Shown here: piece after piece, positions 1 to 64,000 of the stretch
How positions within the stretch are numbered: the first letter of the stretch is position 1
How the letters are laid out: each line of letters opens with the position of its first letter
Assembly (NCBI GenBank): GCA_016709875.1
Contig: JADJLZ010000009.1
Coordinates: forward strand, 218,824-282,823
DNA length: 64,000 nucleotides
Direction: 5' to 3'
Source: Planctomycetota bacterium
GTDB taxonomy: Bacteria; Planctomycetota; UBA1135; GCA-002686595
Translations under genes and position numbers: made by a program
The notes under the pieces: generated by a model
The model's input: only the letters and a program-made list of their open reading frames with translations
Told to the model about the DNA's origin: nothing
The model's database searches: none

Positions 1-709
1 GGTAGGCGACTGCGCGCGCGGTCATCTTCGGGTCGACGGGCCAGCCGAGCTTCGCCGCGTCCACCAGCGCCGGCACCACGCTCGCGGTCGCGAAGCTCGT
101 CGACCAGGTCGGACGGCGCGAGATGACAGGGCCCTCGTAGTAGCCCCAACCGCCGAGCGGGTCCTGCGATTTCGCGAGGTACTCATTCCACTCCAGCGCG
201 CGCGCCTTGAGCTTCGTCTGCCACTCCGCGGACTGGAAGCGCGGGTCGCAGGCCGCCTGCAGCATGCAGTTGAAGCCCATCAGCGCGGGCCAGGTGCTGT
301 CGATGTCCCAGTCGCTGCCGCGCTTGGGGATCGGCTTCGAGACCACCCACTCGAGCGCGTTCTCGAGCGCGGCGCGGCGCTCGGGCGTCTCGTCGGCGAC
401 CATCAGCGCCTGGCAGCAGAGCGCGTCGCCGGCCATCTGCCAGGCGTAGAAGCTGGCCTTGGAATAGTTCTGCTCCCAGAGCGAGACGGGCTTGTCGCTG
501 CCCCACGAGCCGTCGGGGTTCTGCTTGGCGAGCATCCACGCCACGGCGCGTTTCTCGACCGTGCGCGCCTCGTCGGCGGAGAGCGGCGCCTGCGGACGCG
601 CCATCGCCGGCGCGTGCTGTCCCGCCTGCGCGGGCGCCTGGGCTGCCGGCGCCGGCGCGGCCGCGGGCGCCTGCGCCAGCGCGCAAACGAGCAGCGACGC
701 GAAGTTCAC
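1..709 (-). CDS. Secreted prenyltransferase/squalene-oxidase-repeat (terpenoid-cyclase fold) protein, N-terminal part; gene continues past the window start
   Basis: Minus-strand frame opens with GTG at 707-709 (VNFASLLVCALAQAPAAAPA..., signal-peptide-like) and stays open to position 1. Motifs QNPDGSWG and WQMAGDALCCQAL resemble PT/SQ-cyclase repeats. The GTG overlaps the upstream gene's TGA (GTGA). Confidence 0.55.
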   Translation of the reverse strand, partial: MNFASLLVCALAQAPAAAPAPAAQAPAQAGQHAPAMARPQAPLSADEARTVEKRAVAWMLAKQNPDGSWGSDKPVSLWEQNYSKASFYAWQMAGDALCCQALMVADETPERRAALENALEWVVSKPIPKRGSDWDIDSTWPALMGFNCMLQAACDPRFQSAEWQTKLKARALEWNEYLAKSQDPLGGWGYYEGPVISRRPTWSTSFATASVVPALVDAAKLGWPVDPKMTARAVAY

Positions 710-1548
710 TTCTTCGTCTCCGGCTTGGGAGCTTCCTTCATCGGGGCGTCGCTGGCCTTGTCGGAGGCCTTTTTCTCGGCCGGCATCTTCTGCTTCGCCT
801 TGGCCTCCTTGAGCGCCTCCTCGAGCTTCTTGACCTCGGCCTCGAGCTCGTCGAGCTCGTGCTCGGTCTTCTTGTTCTTGAGCTCGGTCTCCTGCTTGTT
901 GCGCTCCTGCTTGGCCTTGGCTTCGCGGTAGTCGCGCTCGGCGCGCTCGAGCTTGTGAGCCAGGCCGGCTTCCTTCTGGACGAGATCGAAGTCACGCTTG
1001 TTGGTGAACTCCTTCTGCGCCAGCTCGAGCCCGCGCGCGGCGAAGTCGACCATCGACTGGTGGCGCTGCACGACGAACTCCTTCGTGAGGTCGGCGAAGT
1101 CCTCGCTCTTGTAGAGCGCCTTGAGCTCGTCCAGCTCCTGGGTCTGCTCCTTCAGGCGCTGCTGCGCGCGGTCGATGTCGAGCTGTCCGTCGGCGAGCGC
1201 CGCGGGCAGCTGCACCGCCTTGAAGTTCTCGAACTCCTTCTGCGACAGCGCGCGGTCGAACTCCGCGTCTTCGACGTCGCTCTTCACGTCGCGCGCGGAG
1301 GCCTCGGTCGAGAGGCGCTCGATGCGCGCCTCCAGGCGTGCGCACTCGAGCTCGAACTTCTTCTTGTCGAGCGCCTTCGTCTGTGACTCGATGCCGGCGC
1401 CGGCATCCGTCTCGGGCGCGTCCGCGACCGGATGCGCGTTCGGGGCGGAGGGGCCGGCGGTCGAGCCCGAGCCCTGCGTGCTGGCGCACGCGGCGAGCAG
1501 GGAGAGAGCAGCGAGGGCAGGGGGCAGGAGGTGTGCGCGGACGTTCAT
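706..1548 (-). CDS. Coiled-coil lipoprotein (hypothetical)
   Basis: ATG at 1546-1548 gives MNVRAHLLPPALAALSLLAAC with lipobox LLAAC. The rest is E/K/L-rich heptad-like sequence. The ORF-track frame extends further 5' but has no signal peptide. Confidence 0.55.
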   Translation of the reverse strand: MNVRAHLLPPALAALSLLAACASTQGSGSTAGPSAPNAHPVADAPETDAGAGIESQTKALDKKKFELECARLEARIERLSTEASARDVKSDVEDAEFDRALSQKEFENFKAVQLPAALADGQLDIDRAQQRLKEQTQELDELKALYKSEDFADLTKEFVVQRHQSMVDFAARGLELAQKEFTNKRDFDLVQKEAGLAHKLERAERDYREAKAKQERNKQETELKNKKTEHELDELEAEVKKLEEALKEAKAKQKMPAEKKASDKASDAPMKEAPKPETKK

Positions 1549-1687
1549 GTTCGGCTCCGGAACTCGTGGGTACGGGCCGATCATGATGAAGTGCCGCGCG
1601 CCGCAGGAAGGACGGAGCCCGGACTCGACGCGCAAAGCCCGTGTTGCGATACTGCGCTGCTCCCCTCCGAACGAAGGAACCTCCCCC

Positions 1688-3319
<1,632 letters not shown>

Positions 3320-3324
3320 CCCGC

Positions 3325-3600
3325 ATGAACTGGTCTGCCTTCCTCACCATCTTTTCCTCCGTCTTCGTTGCCGAGCTCGGCGACAAGACGCAGCTCTCGA
3401 CGCTGCTCTTCGCCGCTGACGCGCGCCACTCGCGCTGGACGGTCTTCGCCGCCGCCTCCCTCGCGCTCGTCAGCACATCCGCCCTCGGCGTCCTCGCAGG
3501 CTCGTTGCTCGGCAAGTCCCTCTCACCCATGCTGCTGCGCTACCTCGCAGGCATCGGTTTCATCGCGATCGGGATCTACACGCTGCTGCGGCGCGACTAG
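3325..3600 (+). CDS. UPF0016/GDT1 (TMEM165)-family membrane protein, single-repeat form
   Basis: MNWSAFLTIFSSVFVAELGDKTQLSTLLFAA... with the E-x-G-D-K-T signature. Hydrophobic, 91 aa. Starts 6 nt after the pruA stop. Confidence 0.7.
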   Translation: MNWSAFLTIFSSVFVAELGDKTQLSTLLFAADARHSRWTVFAAASLALVSTSALGVLAGSLLGKSLSPMLLRYLAGIGFIAIGIYTLLRRD

Positions 3601-3665
3601 CCCGCAACCCGCGGCGAGCGCCGCGGACACCCGGGGTGTCCACGGCGCTCACCTCCACGGAACCG

Positions 3666-5033
3666 TCAGTGAGCCTCGATGGCTCCCATGTCCAGGTACG
3701 TGCAGAAGCTGCACGCCGAGGAACCCACACCGGAATCGCCGACCGCGGTCTGATCGAAGAGCCTCTTTGATCCGACGGCATCCTCAGGGAGCGCTTCGGT
3801 TGTATCACCGTCACCATCGACGTCCAGGCTGTCGGTGGGCAGCAGACCGTAGTTGGCAGCATCGACGCAGAGTGAGGTGATCTTGAGCCTCAGGTTCCCG
3901 AGGCCGTGGTTGGAGAAGACGGGATCGAGGGTGATGTTCAACCCCGGGTATCCGCCCCCTTCGATGTCGGTGTAGTCCACCGTCACCGCACCCGCACCGC
4001 CGATCGGCGCCCCCAGTGCGAAGTTGTTGAAGTACAGAATCGAGTTGTACACCTCCGCCTGGCACGAGGTTCCGACGTACAAGGCCTGGCCGTCCGCGCT
4101 CGCGTTCCCCCGGTTGTCGGCCAGCGTGCAGTTCACGATCCGAGAGCTGGCGCCGGAGCTGGATGCGCCGACTTCCAGCGCGATCGCGCCTCCGGTGGAG
4201 GCGATCGAGGTGAAGTTGTTCCAGAAGACGCAGCTCGTGAAGTCGAGCCGGTCGCCCGAGTTGAATCCCGTGAGAAATACCGCGCCTCCGTCACCGGTGG
4301 ACACGCTTGCCTTGAAGCTCGAATCGACGACCTCACCGTGAGCGAACTCCGCGTAGATCGCGCCGCCCAAGTAGGCCTTGTTGTCGTTGAACTCGCAGTT
4401 CTTGATCTGCAGGAGTCCAGCAGCCGCGCTCATGCCCTTCGCGGCGTAGATCCCCCCACCGAGGTTCGTCAGAGCGACGGCCGCGTAGTTCGACGTCAAG
4501 AAGCAGTTCGCAAGTCCCACATCGCTGCCGATGGCCTGGATCCCGGCCCCGGAGACGTTCGCTCCGGTCGCGTAGCCGTTGCTGATCGCGAGGCCGTCGA
4601 TCACGACGCCGGGAGAGCCACCCGTGCCCACGACGTTCTGGATGTCGAGGACGTGCAGCGCGTTGTCGGTGTAGATGGCCAGGTTCCCGATGTTTCCATC
4701 GAGGATCGTGTTCGCGAACGAGCCCAGGCGCCCCTGAAGGGTGAGCTCCGTCCCCTTGAACCCGCCGTAGAACGAGAGAGGCCTGTTCACCACGAAGCCG
4801 GCGTTGGTGGCCGGCCGGTACGTGCCCTCGGCGATCCAACACGAATCCCCTGGCGCTGCTGCCGCCAGGGCGACGTTGAGGTCGTTGTAAGCCAACGCCC
4901 AGGTTGTGCCATTGCCGCCTGCTGCTGCGGCGACGTTCACATGGATCACCGCCGCCAGCGCGGGCGTGATCGTGAAGCAGACGAGGGATGCAGCGAGGGC
5001 GAGCGAGCGCCGAGCCACGAAGCGAGCGATCAT
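3666..5033 (-). CDS. Secreted right-handed beta-helix protein ('choice-of-anchor Q'-like C-terminal region), copy 1
   Basis: Signal peptide MIARFVARRSLALAASLVCFTITPALA. Repetitive G/N/A-rich beta-helix turns, NSILYFN, DYTDIEGG, and a C-terminal D-x-D-G-D ... GAIE motif. GGAGGA RBS 5 nt upstream of the ATG. Confidence 0.7.
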   Translation of the reverse strand: MIARFVARRSLALAASLVCFTITPALAAVIHVNVAAAAGGNGTTWALAYNDLNVALAAAAPGDSCWIAEGTYRPATNAGFVVNRPLSFYGGFKGTELTLQGRLGSFANTILDGNIGNLAIYTDNALHVLDIQNVVGTGGSPGVVIDGLAISNGYATGANVSGAGIQAIGSDVGLANCFLTSNYAAVALTNLGGGIYAAKGMSAAAGLLQIKNCEFNDNKAYLGGAIYAEFAHGEVVDSSFKASVSTGDGGAVFLTGFNSGDRLDFTSCVFWNNFTSIASTGGAIALEVGASSSGASSRIVNCTLADNRGNASADGQALYVGTSCQAEVYNSILYFNNFALGAPIGGAGAVTVDYTDIEGGGYPGLNITLDPVFSNHGLGNLRLKITSLCVDAANYGLLPTDSLDVDGDGDTTEALPEDAVGSKRLFDQTAVGDSGVGSSACSFCTYLDMGAIEAH

Positions 5034-5192
5034 GGGTTCCTCCGGAAGATCAGTGGTCGGCGGGATGCATCCGAGCCCGGGGGTCGGGAAGGGACCCCCG
5101 CCGAGAAATCGAAGCGTGACGGTTGCCTCCCCCCCCCCCTGTCAAGCGTATGCTCCAAGAAATCGCTGAGATTCCCACAGCGCGGAGGCACC

Positions 5193-7059
5193 ATGAAGTT
5201 CTCGATCCAGGCTCTCGCAGGTTCCCGCTCGAACGCCGCCCCACGGCGATCCCCAGTCGACACGAAGCGACTCATGCTCGCGTTCGGAGTGGCCGTGCTC
5301 GCGGCGACATCCTCTGCCCAATTGACCGAGCGCGTGAGCGTGACCTCGACCGGCGCACAGGCTTGGGGTGGCGGCGAAATCCCCACGCCCCCTGCGAATG
5401 CAGTGTCGGCCGATGGCCGCTTCGTGGCTTTCATGTCGGTGTCGCCGGACATCGTTTCCGGGGACACGAACAACAAGTGGGATGTCTTCGTGCGCGACCG
5501 GCTCAACAGGACGACCGAGCGCGTGAGCGTGAGCTCGAGTGGCGGCCAGGCGAACGCACACTCGGGCATCTGGGGCCTGGCAATGAGCCGCGACGCGCGT
5601 TTCGTGGTATTCCAGACCGACTCGACCAACCTCGTCACCGGAGGCACGAATGGGGCGTGGCACATCATTCTCCGCGATCGCCTCAACGGGACCACCGAGC
5701 TCGTCAGCGTCGATTCGAACGGAGTGCAGGGAAACGGTGGTTAGCTTCCATCCCGTCGTCACGGACGACGGGCGTTACGTAGCCTTCTCCAGCCTTGCGT
5801 CGAACCTCGTGCCTGGGGACACGAACAACACCGCAGATGTCTTCGTGCACGACCGGGTCACGGGTGCGACGGAGCGCATCAGCGTTTCGAGCGGTGGCAG
5901 CCAAAGCAACGGAACCAGTGAGTTTGCAAGCATCACTCCAGACGGTCGATTCGTTTCGTTCGATAGCACCGCCACGAGCCTTGTGCCCAGCGACACCAAT
6001 GCGCACTACGACGTCTTCCTACGCGACCGACTCACGGGCACGACAGAGATCGTGAGCCTTGGTTCGAATGGCGCGCAGGGGAACGGCGACTCGTGGGAAT
6101 CCACGTTGTCGACAGACGCCCGCTTCATCGCCTTCTCGAGCAGGGCCACAAATCTGCTGCAAGGAGACTCGAACGGCACCTTGGATGGCTTCGTTCGCGA
6201 CCGGCTGAGCGGAACAACCGAGTGCACGAATGTCTCCACCGCGGGAGTCCAGGGAGACCACGGCGCCACGTACTCCGTGATTTCGCCGGACGGCCGATAC
6301 GTTGCTTTCCGGAGCGATTCGAGCAATCTTGCCCTTCCCGCTCCTTCTGAGGGCATCTGCATCCGCGACCGTCAGCTCGGCACGACCGAGTATGCCAGCT
6401 ACTGCTACGACGGCTCGATCCCCAACGGAGAGACCGATCCGCCCTCGATCTCTCCCGACGCACGCTTTGTCGTTTTCCGCAGCTCCGGGACGAACCTCGT
6501 CCCCAACGACACGAACGCGAACACCGACGTCTTCCTCTACGACCGCTACGCAAGCTCGTTCACCAGCATCTGCGATCCGCTCGACGCCGCGGTGCTCGAC
6601 TGCCCCTGCAACAACCCGCCCGCCTCTCCCGGCCGCGGTTGCGACAACTCCTCCGCCACCGGCGGCGCCATGCTCGCCGCGAGCGGCGTCGCATCCCTCT
6701 CCGCGGACACGCTCGCCTTCAGCACCACCGGCGAGAAGCCCAACGCGACCAGCATCCTGCTCGAAGGCGACAGCGTCCTCGCCACGGGCGCCCCGTTCGG
6801 CCAAGGCGTGCGCTGCGTCGGCGGAACTCTCCGCCGCCTCTACACCAAGACCGCCCACAACGGAGCGGTCCTCGTACCGGACCTCGCCGCCTCCGATCCG
6901 ACGGTCTCCGCGCGCTGTGCGCAGCTCGGGGTCGCGATCACCCTCGGGGAGACGCGTGTCTTCCTCGTCTACTATCGCGACCCGCTCGTGCTCGGAGGCT
7001 GCGCCGCCACCAGCACCTACAACGCGACCCAGAGCGGTGCGGTTCTGTACGCGCCGTAG
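5193..7059 (+). CDS. PD40/TolB-like beta-propeller repeat protein with Cys-rich C-terminal domain; reading frame interrupted by an apparent +1 frameshift near 5736-5744
   Basis: Repeats of the form S..G.Q.NG.S..PSIS.DGRFVAF.S.ASNLV.GDTN...DVF.RDR run 5270-5744 in one frame and continue at 5746 in the next (...VQGNGG* / VSFHPVVTDDGRYVAF). GGAGG RBS sits before ATG 5193. An alternative start at ATG 5274 gives the MLAFGVAVLAATSSAQ signal peptide. Confidence 0.6.
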
Positions 7060-7285
7060 CACTCGAACGTTCGAGCCCCGCGCAGCCCGCTCGGGTTCCG
7101 TTCTCCCGTCGATGGAGGCCGAGCGAATGGCTCGCACACCCCTTCGAAACTTCACTTCCCCGGCGGCTGGCGCGGGGCTTTTCCGACGTCCTCCCTGCGC
7201 ACTTCGGCTGCTCCAGCGCCCGCCCCTGCGCCCCTGCGCCCCTGCGCTCCCCGCCTCCCCTCGCCCTCCCACCCAACACTCCGCG

Positions 7286-7321
7286 CGCAAAATCGCCGCG
7301 CGGCTGTGCCGCGCGGCGATG
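7286..7321 (-). terminator. Putative rho-independent terminator after the tlpA-like gene
   Basis: Perfect 10-bp inverted repeat CGCCGCGCGG-ctgtg-CCGCGCGGCG (7297-7321), followed on the minus strand by AUUUUG. Confidence 0.45.
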
Positions 7322-7376
7322 AGCGTGCGGAGTCGCGGGGCGGCTGCGCCGCCCCGCCCTCACTTCCTTCCGCGCC

Positions 7377-8564
7377 TCACTTCTTCGGCTTGGGCTTGGG
7401 CTTCTCGCCCGCCTTGCCCTTCTCCGGCTTCTCGCCGCTCTTCGGCTTTTCCGCCGGCGCCGCCTTCGCCTCGGCGATCAACTGATCGACAGCCTTGTCC
7501 ATCTCTTCGCCGCGGACGTTCTTGAACCGGATCACGCCCTTCGCGTCGAGCACGTAGATCGTCGGCCAGCTCGAGACGCCCCACTTGGTCGGCAGCGGAC
7601 CAGCGGTGCTGCCTTCGATCGCCTGCCGCCAGGTGATCTGCTCCTTCTCCAGGATTCCCTTCACCTTCGCGGCATCGCCATCGCTGTTGATGCCCAGCAG
7701 CGCGAAAGGTTCGTTCTTCAAGCGCTCAACGAGCGCGCGTTCGTGCGGGATCATCGCACGACAAGGGGGTCACCACTCGCCCCAGAAGTCGATCACCACC
7801 ACTTTCCCGCGGTAGTCCTCGAGCTTCCACTTCGCGCCGTTCTCGTCGACGGCCTCGAATCCGGGCGCGGTCTTCCCGATGCTCAGATTGTCCGCGACGA
7901 ACAACCATCCATCGGCCATCCCGCCGTAGGTCTCCTCGCCCCACGGCAGCTTCAGCGTGCCGTAGTCCTTTTTCATCTTCTCGTAGAGCGCGTGCAGCTC
8001 TTCGGCATCCTCGCCCTTCTCGCCGCCGACCTTCTGCACCTCCATGAACAACAACGCAGCCGCGACCGGCTTGGTCTTGTTCTTGGCCTTCAACTCTTCG
8101 AGCGCCTTCGGCCCTTCCTTCTTGCCGAGCAGCTGACCCGCGGCGAACACCAGCAGATCCGCCTCCGGCGAATCCAGGTGCTCGGCCACCATCACCTTCG
8201 CCGCCTCTTTCGCGGCGTCCATGTCGCCCGCGTTGCCCGCGAGCAGCATGACCTGCTTCAGCGCCTTGGCCGCGGTCTCGCTGCCCTTGGCCTCCTCGGC
8301 GAGCGCCTGGTACTTGGGCAAGAACAGCTTGTCCGGGCTCTCCTCGCCGAGCTTCTCGCGCTCGTCGTCGTCCTTCGCGGACTTCATCTTCTCCTCGAAG
8401 CTCTTGCGCGCGAGCGCGAGCTCCTTGTCCAGCCCGGCAAGCTTCGTCGCTTGCGCGTCCGGACTGCCCTGCTTCGTCGGCGCCTGCAGCGTCGCGTGCA
8501 CGGGCAGCGCCCACGCACCCAGCGACGCTCCCAGCGCCATCAACCAGACAGCACTCCTCTTCAT
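7377..8564 (-). CDS. Periplasmic TlpA/ResA-like thiol:disulfide oxidoreductase (thioredoxin fold) with in-frame TGA at 7770-7772 in the redox motif (W-U-P-P-C); candidate selenoprotein
   Basis: ORFs 7770..9440(-) and 7377..7754(-) are in the same frame, separated only by TGA. The context ...VVVIDFWGEW[TGA]PPCRAMIPHERALVERLKNEPFALLGINSD... matches the TlpA-family pattern FW-x-x-W-C-x-P-C...LG(V/I)..D, with TGA at the first Cys position. Start ATG 8562-8564 (MKRSAVWLMALGASLGAWALPVHA signal peptide) has an AGGAGG RBS. Confidence 0.7.
7715..7765 (-). promoter_or_regulatory. Candidate bacterial SECIS stem-loop(s) immediately 3' of the UGA
   Basis: mRNA after the UGA reads cccccuuGUCGUGCGaugauccCGCACGAaCgcGCGCUCguuGAGCGCuug. 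Hairpin 1 is an 8-bp stem with a 1-nt bulge and loop AUGAUCC, starting 9 nt after the UGA. Hairpin 2 is a 6-bp perfect stem with apical loop GUU, about 30-48 nt after the UGA. Confidence 0.3.
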
Positions 8565-8605
8565 GGAAACCTCCTCCTCGGGACCATTCCCGATCTGCTT
8601 CGATC

Positions 8606-10642
8606 CTACTCGACCAACTTCATCTCCACATTCAACGCCCACGCGCCGTCGATCTGGAAATACTCGAGCTCGAGCTTGTGCTTGCCCGCGGTGAGCTCGA
8701 CCTGCGCCTCGTCGCGCGCCGGCGCGTGCAGGTCCCAGTGCTCGATCACCGTCTTGCCGTCCAGCCGCAGGCGCACGCCGTCGTCCGAGACCACCGCCAG
8801 CGCGAACTTTCCGCCCGCGTCGAGCTCGAACTCCGCCACAGCGCTCATCCCGAAGTGCGAATCGCCCACCGCCTTGCGCACCTGCGCATCGCCGCCCCAG
8901 GGGTCGACCCAGTTCGGACAGGTCTTCGTGATCGCCGGTTGCGTTCCCAGCGCGCGCCACTCGCGCTCCTTCTCGCGCGGATCCGGCCCGTCCCTCCACG
9001 ACCACCAGCTCCCGATCCACCTCACGTCCTTCAACAACCCGCCCGGCAGCCTCGGCTTGGGCCGCGGCTCGCCACTGCGGAAATCCCACGGTCCCCACTC
9101 GCCCATCACGATCGTGTTCAAGCCCTGCGTCTCGCCGCGATCCTTGGCGAAGACCACCAGCTCGCCCTTCACCTCGGGGCACTTCCAGGCGCGCGCCTTG
9201 CGCACCCACTCGGGCTCCTTGCCGTCCCAGCTGCTGAGCGTGCCGTCGCGCACCTCGCCGCTGGCGGTCTTGCCGTCGCGGCCGCGCATCCAGCTCGTCG
9301 CGTCGCCGCGCTCGACCTTCAGGCGCTCCATGCGCATGTCGCCGCCGCTGTCGTAGCTGTTGCCGCCGATGCGCAGCCCGGTCGTCTTGTTGACCACCAG
9401 ATCCTTGCCATTGCGCGCGAACGCGTTCCCGTAGACCCACGTGTCGCGCGAGCTCGTGTCGCGGTTCTGGCCGTAGACGCCCTCAACCAGCTGCTTGTCC
9501 TCGTCCCACCACAGCTCGACGCCGATCTCGTTGGCCTCGATCTGGTTCTCGACGATCGCGTTCTCCTGGCCGTGCTCGATGCTGACGGCACCGCCGAGCG
9601 TGCGCTCGATGTTGTTCCCGAGCACGACCATGCGCCCGGAGTACCCGCCCCAGATCCCGTGCTGGTGGCTGCCGTTGAGCGCGTTCGAGAGCACCCAGTT
9701 GTTCTTCGAGAAGGTGGCCTCGATCGCGTTCGCAACCGCGTACGAGAAGTCGTTGCGGTACCAGATGTTGTCGTCGCAGCCGCCGGCGTCGCGCTCGCCG
9801 CGCTTGAAGGCGTTGCCCTCGTCGACCGTGTCCAGGCCCGCGAACAAGAACACACCGTCCCCGCCGTGCGTGGCGCTGTTCCACGCGAACAAATTCTCGC
9901 TGCACCTCTCGAACATCAGGATCCCGGCCGAGTCCTGGCCGCGCCAGTAGACCCCGTCGCTGAAGCCGCGCACGCAGTAGTCGAACAGGCAGTGGCTCAC
10001 CACGAACTTCGAGGTGCGGTACAGCCCCAGGCCCCAGCCCGAGAGGAACGAGAAGTCGCAGTCCCAGACCTCCCCGCCCGTGCAGCGCGTCAACAGGATC
10101 CCGTTCTGGCCGCGCCGCCCGCGGCAGCCGTGGAGCGAGACGTTCCGGCAGTTCGAGAGGCTCGCCGCCGCGCCGTAGTCGCGCAGCCACTCGCCCTTGT
10201 CGTTGTGGTGCGGGTAGAGCCAGTCGCTGCCGTCCTCGTAGGCGACGTTCGACAGCAGGTGCTTGCCGTACCAGCCGTCGAAGCTGACGCCGTCGAGCGT
10301 GATCCCGTCGCAGTCCTGCGCGACCACGCAACCGCGGTAGCCGCCGATCGTCCCGCCCTTGAGCGTCACGTCGTGGCAGCCCACGAGCACGATCCCGTAG
10401 CCCTCGCAGCGGTCGAGGTCCGTGCCCGCAGGCACGCCGCGCAGCTCCACGCCGGTGAGATCGAGCGTGACGCCCTTCACCGCTTCGATGCGCAGCACGC
10501 CGCGCAGGCCGTCCTCGCCCTGAGGGGGCAGCAGGTACTTCCCGGGAGCGACTTTCGCGCTCTGCTGCACTTCGAGCGTCTGCCCGGCCACGGGTTTCAC
10601 GTCCGCCGTGCACACAACCAGCGCCAAGACTGCGATCAGCAT
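8606..10642 (-). CDS. Secreted parallel beta-helix (pectin-lyase-fold) protein with C-terminal PA14-like domain
   Basis: ATG 10640-10642 with an AGGAG RBS. MLIAVLALVVCTADVKPVAG signal peptide. Many beta-helix repeat turns (NGIL..., NAIVENQIEAN...). C-terminal ...GKHKLELEYFQIDGAWALNVEMKL is typical of PA14. Confidence 0.65.
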   Translation of the reverse strand: MLIAVLALVVCTADVKPVAGQTLEVQQSAKVAPGKYLLPPQGEDGLRGVLRIEAVKGVTLDLTGVELRGVPAGTDLDRCEGYGIVLVGCHDVTLKGGTIGGYRGCVVAQDCDGITLDGVSFDGWYGKHLLSNVAYEDGSDWLYPHHNDKGEWLRDYGAAASLSNCRNVSLHGCRGRRGQNGILLTRCTGGEVWDCDFSFLSGWGLGLYRTSKFVVSHCLFDYCVRGFSDGVYWRGQDSAGILMFERCSENLFAWNSATHGGDGVFLFAGLDTVDEGNAFKRGERDAGGCDDNIWYRNDFSYAVANAIEATFSKNNWVLSNALNGSHQHGIWGGYSGRMVVLGNNIERTLGGAVSIEHGQENAIVENQIEANEIGVELWWDEDKQLVEGVYGQNRDTSSRDTWVYGNAFARNGKDLVVNKTTGLRIGGNSYDSGGDMRMERLKVERGDATSWMRGRDGKTASGEVRDGTLSSWDGKEPEWVRKARAWKCPEVKGELVVFAKDRGETQGLNTIVMGEWGPWDFRSGEPRPKPRLPGGLLKDVRWIGSWWSWRDGPDPREKEREWRALGTQPAITKTCPNWVDPWGGDAQVRKAVGDSHFGMSAVAEFELDAGGKFALAVVSDDGVRLRLDGKTVIEHWDLHAPARDEAQVELTAGKHKLELEYFQIDGAWALNVEMKLVE

Positions 10643-10711
10643 CCTGAATTCTCCTTCGTTCGCTCCGAGCGTACCGAACGCGCCCGGCATCCCCTATCCT
10701 GTTCCCCCCGC

Positions 10712-12067
10712 ATGCCGCTCCCCACCTCCACGCTGCGCACCGGCGCGATCGCCTCCTCCGGAATCCAGCTCCAGCCCGAGCTCCCCGTCTGCCAGACCGA
10801 CCTGCCGCTCGACTGGTACCAGTCGGAGTTCAAACCCTACGCCGAGGAGTACCTCGCGCTGCCCGACCGCAAGCCGGGGACGATCCTGCCCTGGCTCGAC
10901 GGCTACGCGCTGCCTGCGCTCGATCACTTCGGGCCCGCGCTGCTGCTGCTGGCGCACTTCTACATGGGCGGCGAGATCGTGAAGCTCGTCGAGCGCTACG
11001 GCGGCAAGGTGGCCGATTCCTACGCGCTCGCGCTGCAGGCCTCGCGCAACCCGGAGAAGTCGATCATCGTCGAATCCGCCGTGCACTTCATGGCCGAGAC
11101 GATCGCCACGCTCGCCAGCCCCGAGCAGCAGGTCTACATCACCAACCCCAAGGCTGGGTGCACCATGGAGATGCTCGCCAAGGAGCACATGGTCGCGCCG
11201 GTCGTCGACCAGTTGCTCGAGCGCTACGGCGACGATCTCGCGGTGGTCGCGTACATGAACACCTCCGGGCGCATCAAGGCCATCGCCGGCCGCACCGGCG
11301 GCGCCGTGTGCACCTCGTCCAACGCGCACCACGTGCTCGCGCGCGTGCTCTCCGAGCGCAAGCGCGTGCTCTTCGTGCCCGACGAGCACCTGGGCCGCAA
11401 CAGCGCGCTCAAGCTCGGCATCCCGCTGGCGCAGATCCGCGCGCTGCCCAGCCCCGAGCGCTGGCGCTCGAGCTTCTCGCTGCGCGAGATCCCGGGCGGC
11501 CCGGCGTCGCTCGACGACGCGCGCGTGCTGCTCTGGGGCTCGTACTGCGGCGTGCACACGATCTTCAAGCCCGCGCACGTCGAGTACTGGCGCGCGCGCG
11601 GCTACCGCGTGCTCGTGCACCCCGAGTCGCCGCACGAGGTCGTCGCGCTCTCCGACGGCTCGGGCTCGACCGACTACCTGTGGAAGGCGATCGCGGACGC
11701 GCCCTCGGGCTCGCGCCTCTCGATCGGTACCGAGGGCCACTTCGTGCGCAACGCGCGCGAGCAGGCCGCGCTGCGCGGCGTCGAGGTCGTGCACCTGGCG
11801 GACATCCCCGATCCCACGCTCTCCTCGCGCGGTTGCGGCTGCGCGACGATGTCGCGCAACGACCCGCCGCACCTCGCCGGCATGCTGGATCTGCTGCGAC
11901 AGGGCAAGGCGCCCTCGATCAACCGCGTCCTCGCCGGCGACGTCGTCGACGAGCTGAGCGGCGCCCGCGAGCGACTGGGCGACGCGGATCGCGCGACCCT
12001 CGTCGTCGACGCGCGGGGGGCGCTCGAGCGCATGATCGAGATCACCGAGGCCGCCGCGCGCGCCTGA
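10712..12067 (+). CDS. nadA: Quinolinate synthase
   Basis: Motifs HFMAETIA, CTSSNAHHV, RGCGCATM. The 5' part of track ORF 8678..12067 is antisense to the upstream gene; ATG 10712 is chosen. About 80-aa N-terminal extension relative to the usual NadA. Confidence 0.8.
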   Translation: MPLPTSTLRTGAIASSGIQLQPELPVCQTDLPLDWYQSEFKPYAEEYLALPDRKPGTILPWLDGYALPALDHFGPALLLLAHFYMGGEIVKLVERYGGKVADSYALALQASRNPEKSIIVESAVHFMAETIATLASPEQQVYITNPKAGCTMEMLAKEHMVAPVVDQLLERYGDDLAVVAYMNTSGRIKAIAGRTGGAVCTSSNAHHVLARVLSERKRVLFVPDEHLGRNSALKLGIPLAQIRALPSPERWRSSFSLREIPGGPASLDDARVLLWGSYCGVHTIFKPAHVEYWRARGYRVLVHPESPHEVVALSDGSGSTDYLWKAIADAPSGSRLSIGTEGHFVRNAREQAALRGVEVVHLADIPDPTLSSRGCGCATMSRNDPPHLAGMLDLLRQGKAPSINRVLAGDVVDELSGARERLGDADRATLVVDARGALERMIEITEAAARA

Positions 12068-12172
12068 GACGCGAGGGGGCGCAGCGGATTTCGCTGCGGA
12101 ACTGCAACTTGGCGGCTCCGCCCCTATACTGCAACCAGCCTGGCAGCTTGATCCCCATCCAGGGAGACAGGG

Positions 12173-14155
12173 TTGGATTCCATCCTCGTTCGGGCATCCC
12201 TCGCATTCGCCGCCGCCTGCCTGCTGACACTCCCCGCGAGTGCGCACGGAGGCGCCTACCTGCCGACCGGCTGGGGCATGCCGATTCCGAGCACCCCCGG
12301 CTCGCCTTCGAGCACGGGCGGGGTCTCCTTCCCCGGTCCCATGACGGGTGGCACACCGGGCCCCGGACCGACGACCGGCGGGGATCCGGCCTCGGGGCTG
12401 GTCTCCTGGCGCGATTGGTGGCACTTCAACCAGGACGCCTTCCTCGACCTGCGCCGCTCGATCCAGCGCGCGGCGGTCGAGACCGGCGGCGACGGCTTCG
12501 GCCCGCAGTTGCGCTCGCTGCTCAACGCGCGCCTGGACGAGGAGCAGGTGCGCGCCAAGCTCGCCCCCGCGCTGCTCAAGCTGCTCGCCGACGAGTCGAG
12601 CAACGAGATCGCGACCGCCGCGCTCGTCGCGCTCGCGCGCAGCGGTGATGCGCAGCCCGCGCAGGCCAAGGACTCGCTCGTGCCCGCGCTGCGCGCGCGC
12701 CTGACGGATTCTTCGCAGGAGGTCGCCGAGTCGGCGGCGCTCGCGCTGGGCATCCTGGGCGACGAATCCGGTCTCGACCTGCTCGCGAGCCTGTTGCAGG
12801 ACGACGAGGAAGCGCGCAAGCTGCTCGGAGGCGGCCGCTCGGTGAGCACGCGCACGCGCTCCTTCGCCGCGTACTCGCTGGGCCTCTTGGCCGAGCAGGC
12901 GCACAACAACCGCACGCGCCAGCGCGCCGCGCGCGGCCTGTGCGCAGCGCTCGGGGCGCGCCGCGAGCCGCCGCAGGACGTCCAGGTCGCGTGCGTGATC
13001 GCCCTCTCGCTCGACCGGCTCGACCCCGAACGCGGGCAGACGCAGAGCGCCGAGTGGGTCTCGCGCCAGTCGCTCGTGCACGCGCTGCTCGAGTCGCTCG
13101 ACGCGCCGCACCGCCGCGCGACCGTGCGCGCCCACATCGTCACCGCGCTCGCGCGCCTGGTGCTCGACGCCGGCGGAACGCTGCGCACCGAAGTCGAGCG
13201 CGCCCTGCTCGACGAGCTGCGTCGCGGCCGCGCGCTCGAGAACGAGGTCTCGCAGAGCTGCGTGCAGGCGCTGGGTCTGCTGGCCGACGCCGACGCGGAT
13301 CCGCTCGATGTCGAGATGCGCGCGGTGCTGCTGCGCGCGCTCGACACCACCGATCAGGCGACGCGCTTCTTTGCGCTGATCGCCCTGGGCGAGGCCGGCG
13401 GGCACCCGGGCAGCGGCGAGCGCTCGGACGAGGGCCGCGCGCAGTGCCGCAACGCGCTCCTGAACGAGCTCGTGCGCGGCCGCAGCCGCATGCGGCCCTG
13501 GGCGGCGATCGCGCTCGGCGTGCAGGAATTCCGCGTGCGCGGCGCGGGCGGCGAGCCCTCCAGCCAGGTGCGCAAGGAGCTGCGCGACTGGCTGCGCGCC
13601 GAGGGCAGCCCCGAAGAGGTCGGCGCAGGTTCGATCGCGCTCGGACTCGCGCACGACGTGGAAGCGGCGCAGCTCCTGCGCGCCAAGCTGGGCAAGTCGA
13701 GCCCGACCGACTCGCAGGGCTACGTCGCACTCGCGCTGGGCATGACGGGCACCACCGACGCGCTGCCCGAGCTGCGCGCGATCACGCTCGCCGCGCGCTA
13801 CCGGCCCTGGGTGCTCGAACCCGCCGCAACGGCGCTCGCGCTGCTCGGCGACCGCGACATCGAGTCGCAGCTCCTGGACGCGCTGCGCTCGACGCAGAGC
13901 CTGAGCACGCAGTCGGCGCTCGCGCGCGCGATCGGACAGATCGGCGACGCGCGCGTCTTCGATCCGATGCTCGCGCTGGCGCAAGACCGCGGCTTGCCGG
14001 GGAGCACGCGCGCCTTCGCGACCATCGCGCTCGGCATGCTGGGCGAGCGCGGCGACCTGCCCTGGTATGTCCCCCTCGCGCGCGACCGGAACTACATCGC
14101 GGTCACGCCCACGCTGATGGGCGGCGACGGCCAAGGCGTGCTGGAGATCTTCTGA
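12173..14155 (+). CDS. Secreted HEAT/PBS-lyase-repeat protein, paralog 1
   Basis: TTG start at 12173 with an AGGGAGA RBS. Signal peptide ...AACLLTLPASAHG. P/G/T-rich linker. Motif WRDWWHFNQDAFLDLRR, then about 10 HEAT-like repeats (A..ALG.LGD..). C-terminus GVLEIF. Confidence 0.6.
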   Translation: MDSILVRASLAFAAACLLTLPASAHGGAYLPTGWGMPIPSTPGSPSSTGGVSFPGPMTGGTPGPGPTTGGDPASGLVSWRDWWHFNQDAFLDLRRSIQRAAVETGGDGFGPQLRSLLNARLDEEQVRAKLAPALLKLLADESSNEIATAALVALARSGDAQPAQAKDSLVPALRARLTDSSQEVAESAALALGILGDESGLDLLASLLQDDEEARKLLGGGRSVSTRTRSFAAYSLGLLAEQAHNNRTRQRAARGLCAALGARREPPQDVQVACVIALSLDRLDPERGQTQSAEWVSRQSLVHALLESLDAPHRRATVRAHIVTALARLVLDAGGTLRTEVERALLDELRRGRALENEVSQSCVQALGLLADADADPLDVEMRAVLLRALDTTDQATRFFALIALGEAGGHPGSGERSDEGRAQCRNALLNELVRGRSRMRPWAAIALGVQEFRVRGAGGEPSSQVRKELRDWLRAEGSPEEVGAGSIALGLAHDVEAAQLLRAKLGKSSPTDSQGYVALALGMTGTTDALPELRAITLAARYRPWVLEPAATALALLGDRDIESQLLDALRSTQSLSTQSALARAIGQIGDARVFDPMLALAQDRGLPGSTRAFATIALGMLGERGDLPWYVPLARDRNYIAVTPTLMGGDGQGVLEIF

Positions 14156-14184
14156 GCACGCATCCCCCCGCTGCGACTCCTCTC

Positions 14185-16242
14185 ATGAAGTTCCCGCTCC
14201 CCACCGCCTTGCTCGCGCTCGCGCTGCTCGTCGCGCCCACGCACGCCCGCGTCCACGGCAACAACATCCCGCCGCCGCCCGGAGGACCGACCTCCCCGGG
14301 TTCGAGCCCAGCCGGCCCTTCCGGCCCGAGCACGCCCGCGCCGTCGGGTCCCTCGACGCCGACGCCGGGAGCTGCGACGCCGCGGCCGACCGGCCCGTCC
14401 TCGACGCCCGCGGGCGGCGCGCCGCGCACGCCGGGCGGTTCGGGTTCGACCGGCCCGCAGAGCGGCGCAGACGCGCGCTTCCTCGATCCGACCTGGGACC
14501 TGTGGTGGCACTTCCACAAGGACGAGTTCTTCGACCTCAAGCGCCGCGTCTACGAGTCGGTGACGACACCCGACGGCCTGGGCCGCGGCGAATCGCTGCT
14601 GCCCGGCGCGAACCTGGGCTACCGGCCGAGCTCCGAGCAGCTCGCGCGCGACGTCGCGCCGCTGTTCGCCACGCTGCTCGCAAAGGAGCACAACAACGAA
14701 CTCGTGACGAGCACGCTGCTCGCGGCGGGCCGGCTGGGAGAGATCCCCGACGCGGGTGAAGCGGCGCGACTGGCCCCGCTGTGCGCGCGCCTCTTGCGCG
14801 ACCCCAACCAGGAGATCGCCGAGATCGCGGCGCTCTCGCTGGGCCTGCTCGGCTCCGAGTCGAACCTGGCGCTGCTCGAGGGGCTGCTGCGCGACGATGC
14901 CGCAGGGCGCGAAGCCGCAGGCACGCGCGAAGTGCCGATGCGCATGCGCTCCTTCGCGGCCTTCGGCCTGGGCGTGCTCGGGCAGCACCTCGAGGGCAAT
15001 CGACCGCGGCAGATGATCGCGCGCGCACTGACCGACCAGCTCGCGCGCCGCGAGGGCTGCACGACCGACACGCGCGCGGCCTGCCTGATCGCGCTCGGCC
15101 TCGTGCCGCTCGAGCTCGAGCGCGAGGAGAGCGCGAGCGCACCGTGGCTCTCACGCCAGACCGAGCTGCGCTTCCTGCTCGAATTCGTGAACGACGGTGA
15201 GCAGACGCCGGTGCTGCGCGCGCACGCGGCGAATGCGCTGGCCGAACTCGCTTGCGGCAGCACGCCCGAGGCGAAGATCGCCGTGCTCGACGCGCTGATC
15301 GCACTCTCGCGGCGCGATTCGACGCAGGCGACGCTGCGCGAGAGCTGCCTGATGGGCCTGGGCCGGCTCGCCGACGACGACCAGGACCCCGAAGACAAGC
15401 GCGCGCGCGTCGAACTGCGCCGCACCTTCGCTTCGGGCTCGACCTCGGAGCGTGCCTTCGCGTTGATGTCGCTCTCGGAGTGCGCCGCGCGAGCGGGAAC
15501 CGGCCTCGAGCCCGGCTCCGCGCGGAGCGAGTGCCGCGACGTCCTCGCCGAGGAGCTCGCGCACGGCCGCTCGCGCACGCGACCCTGGGCGGCGCTCGCG
15601 CTCGGCGTGCTCGAGTTCCGGCTGCAGCACCAGGGCGCGCAACCGCTTCCCGCCGTGCGCGATGCGCTGCGCCGCGCGCTCGCGGGAGCCGCCGGCCCCG
15701 ACGAGGCCGGCGCGTGCGCGGTCGCGATCGGGCTGACGGGCGACGCGGACGGTGCGCGCGTGCTCGCCGAGCGCCTCGCGGGCGCGGGCGACGACGTGCT
15801 GCGCGGCTATTTCGCGCTGGGCATCGGCCTCTCGGGCAACCACTCGCTGACCGAGGGCGTGCGCACGGTGACCGCGAGCGCGCGCTACCGGCCGTTCCTG
15901 ATGCAGCAGTGCGTCGTCGCGCTCGCGCTCTTGGGCGACAAGAACCTCGCGCCCGGCCTCGCGCAGGATCTGCGCAGCGCGACCGGCCAGGCGAGCCAGA
16001 GCTGGCTGGCGCAGGCGCTCGGCATGGTCGGCGACTCGCGCACGGTGCCGGTGCTGGTCGCGATGGTGCGCGAGCAGGCGCTGACCGACTCCGCCCGCGG
16101 CAACCTCGCCAGCGCGCTCGGAATCGTGTGCGACAAGGACCTGCTGCCCTGGTACCGCGCCTTCTCCGCGCACGTCAACTGGCGCGCCGCCACCTCGACC
16201 CTGATCGCCGGCAACGGCACCGGGATCCTCGAGATCCTCTAG
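14185..16242 (+). CDS. Secreted HEAT/PBS-lyase-repeat protein, paralog 2
   Basis: MKFPLPTALLALALLVAPTHA signal peptide. P/G/S/T-rich low-complexity linker. WDLWWHFHKDEFFDLKRR motif. HEAT-like repeats. C-terminus GILEIL. Same architecture as 12173-14155. Confidence 0.6.
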   Translation: MKFPLPTALLALALLVAPTHARVHGNNIPPPPGGPTSPGSSPAGPSGPSTPAPSGPSTPTPGAATPRPTGPSSTPAGGAPRTPGGSGSTGPQSGADARFLDPTWDLWWHFHKDEFFDLKRRVYESVTTPDGLGRGESLLPGANLGYRPSSEQLARDVAPLFATLLAKEHNNELVTSTLLAAGRLGEIPDAGEAARLAPLCARLLRDPNQEIAEIAALSLGLLGSESNLALLEGLLRDDAAGREAAGTREVPMRMRSFAAFGLGVLGQHLEGNRPRQMIARALTDQLARREGCTTDTRAACLIALGLVPLELEREESASAPWLSRQTELRFLLEFVNDGEQTPVLRAHAANALAELACGSTPEAKIAVLDALIALSRRDSTQATLRESCLMGLGRLADDDQDPEDKRARVELRRTFASGSTSERAFALMSLSECAARAGTGLEPGSARSECRDVLAEELAHGRSRTRPWAALALGVLEFRLQHQGAQPLPAVRDALRRALAGAAGPDEAGACAVAIGLTGDADGARVLAERLAGAGDDVLRGYFALGIGLSGNHSLTEGVRTVTASARYRPFLMQQCVVALALLGDKNLAPGLAQDLRSATGQASQSWLAQALGMVGDSRTVPVLVAMVREQALTDSARGNLASALGIVCDKDLLPWYRAFSAHVNWRAATSTLIAGNGTGILEIL

Positions 16243-16778
16243 CCGCGCTCGGTCTCCCAGATCTGCGCGCCGAAGTGGTCCCAGGGCAGGCGGCCCTCGT
16301 CGCACTGCTCGTCGGTGGAGAACTGGACGTCGACGAAATAGAGGATCGCGCTGCTCGAGGCCGTGCGCAGGTTGCGGCAGCCGTGCGCCACGCCGGGCGG
16401 GATGCGCACGAGGCGCGAGGTCGAGTCGCCCAGGACAAAGCGCATGATCTGGCCTTCCGTCGGCGAGCCCGTGCGCACGTCGGCGAGCACGAGCAGGAGC
16501 TTGTCCGAGGGCGGCACGAACCAGACATCGGTCTGGCGGCGGTGCATGTGGAAGGCCTTGATCGCCAGCGGCTCGAGGATCGAGTAGTTCACCTGCCGCA
16601 CCACGAAGCCGGGGAGCTGCTTGTGCAGGCCCTGGTCGAGCCGGCCGAGCTCGGTCATCGCGCCGCCGTCGTCGTGGAAGCGCTTGAGCTCGACGATCTC
16701 GACACCCTCGATGCGTCTCTTCGGGGTGTAGTCCTGCTTGAAATAGCGCCTCTCGGCTTCGGGGGAGAACTGGGTCAT
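16239..16778 (-). CDS. RmlC-like cupin (dTDP-4-dehydrorhamnose 3,5-epimerase family) protein
   Basis: 179 aa. ...GFVVRQVNYSILEPLAIKAFHMHRRQTDVWFVPPSDKLLLVLADVR...RLVRIPPGVAHG resembles dTDP-sugar epimerase/isomerase cupins. Stop overlaps the kdpE start (ATGA). Confidence 0.5.
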   Translation of the reverse strand: MTQFSPEAERRYFKQDYTPKRRIEGVEIVELKRFHDDGGAMTELGRLDQGLHKQLPGFVVRQVNYSILEPLAIKAFHMHRRQTDVWFVPPSDKLLLVLADVRTGSPTEGQIMRFVLGDSTSRLVRIPPGVAHGCRNLRTASSSAILYFVDVQFSTDEQCDEGRLPWDHFGAQIWETERG

Positions 16779-17512
16779 GAATTGGGCTCCTGAATATCCG
16801 GCTCGGTCGGGGGGGTGCCGGTGAGCTCCAGACGGTAGCCGACGCCGGCCTCGTTGTGGAAGAACCGGCCGCGCGCGGGATCGGGTTCGAGCTTGCGCCG
16901 CAGGTGCGTCATGTAGACGCGCAGGTACTGCGTCTCCTCGGCCGACTGCGGTCCCCAGACCTCGGTCAGCAGCTGGCGGTGAGTCACGACGCGCCCGGCG
17001 TGGCGCGCGAGCACCGCGAGCAGCCGGAACTCGATCGGCGTGAGGCGCACCTCCTGGCCGTCGAGCTCCACGCGCCGGAGTGCGAGGTCGATCTTCAGCG
17101 GCCCCTGCGTCAGCACGCTCTCCTCGGGTCCTTCGGGTCGCGCCGCGCGCCGCAAGGCCGCGCGCATGCGCGCCATGAGCTCGGCGAATCCGAACGGTTT
17201 CGTCAGGTAGTCGTCTGCGCCCGCATCGAGCGCTTCGACCTTGTTGCGTTCCTCGCCGCGTGCCGAGAGGACCAGCACGGGCACTCGGCTCCAGGTCCGC
17301 AGCCGCTGCACGACCTCGGTGCCGTCCATGTCCGGCAGACCCAGGTCGAGCAGCACGACGTCGGGCACGTGCTGCGCCGCTTCGCGCAGGCCGAGCGCGC
17401 CGGTTTCAGCCTCGATCACCGCGAAGCCGTGTGCCTTGAGGCTGGTGCGCAGGAAGCGGCGCAACTGCGGCTCGTCCTCGATCACGAGCACCAGCGGTTC
17501 GGTCGACTTCAC
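16775..17512 (-). CDS. kdpE: KDP operon response regulator (OmpR family)
   Basis: GTG start overlaps the kdpD stop (GTGA). Receiver (LVLVIEDEP...VLLDLGLPDMDG) plus winged-helix output (...LTPIEFRLLAVLARHAGRVVTHRQLL...). Sits next to kdpD. Confidence 0.85.
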   Translation of the reverse strand: MKSTEPLVLVIEDEPQLRRFLRTSLKAHGFAVIEAETGALGLREAAQHVPDVVLLDLGLPDMDGTEVVQRLRTWSRVPVLVLSARGEERNKVEALDAGADDYLTKPFGFAELMARMRAALRRAARPEGPEESVLTQGPLKIDLALRRVELDGQEVRLTPIEFRLLAVLARHAGRVVTHRQLLTEVWGPQSAEETQYLRVYMTHLRRKLEPDPARGRFFHNEAGVGYRLELTGTPPTEPDIQEPNS

Positions 17513-20208
17513 GGCGCATCCTCTTGCCGTCTCGCCGGGGGCGGCGGCACTTTCGTGACGGGCAGGCGCATACGGAACGTCGCGCCCCCGCCGAGCCGGT
17601 TCTCGGCCACCACGCTGCCGCCGTGCGCCCGCAGGATCGCGCGGCAGACCGAGAGCCCCAGGCCCGAGCCGCCGGCACGCTTGCCGTCCGGCAGGCGCAC
17701 GAACTTCTCGAAGATGCGCTGCTCCTCGCCGGGCGGGATGCCGGGCCCGCGGTCGGAGACCTCGATCAGGACTTCGCCCGGGCCGCCGCTCGAGCGCAGT
17801 TCGATCGGCGAACCGCTCGGGCTGTACTTGAGCGCGTTCTCGACCAAGTGCACCAGCGCCTGCTCGATCAGCACGGGATCCACGTGCGCCTGCAGGATCT
17901 CGCGCGGCAGTTCGAGCTCGAGCTTGCGGCCTGCGAGGCGTTCGTGAAGCCGGTCGAGCGCGCCGTGGACGAGTTCCTCGACCGGGCACCACTCGCGCCG
18001 CGGCTGCAGCGCGCCCGAGTCCAGGCGCGTCAGATCGAGCAGGTTCGAGACGAGTTCGGAGAGGCGCTGGCTCTCCGACTGGATCGTCTCCAGGAGCTCG
18101 TTCTGCTCGATCCGGCCGATTCCCGCGCCACCCGCGAGCAGCACGCCGGCCGAGCCAGCGATGGAAGCGAGCGGCGTGCGCAGGTCGTGCGAGACGCTCG
18201 AGAGCAGGTCGGTGCGCAGGCGCTCGGTCTCGACGGCGCGGCGCGCCTCGTCGGCCTCGGCACGCAGGCGCACCCGCTCGAGCGCGAGCGCAGCCTGCGC
18301 GACGAAGGTGTCGAGCATCTGGTGATCCGAGGGCCGCAACTCGCGTCCGAGCGCGCCGAGCATCACGCCCATGACTGCGATGGTGCCGCGCGGCACGCTC
18401 ATCGGCAGGTAGAGAGCCCTGGCTGCCGGCAGCGTGTCCGTGCCGAAACCGGCGCGCTTGTCGTTTTCGAACACCCAGCGCGCGACGGCAACCTCGCGCT
18501 CGTCCTCGGCCTGCCAGCCCTCGGTGCTGGCGGTCGCGCGCAGGCCACCGCCGGGCTCGGGCAGGAACAGACAGGCCTCGGCCAGCAGCAGGTCGCGGAC
18601 GCGCTCGACGCTCGACTGCGCGATCGCGGACGGATCGTCCTCGACCGCGAAGGCGCGCGTCATGGCATACAGCGCCGCCGTGCGCCGTTCGCGCTCCTGC
18701 GAGGCCGCGGCCTGTTCGCGGATGACCACGGTGCGCTGACTGGCGATGAAGCCCACGACCAGCATCACGGCGAAGGTCAGGACATGGTGCAGGTCGCTGA
18801 CGGCGAAGGTGTAGTACGGCGGGATGAAGAAGAAGTCGAAGCTCGCGACGCTGGCCAGCGTGGCAACGAAAGCCGGCCCGCGACCGGCGATGCTGGCCGA
18901 GATCAGCAGCGCCAGCAGGTTGATCATCGCGTGGTCTGCGATGTTGAGCGATTCGCGCGTGGCCATGCCGACCAGCACGGCCAGCGCCACGGGCACGAGC
19001 GCCAGCGGGTACTCGCGCAGCGGCGTCGCCAGCGGCGTGCGCGGCGCGAGCTTCTGCGCCAGGTCGTCCTGGATCCCGGGCGTGACGAGCACCTCGAGAT
19101 CCTCGGCGCGACGCACGAGTTCGTCCGCGAGCGACGCAAAGAGCGCCGCGAGCGGGCCGCGCCGGCGCGATCTGCCCACCACGACACGCGTCACGCCGCG
19201 ATCGCGAGCCACATGCAGGATCTGCTCCGCCGCTCGCTCGCTGCCCACCACCAGGCTCTCGCCGCCGAGCTGGCGCGCGAGCTCGAGCAGTTCCGAGACC
19301 TCGCCGCGCGCTTCGTCCGAAAGTCGCTCGATGCGCTCGGACTCGGGCACGAGCGCGATCCACGGCGCGCGCAGCTCGACGGCCAGGCGCCGGCCGGCGC
19401 GCAGCACATCCAGCGCCCGCGCGCCGGGCTGAAGCACGATCAGGATGCGCTCGCGCGCTCCGGCGCCGGGCCGACGGCCCTGCGCGCGGCGGTACTCGGT
19501 GGCCTGCTGGTCCACGCGCTCGGCGGTCTTGCGCAGGGCCAGCTCGCGCAGCGCGATCAGGTTCTCCTTGCGGAAAAAGCTCTGCAGTGCGCGCTCGGCC
19601 TGGGCCGGCACGTAGACCTTGCCCTCGGTCAGGCGCGCGAGCAGCTCGTCGGGCGGCAGGTCGACGAGCTCGATCGCGTCGGCGCGCTCGAGAATCGAGT
19701 CGGGCACGGTCTCCCGCACACGCACGCCGGTCAGGCGCTCGACCACGTCGTTGAGGCTCTCGACGTGCTGCACGTTGAGCGTGGTGTAGACCTCGATACC
19801 CGCGTCGAGCAGCTCCTCCACGTCCTGCCAGCGCTTGGCGTGCCGCAACCCGGGCGCATTGGTGTGCGCCAGCTCGTCGAGCAGCAGCAGGCCGGGCTTG
19901 CGCGCCAGCGCCGCGTCGAGATCGAACTCCTCGAGCACGATGCCACGATGCTCGACGCGCTTCGGCGGCAGCTGCACCAGCCCCTGCGCCAGGTGCTCGG
20001 TTTCCGCGCGGCCGTGCGTCAGCACCACGCCCACGAGCACGTCCGTCCCGCGCGCTGCACGCGTGCGCGCTTCCTCGAGCATCGCGTAGGTTTTCCCCAC
20101 GCCGGGCGCCATGCCGAAGAAGAGCTTGAGCCGGCCGCGCGTCGCCTGGGCCTTCTCGCGCGCAATGCGCGCGAGCAGTTCCTCGGGGCTCGGACGCGTG
20201 TCGCTCAT
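17509..20208 (-). CDS. kdpD: Sensor histidine kinase KdpD
   Basis: 899 aa. N-terminal KdpD domain (LKLFFGMAPGVGKTYAML), USP-like region, four TM helices, HisKA (SHDLRTPL) and HATPase domains. Confidence 0.9.
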   Translation of the reverse strand: MSDTRPSPEELLARIAREKAQATRGRLKLFFGMAPGVGKTYAMLEEARTRAARGTDVLVGVVLTHGRAETEHLAQGLVQLPPKRVEHRGIVLEEFDLDAALARKPGLLLLDELAHTNAPGLRHAKRWQDVEELLDAGIEVYTTLNVQHVESLNDVVERLTGVRVRETVPDSILERADAIELVDLPPDELLARLTEGKVYVPAQAERALQSFFRKENLIALRELALRKTAERVDQQATEYRRAQGRRPGAGARERILIVLQPGARALDVLRAGRRLAVELRAPWIALVPESERIERLSDEARGEVSELLELARQLGGESLVVGSERAAEQILHVARDRGVTRVVVGRSRRRGPLAALFASLADELVRRAEDLEVLVTPGIQDDLAQKLAPRTPLATPLREYPLALVPVALAVLVGMATRESLNIADHAMINLLALLISASIAGRGPAFVATLASVASFDFFFIPPYYTFAVSDLHHVLTFAVMLVVGFIASQRTVVIREQAAASQERERRTAALYAMTRAFAVEDDPSAIAQSSVERVRDLLLAEACLFLPEPGGGLRATASTEGWQAEDEREVAVARWVFENDKRAGFGTDTLPAARALYLPMSVPRGTIAVMGVMLGALGRELRPSDHQMLDTFVAQAALALERVRLRAEADEARRAVETERLRTDLLSSVSHDLRTPLASIAGSAGVLLAGGAGIGRIEQNELLETIQSESQRLSELVSNLLDLTRLDSGALQPRREWCPVEELVHGALDRLHERLAGRKLELELPREILQAHVDPVLIEQALVHLVENALKYSPSGSPIELRSSGGPGEVLIEVSDRGPGIPPGEEQRIFEKFVRLPDGKRAGGSGLGLSVCRAILRAHGGSVVAENRLGGGATFRMRLPVTKVPPPPARRQEDAP

Positions 20209-20768
20209 GCGGACGGCGCGCAGCCTAGCAGGTGTTGCGATCGCGCTCCAGCCCGGCCAGCGCGTGCCGCGCGCGGATCAGCGCCGACGATGGCGCGAGC
20301 CGATCCGTGCACGGCCGTGCTGTGACAGCCAGAGCACGCTCGCGTAGATGGCGATCGGGATGCCGGAGATGAGAAAGTCGATCCGCATGTGTCCTCCAGG
20401 CCCAGCTGCACGATGCGGACGCGTTTACGAGCTGCCAGGACTCGGCCCGCGAGCATCCATTCTCCGCTAGAGCGCAGCGCACACGCAGTGCGTGAGCTCC
20501 GAGCGCAGGGCCCACTCGATCCGGTGCTTCGGCGCGTGTTCGGCTCGCGCCGGTTGCCGCGCGCCCACAAGGCCGCGAGCAAGACTTTTCCTGCGCATTC
20601 ACGCACAACCCGCTCGTTTTAGCAGCTCATTAACGCGCGCAGACCCTAGCCTCTGCGGCATGTTCCTCGAGCCCTTCTGCCTGGCGAGTGCGCTCGCCTT
20701 CTTCACCTTCCTCGGCTGGATCGTCGGCCGCATCGCGGACCACCCGCCGGAAGGACAGCGGTGATCCC

Positions 20769-20861
20769 ATGACCATCGTGCACTGGATCGCCGCCCTCGT
20801 GACCTTGGCCCTCTTCGTCTACCTCTTCGTCGCGCTCTTCAAACCCGAGAGCTTCGACTGA
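20769..20861 (+). CDS. kdpF: K+-transporting ATPase subunit F
   Basis: 30-aa hydrophobic peptide MTIVHWIAALVTLALFVYLFVALFKPESFD, 12 nt upstream of kdpA. Confidence 0.6.
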   Translation: MTIVHWIAALVTLALFVYLFVALFKPESFD

Positions 20862-20873
20862 GCGGAATCCGCC

Positions 20874-22580
20874 ATGAGCTGGCTGCAAATCCTCTTCTAT
20901 CTGGTCGTACTCGTCGTGCTGGCCAAGCCGCTGGGCGGATTCATGGCGCGCATCTACGAGGGCGAGATGCCGGCCTGCGCGCGCTGGCTCGCCCCGCTCG
21001 AGCGCGCGATCTACCGCTTCTGCGGCCTGCGCGCCGACCAGGAACAGGGCTGGAAGTCCTATGCCGGCGCGATGCTGGCGTTCAACCTGCTTGGGCTGCT
21101 CGCCGTCTACGCGCTGCAGCGTCTGCAAGGCTTCCTGCCGCTCAACCCGGCGCACATGGCCGCGGTCTCGCCTGACTCGTCGTTCAACACCGCGGTCAGC
21201 TTCGCGACGAACACCAATTGGCAGGGCTACGGCGGCGAGACCACGATGAGCCACCTGACGCAGATGCTCGGTCTCTCCGTGCAGAACTTCGTCTCGGCCG
21301 CTTCGGGCATGGCGGTGCTGGTAGCCCTGGCGCGCGGATTCACGCGCAAGTCGAGCTCGACGATCGGCAGCTTCTGGGTCGACCTCGTGCGCTCGACGGT
21401 CTACATCCTGCTGCCCCTGTCGATCGTGCTGGCGCTCGTGCTCGTCTCGCAGGGCGTCGTGCAGAACTTCGCGGCACCGGTCGTGGCGCACACTCTGCAG
21501 GGCGCCGAGCAGTCGATCTCGATGGGGCCGGCGGCCTCGCAGATCGCGATCAAGCAGCTGGGCACGAACGGCGGCGGTTTCTTCAACGTGAACTCCGCGC
21601 ACCCGCTCGAGAACCCGACGGCCTTCTCGAACCTGCTCGAGATGCTCTCGATCCTGCTGATCTCCGCCGGCTTGTGCTTCACCTTCGGCAGGCTCGTCAA
21701 GGACAAGCGCCAGGGCTTGGCGCTGCTCGCCAGCATGCTGATCGTGCTCGCACCCTGCATCGTGATGGTCCAGCTCTTCGAGCAGGCGGGAACGCATGCG
21801 CAGCAGCTGGCGGGTGTCGAGCTCTCGGCCGCTGCAGACCAGCCCGGCGGCAACATGGAGGGCAAGGAGCTGCGCTTGGGTATCGCCAACTCGGCCATCT
21901 GGTCGGTAGCGACCACGGCCGCCTCGAACGGCTCGGTCAACGCGATGCACGACTCGTTCACGCCGCTGGGCGGCCTCTGGCCAATGTGGCTGATCCAACT
22001 CGGCGAGGTGATCTTCGGCGGCGTCGGATCGGGCCTGTATGGCCTGCTGTTGTTCGCGATCGTGGCCGTCTTCGTCGCGGGGTTGATGGTCGGACGCACG
22101 CCCGAGTACCTGGGCAAGAAGATCGGCGCGTTCGAGATGCAGTGGGCCTCGTTCGCGATCCTCGCGCCGTGCGTGGCGGTGCTGTTCGGCACGGCGGTCG
22201 CGGTGCTGCTCGATGCGGGCCGCGCCGGCGTCGCCAACCCGGGCGCGCACGGGTTCAGCGAGATCCTCTATGCCTTCAGCTCGGCCGGAAACAACAACGG
22301 CAGCGCCTTCGCCGGTCTTTCGGCCAACACGCCCTTCTTCAACATCGCGCTGGGCTTCGCGATGCTCGTCGGGCGCTATCTGGTCATGCTGCCCGTGCTG
22401 GCGATCGCCGGCGCGCTGGCCGCGAAGAAACTCGTGCCCGCCGGACCGGGCACGCTGCCGACGCACGGCCTGCTGTTCGTCCTGCTGCTCGTCTCGACCG
22501 TGCTGCTCGTCGGGGCCCTGACCTTCATCCCCGCGCTGGCCCTGGGTCCGATCGTCGAACAGCTGCAGATGCTGCACTGA
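20874..22580 (+). CDS. kdpA: Potassium-transporting ATPase subunit A
   Basis: [31 protein letters not shown]... Full-length KdpA (568 aa). Confidence 0.9.
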
Positions 22581-22587
22581 GAGCGCC

Positions 22588-24648
22588 ATGTACAAGAAGA
22601 ACCTCTTCGATCCCGCGATCACGCGCCGCGCCGTGCGCGACAGCTTCCGCAAGCTCGATCCCCGGCTGCAGATCCGCAACCCCGTGATGTTCGTCGTCTG
22701 GGTCTGCGCCGTGTTCACCAGCGCGCTCGCGCTGCAGGCGCTGCTCGGTCACGGCGAAGCGCCCTTCGGCTTCATCCTGGCGGTCTCGCTCTGGCTCTGG
22801 ATCACACTGCTCTTCGCCAACTTCGCCGAGGCCCTGGCCGAGGGGCGCGGCAAGGCGCAGGCGGAATCGCTGCGCAAGACGCGCCGGGACGTGCAGGCCA
22901 AGCGCCTGCTCAACGCGAAGGACCGCACCCGTCACGAGAGCGTTTCCGCGCCGAGCCTGCGCAAGGGCGAAGTCGTGCTGGTCGAGGCCGGCGATGTGGT
23001 TCCTTGCGACGGCGAGGTGCTCGAGGGCGTCGCCTCGGTGGACGAGAGCGCGATCACCGGCGAGAGCGCGCCGGTGATCCGCGAGTCGGGCGGCGACCGC
23101 AGCGCCGTCACGGGCGGCACGCGCGTGCTCTCGGACTGGCTGGTGGTGCGCGTCGCCGCGAACCCGGGCGAGGCCTTCCTCGACCGCATGATCGCGCTGG
23201 TCGAGGGCAGCAAGCGCCAGAAGACGCCCAACGAGATCGCGCTCGGGATCCTGCTCGCGGCGTTGACGATCGTGTTCCTGCTCGCGACCGCGACACTGCT
23301 GCCCTTCTCGGCCTTCGCCGTGCACGCCAGCGGGCAGGGCCAGACCGTCACGGTCACGGTGCTCGTGGCCCTGCTGGTGTGCCTGATCCCGACCACGATC
23401 GGCGGATTGCTCTCGGCCATCGGCATCGCCGGGATGGATCGCATGATCCAGGCCAATGTGATCGCCAATTCGGGTCGCGCGGTCGAGGCCGCGGGCGACG
23501 TCGACGTGCTGCTGCTCGACAAGACCGGCACGATCACGCTCGGCAACCGCCAGGCAGTCGAGTTCCTGGCCGCGCCTGGCGTCACGCCGGAAGAACTGGC
23601 CGATGCGGCGCAGCTCTCCTCGCTGGCCGATGAGACACCCGAGGGACGCAGCATCGTGGTCCTGGCCAAGGAACGCCACGGTTTGCGCGAACGCCGAATC
23701 CAGGAGATCGGCGCGGTCTTCGTACCGTTCACCGCTCAGACGCGCATGAGCGGCGTCGATTTCGAGGGCCGCCAGATCCGCAAGGGCGCCGACGACGCGA
23801 TCGCGGCCTGGATCGCGTCGCGCCGCGGCAGCCTCGCGCCCGAAGTGCGCGCGCAGGTCGAACGGATCGCTCGCGGAGGCGGCACACCGCTGCTCGTGGC
23901 CGAGGGCGACCGCGTCCTGGGCGTGATCCACCTGAAGGACGTGGTGAAGGGCGGCATCCGCGAGCGCTTCGGCGAATTGCGGCGGATGGGAATCCGCACG
24001 ATCATGATCACCGGCGACAACTCGCTCACCGCCGCCTCGATCGCCGCCGAGGCCGGCGTGGACGACTTCCTCGCGCAGGCGACGCCCGAGGCCAAGCTGG
24101 CCCTGATCCGCGAGCACCAGTCGCAGGGCCACCTGGTCGCGATGGCGGGCGACGGCACCAACGACGCACCCGCGCTGGCACAGGCGGACGTCGCCGTAGC
24201 GATGAACAGCGGCACGCAGGCCGCCAAGGAAGCCGGCAACCTGATCGACCTGGACTCGAATCCGACCAAGCTGATCGAGATCGTCGAGATCGGCAAGCAG
24301 ATGCTGATGACGCGCGGCTCGCTGACCACGTTCAGCATCGCCAACGACGTGGCCAAGTACTTCGCCATCATCCCGGCTGCGTTCGCGCTGACCTACCCCG
24401 AGCTGAAGTCGCTCGACGTGATGCACCTTGCTACGCCCGCCTCCGCGATCCTCTCCGCGGTGATCTTCAATGCGCTGATCATCGTCTTCCTGATCCCGCT
24501 GGCGCTGCGCGGGGTCGCCTACCGGCCGATCGGGGCGGCGGCGCTGCTGCGCCGGAACCTGCTGGTCTACGGTCTGGGCGGCCTGGTCGTGCCCTTCGCG
24601 GGCATCAAGCTGATCGATCTCGCGCTTTCCAGCCTGGGCCTCGCATGA
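22588..24648 (+). CDS. kdpB: Potassium-transporting ATPase subunit B (P-type ATPase)
   Basis: [10 protein letters not shown] phosphorylation motif and [15 protein letters not shown]. 686 aa. Confidence 0.9.
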
Positions 24649-25220
24649 AGGAGTCCTCCATGTTCAAGCAACTCAACGTCGCCGCGCGCATGCTGCTCGT
24701 GCTGAGCCTCCTGACCGGCGTGCTCTACCCGCTGCTCGTGACCGTGCTGGCCCAGTTGTGCTTCCACTCGCAGGCGAACGGCAGCCTGATCGTCGAGGGT
24801 GAGGTGCTGCGCGGCTCACAGCTCGTCGGCCAGTTCTTCGACGATTCGAAGTTCTTCTGGGGCCGGCTCTCGGCCACGACCCCGCCCTACAACGCCTCGG
24901 CCTCGAGCGGCTCCAACCTCGGGCCGACGAATCCGGAGCTCTCCCGGATCCTGAAGGAGCGCATCGACCGGCTGCGCGCGTTGCCCGGCGGCGACGCGCC
25001 GATCCCGGTCGATCTCGTGACGGCCTCCGCCAGCGGGCTGGACCCCGACATCAGCCCGGCCGCGGCGCGCTTCCAGATCGCGCGCGTGGCGGCGGCGCGC
25101 GGCTTGCCACCCGAGCGCGTGCACGCCCTCGTGGAGCAGCACGTCGAGGGCCGTTGCCTGGGATTCCTCGGAGAACCGCGCGTCAACGTCTTGGAGCTGA
25201 ATCGTGCGTTGGTACGCTAG
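24645..25220 (+). CDS. kdpC: Potassium-transporting ATPase subunit C
   Basis: ATGA overlap with kdpB. 191 aa. ...[21 protein letters not shown]... typical KdpC C-terminus. Confidence 0.85.
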
Positions 25221-25229
25221 CAGCTCGCG

Positions 25230-25949
25230 ATGCTCCTCCCCTTCCTCCTCGCGCTCGGTGGCGAAACGGCGATCAGCGGCGACCGGTCGGGCCTGCTCGT
25301 CAGCTCGACGCTGGTTCCCACGGGGCTGACGCAGCTCGAGACCGGCCTCTCCTACGACAGCCTGGGCGGCGTCTGGTCGACGCCGACGAGCCTGCGCTAC
25401 GGGCTGTGCGACGACCTCGAGCTGCGCGCGTCGACCACGGGCTGGAACCATCTCGAAGACGCCGGCGATCAGGGCTTCGGGCCGTTGACGCTGGGCGTCA
25501 AGGGGCCGATCGATCTCAGCTTCGCCGATCTGGACCTCAGCTGGGCCGACTCGGCCGCGTGGGTCGCGGAAGTGGAGCTGCCGGGCGGCACGCTCGACGG
25601 CGCGCCGCATTCGCTCTCGCCCTCGGCGACCGCGGTCGTGAGCTGGACGCCGGACGGCGGCATGTGGCAGGTGAGCAGCCTGCTCGGTGTCGCGTACCAG
25701 TCCGACGCGGAGTCGATCCACGTCAACATGGCGGCGAGCGCATCGCGTCCGTTGTGGGACACGGGCAGCGTCTTCTTCGAGGCCGGCTGGTTCCCGCGCT
25801 CCTTGCTCGAACCCGACCCGCTGTACGTCGGCGGCGGCTTGATCCTGCTCCCGAACACGGACGTGCAACTCGACCTGGGCTTCGACCTCGGACTGGGCGA
25901 GACCAGCGGCGAGTGGCTCGCCGGCCTGGGCGTGGCGTGGCGCTGGTGA
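25230..25949 (+). CDS. Outer-membrane beta-barrel protein (MetA-pathway/'transporter'-family-like)
   Basis: Starts 9 nt after kdpC. ...QLETGLSYDS... Alternating amphipathic strands. C-terminal ...GLGVAWRW ends in an aromatic residue, as in OM beta-barrels. Confidence 0.5.
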   Translation: MLLPFLLALGGETAISGDRSGLLVSSTLVPTGLTQLETGLSYDSLGGVWSTPTSLRYGLCDDLELRASTTGWNHLEDAGDQGFGPLTLGVKGPIDLSFADLDLSWADSAAWVAEVELPGGTLDGAPHSLSPSATAVVSWTPDGGMWQVSSLLGVAYQSDAESIHVNMAASASRPLWDTGSVFFEAGWFPRSLLEPDPLYVGGGLILLPNTDVQLDLGFDLGLGETSGEWLAGLGVAWRW

Positions 25950-25976
25950 GCGATCCGGGCTAGCCTCGTACGAGGC

Positions 25977-27764
25977 ATGCGATTCCTTCCCCTCGCCTTG
26001 GCGGCGCTGCTCCTTGCGGGTGCACTGCGCGCGCAGAGTCCGCTCGCATCCATCAACGGACCGGCGAACAGCACGCTCGGCAGCGCCGTGGGTTCGATCG
26101 CCGACCTCAACGGTGACGGCGTGCGCGAGGTCGTCGTCGGGATGCCCAGCATGAGCACCGCGAGCGGCGGCTTCAGCGGACAAGTGCGCGTGTACTCCGG
26201 CGCCTACCTGCTGCACGGAACGCAGCCGGACATCTTGTTCCAGTGGAACGGCGCGCTCGGCGCCGCCGTCGGGCTGGGGAACGCGCTCGCCGCCGGCGTC
26301 GACGTCGATGGTGACGGTGTGCAGGACGTGCTCGCCGGCGCGACCGGCGACGACCAGGGCGGTCTCGCCCCGGACTCGGGCAGCGTCAACGTGTTCTCCG
26401 GAGCGAGCGGCGCGCTGCTCGCCACCTTCTACAGCACACCGCACAAGGGCCTGGGCATCTCGGTCGCGTTCGTGGGCGACGTCAACGGCGACGGCTACGA
26501 GGACGTCGGCGGCGGGCAGAACCCGTTCACCGTCGGCCCGACGGCGCCGGGCAACGCCTTCGTCTGGTCGGGCGAGTGGATCGCGCGCACCGCCGCGGGA
26601 CAGACACCGCTCTCGCCGATGCTGCTCTGGTCGCGCGCCGGCCACGCGAACGGCGACCGTTTCGGGCGCGCGCTGTGCGCTTTCGGCGATCTGGACTTCG
26701 ATGGCCACGCCGATTTCGCCGTCGGTGCGCGCCAAGGCGGTGCCAACGCAGGCGGCTACGTCGAGTTCTACTCGGGAGCCACGGGGAACGCGCTCTTCTC
26801 GATCGACGGGCCGCTGGCCTCGAGCTTCTTCGGCACCGCCCTCGCCACCGCGGGCGACGTCGACGGGGACGGATGGGACGATCTCGCGATCGGGGCTCCC
26901 GGCTTCGATCCGCCCGGCACGCCGATCAACACGAACGTCGGTGCGGTGTACGTGCTCTCGGGCGAGTGGGCTTCCGCCACCGCGCGCGGGCTCGTGCCGC
27001 AGACACCCCAGTTCGTGCTCACGGTCCAGGGCCCGAATGCGGGCGATGGGCTGGGCCAGTCGATCGCGTCGCTGGGAGATCTCGACTTCGACGGCCGGGC
27101 GGAGCTCGCGCTCGGCGGTCCACAGTATTCGAGCGGTCCGGTCAGCGGTCCTGGCTTCGTCGAACTCGTCTCCGGCGCGTCCGGCCAGGTGCTCTGGCGC
27201 AGCTACGGCGCCGTCCTCGGCGACAGTTACGGCCAGGCGCTCGCGGCCGCGGGCGACCTCGACGGCGACGGCGTGCCCGATCTGGTCGTCGGCGCTCCGC
27301 AGATCGCGGTCAGTGGCAACCTCGAGGGTCGCCTGCGCGTGCTCTCCGGCTTCGACCTCGTCGGCACGACTTTCTGCAGCGCGGTCCCCGACTCGAGCGG
27401 CCTCCCCGCCGCAATCGGAGGCCACGGAACTTCGTCGGTCAGCGCGAACGGCTTGCTGCTCAGCACCGAGAACGTCCCGCCGCACGCGACGGGTGTGTTC
27501 CTGATCGGCAGCGGCACGACCCCGCTGCCCGCGGGCAATGGAGTCCTCTGCATCGGCGGCGCCGCCGTGCACCGCCTGGGAGTGGTCTCCGCCGACGCGA
27601 GCGGCAGGCTCGTGCTGCCGCTCGATCTGCTGCACCTCCCGCCCTCGGTGCCCGCGATCCTGCCCGGCGCGGACTGGAACTTCGAGGCCTGGTTCCGCGA
27701 CACGCCGGCGGGCGGCGCGGGCTTCAACTTCTCGAACGCGCTCGACGTGCACTTCCGGCCCTGA
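25977..27764 (+). CDS. Secreted FG-GAP/VCBS-repeat (integrin-alpha-like beta-propeller) protein
   Basis: Signal peptide MRFLPLALAALLLAGALRA. Multiple GDxNGDGxxDxxVGAP repeats (DLNGDGVREVVVGMP, DVNGDGYEDVGGG, DLDGDGVPDLVVGAP). Confidence 0.65.
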   Translation: MRFLPLALAALLLAGALRAQSPLASINGPANSTLGSAVGSIADLNGDGVREVVVGMPSMSTASGGFSGQVRVYSGAYLLHGTQPDILFQWNGALGAAVGLGNALAAGVDVDGDGVQDVLAGATGDDQGGLAPDSGSVNVFSGASGALLATFYSTPHKGLGISVAFVGDVNGDGYEDVGGGQNPFTVGPTAPGNAFVWSGEWIARTAAGQTPLSPMLLWSRAGHANGDRFGRALCAFGDLDFDGHADFAVGARQGGANAGGYVEFYSGATGNALFSIDGPLASSFFGTALATAGDVDGDGWDDLAIGAPGFDPPGTPINTNVGAVYVLSGEWASATARGLVPQTPQFVLTVQGPNAGDGLGQSIASLGDLDFDGRAELALGGPQYSSGPVSGPGFVELVSGASGQVLWRSYGAVLGDSYGQALAAAGDLDGDGVPDLVVGAPQIAVSGNLEGRLRVLSGFDLVGTTFCSAVPDSSGLPAAIGGHGTSSVSANGLLLSTENVPPHATGVFLIGSGTTPLPAGNGVLCIGGAAVHRLGVVSADASGRLVLPLDLLHLPPSVPAILPGADWNFEAWFRDTPAGGAGFNFSNALDVHFRP

Positions 27765-27791
27765 GGCGCGCGCGCGTACACTCTGCGCCGC

Positions 27792-29156
27792 ATGCCCACG
27801 CGCAAAGACCACAAGGCGGCCTGCCGCCTCGCCCCCGGAGCCGGCCGCGAGCTCGTCACCGCCCCCGTGATGCAGGCCGAGTCGCTCGACCAGCTCTTCG
27901 AGCACTCGCTGCCCTCCTTCGGCGGCGCGTACCTGCGGCGCATCTGGACGCTGCTCGACGAGTGCGTCGGCAAGGGTCTGCCGATGACGCTCTCGATCGC
28001 CGGACCGGTGACGGTCTCGGGCCAGCACTACGCCTGGCTCAACCCGCTGCTCGACACGGGCTGGTTCATGCTGCTCTCGACCACGGACGCCGTGTGCTAC
28101 CACGACGGCCACCGCGCGCTCGACGGTGCGCGCAAGCACCCCTTCCACGAGGTGGCGATCTTCGGCGACGACGGCGCGCTGCGCGACGAGAAGACGATCC
28201 GCGTCACCGACATCGGCTTCGACGAGGAGGTGCTGCTCGAGCAGGACCGCTTCATCACCGCCTGCCTGCGCGAGCCCGAGTTCCAGCGCCGCATGACCGG
28301 CCCGGTGTTTCGCCAGCTGCTCGGTCGGCGCTACGCCGAGCAGGAAGCGCGCAACCAGTGCCCCGAGGGCCTGCTCGCACTCTGCGCACGCAAAGAGCTG
28401 CCGATTTTCGTCGGCGCGCCCGGCGACGGCTCGGTGTTCCTCAACTCGATGAAGCTCTGGGCGCTCGCGCAGGCCGCGGGCGGCGAGCACCGCTTCGAAC
28501 TCGACCTGCACGCGGAGGTCTTCGAGAGCTGCGCCTACCACTACTGGGGCCTGCGCGAGACCAAAGCCGGCGCGATCGGCACGCTGATCCTGGGCGGCGG
28601 CGTGCCCAAGAACTTCAATCTGCAGCCCGAACCGGCGCTCTCCCAGATCTTCGGCCTCGAGGACATCTCGGGCTACCTGTACGACATCCAGATCACGAGC
28701 GCGCCGGTCACCGACGGTTCGCTCTCCTCCTGCCCGCCGGCCGAGGCGGTCACCTGGGGCAAGGTCGACCAGGAGCACTTCCGTTCGACCTGCGAGAGCA
28801 TGCAGGCCGACTACTCGATGGTGATGCCCTTCCTCGTGCGCGCGCTGCTCGAGAAGCGCGCGCGCTTCGAGCGCTGGGCTGAGCGCATGGGCGAGAAGGC
28901 GCTCTTCGCCAAGCACCCCGCGGCGCGCGGCTACCTGCGGCCGCGCGAGGGCTACCGGCTGCTCGGCAAGCGCGAGGAGCTGATGGCCGAGCTGATGAAA
29001 GAGGTCGGAAAGAACTCCAAGCGCCTCGAGCAGGAGAGCCTCTACCCGCTGGCCGGCGCGAAGCCGCGCAAGCCGCGCAAGCCGAACAAGCCGAACAAGC
29101 CGAACAAGCCGCGCAAGCCGCGCAAGCCCGCGCCGCGCGCGAAGGCCAAGCGATGA
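27792..29156 (+). CDS. Deoxyhypusine-synthase-like protein with basic KP(R/N) C-terminal tail
   Basis: LILGGGVPKNF and AEAVTWGKV resemble the DHS signatures ILGGGVVKHH / DEAVSWGKI. C-terminal tail ...KPRKPRKPNKPNKPNKPRKPRKPAPRAKAKR. Confidence 0.6.
   Translation: MPTRKDHKAACRLAPGAGRELVTAPVMQAESLDQLFEHSLPSFGGAYLRRIWTLLDECVGKGLPMTLSIAGPVTVSGQHYAWLNPLLDTGWFMLLSTTDAVCYHDGHRALDGARKHPFHEVAIFGDDGALRDEKTIRVTDIGFDEEVLLEQDRFITACLREPEFQRRMTGPVFRQLLGRRYAEQEARNQCPEGLLALCARKELPIFVGAPGDGSVFLNSMKLWALAQAAGGEHRFELDLHAEVFESCAYHYWGLRETKAGAIGTLILGGGVPKNFNLQPEPALSQIFGLEDISGYLYDIQITSAPVTDGSLSSCPPAEAVTWGKVDQEHFRSTCESMQADYSMVMPFLVRALLEKRARFERWAERMGEKALFAKHPAARGYLRPREGYRLLGKREELMAELMKEVGKNSKRLEQESLYPLAGAKPRKPRKPNKPNKPNKPRKPRKPAPRAKAKR
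29062..29124 (+). repeat. Seven tandem 9-bp repeats aagccg(c/a)(g/a)c encoding (KPR/KPN)n
   Basis: Read directly: aagccgcgc aagccgcgc aagccgaac aagccgaac aagccgaac aagccgcgc aagccgcgc, inside the DHS-like CDS tail. Confidence 0.8.
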
Positions 29157-29875
29157 AGCTCTTCGCGCTCGTGCTCGCGCTGCTGCCCGCCCTGTCCGCG
29201 CAGGAGAAGCCTGTCGATCCCGACAGCGCGAAGTACTCCGCGCTGCTCGAGAAGTACGTCGCGGACGGGCGTGTGGACTACGCGGGCTTGCGCAAGGACC
29301 GCGCTGCGCTCGACGCCTACCTGAAGGCGGCCAGCGAAGCGCGCGGCGAGCACGGGCTCGCGTTCTGGCTCAACGTCTACAACGCGAGCGTGTTGCGCGA
29401 CCTCGTCGACAGCGGCGAGAAGCTGCCCGCCAAGGTCACCGACCTCGCGGGCTTCTTCGACGCCAAGAAGCACACGGTCAACGGCGAGTCGCGCACGTTG
29501 AACCAGATCGAGGGCTTCGTGCGCGAGCACTGGAAGGACCCGCGCGTGCACTTCGCGCTCAACTGCGGTGCGCGCAGCTGCCCGCCGCTCCCCGCGCGCG
29601 CCTTCGTCGAGGAGAAGCTCGACGCCAAGCTCGAGGAGCTCACGCGCGCCTTCCTCGACGGCCCGGGGATCGTGCTCGATCCCAAGGCCAAGGAAGTGCG
29701 TGTCACGAAGCTCCTCGACTGGTACCGCGACGACTTCACGGCCGGTTCCGGCACGCTCGAGAGCTTCCTGCGCAAGCACGTCACCGACGGGCGCAAGCTC
29801 GACGCACTCGGCGGCGCGAACTCGTGGAAGCTCGCGTTCCAGGACTACGACTGGACGCCCAACTCCGCACGCTGA
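29153..29875 (+). CDS. Secreted DUF547-family protein
   Basis: ATGA overlap with the upstream gene. Signal peptide MKLFALVLALLPALSA. ...LAFWLNVYNASVL...DPRVHFALNCGARSCPPL... is characteristic of DUF547. Confidence 0.65.
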   Translation: MKLFALVLALLPALSAQEKPVDPDSAKYSALLEKYVADGRVDYAGLRKDRAALDAYLKAASEARGEHGLAFWLNVYNASVLRDLVDSGEKLPAKVTDLAGFFDAKKHTVNGESRTLNQIEGFVREHWKDPRVHFALNCGARSCPPLPARAFVEEKLDAKLEELTRAFLDGPGIVLDPKAKEVRVTKLLDWYRDDFTAGSGTLESFLRKHVTDGRKLDALGGANSWKLAFQDYDWTPNSAR

Positions 29876-29978
29876 GGCCCTGAATCGCCGGCCTCTTGTG
29901 CAACCGGGGGCCGGATCGGGTATAGGTGGTCTCGCCGACCTGGAGAAGGCACGCGCCTGGGCGCGTTCGGAGGATCCC

Positions 29979-32036
29979 ATGCTCGCTCGTTCCGTGCTCG
30001 CCGGCTCGCTGGCGATGACGCTCTTTCCCGCGTTCGCTCCCGCACGTCCGCTCCCCTTCGGTGGCCACCACGCCCCGCCTCCCAACGGCGGCACTTGGGG
30101 CGGCGGCGGAGACACGGTGCCCCCGCCCAAGCCCTCGACGCCGACTCCCAAAGCCGCGCCGAGCGGTCCCAAGAGCGGCGAAGCTCCTGCACCGAGCGGC
30201 CCCAAGGGCGCTCCCGTCGCCGGCCACGCGCCGAGCGCTCCGCAAGCGCCGCTCGGCGCGACCACGCCGCAGCCTGCGGGAGGCGCAGGCGCCCTCACCG
30301 GCGGCGACGACGCGGCATTCGAGGCCAGCTGGAACGTGTGGTGGTTCTTCCACCAGGACGAGTTCCTGCACTACGCCAGCGGCCCGACGACCTCCGACCT
30401 GCGCCTGCTCGACCAGCCCGCGACGCGCCAGGCCTCCGACGAGGCGGTCGTGCGGTCGATCGCCGCGGTGATCGAGCGCGAGCGCTCGACCGAGATCCTG
30501 ACCGGCGCGCTGCTCGGCGTCGCGCGCGTGCACCAGCCCGATGCACTGCTCGCGATCCGCGCGGGCCTCGCCTCGAGCACCATGCGCGTGCGCGAGGTGA
30601 GCCTCGTCGCGCTCGGTGCGAGCGGCGACGAGTCGGTGCTCGGCGACCTCGAGTCGCTGCTGCGCGACGACGCGCAGGGCCGCAAGCTGTCCGGCGAACG
30701 CGGCCAGGGGACCTCGCAGCGCATGCGCGCCTACGCCGCCTACGGCCTGGGGCTCGCGGCGGAGAACTCGAGCAGCGGGCGCGTGCGCCAGATGGCGGCG
30801 CGCGCACTCTCCGACGTGCTCAGCCGCGACCGCTCGGCCTCGGCTGACCTGCAGAGCGCCTGCGCGCTCGCGCTGGGTCTCGTGCCGCTGCCCGCGATGC
30901 CCGGCCTGGCGCGCGAGAAGGACGACGCGACGCCCTGGGTCTCGCGCGAGCGCATGGCGGACTTCCTCGCCGAACTGCTGGCCGACAAGGATCGCCCCGA
31001 GGTCTTGCGCGCGCAGCTCCCGTGCGTGCTCGCGCGCCTGGTCGCCGACGCGGACAACCCCACGCGCACCGCGGCTGCGCAGGCGATCGTTACGCAGCTG
31101 CAGCGCGGCAGCGCCGTCTCTGGCGGCCTGCGCGAGGGCTGCATCCAGGCGCTGGGCGAGCTCGCGCGCCCCGTGCGCGGCGCGGTCGACCTGAAGGTGC
31201 AGAACGCGCTCGTGCAAGCCGCCGAGCGCGGGCCCGAGGCCGAGCGCTGCTTTGCCTGGATGGCGCTCGCGTCCGTCGCCGCGCGCGAGGGCGACGGCGA
31301 GTCGCCCGCAACCGAGCGCGGCGTGCTGCGCATGCGCCTCGTGCAAGCGCTCGCGAGCGTGCGCTCGCACGAACGCTCCTGGATCGCGCTCGCGCTGGGC
31401 GTGCTCGAGTCTCGCCGCGCCCGCGCGGGCGACCTCGAACCCTCGCTCGAGGTGCGCGCAGCCCTGCGCACGGCTTTCGGCCGCGCGAGCGGCCCCGAGG
31501 AAGAGGCCGCGATCGCGATGGGCATCGGTCTCTGCGGCGACCTCGAGGGCACGACGCTGGTCGCCGAGCGGCTGCAGCGCAACTCGCAGTCGCACCTGGT
31601 CGGCTATGAAGTGCTCGCACTCGGCCTCGCGCACGACGCGAGCCAGCGCGGGCGGCTCGAGAAGCTGCTCGAGACGAGCAACGACCCGGTCGTGGTCGAA
31701 CACGCCGCCGAGGCGCTGGGCCTGATCGGCGACGAAAACCTGACGCGCCTGCTCCTCGCCGGCGCGCAGTCGAACGCCAGCCTCGAAGCGCGCGAGAGCC
31801 ACGTGCTCGCGCTCGCCGACGTGGGCGACCGCAGCGCGCTCGCGCTGCTGGCGAAGAAGCTCGCCGACGAGAACCAGCCGCCGTGCATGCGCGCGGCGCT
31901 CTCGGGCGCGCTGGGCGGGATCTGCGACCACGACGGAAGGAAGTGGTACGCGGGCCTGCGCACGCTGGCGAACTGGCGCGTGGCGAGCCTGACGCTGGTC
32001 ACCGGCGACGGCGCGGGCGTGCTCGAGATGGGCTGA
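29979..32036 (+). CDS. Secreted HEAT/PBS-lyase-repeat protein, paralog 3
   Basis: GGAGGA RBS 4 nt before the ATG. Signal peptide MLARSVLAGSLAMTLFPAFAPA. P/G-rich linker. WNVWWFFHQDEFLHY motif. HEAT-like repeats. C-terminus GVLEMG. Same architecture as 12173-16242. Confidence 0.6.
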   Translation: MLARSVLAGSLAMTLFPAFAPARPLPFGGHHAPPPNGGTWGGGGDTVPPPKPSTPTPKAAPSGPKSGEAPAPSGPKGAPVAGHAPSAPQAPLGATTPQPAGGAGALTGGDDAAFEASWNVWWFFHQDEFLHYASGPTTSDLRLLDQPATRQASDEAVVRSIAAVIERERSTEILTGALLGVARVHQPDALLAIRAGLASSTMRVREVSLVALGASGDESVLGDLESLLRDDAQGRKLSGERGQGTSQRMRAYAAYGLGLAAENSSSGRVRQMAARALSDVLSRDRSASADLQSACALALGLVPLPAMPGLAREKDDATPWVSRERMADFLAELLADKDRPEVLRAQLPCVLARLVADADNPTRTAAAQAIVTQLQRGSAVSGGLREGCIQALGELARPVRGAVDLKVQNALVQAAERGPEAERCFAWMALASVAAREGDGESPATERGVLRMRLVQALASVRSHERSWIALALGVLESRRARAGDLEPSLEVRAALRTAFGRASGPEEEAAIAMGIGLCGDLEGTTLVAERLQRNSQSHLVGYEVLALGLAHDASQRGRLEKLLETSNDPVVVEHAAEALGLIGDENLTRLLLAGAQSNASLEARESHVLALADVGDRSALALLAKKLADENQPPCMRAALSGALGGICDHDGRKWYAGLRTLANWRVASLTLVTGDGAGVLEMG

Positions 32037-32045
32037 GAGACCGGG

Positions 32046-32979
32046 CTACCACAACCACCCCGCCCCCGCGCGGATCGCCTCGGCGGTCACGCGTTTCCCG
32101 CGCAGGCCGTCGAGGATCCCCAGCCCCTTCGCCAGCACCGCCTTCCCGCGGCCGCGGAAGAGGCCCGCGATCCACAGGAGCGGCAGGCTGAGCACGTCGA
32201 AGACGAAGAAGCGCAGCCACTCGCCCGCGCGCGCGTGGCGGCGCAGGAACCAGATCGAATTCACGCCCATCATGTACTTGCGGCGCGGGTTGTAGCCGCC
32301 GCCGGTCGCGGCCGAGGTCGCGTGCTCCACCGCCGCATCCCCCACCAGCCAGACCTCGAAGCCCGCGCGGCGCGCGCGCAGGCACAGGTCGACGTCCTCC
32401 ATGTAGGCGAAGTACTCGGCGTCGAACATTCCGATCCGCTCGAGCAGCGCGCGCCGCGCGAGCAGCGCGCAGCCGGGGACGTAGTCCACCGCGCGCGACT
32501 CGCGCCACGTCGGGCCGTCGGGCTCGAGGTGTCCGCGCAGCGTCGAGAGGTTCTCGCGCCAGGTGAGCTCGCCGCCCGCGCACCACACGCGCGAGGGGTC
32601 GGACTTGTAGAGCACGCGCGGGCCGACGATCCCCGCAGTGGGCCGCGCCTCGAGCGCCGCCGCGAGCTGCGCCAGCGTGCCCGGCGGGGCAACGACGTCG
32701 TTGTTGACGAAGAAGACCGCGCGCGCGCCGAGCTCGAGCGCGAGGCGCGCGCCCTGGTTGGCGGCCTCGCCGAAGCCGAGGTTGCTGGCGTTCTCGATCA
32801 CGCGCAGGCGCGGGTGGCGCGCGCGCACGAGCGCCAGCGAGCCGTCGCTCGAGCCGTTGTCGACGAAGACGATGCGCTCCTCGGGGAGCTCCTGCGCGAC
32901 GAGCGAGCGCAGGCACTCGAGGTTCTCCTCGCCGCCGTTCCAGTTGGCGACGACGGCGAAGATGCCGGCGGACTCCACG
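32046..32979 (-). CDS. Family-2 glycosyltransferase
   Basis: GTG start 3 nt after the xseA stop. ...FAVVANWNGGEENLECLRSL...VFVDNGSSDGS...YMEDVDLCLRARRAGF... are GT2 motifs. C-terminal membrane segment. Confidence 0.65.
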
Positions 32980-32982
32980 CGC

Positions 32983-34299
32983 CTAGCTCCCCTTCTCGCG
33001 CGCGGCTTCGACACGCGAGACGAGCAGGCCCTCGTGCAGCACGGACTCGATTCCCTCGCCCGGGGTGACCTCGCTCGCGCGGCGCACGAGCGTGCCGTCG
33101 GGCCGGCGCGTGATCGAATAGCCGCGCTCGAGCACGCGGAAGGGCGAGGTCGCCTCGAGCGTCGCCGAAGCGCGCTCCATGCGCTTCTCCGCGCGCGAGC
33201 GCGGCGCCTCGGCGGCGACGCGCAGGCGCACCCCAACGCGCGCAAGGCGCGCGGAGAGCGCTTCGAGGCGCGCGCGCGGGTGCTGGCGCTCGACGCGCGT
33301 CGCCAGGGCCGCCATGCGCGCCGCGGGCCGGTCGAGCAGCGCACCCGCGCGAAAGCGCAGCGCGCGCGTCGCGTGCTCCAGGCGCGTGGCGCGCGCCTCG
33401 AGCGTGCCCTCGAGCGCGGTTCCGAGGTAGCCGCCAAGGCGTTCGAGCTCGGCCTCGAGCGCGCGTTTCTCGGGGATCACGGTCTGCGCGGCGTCGGTGG
33501 GCGTGTGCGCGCGGTGGTCGGCGACGAGGTCGGCGAGCGTCGTGTCGGTCTCGTGGCCGACGCCGGTGACGACCGGCACGCTCGTGTTCCAAAGGGCCTC
33601 GGCCACGGCCAGCTCGTTGAAGCACCACAGGTCCTCCAGGCTGCCGCCGCCGCGCGCGAGCACGATCAGGTCGACGCCCGAGGCGTCGATGCGCCGGATC
33701 GCGGCCGCGATCTCGGCCGCGGCGACGGGGCCCTGCACGCTCGTGTGCACGAAGCGCACGGGGTAGAGCGGCCAGCGCAGCGAGCGCGTGCGCAGGAAGT
33801 CCTGCAGCGCCGCGGTGTCGCGGCTGGTCACCAGACCGATCACGCGCGGCAGCGTGGGCAGCGGACGGCGGCGCTCGAACCAGCCGCGCACCTTGAGCTC
33901 GGCTTTGAGCGCCTCGAGCTTCGCCAGCAGGTCGCCGATGCCGCGCTGCTCGAGGCGCTGCACGATCAGCGAGTAGGTGCCGCGCGGCGCATAGACGTCG
34001 AGGCGCCCGTGCGCGATCACCTTGGCGCCCTCCTTGAGGTCGAAGCGCACCGCTGTCGGCAGCGCGCTGCGCCAGATGGCGCAGGAGATCTTGGCGTCGA
34101 TGTCCTTGAGGTCGAAGTACACGTGGCCCGCGGCGGCACGCTTCACCTGAGTGATCTCGCCCTCGACCGCGAGGCGGCCGAGGCCCTCGAGGTTGGACTT
34201 GATCGCGCGCGTCAGCTCGCGCACGCCGAGCACGCGCGGTCCGGCGGACTCCGCGGAAGGATCCAGCGGGCCGGGGGCGGGTGCGTCGAACAAGCTCAC
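32983..34299 (-). CDS. xseA: Exodeoxyribonuclease VII large subunit
   Basis: 438 aa. N-terminal OB-fold (VEGEITQVKRAAAGHVYFDLKD), catalytic core and C-terminal coiled coil, as in XseA. Confidence 0.8.
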   Translation of the reverse strand: MSLFDAPAPGPLDPSAESAGPRVLGVRELTRAIKSNLEGLGRLAVEGEITQVKRAAAGHVYFDLKDIDAKISCAIWRSALPTAVRFDLKEGAKVIAHGRLDVYAPRGTYSLIVQRLEQRGIGDLLAKLEALKAELKVRGWFERRRPLPTLPRVIGLVTSRDTAALQDFLRTRSLRWPLYPVRFVHTSVQGPVAAAEIAAAIRRIDASGVDLIVLARGGGSLEDLWCFNELAVAEALWNTSVPVVTGVGHETDTTLADLVADHRAHTPTDAAQTVIPEKRALEAELERLGGYLGTALEGTLEARATRLEHATRALRFRAGALLDRPAARMAALATRVERQHPRARLEALSARLARVGVRLRVAAEAPRSRAEKRMERASATLEATSPFRVLERGYSITRRPDGTLVRRASEVTPGEGIESVLHEGLLVSRVEAAREKGS

Positions 34300-34330
34300 G
34301 CGCTCGTTATGTCCGCGGCGTGGGCCTGCG

Positions 34331-35470
34331 TCAATCCCGCTTCGGGGACGAGTGCACGAGCGGCACGCCGGCCTTGGCCCAGAGCTGCGCGTCGGCCTGC
34401 GGCAGGAAGATGCGGTAGCGATCCTCGAGGAAGGGCAGCTTCTGGTCGCCGCGCACCTGCGCGCCCTGCTCGAGCAGCAACTGCACGCCGGTCGGCTGCT
34501 CCTGGATCGTCATGCGGTCGGCGAAGAGCTTGCGCTCCATGCGTCCGTCGCGGTCGAAGCCGTCGAGCACGACCTCGCGCAGGACGTCGCCTTGCACGCC
34601 GCCGAGCGCGGAGAGGCGCCACCAGCCCGCGCTCGCGTCCTCGCGCAGGAGCAGGTTGAGCGCGACGCGGATCACCGTGCGGTCATGGCGGCCGTCGTCG
34701 ATCGGCTGCGCGGCCGCCGCGGGCCCGAAGAGCTCGGGCACCTTCGCGATCCAGCGCGCGGGGTCGACCTCCGGCAATTCGATGCGCCGCGTGCCACGGC
34801 GCGCCGCGGGATCCGCCGCCGTCTCGACCACGCTCGCGCCCGGCTCGTCGAAGGGGAAGCGCTGTGCGCCGCGGCGCTCGTAGCCCTGCTCGAGCACGAT
34901 CGTGAGCGTGCGCGCGGCCTGGCTGCCCTCCAGGCGCAGACGTTCCGCGCAAAGCGTTCCGTAAGGCCGCCCGTCGGGGTCGAGCTCGCGCAGGACCACG
35001 GGACCAAGGGCTCCCTGCTCGAACTCGCCCGCCTCGAGCAGGTCCAGACCGGCGACCTCGTCGGCGAAGAACAACGCGCGCAGCTTCGCGAGCAGCTCGC
35101 GGCCGTGTGCCCGGCGACCCGCGCGCGCGGGATCTTCGACGCTCGCCTGGGGGGCTGGGTTCTCCCCCACGAGCGGCGTCGGGAACTCCGGCGGCTTCAC
35201 TCCCGCGGCGCGCGAGAGTTCGCTCAGGCCGCGCGTGAAGCGCAGCCACTCCTCCTCGCGCGCGAAGCGCTGTGCGCGCTCGGCTTGCAGCTCGCCTTCG
35301 AGCTCGACGATGCGCGCCTGCGCCTCCTCGAGCTGGGCGCGCAGATCGGCAACTTCGGAGCCCGCCGGCCTGGGCGGCGCGGGCTCCTGCAGCGCGGAGG
35401 CCGCGCTGGAATCCGAGCAACCGCCCAGGAGCAGGGCGAGGATCAGGAGGCTGGCGGGGACGGGAGACAT
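34331..35470 (-). CDS. Lipoprotein (hypothetical), N-terminal coiled coil
   Basis: MSPVPASLLILALLLGGCSD lipobox. No recognisable domain. Confidence 0.45.
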   Translation of the reverse strand: MSPVPASLLILALLLGGCSDSSAASALQEPAPPRPAGSEVADLRAQLEEAQARIVELEGELQAERAQRFAREEEWLRFTRGLSELSRAAGVKPPEFPTPLVGENPAPQASVEDPARAGRRAHGRELLAKLRALFFADEVAGLDLLEAGEFEQGALGPVVLRELDPDGRPYGTLCAERLRLEGSQAARTLTIVLEQGYERRGAQRFPFDEPGASVVETAADPAARRGTRRIELPEVDPARWIAKVPELFGPAAAAQPIDDGRHDRTVIRVALNLLLREDASAGWWRLSALGGVQGDVLREVVLDGFDRDGRMERKLFADRMTIQEQPTGVQLLLEQGAQVRGDQKLPFLEDRYRIFLPQADAQLWAKAGVPLVHSSPKRD

Positions 35471-35522
35471 TCAGCTTGCAGCAGCGGGACGCCACTCGGC
35501 CGGCGTTCTTCCCCGCGCGGGC

Positions 35523-36323
35523 TCACTTCTCCGCGTCCCAGTTGTCGCGCTTGTTCTTGTTCCACCAGCGCTGCCACTCGACCGGGTCGCGCTCGTCGTG
35601 CTTGGAGAGCTTCTGCAGGGCCGTGATCAGCGGCGCCCCGATCACGTCGTAGCGCGCGCGCGCGACGGTGTCGTTGGGGTTGCCGTCGGTCTGGCTCTTG
35701 GCGGCGGTCAGGTTCTTCAGGACCGTCTCGAAGACCGCCTTGCGCTCGGTCAGCTCCAGTTCACCGAAGTTCGAGAGCGCGCTGCCGGCCGCCGCGACCA
35801 TCCAGTCGTCCTTGCTGTTGAGCAGCATTTCGAGCGGCTTGAGCGCTTCCTTGTCCTTGGTCTTGCCGAGCGAATCGACCAGGCGGGTCTGCAGCGCCTG
35901 GTCCTTCTTCAGGTCCTTCTGGCCGATCCACTTGAGCAGCTCCTTGGTGCTCTCGGGCGCCATCGTGGAGAGCGCCACGGCGGCCGCCATGTTGAGCTTG
36001 TTGTTCGGCGGATCCCCTTCCTTCACGAGTCGGCGCTGCTCGAAGCACTTCGAGAGCATGCTGACGACGTCCTTGCGATCCTTGGGGCCGCAGTTGGGGA
36101 ATTCCTGCACCAGTTCGTCGATCACACCGATCGCGTCAGTGTCCTTCTCGCCCTTGCGGTCGCTGATCAGGTCCTTCAGCTTCTCGACCTTCTCGGCGAC
36201 CTCGGGCCGCTTGTCGGGCTTTTCCTTCGCGTCCTGCTTCTCGGCCTGGAGGGGCGCGGAGGGAGCTGCGCAGAGCGGCGCGGGGGACAGGAGCAGGGCA
36301 CACAAGAACAGCGGTTTCCACAT
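35523..36323 (-). CDS. Secreted alpha-helical repeat (HEAT-like) protein, hypothetical
   Basis: ATG 36321-36323 gives MWKPLFLCALLLSPAPLCAAP. K/E-rich helical repeats. Ends ...WQRWWNKNKRDNWDAEK. Confidence 0.45.
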   Translation of the reverse strand: MWKPLFLCALLLSPAPLCAAPSAPLQAEKQDAKEKPDKRPEVAEKVEKLKDLISDRKGEKDTDAIGVIDELVQEFPNCGPKDRKDVVSMLSKCFEQRRLVKEGDPPNNKLNMAAAVALSTMAPESTKELLKWIGQKDLKKDQALQTRLVDSLGKTKDKEALKPLEMLLNSKDDWMVAAAGSALSNFGELELTERKAVFETVLKNLTAAKSQTDGNPNDTVARARYDVIGAPLITALQKLSKHDERDPVEWQRWWNKNKRDNWDAEK

Positions 36324-36381
36324 GGCTTTGACCTCGAGGGCCCCATTACCGCAAGCGGCGTGCCCGAGAGCAAGCGGCTCT

Positions 36382-38046
36382 TCAGCGAACCCAGCGGTGG
36401 TCGCCGCCGGAGTCCTTTGCGAGCCAGCGCAGGATCTCGAAGTCCGTCCCGACGGACACCGTGTGGATTCGAATCCGCCGAACCTGGTTCCAGCGCTGGA
36501 CGTCGGCCCGGATGATCGCGGGATCGGTCTCCTTGCCGGCCGAGGGCTGTCCGTCGGAGAGGACGACGATGGTGTCCACCAGAGGATCCTCGAAGGCCGT
36601 CTCCAGCGCGTCGTAGAGGTTCGTGCCACCCTTGGCCCCCAGGCGCTCGATGTAGGTCTTCGCCTGTGCGCGCATCTCCGCCTCGGCCTTGGCGTCGCGC
36701 TCGCGCTCGCGCGCTGCGGCCTTCTCCTCGCGCGGCGGGGCGCGCTCGGGTCCCGAGCGCGGACCTGCGACGCCGCCGGCGCCTGATTTCGCCGCGCCGC
36801 CGAAGTCGACCAGGTGCTCGAGCCACGCGTCGACCCCGTCGTTGAAGCTGATGATGTTGAAGATCGAGCCGGGCGCGAGGTCCTGGACGATCTTCGCCAG
36901 TTCGAACTTCGCGGCCTCGATGCGCGCGGGCTTCTCGCCCGTGCCGGCCGCCGGCATGTCCTTGGGCACGTCCACCAGCGGCTGCTGCATGCTGCCGGAG
37001 ATGTCGATCACGAAGATCACGCGCTGGCTCTCGATCTCGACGCCGTAGAACTTGGCCGCGATGTAGGTCGAGCCAGCGCGCGCATCACGCTTGCGTTCGG
37101 AGCTGCGCGCGCCACCCGCGGAGGCGGGGAACTCGAAGCTCGAGGCGCTGTTCTTCCACCACTCCGCCCAACGCTGCGGGTCGTCGCCGAGCGGCATCGC
37201 GGTCAGGTGCTGCAGCACGCTGGCGAGGTCGGCGCGCAGGCGGCTGCCGTCGGGCTCGTGCGCGAGCTGCGCGATCAGCGCGCCCAGGCCGCGCTTGGTG
37301 AAGTGGCTCGCCATCCAGTCCAGCGCGATCGCGCGCGCGCTCCAGTCCGGCGAGGAGAGCGCCGCGAGGAAGAGTTCCTCGCGCGAACCATCCGCATCGC
37401 GCGCGAGTTCGGCCAGCGCGGCGTTGCGCACGGCGCTCGCCTTGTGGCTGGTGAGCTCGACCAGTCGCGTGTCCCAGGCTCCCCACTCGGGCGTCCCGCG
37501 GCGCAACTCGCTGATGCCGCGTACGACCGGCGCGAGCATTTCGGCGTCGCGCCCCTCGCGCAGGATGCCCTCGAGTGCCGGCAGGCTCGCGCGCGAGGCG
37601 TGCTTCACGAGCAGCTCGAGCGCCGCGGCGCGCACGCTCGCGGAGCGGTCCGGCAACAGGCGCTCGCGCACGGCGCGGTCGAGGAGCTCGTCCACGCAGC
37701 CGCGGCTGGCGTGCAGCAGGAAGAGCTTCTCGTGCTCCTGCCCCGGGCCGATGCGCCGCGCGAGTTCCTTGGCGGTCAGCGCGTCCTGGCAGCCCGCGAG
37801 CGCACCCGCGATGGCCTCGCGCAGTTGCGGCGGCGTGGTGAACTTCGTCCCGAGGTCGGCGAGGTCGCCGGCGAGCTTGCCGCACTCGCCGCGCTGCTGC
37901 GCGCCCGCGACGAGGCTCTTGGCAGCCTCGATGCGCGCCGCGAGGTCCTTGGAGTCGCGCAGCGTCTTCCAGTCCTCGGCCGGATCCCCCGCGCAAAGGC
38001 ACACGAACCAGAGCAGGGACAGCAGGCAGGCAAGGCGCGCAAGCAT
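36382..38046 (-). CDS. Secreted HEAT-repeat + von Willebrand factor type A (vWA) domain protein
   Basis: Signal peptide MLARLACLLSLLWFVCLCAG. HEAT-like repeats in the N-terminal half. vWA signature VIFVIDISGSM ... GGTNLYDAL ... IVVLSDGQPS in the C-terminal half. Confidence 0.65.
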   Translation of the reverse strand: MLARLACLLSLLWFVCLCAGDPAEDWKTLRDSKDLAARIEAAKSLVAGAQQRGECGKLAGDLADLGTKFTTPPQLREAIAGALAGCQDALTAKELARRIGPGQEHEKLFLLHASRGCVDELLDRAVRERLLPDRSASVRAAALELLVKHASRASLPALEGILREGRDAEMLAPVVRGISELRRGTPEWGAWDTRLVELTSHKASAVRNAALAELARDADGSREELFLAALSSPDWSARAIALDWMASHFTKRGLGALIAQLAHEPDGSRLRADLASVLQHLTAMPLGDDPQRWAEWWKNSASSFEFPASAGGARSSERKRDARAGSTYIAAKFYGVEIESQRVIFVIDISGSMQQPLVDVPKDMPAAGTGEKPARIEAAKFELAKIVQDLAPGSIFNIISFNDGVDAWLEHLVDFGGAAKSGAGGVAGPRSGPERAPPREEKAAARERERDAKAEAEMRAQAKTYIERLGAKGGTNLYDALETAFEDPLVDTIVVLSDGQPSAGKETDPAIIRADVQRWNQVRRIRIHTVSVGTDFEILRWLAKDSGGDHRWVR

Positions 38047-38064
38047 GGCCGAACAGGATAAGCC

Positions 38065-38904
38065 TCAGCGCGCGGCGAGCCAATGCGCCTCGGCCGCCGC
38101 GATGCGCTCGCGCAGGTCGCGCAGCACCGGCCCGTGCGAACCGGGCAATCCCGCAACGAGGCCCGCGATCTCGATCACCGGCAGGACCCGGCCGGTGGTG
38201 TTCGAGAGGAAGACCTCGCTCGCGCGTTCGAGATCGCGCAGCTCGAGCCGCTCCACGCGCTGCGCCAGGCAACCGCGCTCGAGTTCCTCGAGGATCACGC
38301 CGCGCATCACCCCAGCCAGGCAACCGCGCTGCGTCGAGGGCGTGCACACGACGCCGTCGACCACGGCCCACACGTTCGAGAGCGTGCCCTCGCACACGTC
38401 GCCGTCCTTGGTGAGCATCAGCGCCTCGAAGGCGCCCGCGGCGAGCGCGCGCTCGCGCAGCAGCACGTTGCGCAGCCGGTTCGTCGACTTGTAGCTCTCG
38501 AGCGGATCGTGCGCGTCCTTCGCGTCGCGCTCGAGCGTCACGCGCACGCCGGGATCGGGCGGACGCACGATCGCGCGCGCGCCGATCACCAGCGTCGAAC
38601 CAGCCTCCGGCACGCCGCGCGTCAGCGTCAGCCGCAGCGCGCAGTCGCGTTGGCCCAGCGCCGCGCAGTACTCCTCCACCGCACGCTGCGGGTCGAAGCG
38701 GCGCGCGATGCACAGGCCCGCCGCACCCTGCTCCAGGCGCGCGAGGTGTCGATCGAGGAACCAGGCCGTGCCCGCTTCGCGCAGCACCGTTTCGAAGACC
38801 GAGAGCCCCGAGAGCAGGCCCTGGTCGTCGCTCGAGACGCAGCCCTCGCCCGGCGCGAAGAGGCGCCCGTCGATCCAGCTGGGGAAGCGCTCGAAAGAGC
38901 TCAT
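38065..38904 (-). CDS. pabC: Aminodeoxychorismate lyase / class IV (branched-chain/D-amino-acid) aminotransferase-fold protein
   Basis: ATGA overlap with the pabB-like gene upstream. 279 aa, class-IV PLP fold (…EGTLSNVWAVVDGVVCTP…). Confidence 0.6.
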   Translation of the reverse strand: MSSFERFPSWIDGRLFAPGEGCVSSDDQGLLSGLSVFETVLREAGTAWFLDRHLARLEQGAAGLCIARRFDPQRAVEEYCAALGQRDCALRLTLTRGVPEAGSTLVIGARAIVRPPDPGVRVTLERDAKDAHDPLESYKSTNRLRNVLLRERALAAGAFEALMLTKDGDVCEGTLSNVWAVVDGVVCTPSTQRGCLAGVMRGVILEELERGCLAQRVERLELRDLERASEVFLSNTTGRVLPVIEIAGLVAGLPGSHGPVLRDLRERIAAAEAHWLAAR

Positions 38905-40250
38905 CGGCCCGCCTCCGCGCGCTCGGGCTCGCCTTCGAGCGTCGCGACCAGACGCTCGGCCTTGAGCAGCGTCTCCTGTTCCTCCGCGCGCGCGTCCGAG
39001 CACCAGGTGATCCCGCCGCCAACGTGGAAGCTGAATTCGCCCGCGTCGCGCTCGCCCGTGCGCGGACGCCAGACGAGCGTGCGGATCAGGATGTTCCAGC
39101 AGGCGTTGCCGCGCACGTCCTGGAAGCCGAGCGAGCCGCTGAAGAAGCCGCGGCCCTCGCGCTCCTCGCGCGCGATCGCGGCCATGCTCGCGAGCTTGGG
39201 CGCGCCTGTGATCGAGCCACCGGGGAAGAGCGCCGCGAGCGCATCGAGCGCGTCTTTGCCGCTCGCGAGTTCGGCCACGACGTCGGCCAGCAGGTGGTGC
39301 ACGCCGGCGTAGCTCTCGAGTCTGGGGAAGCCGCCCTCGACGCGCACGCCGCCGGGCCGCGCCACGCGGCCGAGGTCGTTGCGCACCAGGTCGACGATCA
39401 TCGCCAGCTCGGCGCGATCCTTCTCGCTTTCGAGCAGCGCCCGTGCGAGCGCGCGGTCGTCGCGCGCGTCGGCGGTGCGGCGCGCGGTACCCTTGATCGG
39501 CCGCGAGCGCGCGAGCCCGCCATCGACTTCGAGCAGGAGCTCGGGCGAAGCCGAGAGCAGCGCGCCCGCGCCGAAGTCGAGAAAGCCCATGTAGGGCGCC
39601 GGGTTGACGCGCGCGAGGCGCTCGAACCACGCGACCGGGGCGCCCTGCACCGCGCGCGTGAAGCGGTGCGCGAGGTTCGCCTGGTAGTACTCGCCGGCCG
39701 CGATGTCCTCGCGCACGCGTTCGACGCGCGCGATGTGCTCTGCGGCGCTCGTGTGGCGCACGAGTGGACCCGCCTGGCGCGGGAGCGAGAGCGCCGGAGC
39801 GGGACCGTCCAGGCGTGCGCGCACGCGCGCCTCCCGTGCGCAGTCGCCCAGCGCGAGCCAGCACTCGCCGCTCGCGCAATCGCGCACGAGGAAGTCGGTG
39901 TAGAAGCCGCCGACCAGCTGCGGCAACTCCCAGGGATCGCGCGGCAGCGCGACGCGCGTCTCGCCCGCCGCGCCCAGGTCGTAGGCGAGCGCACCGAGGA
40001 AACCTCCCGCGAAGGGGCCGGGCACCTGGGCCGGCGCGAGCTCGAGCGCGCGCAGACGTGTGCCGATCTCCGCGATCGAACGCGGCGCGGGAGCGTGCTC
40101 GAGCGGATCGAAGGCGAGCCAGCCGAAGCGGCCGGGATCCGCGCCCGCGCCCTCGAGCAACGCCAGACCGCGCGCGTCGGCGAAGCGCGGCAGCCACTCG
40201 CGCAGCGGTCCGGTGCGCCCCAGCGGAACGACGCGCGGGACGGCTCGCAC
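38901..40250 (-). CDS. pabB: Aminodeoxychorismate synthase component I (chorismate-binding enzyme family)
   Basis: ...IAAGEYYQANLAHRF..., PKGTARR..., GGSITGAPK, and a C-terminal GGGITWCSD motif are typical of anthranilate/PABA synthase component I. Confidence 0.7.
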   Translation of the reverse strand: MRAVPRVVPLGRTGPLREWLPRFADARGLALLEGAGADPGRFGWLAFDPLEHAPAPRSIAEIGTRLRALELAPAQVPGPFAGGFLGALAYDLGAAGETRVALPRDPWELPQLVGGFYTDFLVRDCASGECWLALGDCAREARVRARLDGPAPALSLPRQAGPLVRHTSAAEHIARVERVREDIAAGEYYQANLAHRFTRAVQGAPVAWFERLARVNPAPYMGFLDFGAGALLSASPELLLEVDGGLARSRPIKGTARRTADARDDRALARALLESEKDRAELAMIVDLVRNDLGRVARPGGVRVEGGFPRLESYAGVHHLLADVVAELASGKDALDALAALFPGGSITGAPKLASMAAIAREEREGRGFFSGSLGFQDVRGNACWNILIRTLVWRPRTGERDAGEFSFHVGGGITWCSDARAEEQETLLKAERLVATLEGEPERAEAGR

Positions 40251-40253
40251 GCT

Positions 40254-41546
40254 TCAGCCCTCCGCGACCACTTCGGCTTCGCCGTGGCGCGGGAAAGTGG
40301 CGGCGTAGCGCCGGTGGTAGGTCCAGGCGATCAGCGTCGAGACGAGCAGCAACCCGCAGGCCGCGAAGAACGGGCTGCGCGCGCCGAAGACGCCGAAGAG
40401 CGTGCCGGCGAAGACCGGCGCGAGCAACCGCGCGAGGCTCCCGCCCGACTGGTTCAAACCCAGGAACGCGCCCTGGCGCTCGGCCGGCACCGCGCGCGAG
40501 AGCAATCCGTTCACCGACGGATTGGAGAGGCCGAATCCGCAGGGCATCAAGATGCAGCCCGCGATCACGACGCCCCAGGTCGGTGCGCCGCCGATGATGC
40601 CCAGCGCGACACCCAGGATCGCGGGACCCGCGACGGCCAGGCGCGTCTCGCCGAAGCGCGGCACGAGGCGTCGGATGAACCCGCCCTGGATCAGGGCCGA
40701 GATGACACCCACGCCAAAGAGGTAGTAGCCCGCGATCGGCGCTGCGCGCAGCACGTCGTCCATCGTCGCGGCGCCGATCGCTGCGGGCTGGTTGAAGCTC
40801 TCGGGGAACTTCGCCAGGCCGAAGTAGATGAACATCGTCTCGAAGCAGGCGAAGGCGACGATGTTGAAGAAGTTGAGCAGCAGCAGCAGCCCGACCCGGC
40901 CGTTGGCGAGAGCCTCGCGCACCTGGCGCATGCCGAAGACCCGCGATCCGGCCGAGTGCCGCGCGGGCTCGGGCAGCTTGAAGTAGCCGAACACGGCGGC
41001 GCACAGCGAGAGCGCCGCGGCGGCGTAGCCGGGAACGGGCGGAAGCTGTCCCTCGACGTGCGCGACGCCGGCGAGAACTCCGCCCAGCAGCGGGCCGAAG
41101 GTGAAGCCCAGGCCGAAGGCCGCGCCGATCATGCCCATGCCCTTGGCGCGGTCCTTGGCGTCGGTCACGTCGGCGATGTAGGCCTGCGCCACCGAGATGT
41201 TCGCGCCGAAGAAGCCCGCGAGCAAGCGCGAGGCGTAGAGCAGCGCCATCGAGTTCGCGTGCGCGAAGAGCGCGTAGGAGGCCGCGGTCCCGATCAATCC
41301 GCCGATCAGCACCGGCCTGCGCCCGATGCGGTCGGAGAGCCGCCCCCACATCGGTGCGAAGATGAGCTGCATGCCCGAGAAGCACGAGAACAGGAGCCCC
41401 GTCTCGAGTCCGCTCGACTGGAAGGCCTTCGAGTAGATCGGCAGCAGCGGGATGACGATCCCGAACCCCAGCAGGTCGATGAAGACCGTCAGGAAGATGA
41501 ACAGCAGCGGGGACCGCCCTGCGCGGGCTGGCTTTTGGGGATCCAT
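40254..41546 (-). CDS. MFS transporter
   Basis: 12-TM profile with MFS motif GRLSDRIGRRPVL. ATG 41544-41546 chosen (MDPQKPARAG...). Confidence 0.7.
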   Translation of the reverse strand: MDPQKPARAGRSPLLFIFLTVFIDLLGFGIVIPLLPIYSKAFQSSGLETGLLFSCFSGMQLIFAPMWGRLSDRIGRRPVLIGGLIGTAASYALFAHANSMALLYASRLLAGFFGANISVAQAYIADVTDAKDRAKGMGMIGAAFGLGFTFGPLLGGVLAGVAHVEGQLPPVPGYAAAALSLCAAVFGYFKLPEPARHSAGSRVFGMRQVREALANGRVGLLLLLNFFNIVAFACFETMFIYFGLAKFPESFNQPAAIGAATMDDVLRAAPIAGYYLFGVGVISALIQGGFIRRLVPRFGETRLAVAGPAILGVALGIIGGAPTWGVVIAGCILMPCGFGLSNPSVNGLLSRAVPAERQGAFLGLNQSGGSLARLLAPVFAGTLFGVFGARSPFFAACGLLLVSTLIAWTYHRRYAATFPRHGEAEVVAEG

Positions 41547-41651
41547 GGAACGCGACAGTATAGGAATCGGGCGCACCCGCGGGACGCTGGGAACTCCTTT
41601 CCCACTCGAGCTTCAGGTTGTCGGCGGCTTGCCTCCGATAGGAGTCCAGTC

Positions 41652-42083
41652 ATGAAGCACCAGCTCAGCTTTGCCGTCATCGCCTTCGCGCTCCTCGCCT
41701 CGTCCATGGCGTTCAGTGCCTCCGCGCCGCAGCAGGACCCGCTCGAGCAGCGCCTCGATGCGATCCAAAAGGACATCCTCGACTCGCGCACGCGCACCGA
41801 GCAGCTCGTGGTCGAGTTGAAGGGCGCGCGCAAGACGCTCGAAGAAGCGCAGAAGTACATCGACGCGCAGGCACAGGCCGCCAAGGCCATGGCGGCGGTG
41901 CTCGACGAGTCGGAGAAGGCCGGCTTCACCTACGGCATCAATCCCGATTCGCGCGAGTTGCTCCTGAAGGGCTGGCGCGAGGAACTCGGGACGCTGCAGC
42001 AGGGGGTGCCCGCGCCGCTGCCTGCGGCGAAGGACGCCAAGGACGCCAAGGACGCCAAGCCTCTGGAGCTCAAGAAGCCCTGA
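41652..42083 (+). CDS. Small secreted coiled-coil protein (hypothetical)
   Basis: TAGGAG RBS. Signal peptide MKHQLSFAVIAFALLASSMAFSA. C-terminal (AKD)x3 from 9-bp tandem repeats aaggacgcc. Confidence 0.5.
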   Translation: MKHQLSFAVIAFALLASSMAFSASAPQQDPLEQRLDAIQKDILDSRTRTEQLVVELKGARKTLEEAQKYIDAQAQAAKAMAAVLDESEKAGFTYGINPDSRELLLKGWREELGTLQQGVPAPLPAAKDAKDAKDAKPLELKKP

Positions 42084-42105
42084 TCCGGGCCGGCGCTCGC
42101 AAGCC

Positions 42106-42717
42106 GTGAATCCGATGAGCGACCCGCTTCCGAAGGCCCCGCTGCCCCGCACGCTGCGCGCGCTCGCGCAGCGCTTCGATCTTTCGAAGCTCGCCGTGCT
42201 CGAAATCGGCTGCGGGAGCGGCGCCAACCTGCAGCACTTCTCCGAGCGCAGCCTGGGTCTGGACCGCGATCCCGCCTGCATCGCCGAGGTCAGCGCGCGC
42301 GGCCTGCGGGCCGTGAAGCGCGACGTCTCGCGCTGGGGCTGGAGCCAGGACCTCGGCCGCTTCGACCTCGTATGGATCTCCGGGCTGCTCGTGGAGCTCG
42401 AGGAACCGCGCGCCTTCCTGGAGGAAGTCGGCTGCGTGCTCGAGCCCGAGGGCCGCGTGCTCGTGGCCGAGTGGCTCTGGCCCGAGAGCCCGGTCGCTGC
42501 CACAGCGCTCTCCTGCCTCGTGCCCGGCGGTCGCACCACGCTCACCGAGCCCGAAAACCGTCGGCGCTACCACCGCCGCACGCTCGCCGCCGATCTGGGC
42601 GCCGCGGGCCTCGTGATCGAATCGTCCTTCAACCACAGCCTGCCTCCGGGTGCTCTCGCGCGAGCACTGGATTCGTTCTGGCCACCGCGTACGATCGTGG
42701 CCAGACCGGCAGGCTGA
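42106..42717 (+). CDS. Class I SAM-dependent methyltransferase
   Basis: VLEIGCGSGAN motif I plus acidic motif II. 203 aa. Confidence 0.6.
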   Translation: MNPMSDPLPKAPLPRTLRALAQRFDLSKLAVLEIGCGSGANLQHFSERSLGLDRDPACIAEVSARGLRAVKRDVSRWGWSQDLGRFDLVWISGLLVELEEPRAFLEEVGCVLEPEGRVLVAEWLWPESPVAATALSCLVPGGRTTLTEPENRRRYHRRTLAADLGAAGLVIESSFNHSLPPGALARALDSFWPPRTIVARPAG

Positions 42718-42721
42718 CTCG

Positions 42722-43546
42722 ATGCTTCAATTCGTCCCGCTGCTTCTCGCTCTCGCGCTTTCACCGACCCAGCAGAGCTGGCGCAGCGATCCGATCTGGT
42801 ACGACGGCCAGGCCGAGGTCGCGGTCTACGAATGCGAGCGCGAGGTCTACGGCGCGCCGCGCCACTACCAGGCGAGCGTCTACACCAACAAGGAGAACGT
42901 CGACCCGCGCACGAGCTGCAAGAGCGCGGGCGAGAAGGGCCTGGAGGTATTCAAGCACCACTGGCGCGAGCGCATCCCGACGCCCAACTACGACTACGAC
43001 TACTCGACGATGAGCTACAGCGTCGCGGCCGACATGACGCCCTTCAAGCTCTCGATGAGCTCGCACGAGGACTGCGGCGCGAGCCTGAAGGAGCTCTGGC
43101 GCGACGAGGACGGCCGCACGCTTTGGAACACCTCGAACTACTTCCCCGGCGGCGGCAACCGCTCGGGCAAGTTCGCGCAGGCGAAGAACCTCGCCTTCGA
43201 GGACGCGCTCACGCTCGCCCTGCGCGACTACGATTTCGAGAAGCAGCCCGAACTCACGCTCGCGCTGGTGCCCTTCCAGCGCGTCAACATCGCCACGAAG
43301 CTCGAGCCGCTCGAGGCGCACCTGCGCTACGTCGGCAAGAGCGAGCTCGAGCTGCCGATCGGCAAGGTGCAGGCGCACGAGCTCGCACTCTTCGATGCCA
43401 AGGGCGAGCGCATCGCCGGCTACTGGTTCCACGCGCAGGGCGCCGCGCCCTGGTTGCACGTGCTGGTGCAGTGGGAACGCCCGGCGCAGAAGATCCGCGC
43501 CCGGCTCGTCTCGCAGACGCGCAAGGCCTACTGGAAGCGCGACTGA
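42722..43546 (+). CDS. Hypothetical secreted protein
   Basis: MLQFVPLLLALALSPTQQ signal peptide. No recognisable domain. Coding-like codon bias. Confidence 0.45.
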   Translation: MLQFVPLLLALALSPTQQSWRSDPIWYDGQAEVAVYECEREVYGAPRHYQASVYTNKENVDPRTSCKSAGEKGLEVFKHHWRERIPTPNYDYDYSTMSYSVAADMTPFKLSMSSHEDCGASLKELWRDEDGRTLWNTSNYFPGGGNRSGKFAQAKNLAFEDALTLALRDYDFEKQPELTLALVPFQRVNIATKLEPLEAHLRYVGKSELELPIGKVQAHELALFDAKGERIAGYWFHAQGAAPWLHVLVQWERPAQKIRARLVSQTRKAYWKRD

Positions 43547-43551
43547 GCGGA

Positions 43552-44464
43552 ATGCGCGCCCACGTCGATGCCTACCTGCGCGAGCTCGCCGCCGCGCGCG
43601 GCGCGTCGCCGCACACGCTGCGCGCCTACCGCGGCGATCTGGAGCACTTCTGCGCCTTCATGGCCGAGCGCGGCCACGAAAAGCCGGCCGAGATCACGCC
43701 GCGCGCGCTGCGCGCCTGGCTCGCGGCGCTCGACGAGCGCGGCCTCGCCAAGAGCACGCTGCAGCGCAAGCTCTCGGCCGCGCGCTCGTTCCTGAAGCAT
43801 CTCTTGCGCCAGGGCAAGATCGACGCGCACCCCGCCGCCGGCCTGCGCCAGCGCCGCGGCGAGCGCAAGCTGCCCGCCGCGCTCTCGGTCGAGGAGCTCG
43901 AGACGCTGCTCGCCGCCCCCGACGCCGCGAAGATCGACGGCGCGCGCGACCGCGCGCTGCTCGAGCTCACCTACTCGGCCGGCACGCGCGCGGCCGAGAC
44001 CGTCGGCCTGGACCGCGGCGACCTCGACCTATCGCGCGGCCTCGTGCGCCTGTTCGGCAAGGGCCGCAAGGAACGCATGGGAGCCCTGGGTCCGCAGGCT
44101 GTCGCCGCGCTGCGCACCTACCTCGATCACCCCGAGCGTCCCAAGCCCGTCCTGCGCGCCAAGCAGGCCGTCTTCCTCAATGCGCGCGGCGGAAGGTTGA
44201 CGACGCGCAGCCTCGGCCGCATCCTCGAACGCTACCTGCGCGAGTCGGGCCTCGTCCGCCACGCGACCCCACACACGCTGCGACACAGCTTCACGACGCA
44301 TCTGCTCGACCGCGGAGCGGACCTGCGCAGCGTCCAGGAGCTGCTCGGCCGCGCACCTCACGACCACACAGATCTACACGCACGTCTCCATCGAACGCTT
44401 GCGAGCCACCTACGAAAAGGCGCACCCCCGCGCCGGAAAGACCCGCAAGAGCGCGGGACACTGA
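43552..44464 (+). CDS. xerC: XerC/XerD-like tyrosine recombinase; frame breaks near 44350-44356 so the catalytic-Tyr segment (…[23 protein letters not shown]…) is in the +1 frame
   Basis: The N-terminal SAM-like core and catalytic domain (…[27 protein letters not shown]) lie in frame 1 up to about 44350. The canonical C-terminus [37 protein letters not shown] is read in frame 2, ending at TGA 44462-44464. The intact frame-1 ORF instead runs on into Arg/Pro-rich nonsense. Confidence 0.65.
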
Positions 44465-44920
44465 ATGACGGAAGAACTGTTCCGCGCCCAGCGCCCCTGG
44501 TCCGCCAAGCGCCCCTCCAAGCTCGTCGTGTGCTGCTCCGACGGCCGCTGGCACGGCCAGATCCAGGAGTTCGTCGCCAAGGAAGTCGACCACCGCTCCG
44601 ACATGTTCGCCGTGCCCGGCGGACCGGCGGTGATCGACGCGATGAGCTCGAGCTACGAAGAGTCGAAGATCTTCGACAACGGGATGCACCTCTTCGTGCA
44701 GTACCACAACCTCGACTCGGTCTGGCTGATCAGCCACCACGACTGCGCCTTCTACCGCGTGCGCTACCCGGATCTCGACGACACGCAGCGCCTCACGCGC
44801 CAGCGCGAGGATCTGCTGCGCGCGGCGCGACTGGTCAAGGCGCGCTACCCCGAGTTCGAGGTGAAGTGCATGCACGCCACCTTCCACGAGGGCATGGTGG
44901 CGTTCGAGCCGGTCGAGTGA
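44465..44920 (+). CDS. Hypothetical protein with beta-carbonic-anhydrase-like Cys-Asp-Arg / His-x-x-Cys motifs
   Basis: 151 aa, ATG directly after the xerC stop. ...LVVCCSDGRWHG... and ...LISHHDCAFYR... resemble beta-CA zinc-ligand motifs (C-x-D-x-R, H-x-x-C). Assignment is weak. Confidence 0.35.
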   Translation: MTEELFRAQRPWSAKRPSKLVVCCSDGRWHGQIQEFVAKEVDHRSDMFAVPGGPAVIDAMSSSYEESKIFDNGMHLFVQYHNLDSVWLISHHDCAFYRVRYPDLDDTQRLTRQREDLLRAARLVKARYPEFEVKCMHATFHEGMVAFEPVE

Positions 44921-44976
44921 TCACTCGAAGCGCTTGAGCTCGCGCCAGCAAAGCGTCGTACCCTGGTCCGAGGTCC

Positions 44977-44989
44977 GGGGGGGGGGGGG
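44977..44989. repeat. G13 homopolymer tract in the intergenic region upstream of the ECF sigma gene
   Basis: Read directly: ccg ggggggggggggg ccggcg. Confidence 0.9.
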
Positions 44990-45441
44990 CCGGCGCCGGG
45001 GTCGCGCCGCAGGGGGCGGGCCGGCGGCGAAGACCCCTCCGCGCGTCCCAGCGTTGGCGGGCTCGGCGGGCGTGCCGCGGTTGCCAGTGCAGGTAGAAGG
45101 CGTCCTCCACAGAAACGACCAGCTCTCCCTCGCCTTCCCCGCGGCAGTTTCCGCCAGGACCCCCCGCAACGGTCGGGTGCCAGACCAGGCTGGGCAGCCA
45201 CTCCGGCCCTCACGGGTCCGTTCGGTACTCCTGGGAGAGAGATGCATCGGCTGGGTCACGGGAAGCTCCTTCGAGTCTCTGGGGACATCTCCCTGGACGC
45301 CAGGGGCGGCCTTCGCGCGGCAGTGGAGTCGAAGATTCCGAACGCGGACGACAGCTCGCCCCTGCCCCTCCCAGCGCGGCCGGCCACGAATTCCGCGCTT
45401 TGGTGGTAGCTTCGACCCGCCGCCGGCACTCTGCACCGCGA

Positions 45442-48113
45442 TGGACCCGCAACCCGTGCGCATCGAGGAGCTCCTGGCCCACGCCGGCTGGGTGCGCAAG
45501 CTCGCCGCACGCCTCGTGCGCGATGCCGGGACGGCCGACGATGTGGCGCAGGAGGTCTGGGCCTACGCGCTGCGCTCGCCGCCGCGCACGCGCTCGAACC
45601 TGCGCGCCTGGCTTTCCGCCGTGGTGCGCAACTCCGCGCGTTCGCTGCGCCGCGCCGAGGAGCGCAGGAGCCAGCACGAAGCGGCCGCACCCGCGCGCGG
45701 AGTCGAACCCGCCGCCGCCGAGCTCGTCGAGCGGGCGCACCTGCACCGCGATCTCGTCGAACAGGTGCTCGCGCTCGACGAGCCGCACCGCTCGATCGTG
45801 CTCGCGCACTGGTTCGAGGGCCAGAGCCTGGCGGAGATCGCGCGGCGGCAGGGGCTGAGCGCGCGCGTCGTCGCCGCGCGTCTCGACGCCGCGCACGAGC
45901 GGCTGCGGCAGCGCATGGACAAGTCCGCCGGCGGACGCGAGGCGTGGAGCCTCGCCTTCGTGAAGTGGACCGAACCGCATCTCGCGACCGCTGCGGCGGG
46001 CAGCGCCGGAACCGCCGTTACCTTGGGAGGACTCGTCTTGGCCAGCAAGCTCGTGATCGCAGGTGTCGTCGTGGTCGTCGCCGCGGGGCTGGGATGGATG
46101 CTCTGGCCGCGCGAACAGCCCTCCGCGCCCGTGGCGGGTGTTCCGGTGGCGAAGGAGACGCATGCTGAGAGCCTCGGATCCTCGCCCGATGGAGTCGCGC
46201 AACCGAACGTGGGCAGTGCGCGCGAGGCGCTGAAGCCCGAGAGCTCTGCGGGCGCCGCCTCCACGGCCGCTCCCCGCGAGCGCTGGATCGTCCGCGGCCA
46301 CGTCCACGGCGCACCCGGCGGACGCGCGGCGGAAACGACGCTCACAGCGCAATTCGTCGGCCAGTACAACATTCAAGAGCATGCATCCGCGAACGCGGCC
46401 AACGACGGTTCCTTCGAACTCGACGTGACCGAGATCCGCAAGCGATGGCTGCGCGACGCGGCACCATCCGAACTCATTGTCACTGCGGATCACCCCGTGT
46501 GTCTCCTCGCCGAAGCTCGAGCGGCCTACGGGAGCGCCACCATCGATCCAGACCCCAACGCCGATCCGCATGCCGTGTACGAGTGCGACATCAGTCTGAC
46601 CCCGGGGGCTGTCGTCACAGGGCGTGTCGTGACACCGTCGGACTGGAAGGCGCCGCAAGACTCCGGACGCGAACCTCACCGCCCTTGCGCCGGGATCTTC
46701 GATCTCGTCGCTGACTCGGCTCACCCTGAGGGTCTCAGCCACACGAGTTGCGATGAGCAGGGTCGCTGGACTCTCCGCGCAAATCATGGTGGGCCGCTGC
46801 TCGTGATCGCCTGTGCCGAGGGATTGCGGCCCGCATCGATCCAGGTCGAGGCCAGCGTCGGCACGTCCACGGACGCGGGCTCACTCGCACTGGGTCCCGG
46901 CGCAACGGTCTCCGGCTGGGTGGAGCGCGGAGGCAGTCGGGCCGGCCCCGGACTACGGGTCGCGGCGAGACTGAAGCTGGAGCGTTACGAGGGTCGCCGC
47001 GATATTCGGTCGGGGTACGGGGCGGATTTTCTGCTGTATCCGATCGCTGGAGCCTTCGAGCACTCTGTCCTGGGGGCGGAGACTCGAGCGGATGGGAGCT
47101 TCGAAATCCACGGGCTCGCGGCGACCGACTACGAATTGCGTGTCGACTCCGTGCCCGGTCTGCGCATGTACGTGGGCGGTCGTGACCCAGGCGAGCTCAC
47201 GGTGCACGCACCTCAGGCCGGAGTGGTCCTCGCAGGTGTACCCCCGTCGATCACCCTCCGGGCGACAGTCAACGGCCGCCCTCCGACGGACCCGGAACTC
47301 GACGGTGTCGTCATCGACCTCGTGCCGCTGTCGAAGGAGTCCAGCAAGGGCGAAATCGATCTCACGCGAAGCAAGGCTGGCTACGGCGTGCAGCTCCTCC
47401 CCGGCGTCGCCTACGAATTGCGCGTCCGACCTGGCCGGTACGTTCCAACCGTACTGCCCATAGGGGCGCTCGAGTTCGGAGAGCAACGCACGCTCGTCCT
47501 CGACCTGAAGCCACAGGATCAGGTCAGCACGCTCGTGCTGCGCTTCGCTGCGAAGCCCCCCGAACAGCTCGCCAGAGTGCGGATCGCGCTCCTCGATCCA
47601 TCCGCTTCGGACGACGAGGGAGCCGTGTGGCAATCGGTGAACCGCTCGGACCAGGGCACCTTCGTCCTGCGTGATCTCTCGCCAGGGACCTACCGCGCCC
47701 TCGTCCGGACCTACAGCATCTGGGACCGAGTCGAGATGACGTACTACCTGCCCTGCGAGTTCCCGCTCACCCTGGAACCGAAAGCAACCGTCGAGCGCGA
47801 GGTTCCCCTCGAACTCGGAGCGCGATTGCGCATGTCCGCCAAGGATGAGCGCGGCGGGTACGTGCGCGCTGCGGTCGAGTTGCGCGACGCCTCGGGCGCG
47901 AAGCTGGCCACCGATTTCTACTGCGTCACCGCGGGCATGCGCTACGGCTGCGGCTGGTATCTCTGCGAGCAGGGCCCCAACGATCACCCGCCGCTCCCTG
48001 CAGGACACTACGAGTTCACGCTCAAGGCCGAGGGCTTCGCCACCGAGGTCGTGCCCGTCGATCTCGTCGCCGGCGAGTTGAAGACGCTCGACGTCGTCCT
48101 GCACCCGAAGTGA
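45442..48113 (+). CDS. ECF sigma-70 factor fused to a transmembrane helix and a large periplasmic region of carboxypeptidase-regulatory/prealbumin-like beta-sandwich repeats (sigma/anti-sigma-like fusion)
   Basis: One uninterrupted frame. Sigma region 2 (DDVAQEVWAYALRSPPRTRSNLRAWLSAVVRNS), then region 4 (IVLAHWFEGQSLAEIARRQGLSARVVAARLDAAHERLRQRM), then a TM helix (LGGLVLASKLVIAGVVVVVAAGLGWMLW), then about 600 aa of repeated G.V..-type beta-sandwich modules (…VRGHVHGAPGG…DGSFEL…; …VSGWVERGG…DGSFEIHGLAATDYELRV…). Confidence 0.6.
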
Positions 48114-48117
48114 ACCG

Positions 48118-48160
48118 AAAAAGGTCGCGGGCGGACGCCGGAGACCGGCATCCGCCCGCG
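48118..48160 (-). terminator. Rho-independent terminator downstream of tRNA-Glu (possibly bidirectional with the ECF gene)
   Basis: GCGGGCGGAcGCCGG-aga-CCGGCaTCCGCCCGC hairpin, followed on the minus strand by CCUUUUUCGG. Confidence 0.5.
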
Positions 48161-48163
48161 TGG

Positions 48164-48241
48164 ATGGTGACGCCATGGGGATTTGAACCCCAGTCGCCAG
48201 GATGAAAACCTGGTGTCCTAGGCCTGGCTAGACGATGGCGC
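48164..48241 (-). tRNA. tRNA-Glu (anticodon UUC)
   Basis: The reverse complement folds as a cloverleaf: GGCGCCA acceptor, D-arm GTCTAGCCAGGCCTAGGAC, anticodon loop UUUUCAU (UUC), T-arm GGGTTCAAATCCCC, encoded CCA. Confidence 0.75.
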
Positions 48242-48318
48242 CACGTGTTCGATTCGCCTCCGCAGAGCCTCGCGGCGCTTCGGAGAGGGCAGAAAGGTAG
48301 GGTCCGCACCCCCCACTG

Positions 48319-49494
48319 TCAACCGCCCCGGGTCCAGCCCTTTGCCTCCAGGCGGCCGATCACGTGCCGGTATTCCCGCTCCAGCCCCTCCACCAGCGAC
48401 CCGGGCCCGCGCGCGGCGCCGGGGAGGACGTCCCAGGTGTAGGTCTCGATCTCGACGTGCAGCTCGTCGCTCCCCCAGCGGCCGGGCGCCTCGAGCAGCC
48501 CGTCGAGCAGCGCCTCGGCGTGGGCGCGCGTCGTGACCAGGCCCGAGCCGAGCTCCTCGCGGTCGACCGGGACGTGGAAGTGGCAGCGCAGCTCGTCGAA
48601 CTGCGCGGCGTCGTGCTCCTTCAGCGGCCCGAGGTCGTCGAAGCGTCGCAGCCCGTCCGCGCTGCGCGCCGTGACCTGGTGCAGGTAGCGCGGCTCGTCG
48701 AGCGCGAGCAGCGCGCGCCAGCCGGCTGCGTTCTTCCCCGGCGCGAGCAGCGCGAGCGCATTGGTGTACTGGAACTTCGCCAGCGGGCCCGCGCCCAGCG
48801 CCGCGTCGAGCGCCGCGCGCGGGTCCTCGAACTCGACCGCGCTGTGGCAGGCGTCGAGGCACAGCGAGACGCCCGCGCGCCGCGCGATCGCCGCCGCGTC
48901 GGCGGTCGCGTTGGCGTTCGAGCGCGGCTCGGCCTCGATGCCGAGCGCGATCTGGCCGCCCCCGCGCGCGGCGAGCGCGTGCAGGAAATCGCGCGCGTCC
49001 TCGAGTCCTTCGAGGGCGCGCTCGGCGCGGTCGCCGTGCGCCAGTTCCGCGCCCCAGCCGCCTGCGTGCGTGCTGATCGAGAGCCGCCGTCCCGCGCCCG
49101 CGAGCGCGCAGCCGAGCTCCGCGACGAGCAGCGTGTAGGCCAGGCGCTCGTCGCTGCCCCAGGGCGGGTGGTAGACCTTGTGCTTGACGCTCGCGGCGTG
49201 GAATCCGCCGTAGGGAAACGCGTTGTAGGTGAACGGGTCGAGCGCTTCGCGCGCCAGGAGCTGGCGCAGATCCCCCAGCGCGGCTTCCGAGCGCTGCAGC
49301 TCCTCCGCGAGCGCGGCGGAGAAGTACATCCCTACGCCGAAGGACTCGCCCGGAGTCACGAGGCGGTCGCGCAGCGGCAGCGTGATCGTGCGCAGGCCCG
49401 CGTGCAGGTCCTCGAGCGTCTCCGCGGCGTGCACGTTGAGACAGTACGCCAGGCGCACACAGCGCCCAGGATGCTCGGGGTGCGTGAAGCGCAC
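48319..49494 (-). CDS. Sugar-phosphate isomerase/epimerase (xylose-isomerase-like TIM barrel) family protein
   Basis: 391 aa, TIM-barrel-like pattern (...LAYCLNVHAAETLEDL..., ...IALGIEAEPRSN...). Possibly EboE-like. Confidence 0.5.
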   Translation of the reverse strand: MRFTHPEHPGRCVRLAYCLNVHAAETLEDLHAGLRTITLPLRDRLVTPGESFGVGMYFSAALAEELQRSEAALGDLRQLLAREALDPFTYNAFPYGGFHAASVKHKVYHPPWGSDERLAYTLLVAELGCALAGAGRRLSISTHAGGWGAELAHGDRAERALEGLEDARDFLHALAARGGGQIALGIEAEPRSNANATADAAAIARRAGVSLCLDACHSAVEFEDPRAALDAALGAGPLAKFQYTNALALLAPGKNAAGWRALLALDEPRYLHQVTARSADGLRRFDDLGPLKEHDAAQFDELRCHFHVPVDREELGSGLVTTRAHAEALLDGLLEAPGRWGSDELHVEIETYTWDVLPGAARGPGSLVEGLEREYRHVIGRLEAKGWTRGG

Positions 49495-49506
49495 GAGCTT
49501 CCCCGC

Positions 49507-49755
49507 TCAGGCGAGCGCGATGCCCTCGTCGACGAGCAACACCGGGATGTCGTCGCGCACGGGGTAGACGATCTTGCCGTCCTGGCGCACCAGGCCGCCG
49601 GCGAGCGCCTGCTTGACCTCGCCGCCGCCGACGTTCTTGACGGCTCCGGCGGCGATGCGCTGGTTGACGCGCTTCAGCTGCTCCGCGTTCGCCTCGGCGA
49701 GCGGCTGACGAGTTTCGGGGCAGGCGAGGATGGCGAGAAGGTCCTTGTCGATCAC
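49507..49755 (-). CDS. Trm112/YcaR-like small protein (UPF0434)
   Basis: GTG start gives VIDKDLLAILACPETRQPL...IVYPVRDDIPVLLVDEGIAL, the Trm112-like zinc-ribbon-like fold pattern. 13 nt upstream of the TIM-barrel gene. Confidence 0.5.
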   Translation of the reverse strand: MIDKDLLAILACPETRQPLAEANAEQLKRVNQRIAAGAVKNVGGGEVKQALAGGLVRQDGKIVYPVRDDIPVLLVDEGIALA

Positions 49756-49834
49756 GCGTCCATGCTCGCTGATCGGAGGGCGCGGCTCAAGTGCGGCGCT
49801 TGACAGGCCCCCCTGGGCGGGCGAGCTTCTGGCG

Positions 49835-50851
49835 ATGATCCCGGCACTCCTGGCCCTGTGCGCGCTGGCACAGGACGCCCCGCCGCGCGTCCTGCCCGCC
49901 GAGACCGCGGCCGAGCGCACGGCAGCGGCGCTGCACGGCGGCGTCGTCGGGACACCGATCCCCGCGCCCGCCCCGGGCAGCGCGGAGAGCTGGCAGGGCT
50001 GGTTCGCCGATCTCGAGGCGTCGCGCGCGGCGCCGGCGCCCGATCCTGCGCGCGAGGCGCGCCTGGCGCTCTTCGCGCTCGAGCAGCGGCGCTCTGGCGA
50101 GGCCTGGAAGCACTTCTCGCGCTGCGGTGCGCAGCCCGGGGTGTGCGCCGCGCTGCTGCCGCGCTTCCTGCCCGGCGTCGGCGCGGACGCGCCGCTGGAC
50201 AAGGACGGTTTTGCGGGCGCGCTGCCCGATGGCGTGCTGCTGGCACCCGCGCTGCCGCCGGCGACAGGCGACGCGCCGCGCGGCCGCATCCAGCGGCGCG
50301 AGATGAAGCTCAGCGCGCTGCACATCGGCAAGGCGACGGTCTCGCTGCGCGTCGCGGTCGAGTACGACGGGATCACGGTCGAGGTCGGCCACGTCGCGGG
50401 CGAGAGCTGCAAGCTCGCGCTCGTGCTGCCCTGCGAGCCCGGATACCAGCTCGCCAACGAGTACATCGACTGGTACGTGCAGGAGACGCACGGCGCGCCG
50501 CTCGCGCTCGAGTGCAAGCCCGGCGAGGACGTGCACACGCTCTACGGCCGCATCGAGCCGCAGTCGATCCTCGGTCCCGAGCGCGTGCCGGAGACTCTGC
50601 CCGCACTCGCCGCGCGCGAGGGGCTCGTGTTCGAGCTCCTGCCCGGCGATTCCGACGAGACACTGCTGCGCGCGATCGCTGCGAGCTTCCACGCGCCGCC
50701 GCTGGGACTTCAGGCGCGCGTCTGGGTGCTCGGAAGCGCGCCCTTCCCGGGTGGGCTGCGCGTGGATCTATCCCGGCCAGACGAGCGCGCGCGGCGTCTT
50801 TCGGACTTGTGCGCGGCGATCGAGCGTTTCGTGCTCGACGCGGCGCATTGA
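49835..50851 (+). CDS. Hypothetical secreted protein
   Basis: MIPALLALCALAQDAPP signal peptide. No recognisable domain. Confidence 0.4.
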   Translation: MIPALLALCALAQDAPPRVLPAETAAERTAAALHGGVVGTPIPAPAPGSAESWQGWFADLEASRAAPAPDPAREARLALFALEQRRSGEAWKHFSRCGAQPGVCAALLPRFLPGVGADAPLDKDGFAGALPDGVLLAPALPPATGDAPRGRIQRREMKLSALHIGKATVSLRVAVEYDGITVEVGHVAGESCKLALVLPCEPGYQLANEYIDWYVQETHGAPLALECKPGEDVHTLYGRIEPQSILGPERVPETLPALAAREGLVFELLPGDSDETLLRAIAASFHAPPLGLQARVWVLGSAPFPGGLRVDLSRPDERARRLSDLCAAIERFVLDAAH

Positions 50852-50976
50852 ATGCGCCCCCGCGGCCGGCGTAGGCCGCTTCCCTCCTCTGGAGACGGGC
50901 GGCGCGTGACGTGGCGGCGGGCGCACACTACGCTCTGCGGCCAAGCAGCGCCCCCCCGCGCTCCAGGAGACTCGCC

Positions 50977-51522
50977 ATGCACTGGATCGAAACGCTTTGC
51001 CTTGCCTGCGCCGGAATCGGTGGCGCCGTGCTCGTGCTCCTCACGGTGCTCTCGCTCTTTGGCGGAGATCACGGCGAGGTGGACCACGGCGAGAGCGGCG
51101 AGCTCGAGCACGACTCCGCGCTCAACTTGCTCTCGGTGCGCTCGGTCGCGGCCTTCCTGGCCTTCTTCGGCCTGGGCGGCTGGGGCGGGATCCAGGCGGG
51201 CTGGTCGCCCTTCGCCTCGCTGCTCGTCGGCGTCGCGGCGGGCTCGCTGATGCTGGTCGCGGTGGCGCTGCTCTTCCGGCTGCCGCGCAAGCTGCACGCC
51301 GAGGGCAACCTCGATCCGGCGAACGCCGTGGGGCTGGTCGCGCACGTCTACCTGCGCATCCCCGGACAGAACAGCGGCAAGGGCAAGATCACGCTCTCGC
51401 TGCAGGGCCGCTCGGCGGAATTCCACGCCTGCACCAACGGCGGCGAAATCCCCACCGGCGCGGACGTGCGCGTCGCGCGCCTCATCTCTTCCGACACTTT
51501 CGAAGTCGAAGCGCTCTCCTGA
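50977..51522 (+). CDS. NfeD-family (YuaF-like) membrane protein
   Basis: CAGGAGA RBS. N-terminal TM helices. C-terminal OB-fold-like region (…GKGKITLSLQGRSAEFHACTNGGEIPTGADVRVARLISSDTFEVEAL). Immediately upstream of flotillin. Confidence 0.6.
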   Translation: MHWIETLCLACAGIGGAVLVLLTVLSLFGGDHGEVDHGESGELEHDSALNLLSVRSVAAFLAFFGLGGWGGIQAGWSPFASLLVGVAAGSLMLVAVALLFRLPRKLHAEGNLDPANAVGLVAHVYLRIPGQNSGKGKITLSLQGRSAEFHACTNGGEIPTGADVRVARLISSDTFEVEALS

Positions 51523-51529
51523 GACCACC

Positions 51530-53158
51530 ATGCAAAGCTCCCCTCTCGCACTGCTCCAGATCCTCGACGGCGCGAACATCGCGCTCTTCGCGGGCATCGG
51601 CCTGGCCGTCCTGGTCGTCTTCAGCTTCCTGATGGTCTTCGTGCGGCGCTACAAGCGCTGCCCGTCCAACCGCATCCTGGTCGTGTACGGCAAGACCAGC
51701 GCCGGGCGCTCGGCCAAGTGCCTGCACGGCGGCGGCACGTTCGTGATGCCGCTGATCCGCGACTACGCCTACCTCTCGCTGGATCCGATGCAGATCGAGA
51801 TCCCGCTCTCGGGCGCGCTCTCGATCGAGAACATCCGCGTCAGCGTGCCGAGCGTCTTCACGGTCGCGATCGGCACCGACGAGGAGACCATGAACAACGC
51901 GGCGATCCGCCTCCTGAGCCTGGACCTGCGCGCGATCATGAAGCTCGCCGAGGACATCATCCTGGGCCAGCTGCGCCAGGTGATCGCGTCGATGAAGATC
52001 GACGAGATCAACAAGGACCGCGACACCTTCCTCTCGAAGATCCAGTCCTCGCTCGAGCCCGAGCTCAAGAAAATCGGCCTGGTGCTGCTGAACGTCAACA
52101 TCAAGGACATCAGCGACGAGTCGGGCTACATCGAGGCGATCGGCAAGAAGGCCGCCTCCGAGGCGATCCAGCAGGCCACGATCGACGTCGCGCACCAGGA
52201 GAAGCTCGGTGCGATCGGTGTCGCCGCGGCCAGCAAGGACCGCCAGATCGAGGTCGCGAACAACGAGAAGCTGCGCGACATCGGCACCAAGGAAGCCGAG
52301 CGCGAACGCGCGGTGCGCGTGGCCGAGCTCGAGAAGGAGCGCACGATCGGCGAGCAGAAGGCAGGCTTCGAGCGCGAGGCTTCGGTGCGCGAGGCCGAGC
52401 GCGTGATGCGCATCGCGGTCGCCGAGGCCAACGCCAAGGCCGTCGCAGGCGAGAACAAGTCCAAGGCCGAGATCGCCGGCACCAACGCCGAGCTGCGCGT
52501 GCGCGAAGCCGACGCCTACCAGTTGGGCGAGACGCGCCAGCGCGAGAGCCAGGCCAAGGTGCTCGAGGCGCAGTACATCGCCCAGGCCAAGGCCGCCGAG
52601 GCGCAGGGCAAGAAGATCGAAGCCGAGAAGCGCGCCGAGCTCGAGTCGCTCGCGCGCGCCGTCAAGGCGCAGACGATCGTCGATGCCGAGGCGCTCGCGG
52701 AGAAGCGCCGCATCGAGGCCGAGGGCGAGGCCTCCGCGATCTACGCGCGTCTGGCGGCGCAGGCCAAGGGCGAATTCGAGATCCTGGCCAAGAAGGGCGA
52801 CGGCCTGAAGCGCATCATCGAGGCCTGCGGCGGTGCGCAGCCGGCCTTCCAGATGATGATGCTCGAGCACATCGACGCGCTCTCCAAGACCGCCGCGCAG
52901 GCGATCAGCAACGTCAAGTTCGACAAGGTCGTCGTCTGGGACGGCGGCAGCACCAAGGACGGCACCAACGCGACGGGCAACTTCCTGCGCGGCATGGCGA
53001 GTTCACTCCCGCCGGTGATGCACATGATGAAGGACATCGGCGGGGTCGAGATGCCGGCCTACTTCGGCAAGCTCGTGATGGAGGCCGAAAAGGCCGCCGC
53101 GCCCGGCACGGACACGCCTGCGCCGCCGGCCGCGGAGGCGCCGGGCGGCAAGTCCTGA
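51530..53158 (+). CDS. Flotillin (SPFH/band-7 domain) protein, FloT/YuaG-like
   Basis: N-terminal TM, SPFH domain, then a long A/E/K-rich coiled-coil flotillin repeat region. Confidence 0.8.
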   Translation: MQSSPLALLQILDGANIALFAGIGLAVLVVFSFLMVFVRRYKRCPSNRILVVYGKTSAGRSAKCLHGGGTFVMPLIRDYAYLSLDPMQIEIPLSGALSIENIRVSVPSVFTVAIGTDEETMNNAAIRLLSLDLRAIMKLAEDIILGQLRQVIASMKIDEINKDRDTFLSKIQSSLEPELKKIGLVLLNVNIKDISDESGYIEAIGKKAASEAIQQATIDVAHQEKLGAIGVAAASKDRQIEVANNEKLRDIGTKEAERERAVRVAELEKERTIGEQKAGFEREASVREAERVMRIAVAEANAKAVAGENKSKAEIAGTNAELRVREADAYQLGETRQRESQAKVLEAQYIAQAKAAEAQGKKIEAEKRAELESLARAVKAQTIVDAEALAEKRRIEAEGEASAIYARLAAQAKGEFEILAKKGDGLKRIIEACGGAQPAFQMMMLEHIDALSKTAAQAISNVKFDKVVVWDGGSTKDGTNATGNFLRGMASSLPPVMHMMKDIGGVEMPAYFGKLVMEAEKAAAPGTDTPAPPAAEAPGGKS

Positions 53159-53207
53159 GCAAGGCCCTTCCGGTTCCCGCAGGGCGAGCGCTAGGCTCAG
53201 GTCCCGC

Positions 53208-54551
53208 ATGTCCGACCCCGCCTTCCACGAGCAGAACCGCGAGCGACTCGTGCGCCTGCTCCGCGACCGGCGCGCTGCCGGCTTGTTCTTCACGTCCGCG
53301 CACAAGGTGCGCAACCACGACTGCGAGTACCGCTTCCGCCCCGAGAGCGATTTCTGGTGGCTGACGGGCTTCGCGGAGCCCGAGAGCGCGCTGCTGCTGC
53401 TCCCCACGCTCGAGGGCCAGGCTCGCCCCAGGCAGATCCTCTACCTGCGCGATCGAGACCGCGAACGTGAGATCTGGACCGGCCGGCGCCTGGGCGTCAC
53501 CGCCGCGCCCTCCGCGCTGCGCGTGGACGAGGCGCGCCCCATCGAGCGTCTGTGGGACGATCTGCCGACGCTGCTCAAGAACCAGGAACGCATCGTGACG
53601 CGCACGGGCCTGGAGCCCGAGCGCGACCGCCAGCTGCTCGAGACGCTCACCAAGCTGCGCTGGGCCGCGCGCGGGATGGTCGTGCCGCCGCTCGAACTGC
53701 TCGACGTCGCGCCCTTCACGCACGAGCTGCGCCTGTTCAAGACCGAGCGCGAGCTCGAGCACATGCGCCGCGCCGCGGGCATCTCGCGCGCCGCGCACAG
53801 CGCGGCGATGCGCGCCTCGAAGCCGGGCCTGAACGAGTGCGAGCTCGACGCGCTGCTCGAGCACGAGTTCCGCCGCCGCGGTTCGACCGGCGCCGCCTAC
53901 ACGAACATCGTCGCAGGCGGCGCGAACGCCTGCATCCTGCACTACGTCGAGAACGACCAGCCGCTACGCGACGGCGAGCTGGTGCTGATCGACGCGGGCG
54001 CGGAGTGGGAGTACTACGCCAGCGACGTGACGCGCACCTTCCCCGTCAACGGACGCTTCTCGGCCGAGCAGAAGGCGCTCTACGAGGTGGTGCTCCAGGC
54101 GCAGCTCACGGCGATCGCGCACGTGCGGCCGGGCGTGAGCTTCGTCTCCGTCCACGAGGTCGCGCTGCGCGCGCTGGTCGAGGGCTTCGTGCGCCTGGGC
54201 CTGCTCGTGGGGAAGGCCGAGGAGCTGCTCGCGAACGAGGGCTACCGGCGCTTCTACATGCACCGCACCAGCCACTGGCTGGGCCTGGATGTGCACGACT
54301 GCGGCGCGTACGTCCGCGACGGCGCCTCGCGCCTGCTCGAGCCGGGCATGGTGCTGACCGTCGAGCCGGGCTGCTACGTCGCGCCCGACGACGAGAGCGT
54401 GCCCTCGCGCTGGCGCGGCATCGGCATCCGCATCGAGGACGACGTGCTGGTGACACCTGCAGGCCACGAGGTGCTCACCGCGGGCATCCCCAAGACGGTC
54501 GAGGAGGTCGAGGCGGCCTGCGCCGGTCGGACCCTGGCGGGAGCGACGTGA
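53208..54551 (+). CDS. pepP: Xaa-Pro aminopeptidase (M24B)
   Basis: N-terminal AMP_N domain. M24 metal-ligand motifs (…LIDAGAEWEYYASDVTRTFPVNG…, HRTSHWLGLDVHD, …IEDDVLVT). Confidence 0.85.
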   Translation: MSDPAFHEQNRERLVRLLRDRRAAGLFFTSAHKVRNHDCEYRFRPESDFWWLTGFAEPESALLLLPTLEGQARPRQILYLRDRDREREIWTGRRLGVTAAPSALRVDEARPIERLWDDLPTLLKNQERIVTRTGLEPERDRQLLETLTKLRWAARGMVVPPLELLDVAPFTHELRLFKTERELEHMRRAAGISRAAHSAAMRASKPGLNECELDALLEHEFRRRGSTGAAYTNIVAGGANACILHYVENDQPLRDGELVLIDAGAEWEYYASDVTRTFPVNGRFSAEQKALYEVVLQAQLTAIAHVRPGVSFVSVHEVALRALVEGFVRLGLLVGKAEELLANEGYRRFYMHRTSHWLGLDVHDCGAYVRDGASRLLEPGMVLTVEPGCYVAPDDESVPSRWRGIGIRIEDDVLVTPAGHEVLTAGIPKTVEEVEAACAGRTLAGAT

Positions 54552-54564
54552 GGCACGCGCGCGC

Positions 54565-55509
54565 ATGAGCACGGGAAATAGCCCCGGCTCCTCCGCGCAG
54601 ACGCCGCGCGTGTCGCGCTGGCTGGGAGTGGAAGGCGAGGAGCTGACGCTGTCGCGCGCGCGCGCGGCGCTGGCGCTGTGTGCGCGCATGGCGGGCCATC
54701 CGAGCTGGCTGTGGATCGCGGGGATCTTCTACCCGGCGCTGGACCTCGTGCCCGGAGGGGTCTGGAACATGAACCTGAACCTCGCGCGCCACGGCGAGGA
54801 TCCCAACGCGATCGCGGCGCAGCTCGCCCTTGCGGTCGGCATGATCGCGCTGGTGTTCCCCGTGCGACTGATCGTCGGCCTGGCGGCGATCAGCACGCCG
54901 CACGCGGGCAACCTGCTCGAGCGCGAGGCGCGCCGTCCGCGCCTGCGCGACGCGTGGCGCGCCGCGCGCGGCATCACGCTCTCGGGCTGCGCGCTGACAC
55001 TCGAGCTGTGGCTGATGGGCTGCATCGGCATCACGCTGCTCGTCGCGCCGCCCTTCTTCTTCCTGAAGGGCCTGGAGCTCGACCCTGAGAGCGGCATGTT
55101 CGCCGCGCTGCTCGCGCCCTTCGTGGGCGTGTTCCTGGTCTTCCTCGCGCTGGTCTCGGTGATCTACCAGCTCGCGCTCTCGAGCCTGGCGCACAACCGC
55201 CGCGGCTCGAGCTCGGCCCTGACGCACGGCTGGCGCATCGCGCGCCATCGGCCCTGGGCCACGCTGCGCGCGGCGCTGGTGGATCTGGTGTTGTGGGCCA
55301 TGCAGCGCGTGCTGATGATCGCTTCCGGCTTCGCGCTGCTCGCGACCTGTGTCGGGGCCCCGTTCATCCCGGTGGCGCTGCTGGGCGTGCTCGGCTTCGT
55401 CGGTGTGACGCGCGCCTCGTATTGGGCGCGCATGTACCGCGAACTGGGCGGGCTCTCGCCCGAGGATGGCGTGCCCGGGCTAGGCGCAGGCCAGCCAGAA
55501 GCGGCCTGA
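54565..55509 (+). CDS. Hypothetical polytopic membrane protein
   Basis: 314 aa, several hydrophobic segments. No recognisable family. Confidence 0.4.
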   Translation: MSTGNSPGSSAQTPRVSRWLGVEGEELTLSRARAALALCARMAGHPSWLWIAGIFYPALDLVPGGVWNMNLNLARHGEDPNAIAAQLALAVGMIALVFPVRLIVGLAAISTPHAGNLLEREARRPRLRDAWRAARGITLSGCALTLELWLMGCIGITLLVAPPFFFLKGLELDPESGMFAALLAPFVGVFLVFLALVSVIYQLALSSLAHNRRGSSSALTHGWRIARHRPWATLRAALVDLVLWAMQRVLMIASGFALLATCVGAPFIPVALLGVLGFVGVTRASYWARMYRELGGLSPEDGVPGLGAGQPEAA

Positions 55510-55517
55510 AGCGGAAG

Positions 55518-55593
55518 TGGTGACCGCGGAAGGGCTCGAACCTTCGACCTGATGATTAAGAGTCACCTGCTCTACCAACTGAGCTACGCGGCC
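55518..55593 (-). tRNA. tRNA-Lys (anticodon CUU)
   Basis: The reverse complement GGCCGCGTAGCTCAGTTGGTAGAGCAGGTGACTCTTAATCATCAGGTCGAAGGTTCGAGCCCTTCCGCGGTCACCA folds as a cloverleaf with anticodon loop CUCUUAA. Confidence 0.85.
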
Positions 55594-55663
55594 TCGTTCC
55601 GAAAGATGGGCGGAGAGGATAGCAACTGCTCCGCTCCAGGCAAGCATCCACCTCGCGGAGAGG

Positions 55664-55739
<76 letters not shown>

Positions 55740-55800
55740 GAGTTTCCGGGGCGGAGAGGATAGCGAAAGCGGTGCGCGGGTCGAGTCCCCGCCCCTGGCC

Positions 55801-56361
55801 TCAGACCTCCATGATCTCGGCGGTCTTCTTGTCGAGGACCCCGCTGACCTTCTCCTCGTACTCCTTCAGGACCTTCTGGATCTCGTCCTGGAGCGCCTTG
55901 TGCTCGTCCTCGGTCAGGCCGCCGCCCTTGGACTCGGCCTCGGCATGCTTGTTCTGGTCGCGGCGCGCGTTGCGCATCGCGACGCGCGTCTCCTCGGCCA
56001 GTTCCTTGACCTTGGCCGCGTACTTCTTGCGCTGGTCGCCGGAGAGCGGCGGCATCGTGAGGCGCAGGATCTTGCCGTCGGATTGCGGGTTGATGCCCAG
56101 GTCGGACTTCTGGATCGCCTTGGTGAGCTCGCCGAGCACCGACGCGTCGAAGGGCTTGATCACGATCTGGCGCGGCTCAGGGATCGAGATCGCCGCCATC
56201 TGGGAGATCGGCGTGGGCGTGCCGTAGTACTCGACGCGGATGTGCTCGACGAGCGCCGCCGAGGCGCGCGAGGTGCGGATCGCGCGCAGCAGGTCCTGCA
56301 GGTGGTGCAGGGACTTGTCCATCTTCTCGCGCGTGTCCTTGACGATCTGTTGGTAGCTCAT
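55801..56361 (-). CDS. frr: Ribosome recycling factor
   Basis: MSYQQIVKDTREKMDKSLHHLQDLLRAIRTSRASAALVEHIRVEYYGTPTPI... 185 aa. The track ORF is extended 5' by an in-frame upstream Met. Confidence 0.9.
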   Translation of the reverse strand: MSYQQIVKDTREKMDKSLHHLQDLLRAIRTSRASAALVEHIRVEYYGTPTPISQMAAISIPEPRQIVIKPFDASVLGELTKAIQKSDLGINPQSDGKILRLTMPPLSGDQRKKYAAKVKELAEETRVAMRNARRDQNKHAEAESKGGGLTEDEHKALQDEIQKVLKEYEEKVSGVLDKKTAEIMEV

Positions 56362-56363
56362 GG

Positions 56364-57080
56364 TCAACTCCGGATCCTCGTGCCCAGCGTCTCGCCGCGC
56401 ACGACGCGTTCGAGATTGCCCTCTTCGAACATGTTGAAGACGACGACGGGCAGGCGGTTCTCCATGCACAGGGTGATCGCCGTGCCGTCCATCACGCCCA
56501 GGCCCTGCTGGAGCACCTGCATGTAGGAGAGCTCCTCGTAGCGCTTGGCGGACTTGTCCTTCTTGGGGTCGGCGGTGTACACGCCGTCGACCTTGGTGCC
56601 CTTCAGCAACACCTCGCAGGAGAGCTCGGTCGCGCGCAGCGCGGCGGCCGTGTCCGTGGTGAAGAAGGGATTGCCCGTGCCCGCGGCGAGGATCACGACG
56701 CGTCCCTGAGTGAGGTGCGCCAGCGCGCGGCGGCGCACGAAGGGCTCGGCCACCTGGCGGATCTCGATCGCGGTCTGCACGCGCGTCTCCAGGCCCTGCT
56801 GCTCGAGCGCGTCCTGCAGCGCGAGTGCGTTGATGACCGTGCCGAGCATGCCCATGTAGTCGGCGCTGGCGCGCGGGGCGCCGAGCTTGGAGAACTCCGC
56901 GCCGCGCAGGATGTTGCCCCCGCCCACCACGATCGCGAGCTCGACACCCAGGCCGGCGACGCGCGCGACCTGGCGCGCGATGACCTGCACGGCCTCCGGA
57001 TCGATGCCGTGGCCGCTCGAAGGATCGCCGAGGGCCTCGCCGGAGAGCTTGAGCAGGACGCGCTGGTACGAGGTGGCCAT
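56364..57080 (-). CDS. pyrH: UMP kinase
   Basis: …[12 protein letters not shown]…[11 protein letters not shown]… are the UMP kinase signatures. Confidence 0.9.
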
Positions 57081-57163
57081 GCAGGGATCGCGGTCAGGAG
57101 AGGGAACGGGCGCCGGTCCCCAAGGATAGGGAACCGACGCCCGGATTTCAGCACCGGAGGAGG

Positions 57164-58015
57164 CTACTTGCCGATCTGGACGCGCGTGAAGGCCACGATC
57201 TTCGTGCCCTTGCCGAGCGCATCCTCGAGGACCTTCTGCACGGTCTTCGAGTCGTCCTTGATCCAGGGCTGCTCGGGCAGCACGCGCGCGGCGTAGAACT
57301 TCTCGAGCTTGCCGGCGACGATCTTCTCCTGCATCTCGGCCGGCTTGCCCTTGACCTCTTCGAGGTAGATCGCCTTCTCGCGTTCCACGTCCTCGGCGGG
57401 CACCTCGGCGCGCGTCACCGCGGCCGGGTTGTGCATCACGATGTGCATCGAGAGCTCGCGCAGGGTGGCGACGGCCTTGTCTTGCGGACCGCTGGTCGTG
57501 ACCGAGACGAGCGCGCCCTTCTTCTGGTCGTGGTGCACGTAGAAGCCCACGAAACCCTGGGCGTTCTCGTAGCGCGCGAGGCGCGCGACCTTGATGTTCT
57601 CGCCGGTCTTGCCGGAGAGCATCTTGGCCGAGTCCTCGACGCTGTTGCCCGAGGGCAGCTTGGCGGCGTTGAGCGCCTCGGCGTTCGAGAGGCCGGACTG
57701 CACCGCCAGCGCGGGCAGGCCGCCGAGCAGCGACTGGAACTCGTCGTTGCCGGCGAGAAAGTCCGTCTGGCAGGTCATCGCGACCAGCGCACCCTTGCGC
57801 GCGGTGGAGTCGACGTGCACCGCGACGCGGCCTTCGCCCATCTCGCGGTCAGCCTTCTTCTCGGCCGACTTCATGCCCTGCAGGCGCAGGAGGTCGACAG
57901 ACTTCTCCATGTCGCCGCCGGTCGCGGCGAGCGCCTTCTTGCACTCCATCATGCCCTGGCCGGTCCGCTCGCGCAGGTCGGCCACCATCTTCGAGGTGAT
58001 CTCCATCGTGCTCAT
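57164..58015 (-). CDS. tsf: Elongation factor Ts
   Basis: …[20 protein letters not shown]… is the UBA-like N-terminus of EF-Ts. Confidence 0.9.
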
Positions 58016-58049
58016 CGTGTGCTGGGGTTTGGGGAGCCGAGCGCGGAGC

Positions 58050-58937
58050 TCAGGTCTCCTCGGGGGCCGGGGTGGCGAGCTTGTCGAGGCCGCCGGAGAG
58101 GCCGGTGGACTCGGAGCGGCGTCCGCGCGCGAAGCGGCCGGACATGTTCTCCGGCATGCGGTTCTTGCCGGTCGGACGCGGCTCGTCGCCGCTGCGCGGC
58201 TGCGGGTCGTCGGAGTGCTTCTCGGCCGCGCCGGTGGTGGCCATGCGCTCGCGGTGGTTGGCGGCGCCTTCCTCCACGGAACGCACGAGGTTGTCGAGGA
58301 TCAGGCGCACCGACTTCAGCGCGTCGTCGTTGCCCGGGATCACGATGTCGATGCCGCTGGGATCGCAGTCGGTGTCGAGCACGCCGATCACGACCAGACC
58401 CATCTTGCGCGCTTCCTTGACCGCGTTGGCCTCGCGCGCGGGATCGACCACGACCATCGCGCCGGGGATCGTCGTCATCTCGCGGATGCCGCCCAGGTTG
58501 CGCACGATCTTGCGCCGCTCGCGGCGCAGGCTCGAACCCATCTTCTTCGAGTACTGGTTCATGCCGCCTTCCTCTTCCAGCTTCTCGAGCTCCTCGAGGC
58601 GCTTCAGGCGGCTGCGGATCACGGAGAAGTTGGTCAGGGTGCCGCCGATCCAGCGCTCGGTGACGATCGGCATGCCGGTGCGCTCACCGGCGTCCTGGAT
58701 GACGCCCTTCACCTGGCGCTTGGTGCCGACCCACAGGACGTTCGAGCCCTCGGCGGCGAGGTGGTAGAGCAGGTTCTTCGCGCGCAGGATCCCGCGCAGC
58801 GTCTCGCGCAGATCGATGATGTGGATCAGGTTGCGGCGGCCGTGGATGTACGGCGCCATCTTCGGGTTCCAGCGCGCCACGCGGCAGCCAAAGTGCACAC
58901 CCGCATCGATCAGTTCTTGGAGGTTGATGTCTTGCAT
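58050..58937 (-). CDS. rpsB: 30S ribosomal protein S2
   Basis: …AGVHFGCRVARWNPKMAPYI…, with an acidic C-terminal extension. Gene order rpsB-tsf-pyrH-frr is conserved. Confidence 0.9.
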   Translation of the reverse strand: MQDINLQELIDAGVHFGCRVARWNPKMAPYIHGRRNLIHIIDLRETLRGILRAKNLLYHLAAEGSNVLWVGTKRQVKGVIQDAGERTGMPIVTERWIGGTLTNFSVIRSRLKRLEELEKLEEEGGMNQYSKKMGSSLRRERRKIVRNLGGIREMTTIPGAMVVVDPAREANAVKEARKMGLVVIGVLDTDCDPSGIDIVIPGNDDALKSVRLILDNLVRSVEEGAANHRERMATTGAAEKHSDDPQPRSGDEPRPTGKNRMPENMSGRFARGRRSESTGLSGGLDKLATPAPEET

Positions 58938-59302
58938 GAGGTTCGCTGGTGCGGGAGCTGCTCCCGCTCGAGGCGTCCAGGCTCGCCCGAGATCATCACA
59001 GGTCGTTCCCGGCGGGAAATCCGTCGGGGCCGGAGGTGGAGCTCACGAGGCGCGCGCCGCCCGGAGTGCGGTTCGCGATCGCGCCGAGGGGGAGCAGGCC
59101 AAGGACACGCGACGGGCCTCGGCTGGCCGTGCGTCCCCCACCCCGCGCGGAGCCGGTCTTGGCCCCCCTGGCGCGGAATGCAGGGCCCAAGAGTGTAGCG
59201 GCGGCCTTTTCCCCGTCAACGGCAGGCCGGGACGCCCGCGAGGACCTAAAAGCGACTTCCCTAGGCCGGGGTAGACTTCCGAACTGCACCTTGCCGGACT
59301 CC

Positions 59303-60229
59303 ATGGACCAAGCCCAGAAAATCCTGCTCTGTGATCACCGCGGTCAGGGCTTCGGGGCCGTCCTGGCCGGCCTGCGCGCCGCGGGATGGGATGTCGCGGA
59401 GTCCGGACGCCTGGAGGACACCGCCCAGAGCCTCGCCAGCCTGCAGCCCGACCTGGTCCTGCTCGACCCGCTCATCGAGGGCGGCTCGTCCGAGGTCCAA
59501 CTCGTGCGCCAGGCCAGCGGCACGACGCCTCCCGCCCTGCTCTACCAGGTCGAGGGCGCCTGGCGCGAAGAGGCGCTCGCTGCGCTGCGCGAGAACGAAT
59601 TGCAGTTCGACCTCGTCCCGCGCCACGCGACGCCGGGCGAGATCGTCTGGCGCGCGGAGCGCCTGCTCGCGCAGCGCCGCTCGGGCCTCGAGGTCGAGGA
59701 GCTGCGCCGCCGCGCGCTCTTCGACGAGCGCACCGAGTTGCTGCGGCCCAAGGCCTTCGAGCAACGCCTCGTCGAACACTTCGCCGCAGCCGAGCGCCAC
59801 CATTTCCCGCTCGCGCTCGTGATCCTCGACCTCGACCACTTCGGCGAGTTCAACAAGCGCCGCGACCACACCTTCGGCGACCTCGTGATCGCGCGCGTCG
59901 GCGGCGTGATCCGCAGAAACCTGCGCACGGAAGACGCGGCCGGCCGGCTCGGCGGCGACGAGTTCGCGGTCGTGCTGCCGTACACGGGTGCCGTCGAAGC
60001 GGCCAAGGTCGTGCGCCGCATGCGCGACGAAATCGCGGCCTTGAACGGCCCGTTGCTCGGCGCGAGCGGCGGGCTCTCGATCGCCGCTTCGCTGGGATTC
60101 GAGACCTTCGACGGCGGCGATCTGGACTCGGTCGGGACGCTGCGCGCGCACGCCGAACGCGCGCTGCGCGCGGCGAAGGAAGCTGGCGGCGATCGCGGCA
60201 TGTACTACCGCAGCCTCGCGCGGGATTGA
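59303..60229 (+). CDS. Response-regulator receiver + GGDEF diguanylate cyclase
   Basis: Receiver-like N-terminus (…KILLCDHRG…PDLVLLDPLIEGG…). GGDEF domain with intact RLGGDEFAVVL. Confidence 0.7.
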   Translation: MDQAQKILLCDHRGQGFGAVLAGLRAAGWDVAESGRLEDTAQSLASLQPDLVLLDPLIEGGSSEVQLVRQASGTTPPALLYQVEGAWREEALAALRENELQFDLVPRHATPGEIVWRAERLLAQRRSGLEVEELRRRALFDERTELLRPKAFEQRLVEHFAAAERHHFPLALVILDLDHFGEFNKRRDHTFGDLVIARVGGVIRRNLRTEDAAGRLGGDEFAVVLPYTGAVEAAKVVRRMRDEIAALNGPLLGASGGLSIAASLGFETFDGGDLDSVGTLRAHAERALRAAKEAGGDRGMYYRSLARD

Positions 60230-60316
60230 GTCGCGGGCGCGGTTCGAATGACGGCATGCGCCGGCCCACAGGAGCCGACGCATGCGTTGGAGTCTGGCGG
60301 TTGTCGGAGCGAGACG

Positions 60317-61759
60317 CTACTGCTTCTCGAACGCGCCCATGTCCACGTACGTGTTCGCGGGAACGCCCAGATTCGCCGACGGCAGCCAGTCCACGTTGCG
60401 AACCGAACCGGTGTAGCAGACGGGCATGATCTGGGTGGTCGTGAAGCCGTCATCGTTCACGTCGAGGTTGTCGAACGGGAGCTTCGTTCGGTCGGCATTG
60501 TCGATGCACGGCGACGCCGGTGTGGCCTGTCCGGGGCCGAGCAGATGCAGGGTGTCCGGTGAGGCCAGCGACCTGAAGACAGGATTGAGATTCGTGATTG
60601 TGCCAGCGGCAAGGGTGCCTTGGATGTCGCAGTAGGACATGGCTGCTGGCGCGGCGCCCCCGAGAGGGTAGAAACCTCCCGCGGCAGTCGGATTGAAGTA
60701 GAGAATCGAATTGTGCACCTCGCAGTTCGCTCCGGTCCCCAGGTACAGGGCGTGGCCGTTTCCAATGCTCGGTGCCGAGTTCAACACCATCGTGCAGTTC
60801 ACCACCTGCGCGTTTCCAGGAGAACTCGAGCCCGTGCCCAGGCAAAGGCCGCCGCCGTGGCCAGACCCGCCGGCTCCCGTATTCGCCGTGTTGCGGTAGT
60901 AGATGCAGTTCGTGAACCACAGCGTGCTCGTCGGAGCCATGTCCTCCAGGTAGACCGCCCCGCCGTCGCTGAGCAGCGTGTAGTTCTCATTGAAGAGCAC
61001 GTTGACGATGTCGCCGGTCTTGAGGAACGCCCCGAAGAGTGCTCCGCCCTTCGACTCCACGTGATTCGATCGGAACTCCGAGGTCTTGATGTTCAGGCGC
61101 TGCTCGAAGCCAGGCGCCCCGGTGAAGTACAAGCCTCCGCCGTTCGCACCGCCCGCCTCGTTGTCGAAGAAGTACATGTTCGCGAGGTCGACCCCCGACC
61201 CTTCCGAGAACATTCCTCCCCCATTCGCGCCGCCGATGCCGCCAGATGCGTGGCCACGCGTAACCTGGAAGCCGTCGATCACGACGGGCACGGGTGTGAC
61301 GCCGCTGACAGTGATCACCCGCATGGTTGTGGTGCCATCCAGGATGGTATTCCTGAACAAACCGGCTCGGGTAGCGACCGAGCCCTCGCCGCCATCGAAT
61401 CCGCCGTAGATGAGCAGCTGCTTGGTGATCAGAAAGCCGTCGGTCGGGTTGCTTGGCACGTAGCTTCCGTCGGCCACCCAGAGGCTGTCACCTGGGCTTG
61501 CGGCCAGGATCGCGTCGTCGAGCGCCGTCGCCGTATTGAACGCGTTCGTCCAGTCGAGTCCGGTGTTCCCGCTGCCCGTCGCGTGCACATCCACGTGCCA
61601 AACCGTCGGCACCGGTGGGGTCAGCGCGGAGACCGAGAAGACGAGAGCGGTCGTGACGAGTACCAACAGAGCGGCGAGCGAAGCGAGACGATGTCGTTTC
61701 AGAGCGAGTTGCATGAGCAACCTCCGATTCAAGGAATTGGGAAGGAGATGGGAAGCCAA
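60317..61759 (-). CDS. Secreted right-handed beta-helix protein ('choice-of-anchor Q'-like), copy 2 (paralog of 3666-5033)
   Basis: N-terminal hydrophobic anchor/signal. Same beta-helix repeats, NSILYFN, C-terminal D-V-N-D-D-G...VDMGAFE motif. Confidence 0.7.
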   Translation of the reverse strand: MASHLLPNSLNRRLLMQLALKRHRLASLAALLVLVTTALVFSVSALTPPVPTVWHVDVHATGSGNTGLDWTNAFNTATALDDAILAASPGDSLWVADGSYVPSNPTDGFLITKQLLIYGGFDGGEGSVATRAGLFRNTILDGTTTMRVITVSGVTPVPVVIDGFQVTRGHASGGIGGANGGGMFSEGSGVDLANMYFFDNEAGGANGGGLYFTGAPGFEQRLNIKTSEFRSNHVESKGGALFGAFLKTGDIVNVLFNENYTLLSDGGAVYLEDMAPTSTLWFTNCIYYRNTANTGAGGSGHGGGLCLGTGSSSPGNAQVVNCTMVLNSAPSIGNGHALYLGTGANCEVHNSILYFNPTAAGGFYPLGGAAPAAMSYCDIQGTLAAGTITNLNPVFRSLASPDTLHLLGPGQATPASPCIDNADRTKLPFDNLDVNDDGFTTTQIMPVCYTGSVRNVDWLPSANLGVPANTYVDMGAFEKQ

Positions 61760-62249
61760 GTCTCAGCGAGCCGATCGATCTGGAACTGCGGGGCTCTCAG
61801 GAAGCCTCGCCCAGCAGTTCCCGGTGGGTGGTTCTGAACGCACCCCTCTTCCCAACAGCTGCAAGCCACCAGTTCACCAAGGGGCAACTGCACCGCCGTT
61901 CGATGCGATCCGCAGACGAGCGGGATCGCATTCGGCGAGGCATGGAGCTCCGCGCGGAAGGCGTTGGAGGCAAGGTTGGAATCGGGAAGCGATCCAGCAC
62001 GGGCGCACGCTACCAGCGAGCGGCGAGGATGTGGTGTAAGGGGGGGGGTAAGAGATGCTTGCCAGGTTGCACAAATGGGCGTCTGCATCGGGGCGCTCAT
62101 CGGCGGGACGAGGAGCGGATCGCCTGAAATCCAGGTCCCCTGAGCTGGGTCGTCGGGTAGTGTGAACCGCAGTTGGTGGAGGCGGCAAGCCGACCAAGCT
62201 CGCTGCACCGAAACGCACTCAAGGCCTCGCAAGCACGCAGGAGCTTCCC

Positions 62250-64000
62250 GTGAAAGTACTCTCGCTCGCAGCAGCACTCGCGACGTCGGCGTCCGTCTGT
62301 CACGCCCAGGTCACTGAGCGTGTGAGCTTGGGGCCCGGGTATCAGCAATCCCCCGGCGGCGCAGAACCAGCCGGGAACGGGGGGTATGTAAGCGCGGACG
62401 GCAGATACGTCTGCTTCATGTGCAGCGGCCAGTTGGCGGGTAGTAGCGTAGGGGTCAACGTTGGGCTTCTGCGAGACAGGCAAACCGGTACAACCGAATG
62501 CATCAGTGTCGACCCGGCTGGAGTACCGCAGGCAGCCAGCGTCAACCAGGGCCTTTGGCTTTCACACAATGGCCGGTTTGTGGCCTTCCGTGCCGAGGCC
62601 ACGAATCTCGTGCCCGGGGACACCAACGGTGTCGCCGACATCTTCCTGCGCGATCGCAGGCACGCAACCACGGAGCGGGTGAGCGTGGGTCCTGGTGGAA
62701 CACAATCGAACGCCCAGTCCATGTATCCGGCTGTCTCCGACGACGGGCGCTTCATCGTGTTCGTCAGCAGTGCATCCAATCTCGTCCTCGGAGACACGAA
62801 TGGGGTACCCGATATCTTCCTTCGGGATCGGCAGGCGGGCTCCACGCAGCGAGTCAGCGTTTCCAGCCTCGGGGCGCAGGGAAACGGAGCATCGGACCTC
62901 CCCTCGATCACGCCGGACGGTCGGTTCGTGGCGTTCATGAGTGCCGCATCCAACCTGGTTGCAGGGGACCTGAATGGCCATGCAGACGTGTTTCTGCGTG
63001 ACCGCGCGACCGGGTCGACCCAGCGCGTGAGCGTCGCGTCCGACGGAGCAGAGGGTGACGGCGACTCGTACCAACCCGCCCTCTCCGACGATGGGCGCTT
63101 CGTCGCCTTCAGCAGTTGGGCGACGACTCTGGTGCCGGGCGACACCAATTTCGCGATGGATGTCTTCGTCCGCGACATGCAGCTGGGAACAACCGAGCGT
63201 GTCAGCCTCGGACAGACGGGCGCTCAGGGCAATTCCCATAGCGGCTTTGCGAGCATCACCGCAGACGGTCGCTGGGTGTCCTTCTCCAGTGAAGCGAGCA
63301 ATCTTCTCGGTGGAAGCATCACGCCGCTCGGTGGCGTCTTCGTCCGCGACCGCCTGACCAATACGCTCGAGAAGGTCGACACGCCGACTGGAGGAGGGAT
63401 CCAGAACGGCATCCCACTTACGACCAGCATGACTCCCGATGGTCGCTACATTGCGTTTCGGAGCGAGGCCAGCGACCTGGTTCCCGGGGACACCAACAAC
63501 AGCGCCGACATCTTCATCCACGACCGTCACGCCTCCGGCTTCACCGGCATCTGCGACCCGGGCACGAACAACGTCCTCCCCTGCCCCTGCAACAACCCGC
63601 CCTCCGGCCCTGGCCAAGGCTGCGACAACTCCTCCTTCACCGGCGGTGCGATCCTCGCCGCGCAGGGCTACGCCTACGTCTCGATCGACAGCCTCGTCTT
63701 CACCACGCTGCTCGAAAACCCAGCGCCCCTCAGCATCCTGCTCCAAGGCTCAGGAGTAGCCGTGAACGGCGTCGCCTTCGGCCAGGGCGTGCGCTGCGCC
63801 GGCGGTGTGCTGAAGCGCCTCTACGTGAAGCAGGCCGCCAACGGCAGCATCACGGCGCCCGAACTCGGCGCCGGCGACGCGACGGTCTCCGCGCGCTGCG
63901 CGCAGCTCGGCATCCCGATCCAGTCGGGACAAGCGCACATCTACCAGGTCTACTACCGCGACTCGACCGTGCTCGGTGGCTGCCCCGCGGCGAGCACCTT
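62250..64000 (+). CDS. PD40/TolB-like beta-propeller repeat protein with Cys-rich C-terminal domain, copy 2 (3' end beyond window)
   Basis: GTG 62250 with an AGGAG RBS. Signal peptide VKVLSLAAALATSASVCHA. About 9 PD40-type repeats. C-terminal domain shares about 55% identity with 6558-7056. Open to the window end. Confidence 0.7.
   Translation, partial: MKVLSLAAALATSASVCHAQVTERVSLGPGYQQSPGGAEPAGNGGYVSADGRYVCFMCSGQLAGSSVGVNVGLLRDRQTGTTECISVDPAGVPQAASVNQGLWLSHNGRFVAFRAEATNLVPGDTNGVADIFLRDRRHATTERVSVGPGGTQSNAQSMYPAVSDDGRFIVFVSSASNLVLGDTNGVPDIFLRDRQAGSTQRVSVSSLGAQGNGASDLPSITPDGRFVAFMSAASNLVAGDLNGHADVFLRDRATGSTQRVSVASDGAEGDGDSYQPALSDDGRFVAFSSWATTLVPGDTNFAMDVFVRDMQLGTTERVSLGQTGAQGNSHSGFASITADGRWVSFSSEASNLLGGSITPLGGVFVRDRLTNTLEKVDTPTGGGIQNGIPLTTSMTPDGRYIAFRSEASDLVPGDTNNSADIFIHDRHASGFTGICDPGTNNVLPCPCNNPPSGPGQGCDNSSFTGGAILAAQGYAYVSIDSLVFTTLLENPAPLSILLQGSGVAVNGVAFGQGVRCAGGVLKRLYVKQAANGSITAPELGAGDATVSARCAQLGIPIQSGQAHIYQVYYRDSTVLGGCPAAST

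Follow-up and report, generated by a model that had tools for sequence, protein, structure and literature searches.

Organization of the locus

The window, i.e. the whole 64-kb stretch of DNA that was analyzed, contains on its minus strand two mechanical ORFs (7770..9440 and 7377..7754) that occupy one reading frame and are parted by a TGA at 7772..7770, as the initial annotation had described. Read through this codon, the sequence is GKVVVIDFWGEW-TGA-PPCRAMIPHERALVERLKNEPFALLGINSD. The longer ORF was rightly placed in the same frame as the shorter one, but it runs mechanically through the 3' end of the upstream gene, and the true start of the gene is the ATG at 8564. The features recognized at the locus are as follows:

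8606..10690, minus strand: upstream neighbor, a NosD/beta-helix/PA14 protein (Pfam), 41 nt from the start of the predicted selenoprotein
8570..8579, minus strand: Shine-Dalgarno-like GAGGAGGAGG, 5 nt 5' of the ATG at 8564 (sequence reading)
7377..8564, minus strand: complete predicted selenoprotein gene of 395 codons, closed by a stop TGA at 7379..7377
8493..8564, minus strand: predicted cleavable signal peptide, residues 1-24, with cleavage between VHA and T (sequence features only)
7887..8462, minus strand: N-terminal all-alpha TPR-like helical-repeat domain, residues ~35-226, nine helices (AlphaFold2)
7491..7880, minus strand: TlpA/ResA-like thioredoxin-fold domain, residues 229-358, including the cis-Pro motif WPT (Pfam, PDB)
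7770..7772, minus strand: in-frame UGA, the predicted Sec codon, residue 265, nucleophile of U-P-P-C
7761..7763, minus strand: TGT codon of the resolving Cys, residue 268 of UxxC
7741..7761, minus strand: hairpin 1, +9..+29 after the UGA, with a 7-bp stem and the loop AUGAUCC
7719..7739, minus strand: hairpin 2, at +31..+51 relative to the UGA, the strongest candidate for a SECIS in the window's clade
7707..7769, minus strand: rare-codon cluster (CCT, TGT, CGT, GAA, GTT, TTG, GAA, CCT) within the first 21 codons past the UGA
7380..7472, minus strand: low-complexity Lys/Pro/Glu-rich C-terminal tail, residues ~365-395

In the public annotation, the gene is broken into two pieces, a protein of 264 aa (NCBI MBK7644330.1, named "redoxin domain-containing protein") and an ORF of 125 aa, and identical split gene calls were found in all orthologs. 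The N-terminus MKRSAVWLMALGASLGAWALPVHA resembles a signal peptide of the Sec-pathway type, so that the signal peptide claimed earlier is plausible, as is the periplasmic export that it implies. The good ribosome-binding site of the same account was also found before the ATG, at 8579..8570. The downstream terminator was not sustained: the strong GC hairpin at ~7359..7335 lacks a U-tract and was left uncalled by a consensus scan. The adjacency of the NosD/beta-helix/PA14 neighbor is syntenic with the ortholog locus L001, and this gene may be co-transcribed with that of the predicted selenoprotein. A scan of seven flanking genes (1.1-16.8 kb) revealed none for cytochrome c or copper-site maturation. 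The Lys/Pro/Glu-rich tail is missing from the orthologs, which end at ...AEAKAK.

When C was written for U, the translation matched three Pfam families over residues 229-358, as expected of the TlpA-like thioredoxin-fold family (cd02966): AhpC-TSA (PF00578; 3.9e-19, 69.3 bits against a cut-off of 26), Redoxin (PF08534; 9.4e-17, 61.6 bits against a cut-off of 26.6), and Thioredoxin_8. The best matches among solved PDB structures were ResA 4nmu (3.1e-16) and TlpA 1jfu (2.1e-9). Residue U265 aligned with the first Cys of the CxxC motif in ResA 4nmu (FWGTWCKPC) and in the Cys-form homologs (P0015, P0019, P0021, and others), bearing out the earlier placement of the TGA on the first Cys of CxxC. The active site reads W-U-P-P-C, and W-P-T aligned to the L-P-T of ResA 4nmu at the cis-Pro loop.

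Scores against the NCBIfam models ResA NF002854 (70 against a cut-off of 170 bits), TlpA NF047696 (45.3 against 230), and DsbE/CcmG TIGR00385 (44.5 against 123) were far under the cut-offs, and the protein is therefore no ortholog of ResA, TlpA, or DsbE. The selenoprotein-specific redoxin models NF041054 WAxxUGC_long (26.3 against 300 bits) and NF053656 redoxin_TUGYCR (24.2 against 100 bits) also stayed below their cut-offs; the motif of the window protein is FWGEW-U-PPC, in contrast to the WAxxUGC and TUGYCR of these curated models. The protein is recognized by no curated NCBIfam model, and the RNA element by no curated Rfam model. For the N-terminal helical domain, no Pfam match was found, and a PDB fold search returned weak TPR-like matches only (best E=0.037). 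The AlphaFold2 model, which is that of the 264-aa called product ending at the UGA, had a pLDDT of ~98 over residues ~35-226 and a low pLDDT over residues 1-30.

Conservation of the TGA codon and the downstream frame

All five independent loci with an ortholog, whose proteins are 46-66% identical to that of the window, carry the TGA at the identical codon, and two of these loci, L001 and L003, have their gene order in common with the window. Metagenome retrieval, in which the search patterns left the TGA codon unspecified, returned a TGA at 86 of 86 sites. A genome search identified 124 TGA sites in more than 119 genome stretches, mostly from Planctomycetota and Verrucomicrobiota, where FWG[D/E]W-TGA-xPC is followed by ~100 conserved in-frame codons; by contrast, about one match to a pattern equivalent to 20 bases is estimated to arise by chance in 596 Gb. 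At least 100 in-frame codons followed the TGA in 117 of the 124 genome sites, and six of the remaining seven run off the locus edge. The same TGA was observed in more than 200 members of the family, which is centred on Planctomycetota and Verrucomicrobiota and marked by the motif FWG[D/E]W-U-xPC-[RV]-AM-[YIL]-PHE. Several tandem paralogs of the family gene often occur per genome. Cys-form paralogs were absent from the ~200 fetched loci, and the Cys-form pattern had no matches in viral contigs.

The initial annotation had named a stop or frameshift in close relatives as a sign of decay. The opposite was found, as TGA specifically was present in every ortholog examined, and no TAA, TAG, or frameshift occurred at this codon in those orthologs or at the 86 metagenome sites. 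Downstream of the TGA, dN/dS was 0.21-0.27 and amino-acid identity 76-81%, compared with 0.46-0.73 and 46-60% upstream. This pattern indicates that the frame downstream of the UGA is translated and under purifying selection.

TGA is also the commonest stop in the window, where it ends 53 of the 97 coding-like ORFs, so a genome-wide reassignment of TGA does not apply; the predicted selenoprotein gene itself ends in TGA. A GC3-based screen of the window identified no other gene with an in-frame TGA, and all six other same-frame junctions in the window have the appearance of normal neighboring genes or of a frame that does not code. An assembly error was likewise excluded, because the independent Logan short-read assembly of SRR11674038 (L213) reproduces the same TGA, with 1897 of 1898 nt identical.

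Neither a tRNA-Sec (tRNA searches) nor SelA, SelB, or SelD (tblastn) was found in the 64-kb window, in agreement with the initial annotation. In five loci of relatives, a tRNA-Sec was located upstream of the family gene; these comprised four distinct tRNA sequences and were confirmed by ARAGORN and by Rfam RF01852 (59.7-66.7 bits). A SelD with its own in-frame UGA (SSCAG-U-ASK) is also adjacent in two of the five. For the source organism itself, we infer from sequence that Sec is decoded.

RNA hairpins downstream of the UGA

Among the bacterial Sec insertion elements to which SelB binds, the SECIS of E. coli fdhF is the archetype. In the main family, 170-171 of the 171 sequences form the pairs of a GGUC-loop hairpin at +26..+41. 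Its codons GAG CGG UCG CUC were fixed in 171, 171, 171, and 169 of 171 sequences, while flanking wobble sites vary: five wobble positions were fixed at 97-100% beside variable neighbors. Among four Cys forms that encode the same peptide, the motif was broken in two (Fisher p=0.002). As in fdhF, the hairpin lies within the coding sequence 3' of the UGA, and the apical GGUC is the tetranucleotide found within the fdhF loop AGGUCU. The positions differ, as the main-family loop is at +32..+35 and the GUU/GUG triloop of the window's clade at +40..+42, compared with +19..+22 in fdhF.

The bSECIS consensus comprises a loop of 3-9 nt with a G in the first two loop positions, an upper stem of 4-16 bp, an MFE of at most -7.5 kcal/mol, and 16-37 nt from the UGA to the loop (PMC13188914, Fig. 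2). The main-family hairpin agrees with all four criteria (GGUC, 6-7 bp, a spacing of 31 nt, -10.5 kcal/mol).

In the window's clade, the main-type helix is broken, with A30·C37 in 17 of 20 sequences, and a main-type GGUC hairpin was ruled out for the window itself (-1.8 kcal/mol, A30·C37 mismatch). The shared GCUC strand instead pairs downstream, which places the triloop 39 nt from the UGA. In the window, the resulting hairpin 2 has a 6-bp upper stem (G34-C48..C39-G43), an apical GUU loop (7730..7728), lower pairs C31-G51 and G32-U50, and an energy of -9.8 kcal/mol. The MFE folds of all but one of the 20 clade sequences include it. Its positions were paired in 88.9% of cells across 18 clade sequences, compared with 35-53% for slid controls. 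Two pairs change on both sides, from G-C to U-A and from C-G to A-U; this covariation consists of two single-sequence compensatory changes among the 18 sequences, and 18 of 500 shuffles reach it. Synonymous-codon resampling did not significantly separate hairpin 2 from the peptide-only expectation (p=0.18).

Hairpin 1 is a stable local structure (-10.7 kcal/mol, z=-3.99; synonymous resampling p=0.049) that forms in most clade members with shifting registers, and it may contribute to the recoding signal as an accessory element. A single conserved register of hairpin 1 was ruled out (61.9% pairing, no covariation). The 21 codons after the UGA include eight rare ones where ~2.4 are expected (binomial p=0.0013), and no stretch of 21 codons elsewhere in the gene has more.

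The initial annotation had pointed to RNA folding after the UGA, and SECIS-like hairpins are indeed present, but neither window hairpin agrees with all four published bSECIS criteria. Hairpin 2 is within the consensus in its GUU loop, 6 bp, and -9.8 kcal/mol, and its spacing of 39 nt exceeds 37; hairpin 1 is within it in energy and its 7 bp, and its loop starts 15 nt from the UGA and has no G before the third position. Rfam returned no SECIS family at the gathering threshold over the window, and permissive E-values over 7600..7850 gave chance-level matches only, with no SECIS family among them. In both the main family and the window's clade, RNA structure appears to be conserved beyond the coding requirement, although the resampling of hairpin 2 alone is not significant.

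As a tentative reading, which we regard as slightly doubtful, the SECIS may have been rebuilt within one family by a "strand swap", from the GGUC hairpin at +26..+41 to the downstream-paired GUU/GUG triloop. On this reading, it is the conserved rare GAA codon that gives A30·C37 and disables the main helix in the window's clade. The relocated triloop would lie outside the 16-37 nt consensus and behind the stable hairpin at +9..+29.

A probable exported UxxC selenoprotein and its significance

Very probably, 8564..7377 on the minus strand encodes a single exported protein of ~395 residues, in whose synthesis the UGA at 7772..7770 is decoded as Sec. The TlpA/redoxin-type UxxC selenoprotein proposed initially is thus supported by the ortholog TGA conservation and the constrained downstream frame. 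The protein would consist of a signal peptide, a TPR-like helical domain, and a TlpA/ResA-type thioredoxin fold with U-P-P-C. SelB carrying Sec-tRNA(Sec) would bind a hairpin downstream of the UGA, most likely that at 7739..7719 (loop GUU), and deliver Sec at the UGA in competition with RF2. After export to the periplasm, a route suggested by knowledge of the family, the Sec265 selenolate would attack a disulfide of the substrate, or else a cysteine in the sulfenic state or at an oxidised metal site, and form a mixed selenenylsulfide that Cys268 would resolve. The U-C pair might then be re-reduced by a membrane electron shuttle of the CcdA/DsbD type, a partner that is likewise proposed from family knowledge, and the protein substrate is probably recruited by the TPR-like domain. 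If selenium or the machinery for recoding runs short, ribosomes would terminate at the UGA and release the 264-residue product found in databases.

Among the alternatives, it is improbable that the UGA is recoded not, or not only, as Sec, be it as Cys, Ser, or Trp through a suppressor or variant tRNA or as a selenium-dependent switch between truncated and full-length products. Termination at UGA is the default when SelB-dependent decoding fails, and both products probably exist; natural homologs also carry Ser or Gly at this position (P0014 WSDEC, P0018 WSEPC, P0017 WGSAC). However, the tRNA-Sec (Rfam RF01852) and a Sec-containing SelD adjoin family members, the main family has a canonical GGUC hairpin of the SelB type, and UxxC in place of CxxC is the standard pattern of bacterial selenoproteins.

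A pseudogene, left behind when TGC/TGT mutated to TGA and so disabled a TlpA-like gene of the usual kind, is more improbable still. The 125 downstream codons are intact and form the most constrained part of the gene, and hairpins and the rare-codon cluster are conserved directly after the TGA. Although the Sec machinery was not found in the 64-kb window and the public annotation treats the gene as truncated, this explanation is effectively refuted because the TGA is conserved, being common to all orthologs examined and to more than 200 family members, with no TAA, TAG, or frameshift in the orthologs or at the 86 metagenome sites.

Two separate genes, for a secreted 264-aa TPR-like protein and a 125-aa C-terminal fragment initiated at the ATG at 7754, can practically be dismissed: gene callers predict exactly such a pair in every ortholog and the Met at 7754 is conserved, but single-chain Cys forms (CRAM[YI]PHE) conserve this Met to the same degree, no Shine-Dalgarno sequence precedes 7754, the fragment would lack a signal peptide, beta-strand 1 and the active site would be severed from the remainder of the thioredoxin fold, and the conserved xPC codons would stay untranslated.

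Among predicted bacterial selenoproteins, UxxC proteins of the thioredoxin fold form the commonest class. TlpA (Bradyrhizobium), ResA (Bacillus), and CcmG/DsbE are thioredoxin-fold reductases that work outside the cytoplasm and have CxxC at the active site. The predicted selenoprotein resembles them in the thioredoxin fold, the motif W-C/U-x-P-C, and the cis-Pro loop WPT, and its putative signal peptide would give it an extracytoplasmic location as well, but it would differ in having Sec as the nucleophile and in its extra N-terminal helical-repeat domain.

Table 1 of PMC13188914 lists a PF00578 UxxC "Prx-like thiol:disulfide oxidoreductase" (Kryukov & Gladyshev 2004) and a selenoprotein family from the Sargasso Sea (2005). 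Features in common with these families include the PF00578 fold, Sec for the first Cys of CxxC, a hairpin closely 3' of the UGA, widespread Cys-form homologs, and a gene split into two ORFs. In contrast, the window protein has a ~200-aa TPR-like N-terminal domain and a signal peptide and belongs to a Planctomycetota/Verrucomicrobiota-centred group; the comparison is by description, and identity with either family is not established. Split candidates for selenoproteins of the "thiol-disulfide isomerase-like thioredoxin" class were described in the planctomycete P1 from Porphyra, a host with the complete genes for Sec insertion (Kim et al. 2016, PMC4807772, S9 Table). Likened by description, these share with the window gene the phylum, the annotation class, the split-gene appearance, and Cys forms as closest homologs. 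No SECIS was reported for the two P1 candidates (PMC4807772), whereas a canonical GGUC hairpin was found here in the main family and a covarying hairpin in the window's clade. TlpA-like UxxC selenoproteins, planctomycete candidates included, are already published, and the window gene adds a member; current understanding is not overturned by it.

Within the family, two apparent SECIS solutions that arose naturally on nearly one coding sequence can be compared. If hairpin 2, or a unit of both hairpins, binds SelB, this would be a natural relocation of a SECIS inside a fixed coding sequence, and a true strand swap would represent a SECIS class missed by current search models. The window gene and hundreds of its relatives from Planctomycetota/Verrucomicrobiota MAGs are deposited as a truncated "redoxin domain-containing" protein plus an orphan ORF of ~100 aa. 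Recognition of FWG[D/E]W-TGA-xPC together with the GGUC hairpin would correct many of these records and flag the genomes as Sec users. For the bacteria that bear the family, these sequences suggest a use of selenium in the thiol-disulfide chemistry of the envelope.

The probable read-through gene and its domains

The minus strand from 8564 to 7377 was found to form a single frame of 396 codons including the stop, where the sole interruption is a TGA at 7772..7770 (...YRGKVVVIDFWGEW-[TGA]-PPCRAMIPHERALVERLKNEPFALLGINSD...). The initial annotation had placed this TGA at the first Cys of the CxxC motif of a TlpA-like gene, and alignment to a solved ResA structure agreed. With the TGA read as Cys, residues 229-358 matched AhpC-TSA (3.9e-19), Redoxin (9.4e-17), and Thioredoxin_8 in Pfam, and the closest solved structures of the read-through protein were thiol-disulfide oxidoreductases of the ResA, TlpA, and DsbE types. 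In the alignment to ResA (4nmu), as had been expected of TlpA/ResA homologs, the in-frame TGA fell opposite the leading Cys of its FWGTW-C-KPC motif, and the WPT of the window protein aligned to the cis-Pro loop of the same structure. NCBIfam scores were far under the cut-offs for ResA, TlpA, and DsbE, and also under those of two curated selenoprotein redoxin models; the protein was therefore considered a TlpA-like family member that is an ortholog of no characterised enzyme.

The gene starts at an ATG at 8564, with GAGGAGGAGG upstream, and the sequence features of its N-terminus resemble a signal peptide. The ORF 7770-9440 reported earlier shares this frame, but the part reaching to 9440 is only an automatic run-on of the open frame across the gene upstream. 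Residues 35-226 were predicted to form nine helices in a TPR-like repeat (pLDDT about 98); a Pfam search of this domain gave no match, and its similarity to PDB entries was weak (best E=0.037). The combination of a helical N-domain and a TlpA-like domain is common to Cys-form homologs too. A Lys/Pro/Glu-rich, low-complexity tail of ~30 residues (AAPAEKPKSGEKPEKGKAGEKPKPKPKK, window 7380-7472) ends the protein and is missing from its orthologs. Downstream of the gene, the previously suggested terminator does contain a GC hairpin, but it lacks a U-tract and was not called by a consensus scan. After this hairpin, GCAGGGGC-type units are repeated in a short tandem array (GCGCAGGGGCGCAGGGGCGCAGGGGCGGGCG) at 7205-7262 (minus strand), within the intergenic region.

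Conservation of the TGA and of the frame beyond it

An artefactual TGA is effectively excluded, as an independent short-read assembly of run SRR11674038 carries the same TGA and differs at a single position over 1,898 nt, which excludes an assembly error. When the read-through sequence was used as a protein query, the window's own truncated call was recovered (MBK7644330.1, "redoxin domain-containing protein", match P0001), and among the seven closest relatives (46-66% identity) every gene call stops exactly at ...IDFWG[D/E]W. The codon was TGA in all five independent orthologous loci with DNA, where the frame runs ~100 codons past it with a strongly conserved U-[PGS]-P-C-[RV]-A-M-I-P-H-E... 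sequence. Synteny with the window was observed in L001 and, on the downstream side, also in L003; the shared order is a dTDP-sugar isomerase, HEAT, NadA, NosD/beta-helix/PA14, and the studied gene, with an aldehyde dehydrogenase further on.

A metagenome scan, seeded by the N-terminal alignment and using peptide patterns that leave out the critical codon, identified 80 loci with 86 sites, all 86 of which had TGA. In species-representative genomes, the DNA pattern FWG[D/E]W-TGA-xPC matched more than 119 stretches, where about one match was estimated by chance. Lineage labels among the 80 loci listed for this pattern included Planctomycetota (64) and Verrucomicrobiota (9). At least 100 in-frame codons followed the TGA at 117 of the 124 sites in these DNA-pattern loci; of the remaining seven, six reach the locus edge and the last meets a stop 36 codons on. 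In comparisons of the window with its orthologs, dN/dS was 0.46-0.73 upstream of the TGA but 0.21-0.27 downstream, so that no part of the protein is more constrained than the region past the "stop".

A pseudogene arising from a nonsense mutation, the alternative raised in the initial annotation, is effectively excluded by the same TGA across the orthologous and metagenome loci and by the constraint on the frame beyond it. A split gene with two separate products is likewise effectively excluded. TGA is the commonest stop in the window (70% GC; 53 of 97 coding-like ORFs) and also terminates the studied gene itself, so a reassigned genetic code was ruled out. The TGA conservation, the constraint past it, and the downstream RNA hairpins support the earlier UxxC selenoprotein reading, and the window gene is very probably a selenoprotein whose UGA is read as Sec.

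Several family variants were observed. The protein P0057 starts just past a UGA and runs up to another FWGDW-UGA, suggesting that two Sec-TlpA domains lie in one polypeptide. In P0016, a Cys-form domain precedes a Sec-truncated one, and the second domain of P0007-P0010 is degenerate and Cys-less. Two or three tandem Sec paralogs occur in several genomes, and multi-domain or multi-copy loci included L026, L038, L072, L086, L093, L099, L131, L139, and L150. In close homologs the Sec/Cys position is Ser (P0014, WSDEC; P0018, WSEPC) or Gly (P0017, WGSAC); these nucleophile-less variants are possibly inactive or use a single-Cys mechanism. Matches L009, L012, L020, L021, and L031 carry the MAG labels Paceibacteria, Bacillota, Proteobacteria, Deltaproteobacteria, or Akkermansia muciniphila, which may reflect mis-binning or mislabelling because the family does not otherwise occur outside Planctomycetota and Verrucomicrobiota.

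None of six other same-frame TGA junctions in the window resembles a second selenoprotein gene. The junction between KdpF- and KdpA-like ORFs was rejected as a recoding site, being an ordinary stop.

Other window features (Kdp, pyrH, tsf, and rpsB assignments by N-terminal resemblance only)
17509-25220: Kdp potassium-transport cluster
17509-20208, minus: KdpD-like sensor
Ending at TGA 20859: KdpF-like short ORF
20874-22580: KdpA-like
22588-24648: KdpB-like
24645-25220: KdpC-like
48165-48242: tRNA-Glu(UUC)
55518-55593: tRNA-Lys(CUU)
55664-55739: tRNA-Lys(UUU)
56364-58937: pyrH-, tsf-, and rpsB-like ORFs, housekeeping genes like the three tRNAs

RNA hairpins after the UGA

The main family, defined by the peptide U-xPC-R-A-M-Y-P-H-E-R-S-L-V, included 171 distinct sequences. 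The codons GAG, CGG, UCG, and CUC were fixed in 171, 171, 171, and 169 of these, respectively, while flanking wobble positions were free to vary. They form a hairpin (A26-U41 to C31-G36, -10.5 kcal/mol) paired in 170-171 of the 171 sequences, with an apical loop GGUC at +32..+35 (nt after the UGA). It agrees with all four published bSECIS criteria, and the E. coli fdhF SECIS loop AGGUCU (read from NC_000913.3) contains the same GGUC. The motif was broken in two of four Cys-form homologs with an identical HERSLV peptide (CGC...CUA; GAA CGU; Fisher p=0.002). The Cys forms L206 and L209 keep the exact hairpin of the Sec forms, possibly as a fossil SECIS from a recent Sec-to-Cys change.

The window's clade (AM[IL]PHE[RK]xLV...LLGINSDG) included 20 distinct sequences. 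A conserved rare GAA codon breaks the main-type helix in 17 of them through an A30·C37 mismatch, and the GCUC strand is re-paired with a downstream GAGC to form hairpin 2. RNA folding of the region after the UGA, which the initial annotation had suggested as a check, recovered stable hairpins.

Hairpins of the window gene
7761..7741 (+9..+29), minus: hairpin 1, nearer the UGA, -10.7 kcal/mol, z=-4
7739..7719 (+31..+51), minus: hairpin 2, 6-bp upper stem, loop GUU, -9.8 kcal/mol

Of the 20 sequences, 19 had hairpin 2 in their MFE fold, and 88.9% of cells were paired across 18 clade sequences versus 35-53% with the partner strand slid. Two-sided changes were observed in L174 (G-C to U-A) and L134 (C-G to A-U), a level of covariation equalled in 18 of 500 shuffles. 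Its loop starts 39 nt past the UGA, 2 nt outside the consensus range. Hairpin 1 folds in most clade members in differing registers, with no covariation found in any single register among the clade sequences and no G at its first two loop positions. When synonymous codons were resampled by window usage, hairpin 1 reached p=0.049 and hairpin 2 p=0.18; the peptide largely dictates the pairing, which limits what these values say for either hairpin. Nucleotide-level selection at this spot is evident in the window's own sequence, where the 21 codons past the UGA include eight rare ones (CCT, TGT, CGT, GAA, GTT, TTG, GAA, CCT; ~2.4 expected, p=0.0013), the maximum reached by any 21-codon stretch in the gene. 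With modest confidence, hairpin 2 was considered the likeliest candidate for the SelB-binding element, and hairpin 1 was taken as an accessory or alternative element. Relocation of the SECIS in this clade by a "strand swap", outside the consensus spacing, is proposed more tentatively.

Selenium genes, proposed function, and precedents

Consistent with the initial annotation, a search of the 64-kb window found no tRNA-Sec, SelA, SelB, or SelD. In 1.24 Mb of related DNA, tRNA-Sec genes accounted for five of only 15 tRNAs, and all five were in family loci, divergent from the family gene and about 1-1.8 kb upstream of its TGA. They represent four distinct sequences, confirmed by ARAGORN and Rfam RF01852 (59.7-66.7 bits; gathering score 47).

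tRNA-Sec genes (ARAGORN, RF01852), all minus relative to the family gene
L153, 521-617
L155, 303-398
L164, 428-524
L165, 730-826
L177, 669-765

In L164 and L165, the tRNA-Sec adjoins a SelD homolog with its own active-site in-frame UGA (SSCAG-U-ASK). This gene neighbourhood ties the family to selenium use in the relatives' loci. An Rfam Acido-Lenti-1 sRNA match (L164 1044-1089, minus; 45.5 bits, gathering score 37) sits between the tRNA-Sec and Sec-TlpA genes.

TlpA, ResA, and CcmG serve as the analogy for the role of the window enzyme. By this analogy, the enzyme, once exported, would act as a reductase on disulfides or oxidised cysteines of envelope proteins. Sec265 would make the nucleophilic attack, Cys268 would resolve the intermediate, and a CcdA/DsbD-type protein would supply the reducing power. 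Substrate docking is a plausible role for the helical domain.

TlpA-like UxxC selenoprotein families are catalogued in PMC13188914, and the first one named there dates from a 2005 Sargasso Sea study. Split gene pairs for a "thiol-disulfide isomerase-like thioredoxin" were described in 2016 as selenoprotein candidates in Porphyra-associated planctomycetes (PMC4807772); the strain has a full Sec machinery, but a SECIS was not detected. Genes of this kind were therefore already known. What is added here is how large the Planctomycetota/Verrucomicrobiota group is and what signature it carries, the canonical GGUC hairpin of its main family, the different hairpin pairing in the window's clade, and the presence of selC and selD as neighbours of family genes.

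Follow-up and report, generated by a model that had tools for sequence, protein, structure and literature searches.

Tandem paralogs of a predicted exported HEAT-solenoid family in uncultured Planctomycetota: a conserved N-terminal peptide, a disordered tether and a Trp-rich helix

Results

The window, that is, the whole stretch of 64,000 nucleotides which was analysed, codes for three similar HEAT-repeat proteins, here called A, B and C, and for two further proteins with HEAT repeats. The features are listed with the basis of the assignment in parentheses.

12173..14155, + strand: paralog A, predicted exported HEAT-solenoid protein, 660 aa, TTG start (open reading frame and translation, GC3, identical NCBI protein, AlphaFold2 model)
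12173..12244, + strand: predicted Sec signal peptide of A, aa 1-24, ending ASA before His25 (read by eye; conservation in relatives)
12245..12406, + strand: predicted mature N-terminal motif HGGAY of A, then Gly/Pro/Ser/Thr-rich disordered tether, aa 25-78 (motif logo; pLDDT; family spacing)
12407..12451, + strand: Trp-rich helix WRDWWHFNQDAFLDL of A, aa 79-93, first helix of the solenoid (conservation; helix 79-91 in the model)
12539..14041, + strand: HEAT/PBS-type alpha-solenoid of A, 27 helices, aa 123-623 (AlphaFold2 model)
14057..14152, + strand: conserved tail of A, LPW..NY.A.T.TL...G.GVLEIF, to the last residue (column conservation; pLDDT 85-91)
14185..16242, + strand: paralog B, 685 aa, 29 nt 3′ of A on the same strand (open reading frame; 100% identity to P0001)
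14494..14538, + strand: Trp-rich helix WDLWWHFHKDEFFDL of B, aa 104-118 (sequence, motif scan)
16144..16239, + strand: conserved tail of B, ending GTGILEIL (sequence, alignment)
29979..32036, + strand: paralog C, divergent third copy, 685 aa (open reading frame; at most 38% identity to any retrieved relative)
30330..30374, + strand: Trp-rich helix WNVWWFFHQDEFLHY of C, aa 118-132 (sequence, motif scan)
31938..32033, + strand: tail of C, ending GAGVLEMG, which deviates from the family consensus ...LDIL (sequence, column conservation)
35523-36323: HEAT protein of 266 aa
36382-38046: HEAT+vWA protein

The three large open reading frames (660, 685 and 685 aa) lie on the + strand at the coordinates given in the original prediction. 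Gene A has a GC3 of 0.93 and a GC2 of 0.54, the coding signature expected at 70% genome GC, and its TTG start is also the start in the NCBI annotation of a MAG protein identical to A (P0220). The frames of B and C are supported by the GC-frame plot. A and B are probably co-transcribed; no terminator-like site on the + strand was found between them or elsewhere in a scan of positions 11800-16600, and the same scan gave no promoter-like site. A close ortholog of C was not found, and the scan of metagenome contigs gave a single partial match (54% across 145 aa).

Aligned end to end, the three proteins share 35-39% identity, and blastp yields E values of 5e-125 (A-B), 1e-79 (A-C) and 2e-95 (B-C). 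Thus A, B and C are true full-length collinear paralogs with a common architecture, as had been predicted, and their similarity exceeds that of generic HEAT repeats: against the two other HEAT proteins of the window the E values are above 0.04, with only short matches at the Trp motif. The aromatic motifs had been quoted exactly, as had the C-terminal ends GVLEIF (A), GILEIL (B) and GVLEMG (C). We are highly confident of the architecture and the family assignment. The 266-aa and HEAT+vWA proteins, which had been counted into the same expansion, turned out to be separate families. When the profile of the large family is compared with that of the 266-aa family, the alignment (probability 86%) is confined to 78 generic HEAT columns.

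The family is large. At E of 1e-30 or below it comprises 3,940 cluster representatives, GTDB species genomes contain at least 452 loci, and the matches listed all stem from MAGs of uncultured Planctomycetota or from metagenome contigs. Related loci were retrieved with a sub-alignment of six sequences, a choice that favours the P0051 subfamily among them. Same-strand tandem arrays of two to four copies are the usual arrangement and arose repeatedly. The idea of a lineage-specific expansion is not supported: the family is nothing peculiar to this genome, thousands of members occur across uncultured Planctomycetota, and tandem copies are the rule. A and B belong to the family by full-length collinear homology and share both its WxxWW helix and its C-terminal tail G-x-L-[DE]-I-L; C is likewise collinear over its full length but deviates in tail (GVLEMG) and motif (WNVWWFFH). 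The family appears to be confined to lineages without cultured representatives.

All three proteins score above the gathering threshold of Pfam HEAT_2 (PF13646, 27.7 bits), with 78.3 bits for A, 40.5 for B and 42.2 for C. In Pfam, NCBIfam and PADLOC we found generic HEAT matches only. Neither on exported HEAT proteins of Planctomycetes or Planctomycetota nor on the WxxWW motif did the literature hold anything relevant, and no curated family or paper assigning a function was found, which agrees with the original prediction of a family without assigned function. The family is so far unnamed, and its only annotation is "HEAT repeat protein".

At the N-terminus, 211 of 272 N-complete relatives (78%) have HGG at about residue 25, with small residues before it at -3 and -1; the -1 residue is A, G or S in 196 of these 211. 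The predicted signal peptides are therefore very probably cleavable, as judged by eye and from the conserved AxA site. The motif logo extends to AxA|HGGxYRGPGDxVPP at the predicted mature N-terminus, a feature which the original prediction did not contain, and His25 is 91% conserved. In the window copies the motif is degenerate: A has ASA|HGGAY without GPGD, B has HGNNIPPPP and C has GGHHAPPP. The letters "AAAC" within its signal peptide might suggest that A is a lipoprotein, but we rejected this because the orthologs lack the Cys. The Pro/Gly/Ser/Thr-rich linker had been described as low-complexity. It is indeed present, and residues 18-75 of A have a pLDDT below 50 in the AlphaFold2 model, but a constraint on its length had been overlooked: the spacing from HGG to the first Trp has an interquartile range of 72-80 aa in the family, versus 54 aa in A. 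The family tether thus appears to be disordered yet length-constrained.

The Trp-rich helix follows. W79, W82 and W83 are invariant across an alignment of 42 relatives picked independently of the motif, N86 of A is 90% conserved, and W..WW stands in register in 293 of 304 retrieved relatives. In the model of A the helix (79-91) has a pLDDT of about 90. The aromatic motif is thus invariant as predicted, but it is not exclusive to A, B and C, since a six-frame translation of the window contains W..WW exactly five times, the extra two belonging to the small HEAT and the HEAT+vWA protein. Rather than a signature that defines the family, it seems to be a terminal cap which HEAT arrays of this lineage can reuse.

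The AlphaFold2 model of A (pLDDT 85.4, pTM 0.84) appears to be an open alpha-solenoid of paired antiparallel helices. A PBS-type HEAT solenoid had been foreseen, but with about 10 repeats where the model, with its 27 helices, has about 13 hairpins. Solenoid length, both termini and the type-1/type-2 order are strongly conserved. No His column within A 123-623 reaches 85% conservation among 274 members, and the solenoid has no conserved residue of potential catalytic or metal-binding function, neither His-Glu pairs nor conserved His or Cys. The tail columns P630, W631, N640, Y641, A643, T647, L648, G655 and L657 are 87-95% conserved; G655 and L657, at 94-95%, bear out the shared G-x-L-E-I/M C-terminus. 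From their position and pLDDT we infer that the Trp helix and the tail may cap the solenoid.

In the window the neighbours of A, B and C are nadA, an rmlC-like gene, kdpDE, kdpABC, a GT2 gene and xseA. Close relatives show the order NosD-like, nadA, A, (x), B, rmlC-like, kdpE, kdpD; these surroundings are unrelated housekeeping synteny. A-then-B order is kept in the relatives L083 and L084, and the orthologs of A and B share 59-77% identity in stable synteny. Context look-ups in six relatives showed that neighbourhoods vary between lineages, and of the context conserved elsewhere nothing is present in the window. We clustered the open reading frames of 84 loci all-against-all for shared context. 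A downstream block on the opposite strand, which contains a membrane protein and a 457-aa protein, is common to 52-57 loci, including the distant L001. Because no homolog of it occurs in the 64-kb window, we treat it as synteny and not as a functional link. By eye the sequence pattern of the membrane protein is spermidine-synthase-like, with no Pfam match on record.

Discussion

We tentatively suggest that A, B and C are non-enzymatic, exported and probably hetero-oligomeric binding scaffolds with a tethered docking peptide. As the solenoid lacks conserved residues of potential catalytic or metal-binding function, the role is most likely non-enzymatic. How such proteins might work is more doubtful still, but the following steps are conceivable. 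Cleavage of the signal peptide upon export would leave the conserved peptide HGGxYRGPGDxVPP at the new N-terminus, and the Gly/Pro-rich disordered tether would join it to the solenoid. The Trp-rich helix WxxWWxFNK would cap the solenoid, which has a fixed length of about 13 hairpins, at its N-terminal end, and the conserved tail would close it. In the periplasm or cell envelope the solenoid could then act as a scaffold that binds proteins or ligands. Tandem paralogs might self-associate and act as hetero-oligomers, and the peptide on its tether might be a docking element for a neighbouring subunit or another envelope component. It is the gene organisation that suggests self-association and hetero-oligomers, because the genes nearly always lie as tandem paralogs in one orientation, and such paralogs have repeatedly arisen and been kept; charge complementarity between tandem partners was not found. 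Any docking by the peptide cannot be essential in its consensus form, since the motif is degenerate in A, B and C.

A bolder version, which we consider rather unlikely, would make the family a structural element of the envelope that is specific to an uncultured Planctomycetota lineage. An elastomer-like Gly/Pro tether would keep hetero-oligomeric solenoids at a fixed distance, the N-terminal peptide would dock onto a neighbouring subunit or a membrane or wall component, and the whole would form a lattice or a skeleton spanning the periplasm. A tether of about 75-80 residues would measure roughly 20-25 nm if extended and is thus comparable to the width of a periplasm.

It is similarly unlikely that the proteins are independent diversifying binders, for example surface adhesins, or immunity or decoy proteins that act in the periplasm against phage proteins or exported toxins. 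Their copy number and sequence would then turn over under conflict-driven selection, and no stable complex would form. No toxin, secretion-system or phage gene adjoins any copy examined, and toxin domains were not found in six related loci. The 59-77% identity of the A and B orthologs amid housekeeping genes and the conserved solenoid length, termini and type-1/type-2 order would be unusual for proteins in an arms race, and with about 680 aa they are far above the typical size of immunity proteins. In PADLOC-DB only A gave a match, a sub-threshold and generic one to HEAT-ARM_XIII (E 0.004, 12.5 bits); B and C gave none.

Slightly less probable again is a metal-handling envelope protein in which the N-terminal His binds Cu(II) or Ni(II) and the solenoid delivers or buffers the metal. 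Copper binding by an N-terminal His is established for histidine-brace and ATCUN proteins. The well conserved His25 directly follows the predicted signal-peptidase site (His1 in HGGxY), and B-type sequences often have AxA, two residues and HGH, which puts a His at position 3 of the mature protein; xxHGH/N resembles the ATCUN motif. However, the predicted cleavage register varies in B-type sequences (e.g. P0009, P0011-P0013), the His is missing altogether in some members (P0028, P0040, L001_3) and there is no second conserved His, Cys or Met to complete a site. Metal-resistance or metal-transport genes linked to A, B and C were not found; the neighbouring kdp operon serves K+ transport and is linked by synteny alone. 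As YRGPGDxVPP is as conserved as the His, the motif points to a peptide-recognition element.

That the proteins are enzymes or enzyme subunits of the PBS-lyase HEAT type, be it bilin lyases or NblB-like proteins (CpcE/F) or di-iron enzymes resembling deoxyhypusine hydroxylase, is highly improbable and largely refuted by the lack of conserved catalytic residues. The NCBIfam scores (bilin lyase models NF045915 and NF058505) are 10-30 times under the curated cut-offs: 26.2 bits against 300 for NblB and, with the small HEAT protein only, 17.9 against 600 for CpeY. The PDB match to deoxyhypusine hydroxylase (1.1e-9) covers only about 60 generic repeat residues, and designed alphaRep proteins score best, which is the pattern of any PBS-type HEAT array. 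The predicted signal peptides with their conserved AxA site are at odds with the cytoplasmic location of such enzymes, and the window has no phycobiliprotein genes. As to the trivial explanation, spurious long open reading frames at 70% GC or unrelated HEAT proteins alike through repetitiveness, the window does hold many such frames and HEAT repeats do cause low-level cross-matches, but the GC signatures, the gap between the collinear E values and those of the other HEAT proteins, hundreds of full-length homologs, the confident model of A and the conserved non-repeat elements at both ends already refute it and leave it next to no probability.

The Planctomycetota envelope is unusual and flexible, with an enlarged periplasm, and to our knowledge the proteins which organise it are largely unknown. 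The family described here has a sharply defined architecture, thousands of members at least and two to four copies per genome. If it is an envelope scaffold or tether, it would offer a concrete entry point to the envelope biology of uncultured planctomycetes and be a rare case of an exported HEAT solenoid that carries its docking peptide on a tether; model bacteria would have nothing equivalent to a lattice or periplasm-spanning skeleton of this kind. Should the proteins be no more than generic binders, a useful family definition remains, without surprise. The WxxWWxxN(K) helix, used at either end of HEAT arrays, may serve repeat-protein design as a natural capping module.

Comparison with known proteins

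Closest at hand are the 266-aa family and the HEAT+vWA protein. They share with A, B and C the lineage, a signal peptide, PBS-type HEAT repeats and a W-x-x-W-W-(x)-x-N/K helix at one end of the HEAT array. In them, however, this helix is C-terminal in the array, whereas it is N-terminal in our family, and they are without HGG motif, tether and LDIL tail. The known PBS-lyase-type HEAT proteins (PF13646/PF03130; CpcE/CpcF, NblB, E. coli YibA, alphaRep) are cytoplasmic, mostly of 200-300 aa, and lack the signal peptide, N-terminal motif, Gly/Pro tether, Trp cap helix and conserved tail of A, B and C.

TonB is an envelope protein in which a proline-rich, extended spacer of relevant length joins the anchoring end to the functional domain. 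The likeness to our family is by analogy only, as TonB keeps its N-terminal membrane anchor uncleaved, has a small alpha/beta domain at the C-terminus, is no solenoid and shows no homology; ExbB/ExbD-like partners linked to A, B and C were not found. The karyopherins importin-alpha and importin-beta are eukaryotic and cytoplasmic or nuclear, and their sequence kinship with A, B and C is limited to generic repeats. Here the likeness lies in a possible mode of action, the docking of a peptide, which is putative in our family, and not in family membership.

Results

Three full-length paralogs

The window (GC about 70%) comes from a metagenome-assembled 'Planctomycetes bacterium' and encodes three paralogous HEAT-repeat proteins, here called A, B and C:

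12173-14155, + strand, paralog A, 660 aa
14185-16242, + strand, paralog B, 685 aa
29979-32036, + strand, paralog C, 685 aa

B is 100% identical to the NCBI entry 'MAG: hypothetical protein IPJ19_15035'. A matches the database relative P0220 ('HEAT repeat domain-containing protein', on the same NCBI contig as the B match) with 99.8% identity in blastp, and the single mismatch lies at residue 1 because the TTG start of the window was translated as Leu. The codon-position GC pattern of A is that of real genes (GC3 0.93), and the frames of B and C are supported by the GC-frame plot. The gap between A and B measures 29 nt and contains no terminator-like site.

The three proteins can be aligned end to end with pairwise identities of 35-39% and blastp E-values of 5e-125 (A-B), 2e-95 (B-C) and 1e-79 (A-C), whereas the window's remaining two HEAT proteins match them with E>0.04 and solely at a local tryptophan motif. 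The original prediction of three paralogs sharing one architecture is therefore confirmed, far above the likeness of generic HEAT repeats. A close ortholog of C was found neither among the relatives retrieved nor in the metagenome scan.

Size and distribution of the family

When 1.84 billion cluster representatives were searched with a profile, 3,940 proteins passed E<=1e-30; the top 150, each scoring above 637 bits, are without exception full length. GTDB was scanned with one genome for each species and two peptide patterns only as seeds, and tblastn confirmed at least 452 loci. The best 80 of these are all from metagenome-assembled genomes (MAGs), nearly all labelled Planctomycetota; no cultured organism carrying the family is among the matches listed. 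One family gene, 75% identical to the relative P0051, sits on a 3.9-kb contig (L009, JBERSB010000313.1) binned as Luminiphilus sp. (Gammaproteobacteria). All remaining carriers are either Planctomycetota or unclassified, so that the contig was probably misbinned and does not reflect a transfer. Another MAG with the family bears the label CL500-15, the name of a clade that has been placed in the uncultured class OM190 (PMC5607371); we take this as a lead to the carrier lineage and not as a classification of the genome of the window.

The source names are limited to 'HEAT repeat (domain-containing) protein' or 'hypothetical protein', and our literature searches turned up neither the motif nor the family. 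Pfam matched no more than HEAT_2, HEAT, HEAT_EZ and HEAT_PBS; the one NCBIfam match of note, NblB, reached 26 bits where the cut-off is 300; PADLOC gave one generic HEAT-ARM match below threshold. In a sequence profile search of the PDB the designed alphaRep proteins came out on top, followed by short generic matches to DOHH, Vac8, importin-alpha and Rpn2.

Solenoid, tryptophan helix and tail

A was modelled with AlphaFold2 from 42 relatives; the model is confident (pLDDT 85.4, pTM 0.84) and confines disorder to residues 18-75 and 101-114. The motif WRDWWHFNQDAFL forms a helix at residues 79-91 with a pLDDT of about 90, 27 further helices make up about 13 hairpins between residues 123 and 623, and the final 30 residues are non-helical yet confident (pLDDT 85-91). 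The tryptophan motif is present in 293 of the 304 relatives retrieved, and in the unselected 42-sequence alignment W79, W82 and W83 are invariant. We scored column conservation, in A numbering, among 274 full-length relatives. Outside the repeats, conservation is highest at these tryptophans, at N86 (90%), at R229 and R613 (100% each) and in a tail L-P-W...N-Y-R-A-x-T-x-T-L...G-x-G-[IV]-L-[DEN]-I-L that runs up to the C-terminus. No conserved His or Cys column was found within the solenoid of these relatives. Solenoid plus tail are near-fixed in size (interquartile range 582-598 aa among family members).

The N-terminus and the tether

Of 272 N-complete relatives, 211 have an H-G-G motif at about residue 25, continuing as x-Y-R-G-P-G-D-x-V-P-P. 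Small residues occupy positions -3 and -1 ahead of it, as in a signal-peptidase I site. As it lies right behind this site, the motif, which is new relative to the original prediction, would be the mature N-terminus. It is occasionally doubled (P0043, P0047, P0055, P0056) and is degenerate in the copies of the window (A, ASA|HGGAY; B, HA|RVHGNNIPPPP; C, FGGHHAPPP).

The segment between HGG and the tryptophan helix had been described as a low-complexity linker. Its composition bears this out (28% Gly, 22% Pro), but the constraint on its length had been overlooked: the spacing from HGG to WxxWW has an interquartile range of 72-80 aa (n=211 diverse members) and falls between 75 and 85 in almost every tandem copy. 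The segment is disordered yet length-constrained, despite its low-complexity make-up. A is an outlier with 54 aa (12245-12406); the segment of B lies at about 14248-14493.

Five distant relatives (P0063, P0065, P0066, P0068, P0069) carry an additional N-terminal domain of ~150 aa (…PQFVDxDGRRCAVAELLH…NGLxLDEAARIQ…), then a GPGDxxPP element, a Pro-rich linker and a 'WWxWWEFNKLEFL' helix, and are without the LDIL tail.

Tandem arrays

At 39 of 83 loci two to four family genes lie on the same strand, tens of bases apart or apparently overlapping, and many of the single-copy loci are truncated contigs. In a neighbour-joining tree, the first and last genes of the arrays form separate orthogroups within one large clade (first type FNKDPFIRLR...TGILDIL, last type WEFWWEFGKDP...GILDLL), which points to an ancient duplication with the order kept. 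Elsewhere, in eight genomes or more, copies from one genome cluster with each other; these are independent later duplications or gene conversion. A, B and C fall into one group with all four copies of L083. This close relative shares its synteny with the window, as does the two-copy locus L084. Tandem paralogy looks obligate and has arisen repeatedly.

Two further families with a tryptophan helix

The six-frame translation of the window contains W..WW five times, namely in A, B, C and in two proteins that had been counted to the same expansion:

35523-36323, - strand, exported HEAT protein of 266 aa, W..WW at its C-terminus ('...EWQRWWNKNKRDNWDAEK')
36382-38046, - strand, HEAT + vWA protein with signal or anchor sequence, 'LGDDPQRWAEWWKNS' at about 37170

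This grouping did not hold. With the 266-aa protein, which belongs to a conserved family of its own (242 matches, in the same kind of Planctomycetota MAGs), the large family shared no more than 78 alignable columns of generic HEAT type in a profile-profile comparison, so that the two are distinct families with a common Trp-rich terminal helix. The near-invariant C-terminal motif of the 266-aa family is KLSKHDERDPxxWQxWWNKNKxxxWD; W..WW is kept in 112 of 120 homologs, and its distance from the C-terminal end is exactly 17 residues in 90 of these. The AlphaFold model (pLDDT 89.3) shows the motif as the final helix, residues 247-257, with a pLDDT of about 96. The HEAT + vWA protein likewise falls outside the expansion by blastp. 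Its 'RWAEWWKNS' lies exactly at the junction of HEAT array and vWA domain, which is a third context of the helix. Based on helix position and model confidence, we read the Trp-rich helix as a putative cap for an exposed end of the HEAT array, N-terminal in the large family and C-terminal in the 266-aa family.

The HEAT + vWA gene, pabB-like and pabC-like genes, the 266-aa HEAT gene and the gene of a predicted 379-aa lipoprotein (34331-35470) form a same-strand run.

Genomic surroundings

None of the assignments of the neighbouring genes points to a function:

8606-10690, - strand, NosD/beta-helix + PA14 protein
~10700-12067, + strand, nadA-like, from sequence and a PF02445 gene at the matching position in L083 and L084
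16239-16778, - strand, rmlC-like cupin
16775-17500, - strand, kdpE
17509-20208, - strand, kdpD
20874-25220, + strand, kdpABC
25230-25949, + strand, MetA-like outer-membrane protein (Phenol_MetA_deg), directly after kdpC
25977-27764, + strand, FG-GAP protein
27792-29156, + strand, deoxyhypusine-synthase-like protein (Pfam DS, 1.9e-32)
29153-29875, + strand, DUF547
32046-~32960, - strand, GT2-like glycosyltransferase, by eye from the translation
32983-34299, - strand, xseA

The kdp system is complete, with kdpD/kdpE divergent from kdpABC, and has the same layout in L083 and L084. The deoxyhypusine-synthase-like protein ends in a basic repeat tail, KPRKPRKPNKPNKPNKPRKPRKPAPRAKAKR; its gene is followed by DUF547 (4-nt overlap) and then by paralog C. 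A 305-aa ORF at 31999-32916 (- strand) was rejected: it is Arg-rich, and its GC1 of 0.96 and GC3 of 0.51 mark it as an artefact of the wrong frame. The real gene there lies in the frame of ORF 32046-33437, has a GT2-type look (…FAVVANWNGGEENLECLRSL…VDNGSSDGS…) and is convergent with C.

By ORF clustering of 84 loci, an opposite-strand downstream block is common to 52-57 of them (17481-22036, - strand, in locus L001, and equivalent positions elsewhere); no homolog of it was found in the 64-kb window. Its genes encode two small helical exported proteins, an exported protein of 457 aa and a 510-aa membrane protein whose sequence pattern looks spermidine-synthase-like by eye (no recorded Pfam match). 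The block persists even at a locus whose family protein shares only about 38% identity with the query.

Discussion

We are highly confident of the architecture and the family assignment of A, B and C. The proteins combine an exported-type N-terminus with a solenoid of fixed length which is conserved at both ends and has no conserved catalytic or metal-binding residue. We tentatively suggest that they could be non-enzymatic binding scaffolds in the periplasm or envelope. Self-association would yield hetero-oligomers from the duplicated copies, and the conserved mature N-terminal peptide would be a docking element held on the tether. Fully extended, a tether of about 76 residues would reach roughly 20-25 nm, which is of the order of the periplasm width. 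That the proteins build a lineage-specific tethered envelope skeleton appears doubtful to us.

The dynamic copy number and the orphan paralogs would also suit independently acting, diversifying binding or immunity-like proteins, but toxin partners are lacking, length and termini are strongly conserved and the synteny is stable, so that we regard this as unlikely. Metal binding by the N-terminus, suggested by a conserved His that is the first residue after cleavage or close to it, is quite improbable given that the cleavage register varies, some members are without the His and a second ligand is lacking. An enzyme like the PBS lyases or DOHH, to which the repeats bear a generic likeness, fails on curated cut-offs, location and residues and is very improbable, and an artefact is next to inconceivable.

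In summary, the binding scaffolds proposed here belong to a cleanly defined, hitherto unannotated protein family. The finding is real, yet it is not a new kind of system; it is the architecture that is unusual among HEAT proteins.

Follow-up and report, generated by a model that had tools for sequence, protein, structure and literature searches.

The window, a 64-kb stretch of DNA from a metagenome-assembled genome, contains a gene for one polypeptide consisting of an ECF sigma domain, one transmembrane (TM) helix and about 610 residues of periplasmic β-sandwich domains (Table 1). It starts with ATG. The single uninterrupted frame of 890 codons and the end of the gene agree with the preliminary description, while the start lies one base upstream of position 45442 given there. 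The same frame is open 5' of the ATG as far as 44934. No codon periodicity was found between this point and the ATG; GC at the three codon positions was 0.70/0.70/0.77 in the open stretch compared to 0.74/0.52/0.81 inside the gene. The position of the start methionine is shared by eight out of eight full-length orthologues in the alignment.

Table 1. Features of the sigma-TM-ectodomain fusion gene and its upstream region (positions in the window).
Feature	Position	Strand	Remarks
Two-part motif GAATTCC-N11-GGTAGCT, 54 to 30 nt upstream of the ATG	45388..45411	+	Candidate promoter
Complete CDS of the fusion (890 aa + stop)	45441..48113	+	Deposited protein MBK7644359.1
Sigma region 2 (aa 13-75)	45477..45665	+	Pfam Sigma70_r2, 39.8 bits (gathering threshold 24)
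Sigma region 4 (aa ~104-163)	45750..45929	+	Sigma70_r4, 21.8 bits, slightly below the threshold of 24.1
Juxtamembrane segment (aa 164-186), motif GGRxxWSLAFxKWTEP	45930..45998	+	Predicted amphipathic helix; W169, A172 and W176 invariant
Single hydrophobic TM segment (aa ~189-222)	46005..46106	+	Kyte-Doolittle scan; G196, G197 and K203 invariant
Pro/Ala/Ser-rich disordered periplasmic linker (aa 223-280)	46107..46280	+	pLDDT <50 for aa 222-274
Ectodomain of six transthyretin-like/CnaB-like β-sandwich domains (aa 281-890)	46281..48110	+	Conserved Cys; invariant C-terminal loop CGWYLCEQGPNDHPPLP

Domain organisation of the fusion protein

The ECF sigma domain is complete and spans aa 1-163. It comprises regions 2 and 4 without regions 1 and 3, as is typical of ECF (group 4) sigma-70 factors, and its canonical motifs are intact. 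The NCBIfam model TIGR02937 (sigma70-ECF) matched aa 14-159 with a score of 54.5 (cutoff 42.9), and the domain could be aligned over its full length to M. tuberculosis SigL. The ECF-type regions 2 and 4 proposed in the preliminary description were thus recovered with Sigma70_r2 and TIGR02937, and just below threshold with Sigma70_r4. The protein does not belong to the Rhodopirellula/Verrucomicrobium sigma-70 family TIGR02989, for which it reached 49.2 bits compared to the curated cutoff of 124.55. Conservation among the orthologues peaks in the sigma domain, with column identities of 0.87 (the mean for region 2) and 0.84, compared to 0.59-0.73 in the ectodomain.

The sigma domain is followed by a conserved juxtamembrane stretch of about 25 residues. 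In the AlphaFold2 model of the protein (mean pLDDT 85.8), it forms helices at residues 166-177 and 179-186, with a pLDDT of 91 dropping to 74. A G[GDE]RxxW motif was present in 37 out of 64 family members and in roughly half of 121. The helix is part of the sigma module. The spacing between region 4 and the TM segment is only ~25-30 residues. A Kyte-Doolittle scan of the whole protein gave exactly one hydrophobic segment, in line with the TM helix previously suspected behind the sigma domain. Its cytoplasmic flank is slightly positive and its orientation is N-in/C-out. At least one hydrophobic segment was found in 63 of the 64 homologues, the first mostly soon after region 4.

No anti-sigma domain (FecR, ZAS/zf-HC2, RskA and similar) was detected in the whole protein with Pfam at E ≤ 1, and aa 161-280 matched no family at all, anti-sigma or other, at E ≤ 0.1. 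As judged from these profile searches, the stretch from region 4 to the membrane holds no anti-sigma domain. The linker at aa 223-280 is the least conserved part of the protein (column identity 0.47).

The ectodomain was modelled as all-β with pLDDT values mostly >90, and is predicted to be a rigid periplasmic rod of six β-sandwich domains. CarboxypepD_reg (PF13620) matched the whole protein with 50.1 bits (threshold 32.3). When the domains were scanned separately, four out of six gave weak matches (14-22 bits) and two gave none. The earlier reading as tandem CarboxypepD_reg repeats is therefore correct in fold and Pfam match, but a fixed six-domain module, which is also found without a sigma domain, fits better. 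WD40 families were absent from the Pfam matches at E ≤ 1, and the model shows tandem β-sandwiches and no propeller. Homologues with the same ectodomain behind a signal anchor only have cytoplasmic tails of ~1-15 residues and basic N-termini, and the ectodomain should therefore be located outside the cytoplasm.

Conservation of the fusion and exchange of its modules

The fusion is kept in eight full-length orthologues (47-65% identity) and in further relatives, first 64 and then 62 more, adding up to a family of more than 100 members. A TM segment and an extracytoplasmic domain C-terminal to region 4 are conserved in these relatives. Fusion genes are present in the cultured strains Engelhardtia mirabilis (Pla133) and Saltatorellus ferox (Poly30), and the family lies in an ECF-rich planctomycete clade with cultured strains. 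No second family member is encoded within the 64-kb window. The preliminary impression of an unrecognised, singular architecture was overstated, given a family of this size and TM-containing ECF extensions as an established class. In the literature searched, which covered planctomycete ECF work in part, nothing relevant was found on an ECF sigma factor combined with carboxypeptidase-regulatory domains.

The likelihood that a frameshift in assembly or sequencing fused separate genes for a sigma factor and a membrane protein is practically nil. The sequence does come from a metagenome-assembled genome, and splits or truncations affect some of the related entries (L090, P0213 and P0217); at L090, two ORFs of 197 and 676 aa overlap by 17 nt. 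However, the junction is read through in eight independent full-length and two partial orthologues as well as in complete genomes of cultured strains, and codon periodicity is unbroken over the sigma/TM junction. When the orthologous loci were inspected for the stop codon between region 4 and the TM helix that the preliminary description had named as the sign of an artefact, every one of them read through. The split copies end in junk tails and the second ORF of L090 lacks a TM segment, and they are therefore considered lesions and not the ancestral state. The fusion gene is real and conserved in planctomycetes. Genuine two-gene versions were also sought and rejected, as the close sigma-only matches were either fragments at the end of a contig or copies with a frameshift and a junk tail. 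The L091 locus is heavily fragmented.

The two halves of the protein also occur apart from each other. The same ectodomain with an N-terminal signal anchor only and no sigma domain was found in 49 out of 150 representative proteins. No sigma gene was located near the anchor-only genes at the four loci examined, and their interpretation as sigma/anti-sigma pairs was thus rejected. In P0011, a sigma module with 74% identity is joined to an unrelated ectodomain; the identity extends through residue 177 and then ends. The module of sigma domain and juxtamembrane helix and the module of TM segment and ectodomain recombine independently. Both halves of this pattern correspond to the capture model of Pinto and da Fonseca (2020) for planctomycete ECFs, in the part of it considered here, in which conserved sigma2/sigma4 modules gain unrelated C-terminal extensions by duplication and capture of neighbouring genes (PMC7671368). 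That part is a general evolutionary account in which neither the present ectodomain nor the juxtamembrane motif nor the Saltatorellus-like clade is described.

Upstream region

The gap before the ATG measures 520 bp and includes a G13 tract at 44977-44989. The G13 tract and long non-coding leader noted in the preliminary description are both present and carry no coding signal, but neither the tract nor most of the 520 bp recurs at the orthologous loci. There, the spacer is ~60 bp long, and only the last ~50-55 bp before the ATG are conserved. The region had no match in Rfam, and its fold is less stable than that of shuffled sequence (z = +1.75). No convincing terminal repeats were found in it. 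A function as regulatory leader was rejected, as no Rfam match, fold, coding periodicity or homologue was found beyond the last ~50 bp. The G13 tract and most of the spacer are specific to the window and show no sign of function.

A single copy of the two-part motif was found in the window and a single copy at each orthologue locus, in all cases 5' of the fusion gene. TGGTAG(C/G)T is invariant across six orthologous loci. The T-rich half, CGGATT(T)C, was recovered family-wide (LL 56.7 compared to 15.5 ± 1.8 in shuffles) and lies at -60..-44 in 27 out of 39 loci (p = 3e-12). We infer from this conservation that the motif is a candidate promoter, possibly recognised by the sigma domain of the fusion itself. 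The AAC/CGT signature usual for ECFs is missing from the motif, the spacing of its half-sites is unusually short, and another factor may bind it instead. A scan for sigma-70-type promoters gave no sites.

Related systems and possible mode of action

C-terminally extended, membrane-tethered ECF groups do exist, as the preliminary description had noted; IutY, ECF52 and the planctomycetal ECF57 are examples. The sigma/anti-sigma hybrid IutY (ECF243) from Pseudomonas putida likewise has a TM helix and a periplasmic domain covalently attached behind its ECF sigma domain. IutY is the sole experimentally characterised ECF of this kind and its sigma part is freed by Prc and RseP (PMC8999054, PMC10202637). 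In contrast to the fusion protein, its stretch from region 4 to the membrane contains a complete anti-sigma domain of the FecR type, it acts in TonB-dependent cell-surface signalling and its ectodomain is unrelated. The actinobacterial groups ECF52 (SCO4117), ECF53 and ECF48 also share a long C-terminal extension with a TM and an extracytoplasmic part; they carry one or two TM helices and their proteolytic activation has been predicted (PMC8999054). Their extensions hold a zinc-finger (ZAS-like) anti-sigma domain, whereas none was detected in the planctomycete protein with its six transthyretin-like β-sandwiches. With no such domain detected ahead of its TM segment, the fusion protein falls outside the sigma/anti-sigma hybrids represented by IutY and ECF48/52/53.

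ECF57 (formerly ECF01-Gob) resembles the present family in its large C-terminal extension and its several copies per genome (PMC8999054; bioRxiv 10.1101/2019.12.11.873521). However, WD40-like repeats have been described for ECF57, as have two conserved cysteines, one each in sigma2 and sigma4, that connect these regions (PMC8999054), while the fusion protein has no WD40 match, and neither it nor most family members contain a Cys in aa 1-170. The membrane-bound transcription factors ToxR/TcpP and pro-sigma-K are likewise DNA-directed regulators retained at the membrane, and they are substrates of site-2 proteases (PMC10202637). Of these, ToxR and TcpP are activators of the winged-helix type and not sigma factors, and they are active in the tethered state; pro-sigma-K carries a pro-sequence at its N-terminus and, in contrast to the fusion protein, lacks an ectodomain.

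Proteolytic release or intramolecular occlusion, put forward in the preliminary description as the mode of regulation, is plausible. Membrane sequestration followed by release through regulated proteolysis is, by inference, the most likely mechanism. The chance that the protein is a membrane-tethered ECF sigma factor which senses and responds in one polypeptide, is held at the membrane and is freed by regulated proteolysis is about even. The tethered sigma domain would be withheld from productive use by its sequestration, possibly aided by the conserved amphipathic helix (GGRxxW...W), which would fold back onto region 4. Once the ectodomain senses a cue from the envelope, the exposed linker or the ectodomain itself would be cleaved, and a site-2 protease would next cut inside the Gly-containing TM segment. 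The freed soluble sigma factor would then guide RNA polymerase to its targets, which probably include its own conserved upstream motif and would result in positive feedback. The disordered linker and the invariant GG in the TM segment are circumstantial features pointing to site-1/site-2 cleavage, and IutY as well as, by prediction, ECF48/52/53 provide a precedent for release (PMC8999054, PMC10202637). The fusion locus has no linked protease gene, and the protein sequence does not reveal a cleavage site. Site-2 cleavage would leave the juxtamembrane helix attached to the sigma domain and, if the helix is inhibitory, an extra trimming step would be needed. The missing anti-sigma domain counts against this reading, as it leaves the tethered form with no evident inhibitor.

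It is unlikely, though worth weighing, that the sigma domain is active while tethered and without proteolysis. A conformational or oligomerisation change of the ectodomain would be passed on through the TM segment and relieve autoinhibition by the juxtamembrane helix, and RNA polymerase would be recruited to membrane-proximal DNA as by activators of the ToxR/TcpP/CadC type. The lack of both an anti-sigma domain and a linked protease gene is consistent with this, and a helix conserved together with the sigma module on different ectodomains fits a built-in switch. Detergent-soluble fractions of the planctomycete T. immobilis have also yielded ECF sigma factors (PMC8567305). However, ~25-30 residues between region 4 and the bilayer are tight for a holoenzyme that clasps region 4 on the β-flap, and a disordered periplasmic linker of 58 residues would transmit conformational signals poorly. 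Moreover, we know of no sigma factor that is active at the membrane.

It is rather improbable that the fusion is mainly an evolutionary by-product, in which a duplicated sigma module came to lie upstream of the gene for a signal-anchored periplasmic rod and captured it. The sigma domain would then be inert or a permanently sequestered sink, and the protein would mainly serve as a rod with a structural or adhesive role in the envelope. This would agree with the capture model (PMC7671368), with the anchor-only ectodomains that have no sigma gene nearby and with the near-identical sigma module on an unrelated ectodomain. However, the sigma domain with its intact motifs is the most conserved part among the orthologues, and the fusion is retained down to 47% identity and in many paralogues. 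This conservation and persistence speak in favour of the sigma function being under selection in the fused protein.

Within a signalling role, a distinct design is conceivable but doubtful, in which a sigma factor without anti-sigma domain would be controlled by nothing but its tether and the juxtamembrane helix. The rod would serve as periplasmic ruler or tension sensor and report envelope geometry or attachment of the outer layer, while the anchor-only paralogues would be non-signalling competitors or structural counterparts. The six-domain rod would span the periplasm, with a rough estimate of several nanometres per domain, and would have the invariant loop CGWYLCEQGPNDHPPLP at its tip. Such a ruler, if true, would be relevant to the shape-shifting Saltatorellus clade.

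On the preferred reading, the protein is a one-protein signalling device leading from the envelope to transcription, which is known in outline but has not yet been studied in the present form. A family without an anti-sigma domain but with a juxtamembrane helix could reveal the minimum required for an inactive, membrane-held sigma factor. With cultured strains (E. mirabilis Pla133 and S. ferox Poly30) and the candidate promoter as reporter, this question is testable. The family also illustrates clearly how new sensors are assembled in planctomycetes, with one sigma module on different ectodomains and one ectodomain with or without the sigma module.

Fusion gene and architecture of its product

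The length of the reading frame claimed in the preliminary description was confirmed, while the start at 45442 given there was one base off. The same start methionine was found by alignment in 8 of 8 full-length orthologues. Upstream of the ATG the frame stays open, but this stretch is non-coding, with flat GC1/2/3 values (0.70/0.70/0.77) compared to 0.74/0.52/0.81 within the gene. Codon periodicity is unbroken across the parts encoding the sigma domain, the transmembrane (TM) segment and the ectodomain. The GC3 of the adjoining Pro_CA_2 gene is 0.94, and the GC3 contrast within the fusion gene may reflect a different origin or a different constraint of its two modules. The protein has an exact database match, MBK7644359.1, annotated as 'RNA polymerase sigma factor [Planctomycetota bacterium]'.

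Positions of the fusion gene and further features in the window
Feature	Position	Strand	Remarks
Fusion gene ORF	45441-48113	+	ATG start, 890 codons + stop
Sigma-coding part	45441-45950	+	GC3 0.92
Ectodomain-coding part	46281-48110	+	GC3 0.78
Open frame upstream of ATG	from 44934		non-coding
Extra spacer	44921-45390		~470 bp, between Pro_CA_2-like and fusion genes
G13 run	44977-44989		within extra spacer
Hairpin	48126-48160		16-bp stem, 14 G-C pairs; past tRNA-Glu, 13 nt after fusion gene stop codon
tRNA-Glu(UUC)	48165-48242	-	downstream of fusion gene
Two adjacent tRNA-Lys genes	55518-55739	-	CTT and TTT anticodons
C11 run	5129-5139		long homopolymer
G9 run	62040-62048		long homopolymer

The profiles named in the preliminary description were recovered, with sigma region 4 slightly below threshold. 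Sigma70_r2 (Pfam) matched aa 13-75 with 39.8 bits (threshold 24), region 4 matched aa 104-157 with 21.8 and 19.1 bits, and TIGR02937 (sigma70-ECF, NCBIfam) matched aa 14-159 with 54.5 bits (cutoff 42.9). Residues 14-159 were aligned end to end with residues 22-170 of 177 of M. tuberculosis SigL (E 1.7e-8), and the sigma domain aligned with SigK and RpoE as well. CarboxypepD_reg scored 50.1 bits on the whole protein (threshold 32.3); searched singly, ectodomain domains 2, 3, 5 and 6 reached 14-22 bits each and domains 1 and 4 gave no match. A hydropathy scan of the whole protein detected only one hydrophobic segment (aa ~189-222). Residues 161-280 matched no Pfam family at E<=0.1, and no Pfam anti-sigma family was found in the whole protein at E<=1.

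The AlphaFold2 model (64 homologues as input, mean pLDDT 85.8) comprises a helical sigma domain, two short helices (aa 166-186), a TM region of low confidence, a disordered stretch (aa 222-274) and six beta-sandwich domains (aa 281-890, pLDDT mostly >90). Structurally, the N-terminus matches ECF sigma factors. For the ectodomain, the neighbours comprise Gram-positive pilins and CnaB domains, the B. anthracis TIE protein, the SusC N-terminal extension, alpha-2-macroglobulin MG domains and the transthyretin-like domain of carboxypeptidase D. Domain matches, hydropathy scan and model agree on the single polypeptide with ECF sigma domain, TM segment and beta-sandwich ectodomain that had been proposed.

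Region 4 extends to about residue 160-163; GGREAWSLAFVKWTEPHLA and then the TM segment come next. W169, A172 and W176, which form a hydrophobic stripe along one helix face, are invariant across the orthologues, as are G196, G197 and K203 in the TM region. The juxtamembrane motif G[GDE]RxxW is shared at the same position by 37 of the 64 first-round relatives and by roughly half of 121 fused proteins. Column identity among the orthologues is highest in the sigma regions (0.87 and 0.84), intermediate in the ectodomain domains (0.59-0.73) and lowest in the periplasmic linker (0.47).

Orthologues, split copies and exchange of modules

Seven more orthologues of full length, which come from independent metagenomes (879-931 aa, 47-65% identity), could be aligned without a break at the junction of region 4 and TM segment. 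In all 64 first-round relatives a long extension comes after the sigma domain, and 63 of them have at least one hydrophobic segment, the first of which mostly starts soon after region 4 (aa ~170-260). In GTDB species genomes, relatives of the fusion were nearly all found in Planctomycetota. Cultured strains with complete genomes share this layout, namely Engelhardtia mirabilis Pla133 with a protein of 850 aa and Saltatorellus ferox Poly30 with two tandemly encoded proteins of 894 and 1030 aa. Both sigma regions exceeded the Pfam thresholds in 3/3 of these proteins, and CarboxypepD_reg did so in all except the 894-aa S. ferox protein. With the junction read through in independent metagenomes and complete genomes, a frameshift artefact, the concern raised in the preliminary description, can practically be dismissed, and the comparison argues for a genuine fusion.

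The search with the sigma part also yielded short sigma-only proteins. The close ones were either fragments from the ends of contigs or frameshifted copies that run out into Arg-rich junk, and were rejected as genuine separate sigma genes; similar frameshift-like tails were seen in the metagenomic relatives P0213, P0217 and P0229. One clean 'two-gene' locus was found in a close relative (L090:2575-5182), where a 197-aa sigma ORF overlaps a 676-aa ORF by 17 nt. Its TM region is shortened and split between the frames, and the second ORF has no membrane anchor, which points to a lesion (pseudogene) or an assembly error.

The ectodomain (aa 281-890) was scored separately against 1.84 billion representative proteins and gave 310 matches at E<=1e-3 and 140 at E<=1e-10. 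Since most of them aligned over the full 610 residues in one stretch, it is a defined six-domain unit; the beta-sandwich domains described earlier do lie in series, but not as a generic repeat array. Among the 150 best matches, 62 contained a sigma domain (complete ones 765-955 aa), 49 had only a basic N-terminus, a signal-anchor helix and a linker before the ectodomain (580-743 aa), and 39 were fragments or had no detectable anchor. With cytoplasmic tails of about 1-15 residues, the anchor-only proteins cannot be anti-sigma factors, and no sigma gene adjoined the anchor-only gene at the four such loci examined. On two independent contigs, a 96-aa ORF without Pfam match, which may encode a small partner protein, ends exactly at the start of the anchor-only protein P0069 (L086:2403-2693, L087:952-1242).

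P0011, a relative of 742 aa, shares 74% identity with the query from residue 1 through 177, the end of the juxtamembrane motif, and no detectable similarity between the ectodomains. Judged by these alignments, sigma domain and ectodomain behave as two separable modules, and the join thus falls after the juxtamembrane helix and before the TM helix.

Among cultured organisms, the nearest relatives are members of the Saltatorellus clade, a deep-branching group with 67-70.5% G+C that was reported to be notably rich in ECF sigma factors (bioRxiv 10.1101/817700). The G+C content of the window is ~70%, and by protein similarity the source MAG would belong to this clade. Tandem copies, two in each case, were seen of sigma-fusion genes in S. 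ferox (L054:7971-13872) and of anchor-only genes in a metagenomic contig (L088:3198-7292); the family seems to grow through local duplication.

Upstream region and gene neighbourhood

The spacer before the fusion gene is 520 bp long compared to ~60 bp in the orthologue loci, and only its last ~50 bp are conserved. The long leader with its G13 run, noted previously, does exist, but it is specific to the window, without Rfam match, stable fold or coding periodicity. It has no clear terminal repeats, and its G13 homopolymer may be sensitive to assembly.

The conserved part contains an invariant TGGTAG(C/G)T, preceded by a T-rich element at a distance of 9-11 nt (GAATTCC in the window). In the window and in each orthologue locus there is a single copy of the full two-part pattern, which always precedes the fusion gene. 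An expectation-maximisation search of 39 family loci returned CGGATT(T)C (log-likelihood 56.7 vs 15.5±1.8 in shuffles), located 44-60 nt upstream of the ATG in 27 loci (p=3e-12). By eye, the downstream half-site seems to vary by sub-clade (GGTAGG, CGACG, CAACAC), as would be expected if each sigma recognises its own promoter. The AAC/CGT signature usual for ECF promoters (PMC8103513) is absent from the upstream motif. In one paralogue sub-clade (L012, L009, L019), the stretch between CCAACAC and the start codon (~-45 to -15 from the ATG) holds an 8-bp inverted repeat (CACACCGC...GCGGTGTG), possibly a 5' hairpin or an operator.

Synteny between the window and the orthologue locus L081 extends over at least 10 genes (61-91% protein identity), in the order XerC-like recombinase, Pro_CA_2 protein, fusion gene, TIM-barrel protein (-), Trm112 (-) and onward. 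In L081, a 495-aa HlyD-family membrane-fusion gene (4159-5646) follows the sigma-fusion gene after ~50 bp, and an ORF of the same direction begins at this distance in L082 and L083. No homologue of the HlyD-family gene was found anywhere in the window, including 48114-48318 after the fusion gene; it could be a lineage-specific regulon member. The hairpin behind the fusion gene probably terminates converging transcripts.

Classification and possible mode of action

The query is a member of the ECF family, in the class with TM-containing C-terminal extensions. It stands outside the sigma/anti-sigma hybrids because it lacks their defining anti-sigma domain, and it differs from the planctomycetal ECF57 by having neither WD40 repeats nor the conserved cysteine pair. 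The score for TIGR02989 was far under the cutoff. In the literature covered, to which the key planctomycete ECF censuses did not belong, no description of this ectodomain, the juxtamembrane motif or the anchor-only counterparts was found; the fusion group may already be catalogued in those censuses.

Beyond the topology, domain content, lack of an anti-sigma domain, conservation and modularity described here, it is an evenly balanced proposition that the tethered sigma is silenced and then freed by proteolysis triggered in the periplasm. The tether would withhold the sigma from productive use, perhaps aided by packing of the juxtamembrane helix on region 4. A periplasmic event would lead to cleavage in the exposed linker or the ectodomain, a site-2 protease would then cut inside the glycine-containing TM segment, and the freed sigma would activate its regulon, probably including its own gene. 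Processing of IutY by Prc and RseP is a precedent, and the same release was predicted for ECF48, ECF52 and ECF53 (PMC8999054, PMC10202637). It is rather unlikely that the sigma is active while tethered, as with ToxR. For planctomycete ECFs, Pinto and da Fonseca (PMC7671368) proposed capture of a neighbouring gene by a duplicated sigma module, and the module pattern of the query matches the one proposed there. A largely non-signalling capture product is considered improbable. PDZ domains occur in the extension of some paralogues, which fits a sensing or protease-related role of the periplasmic part.

The outline of the fusion would be expected by specialists. What makes the fusion useful is a tethered sigma factor free of an anti-sigma domain, for which cultured hosts and a candidate reporter promoter exist.
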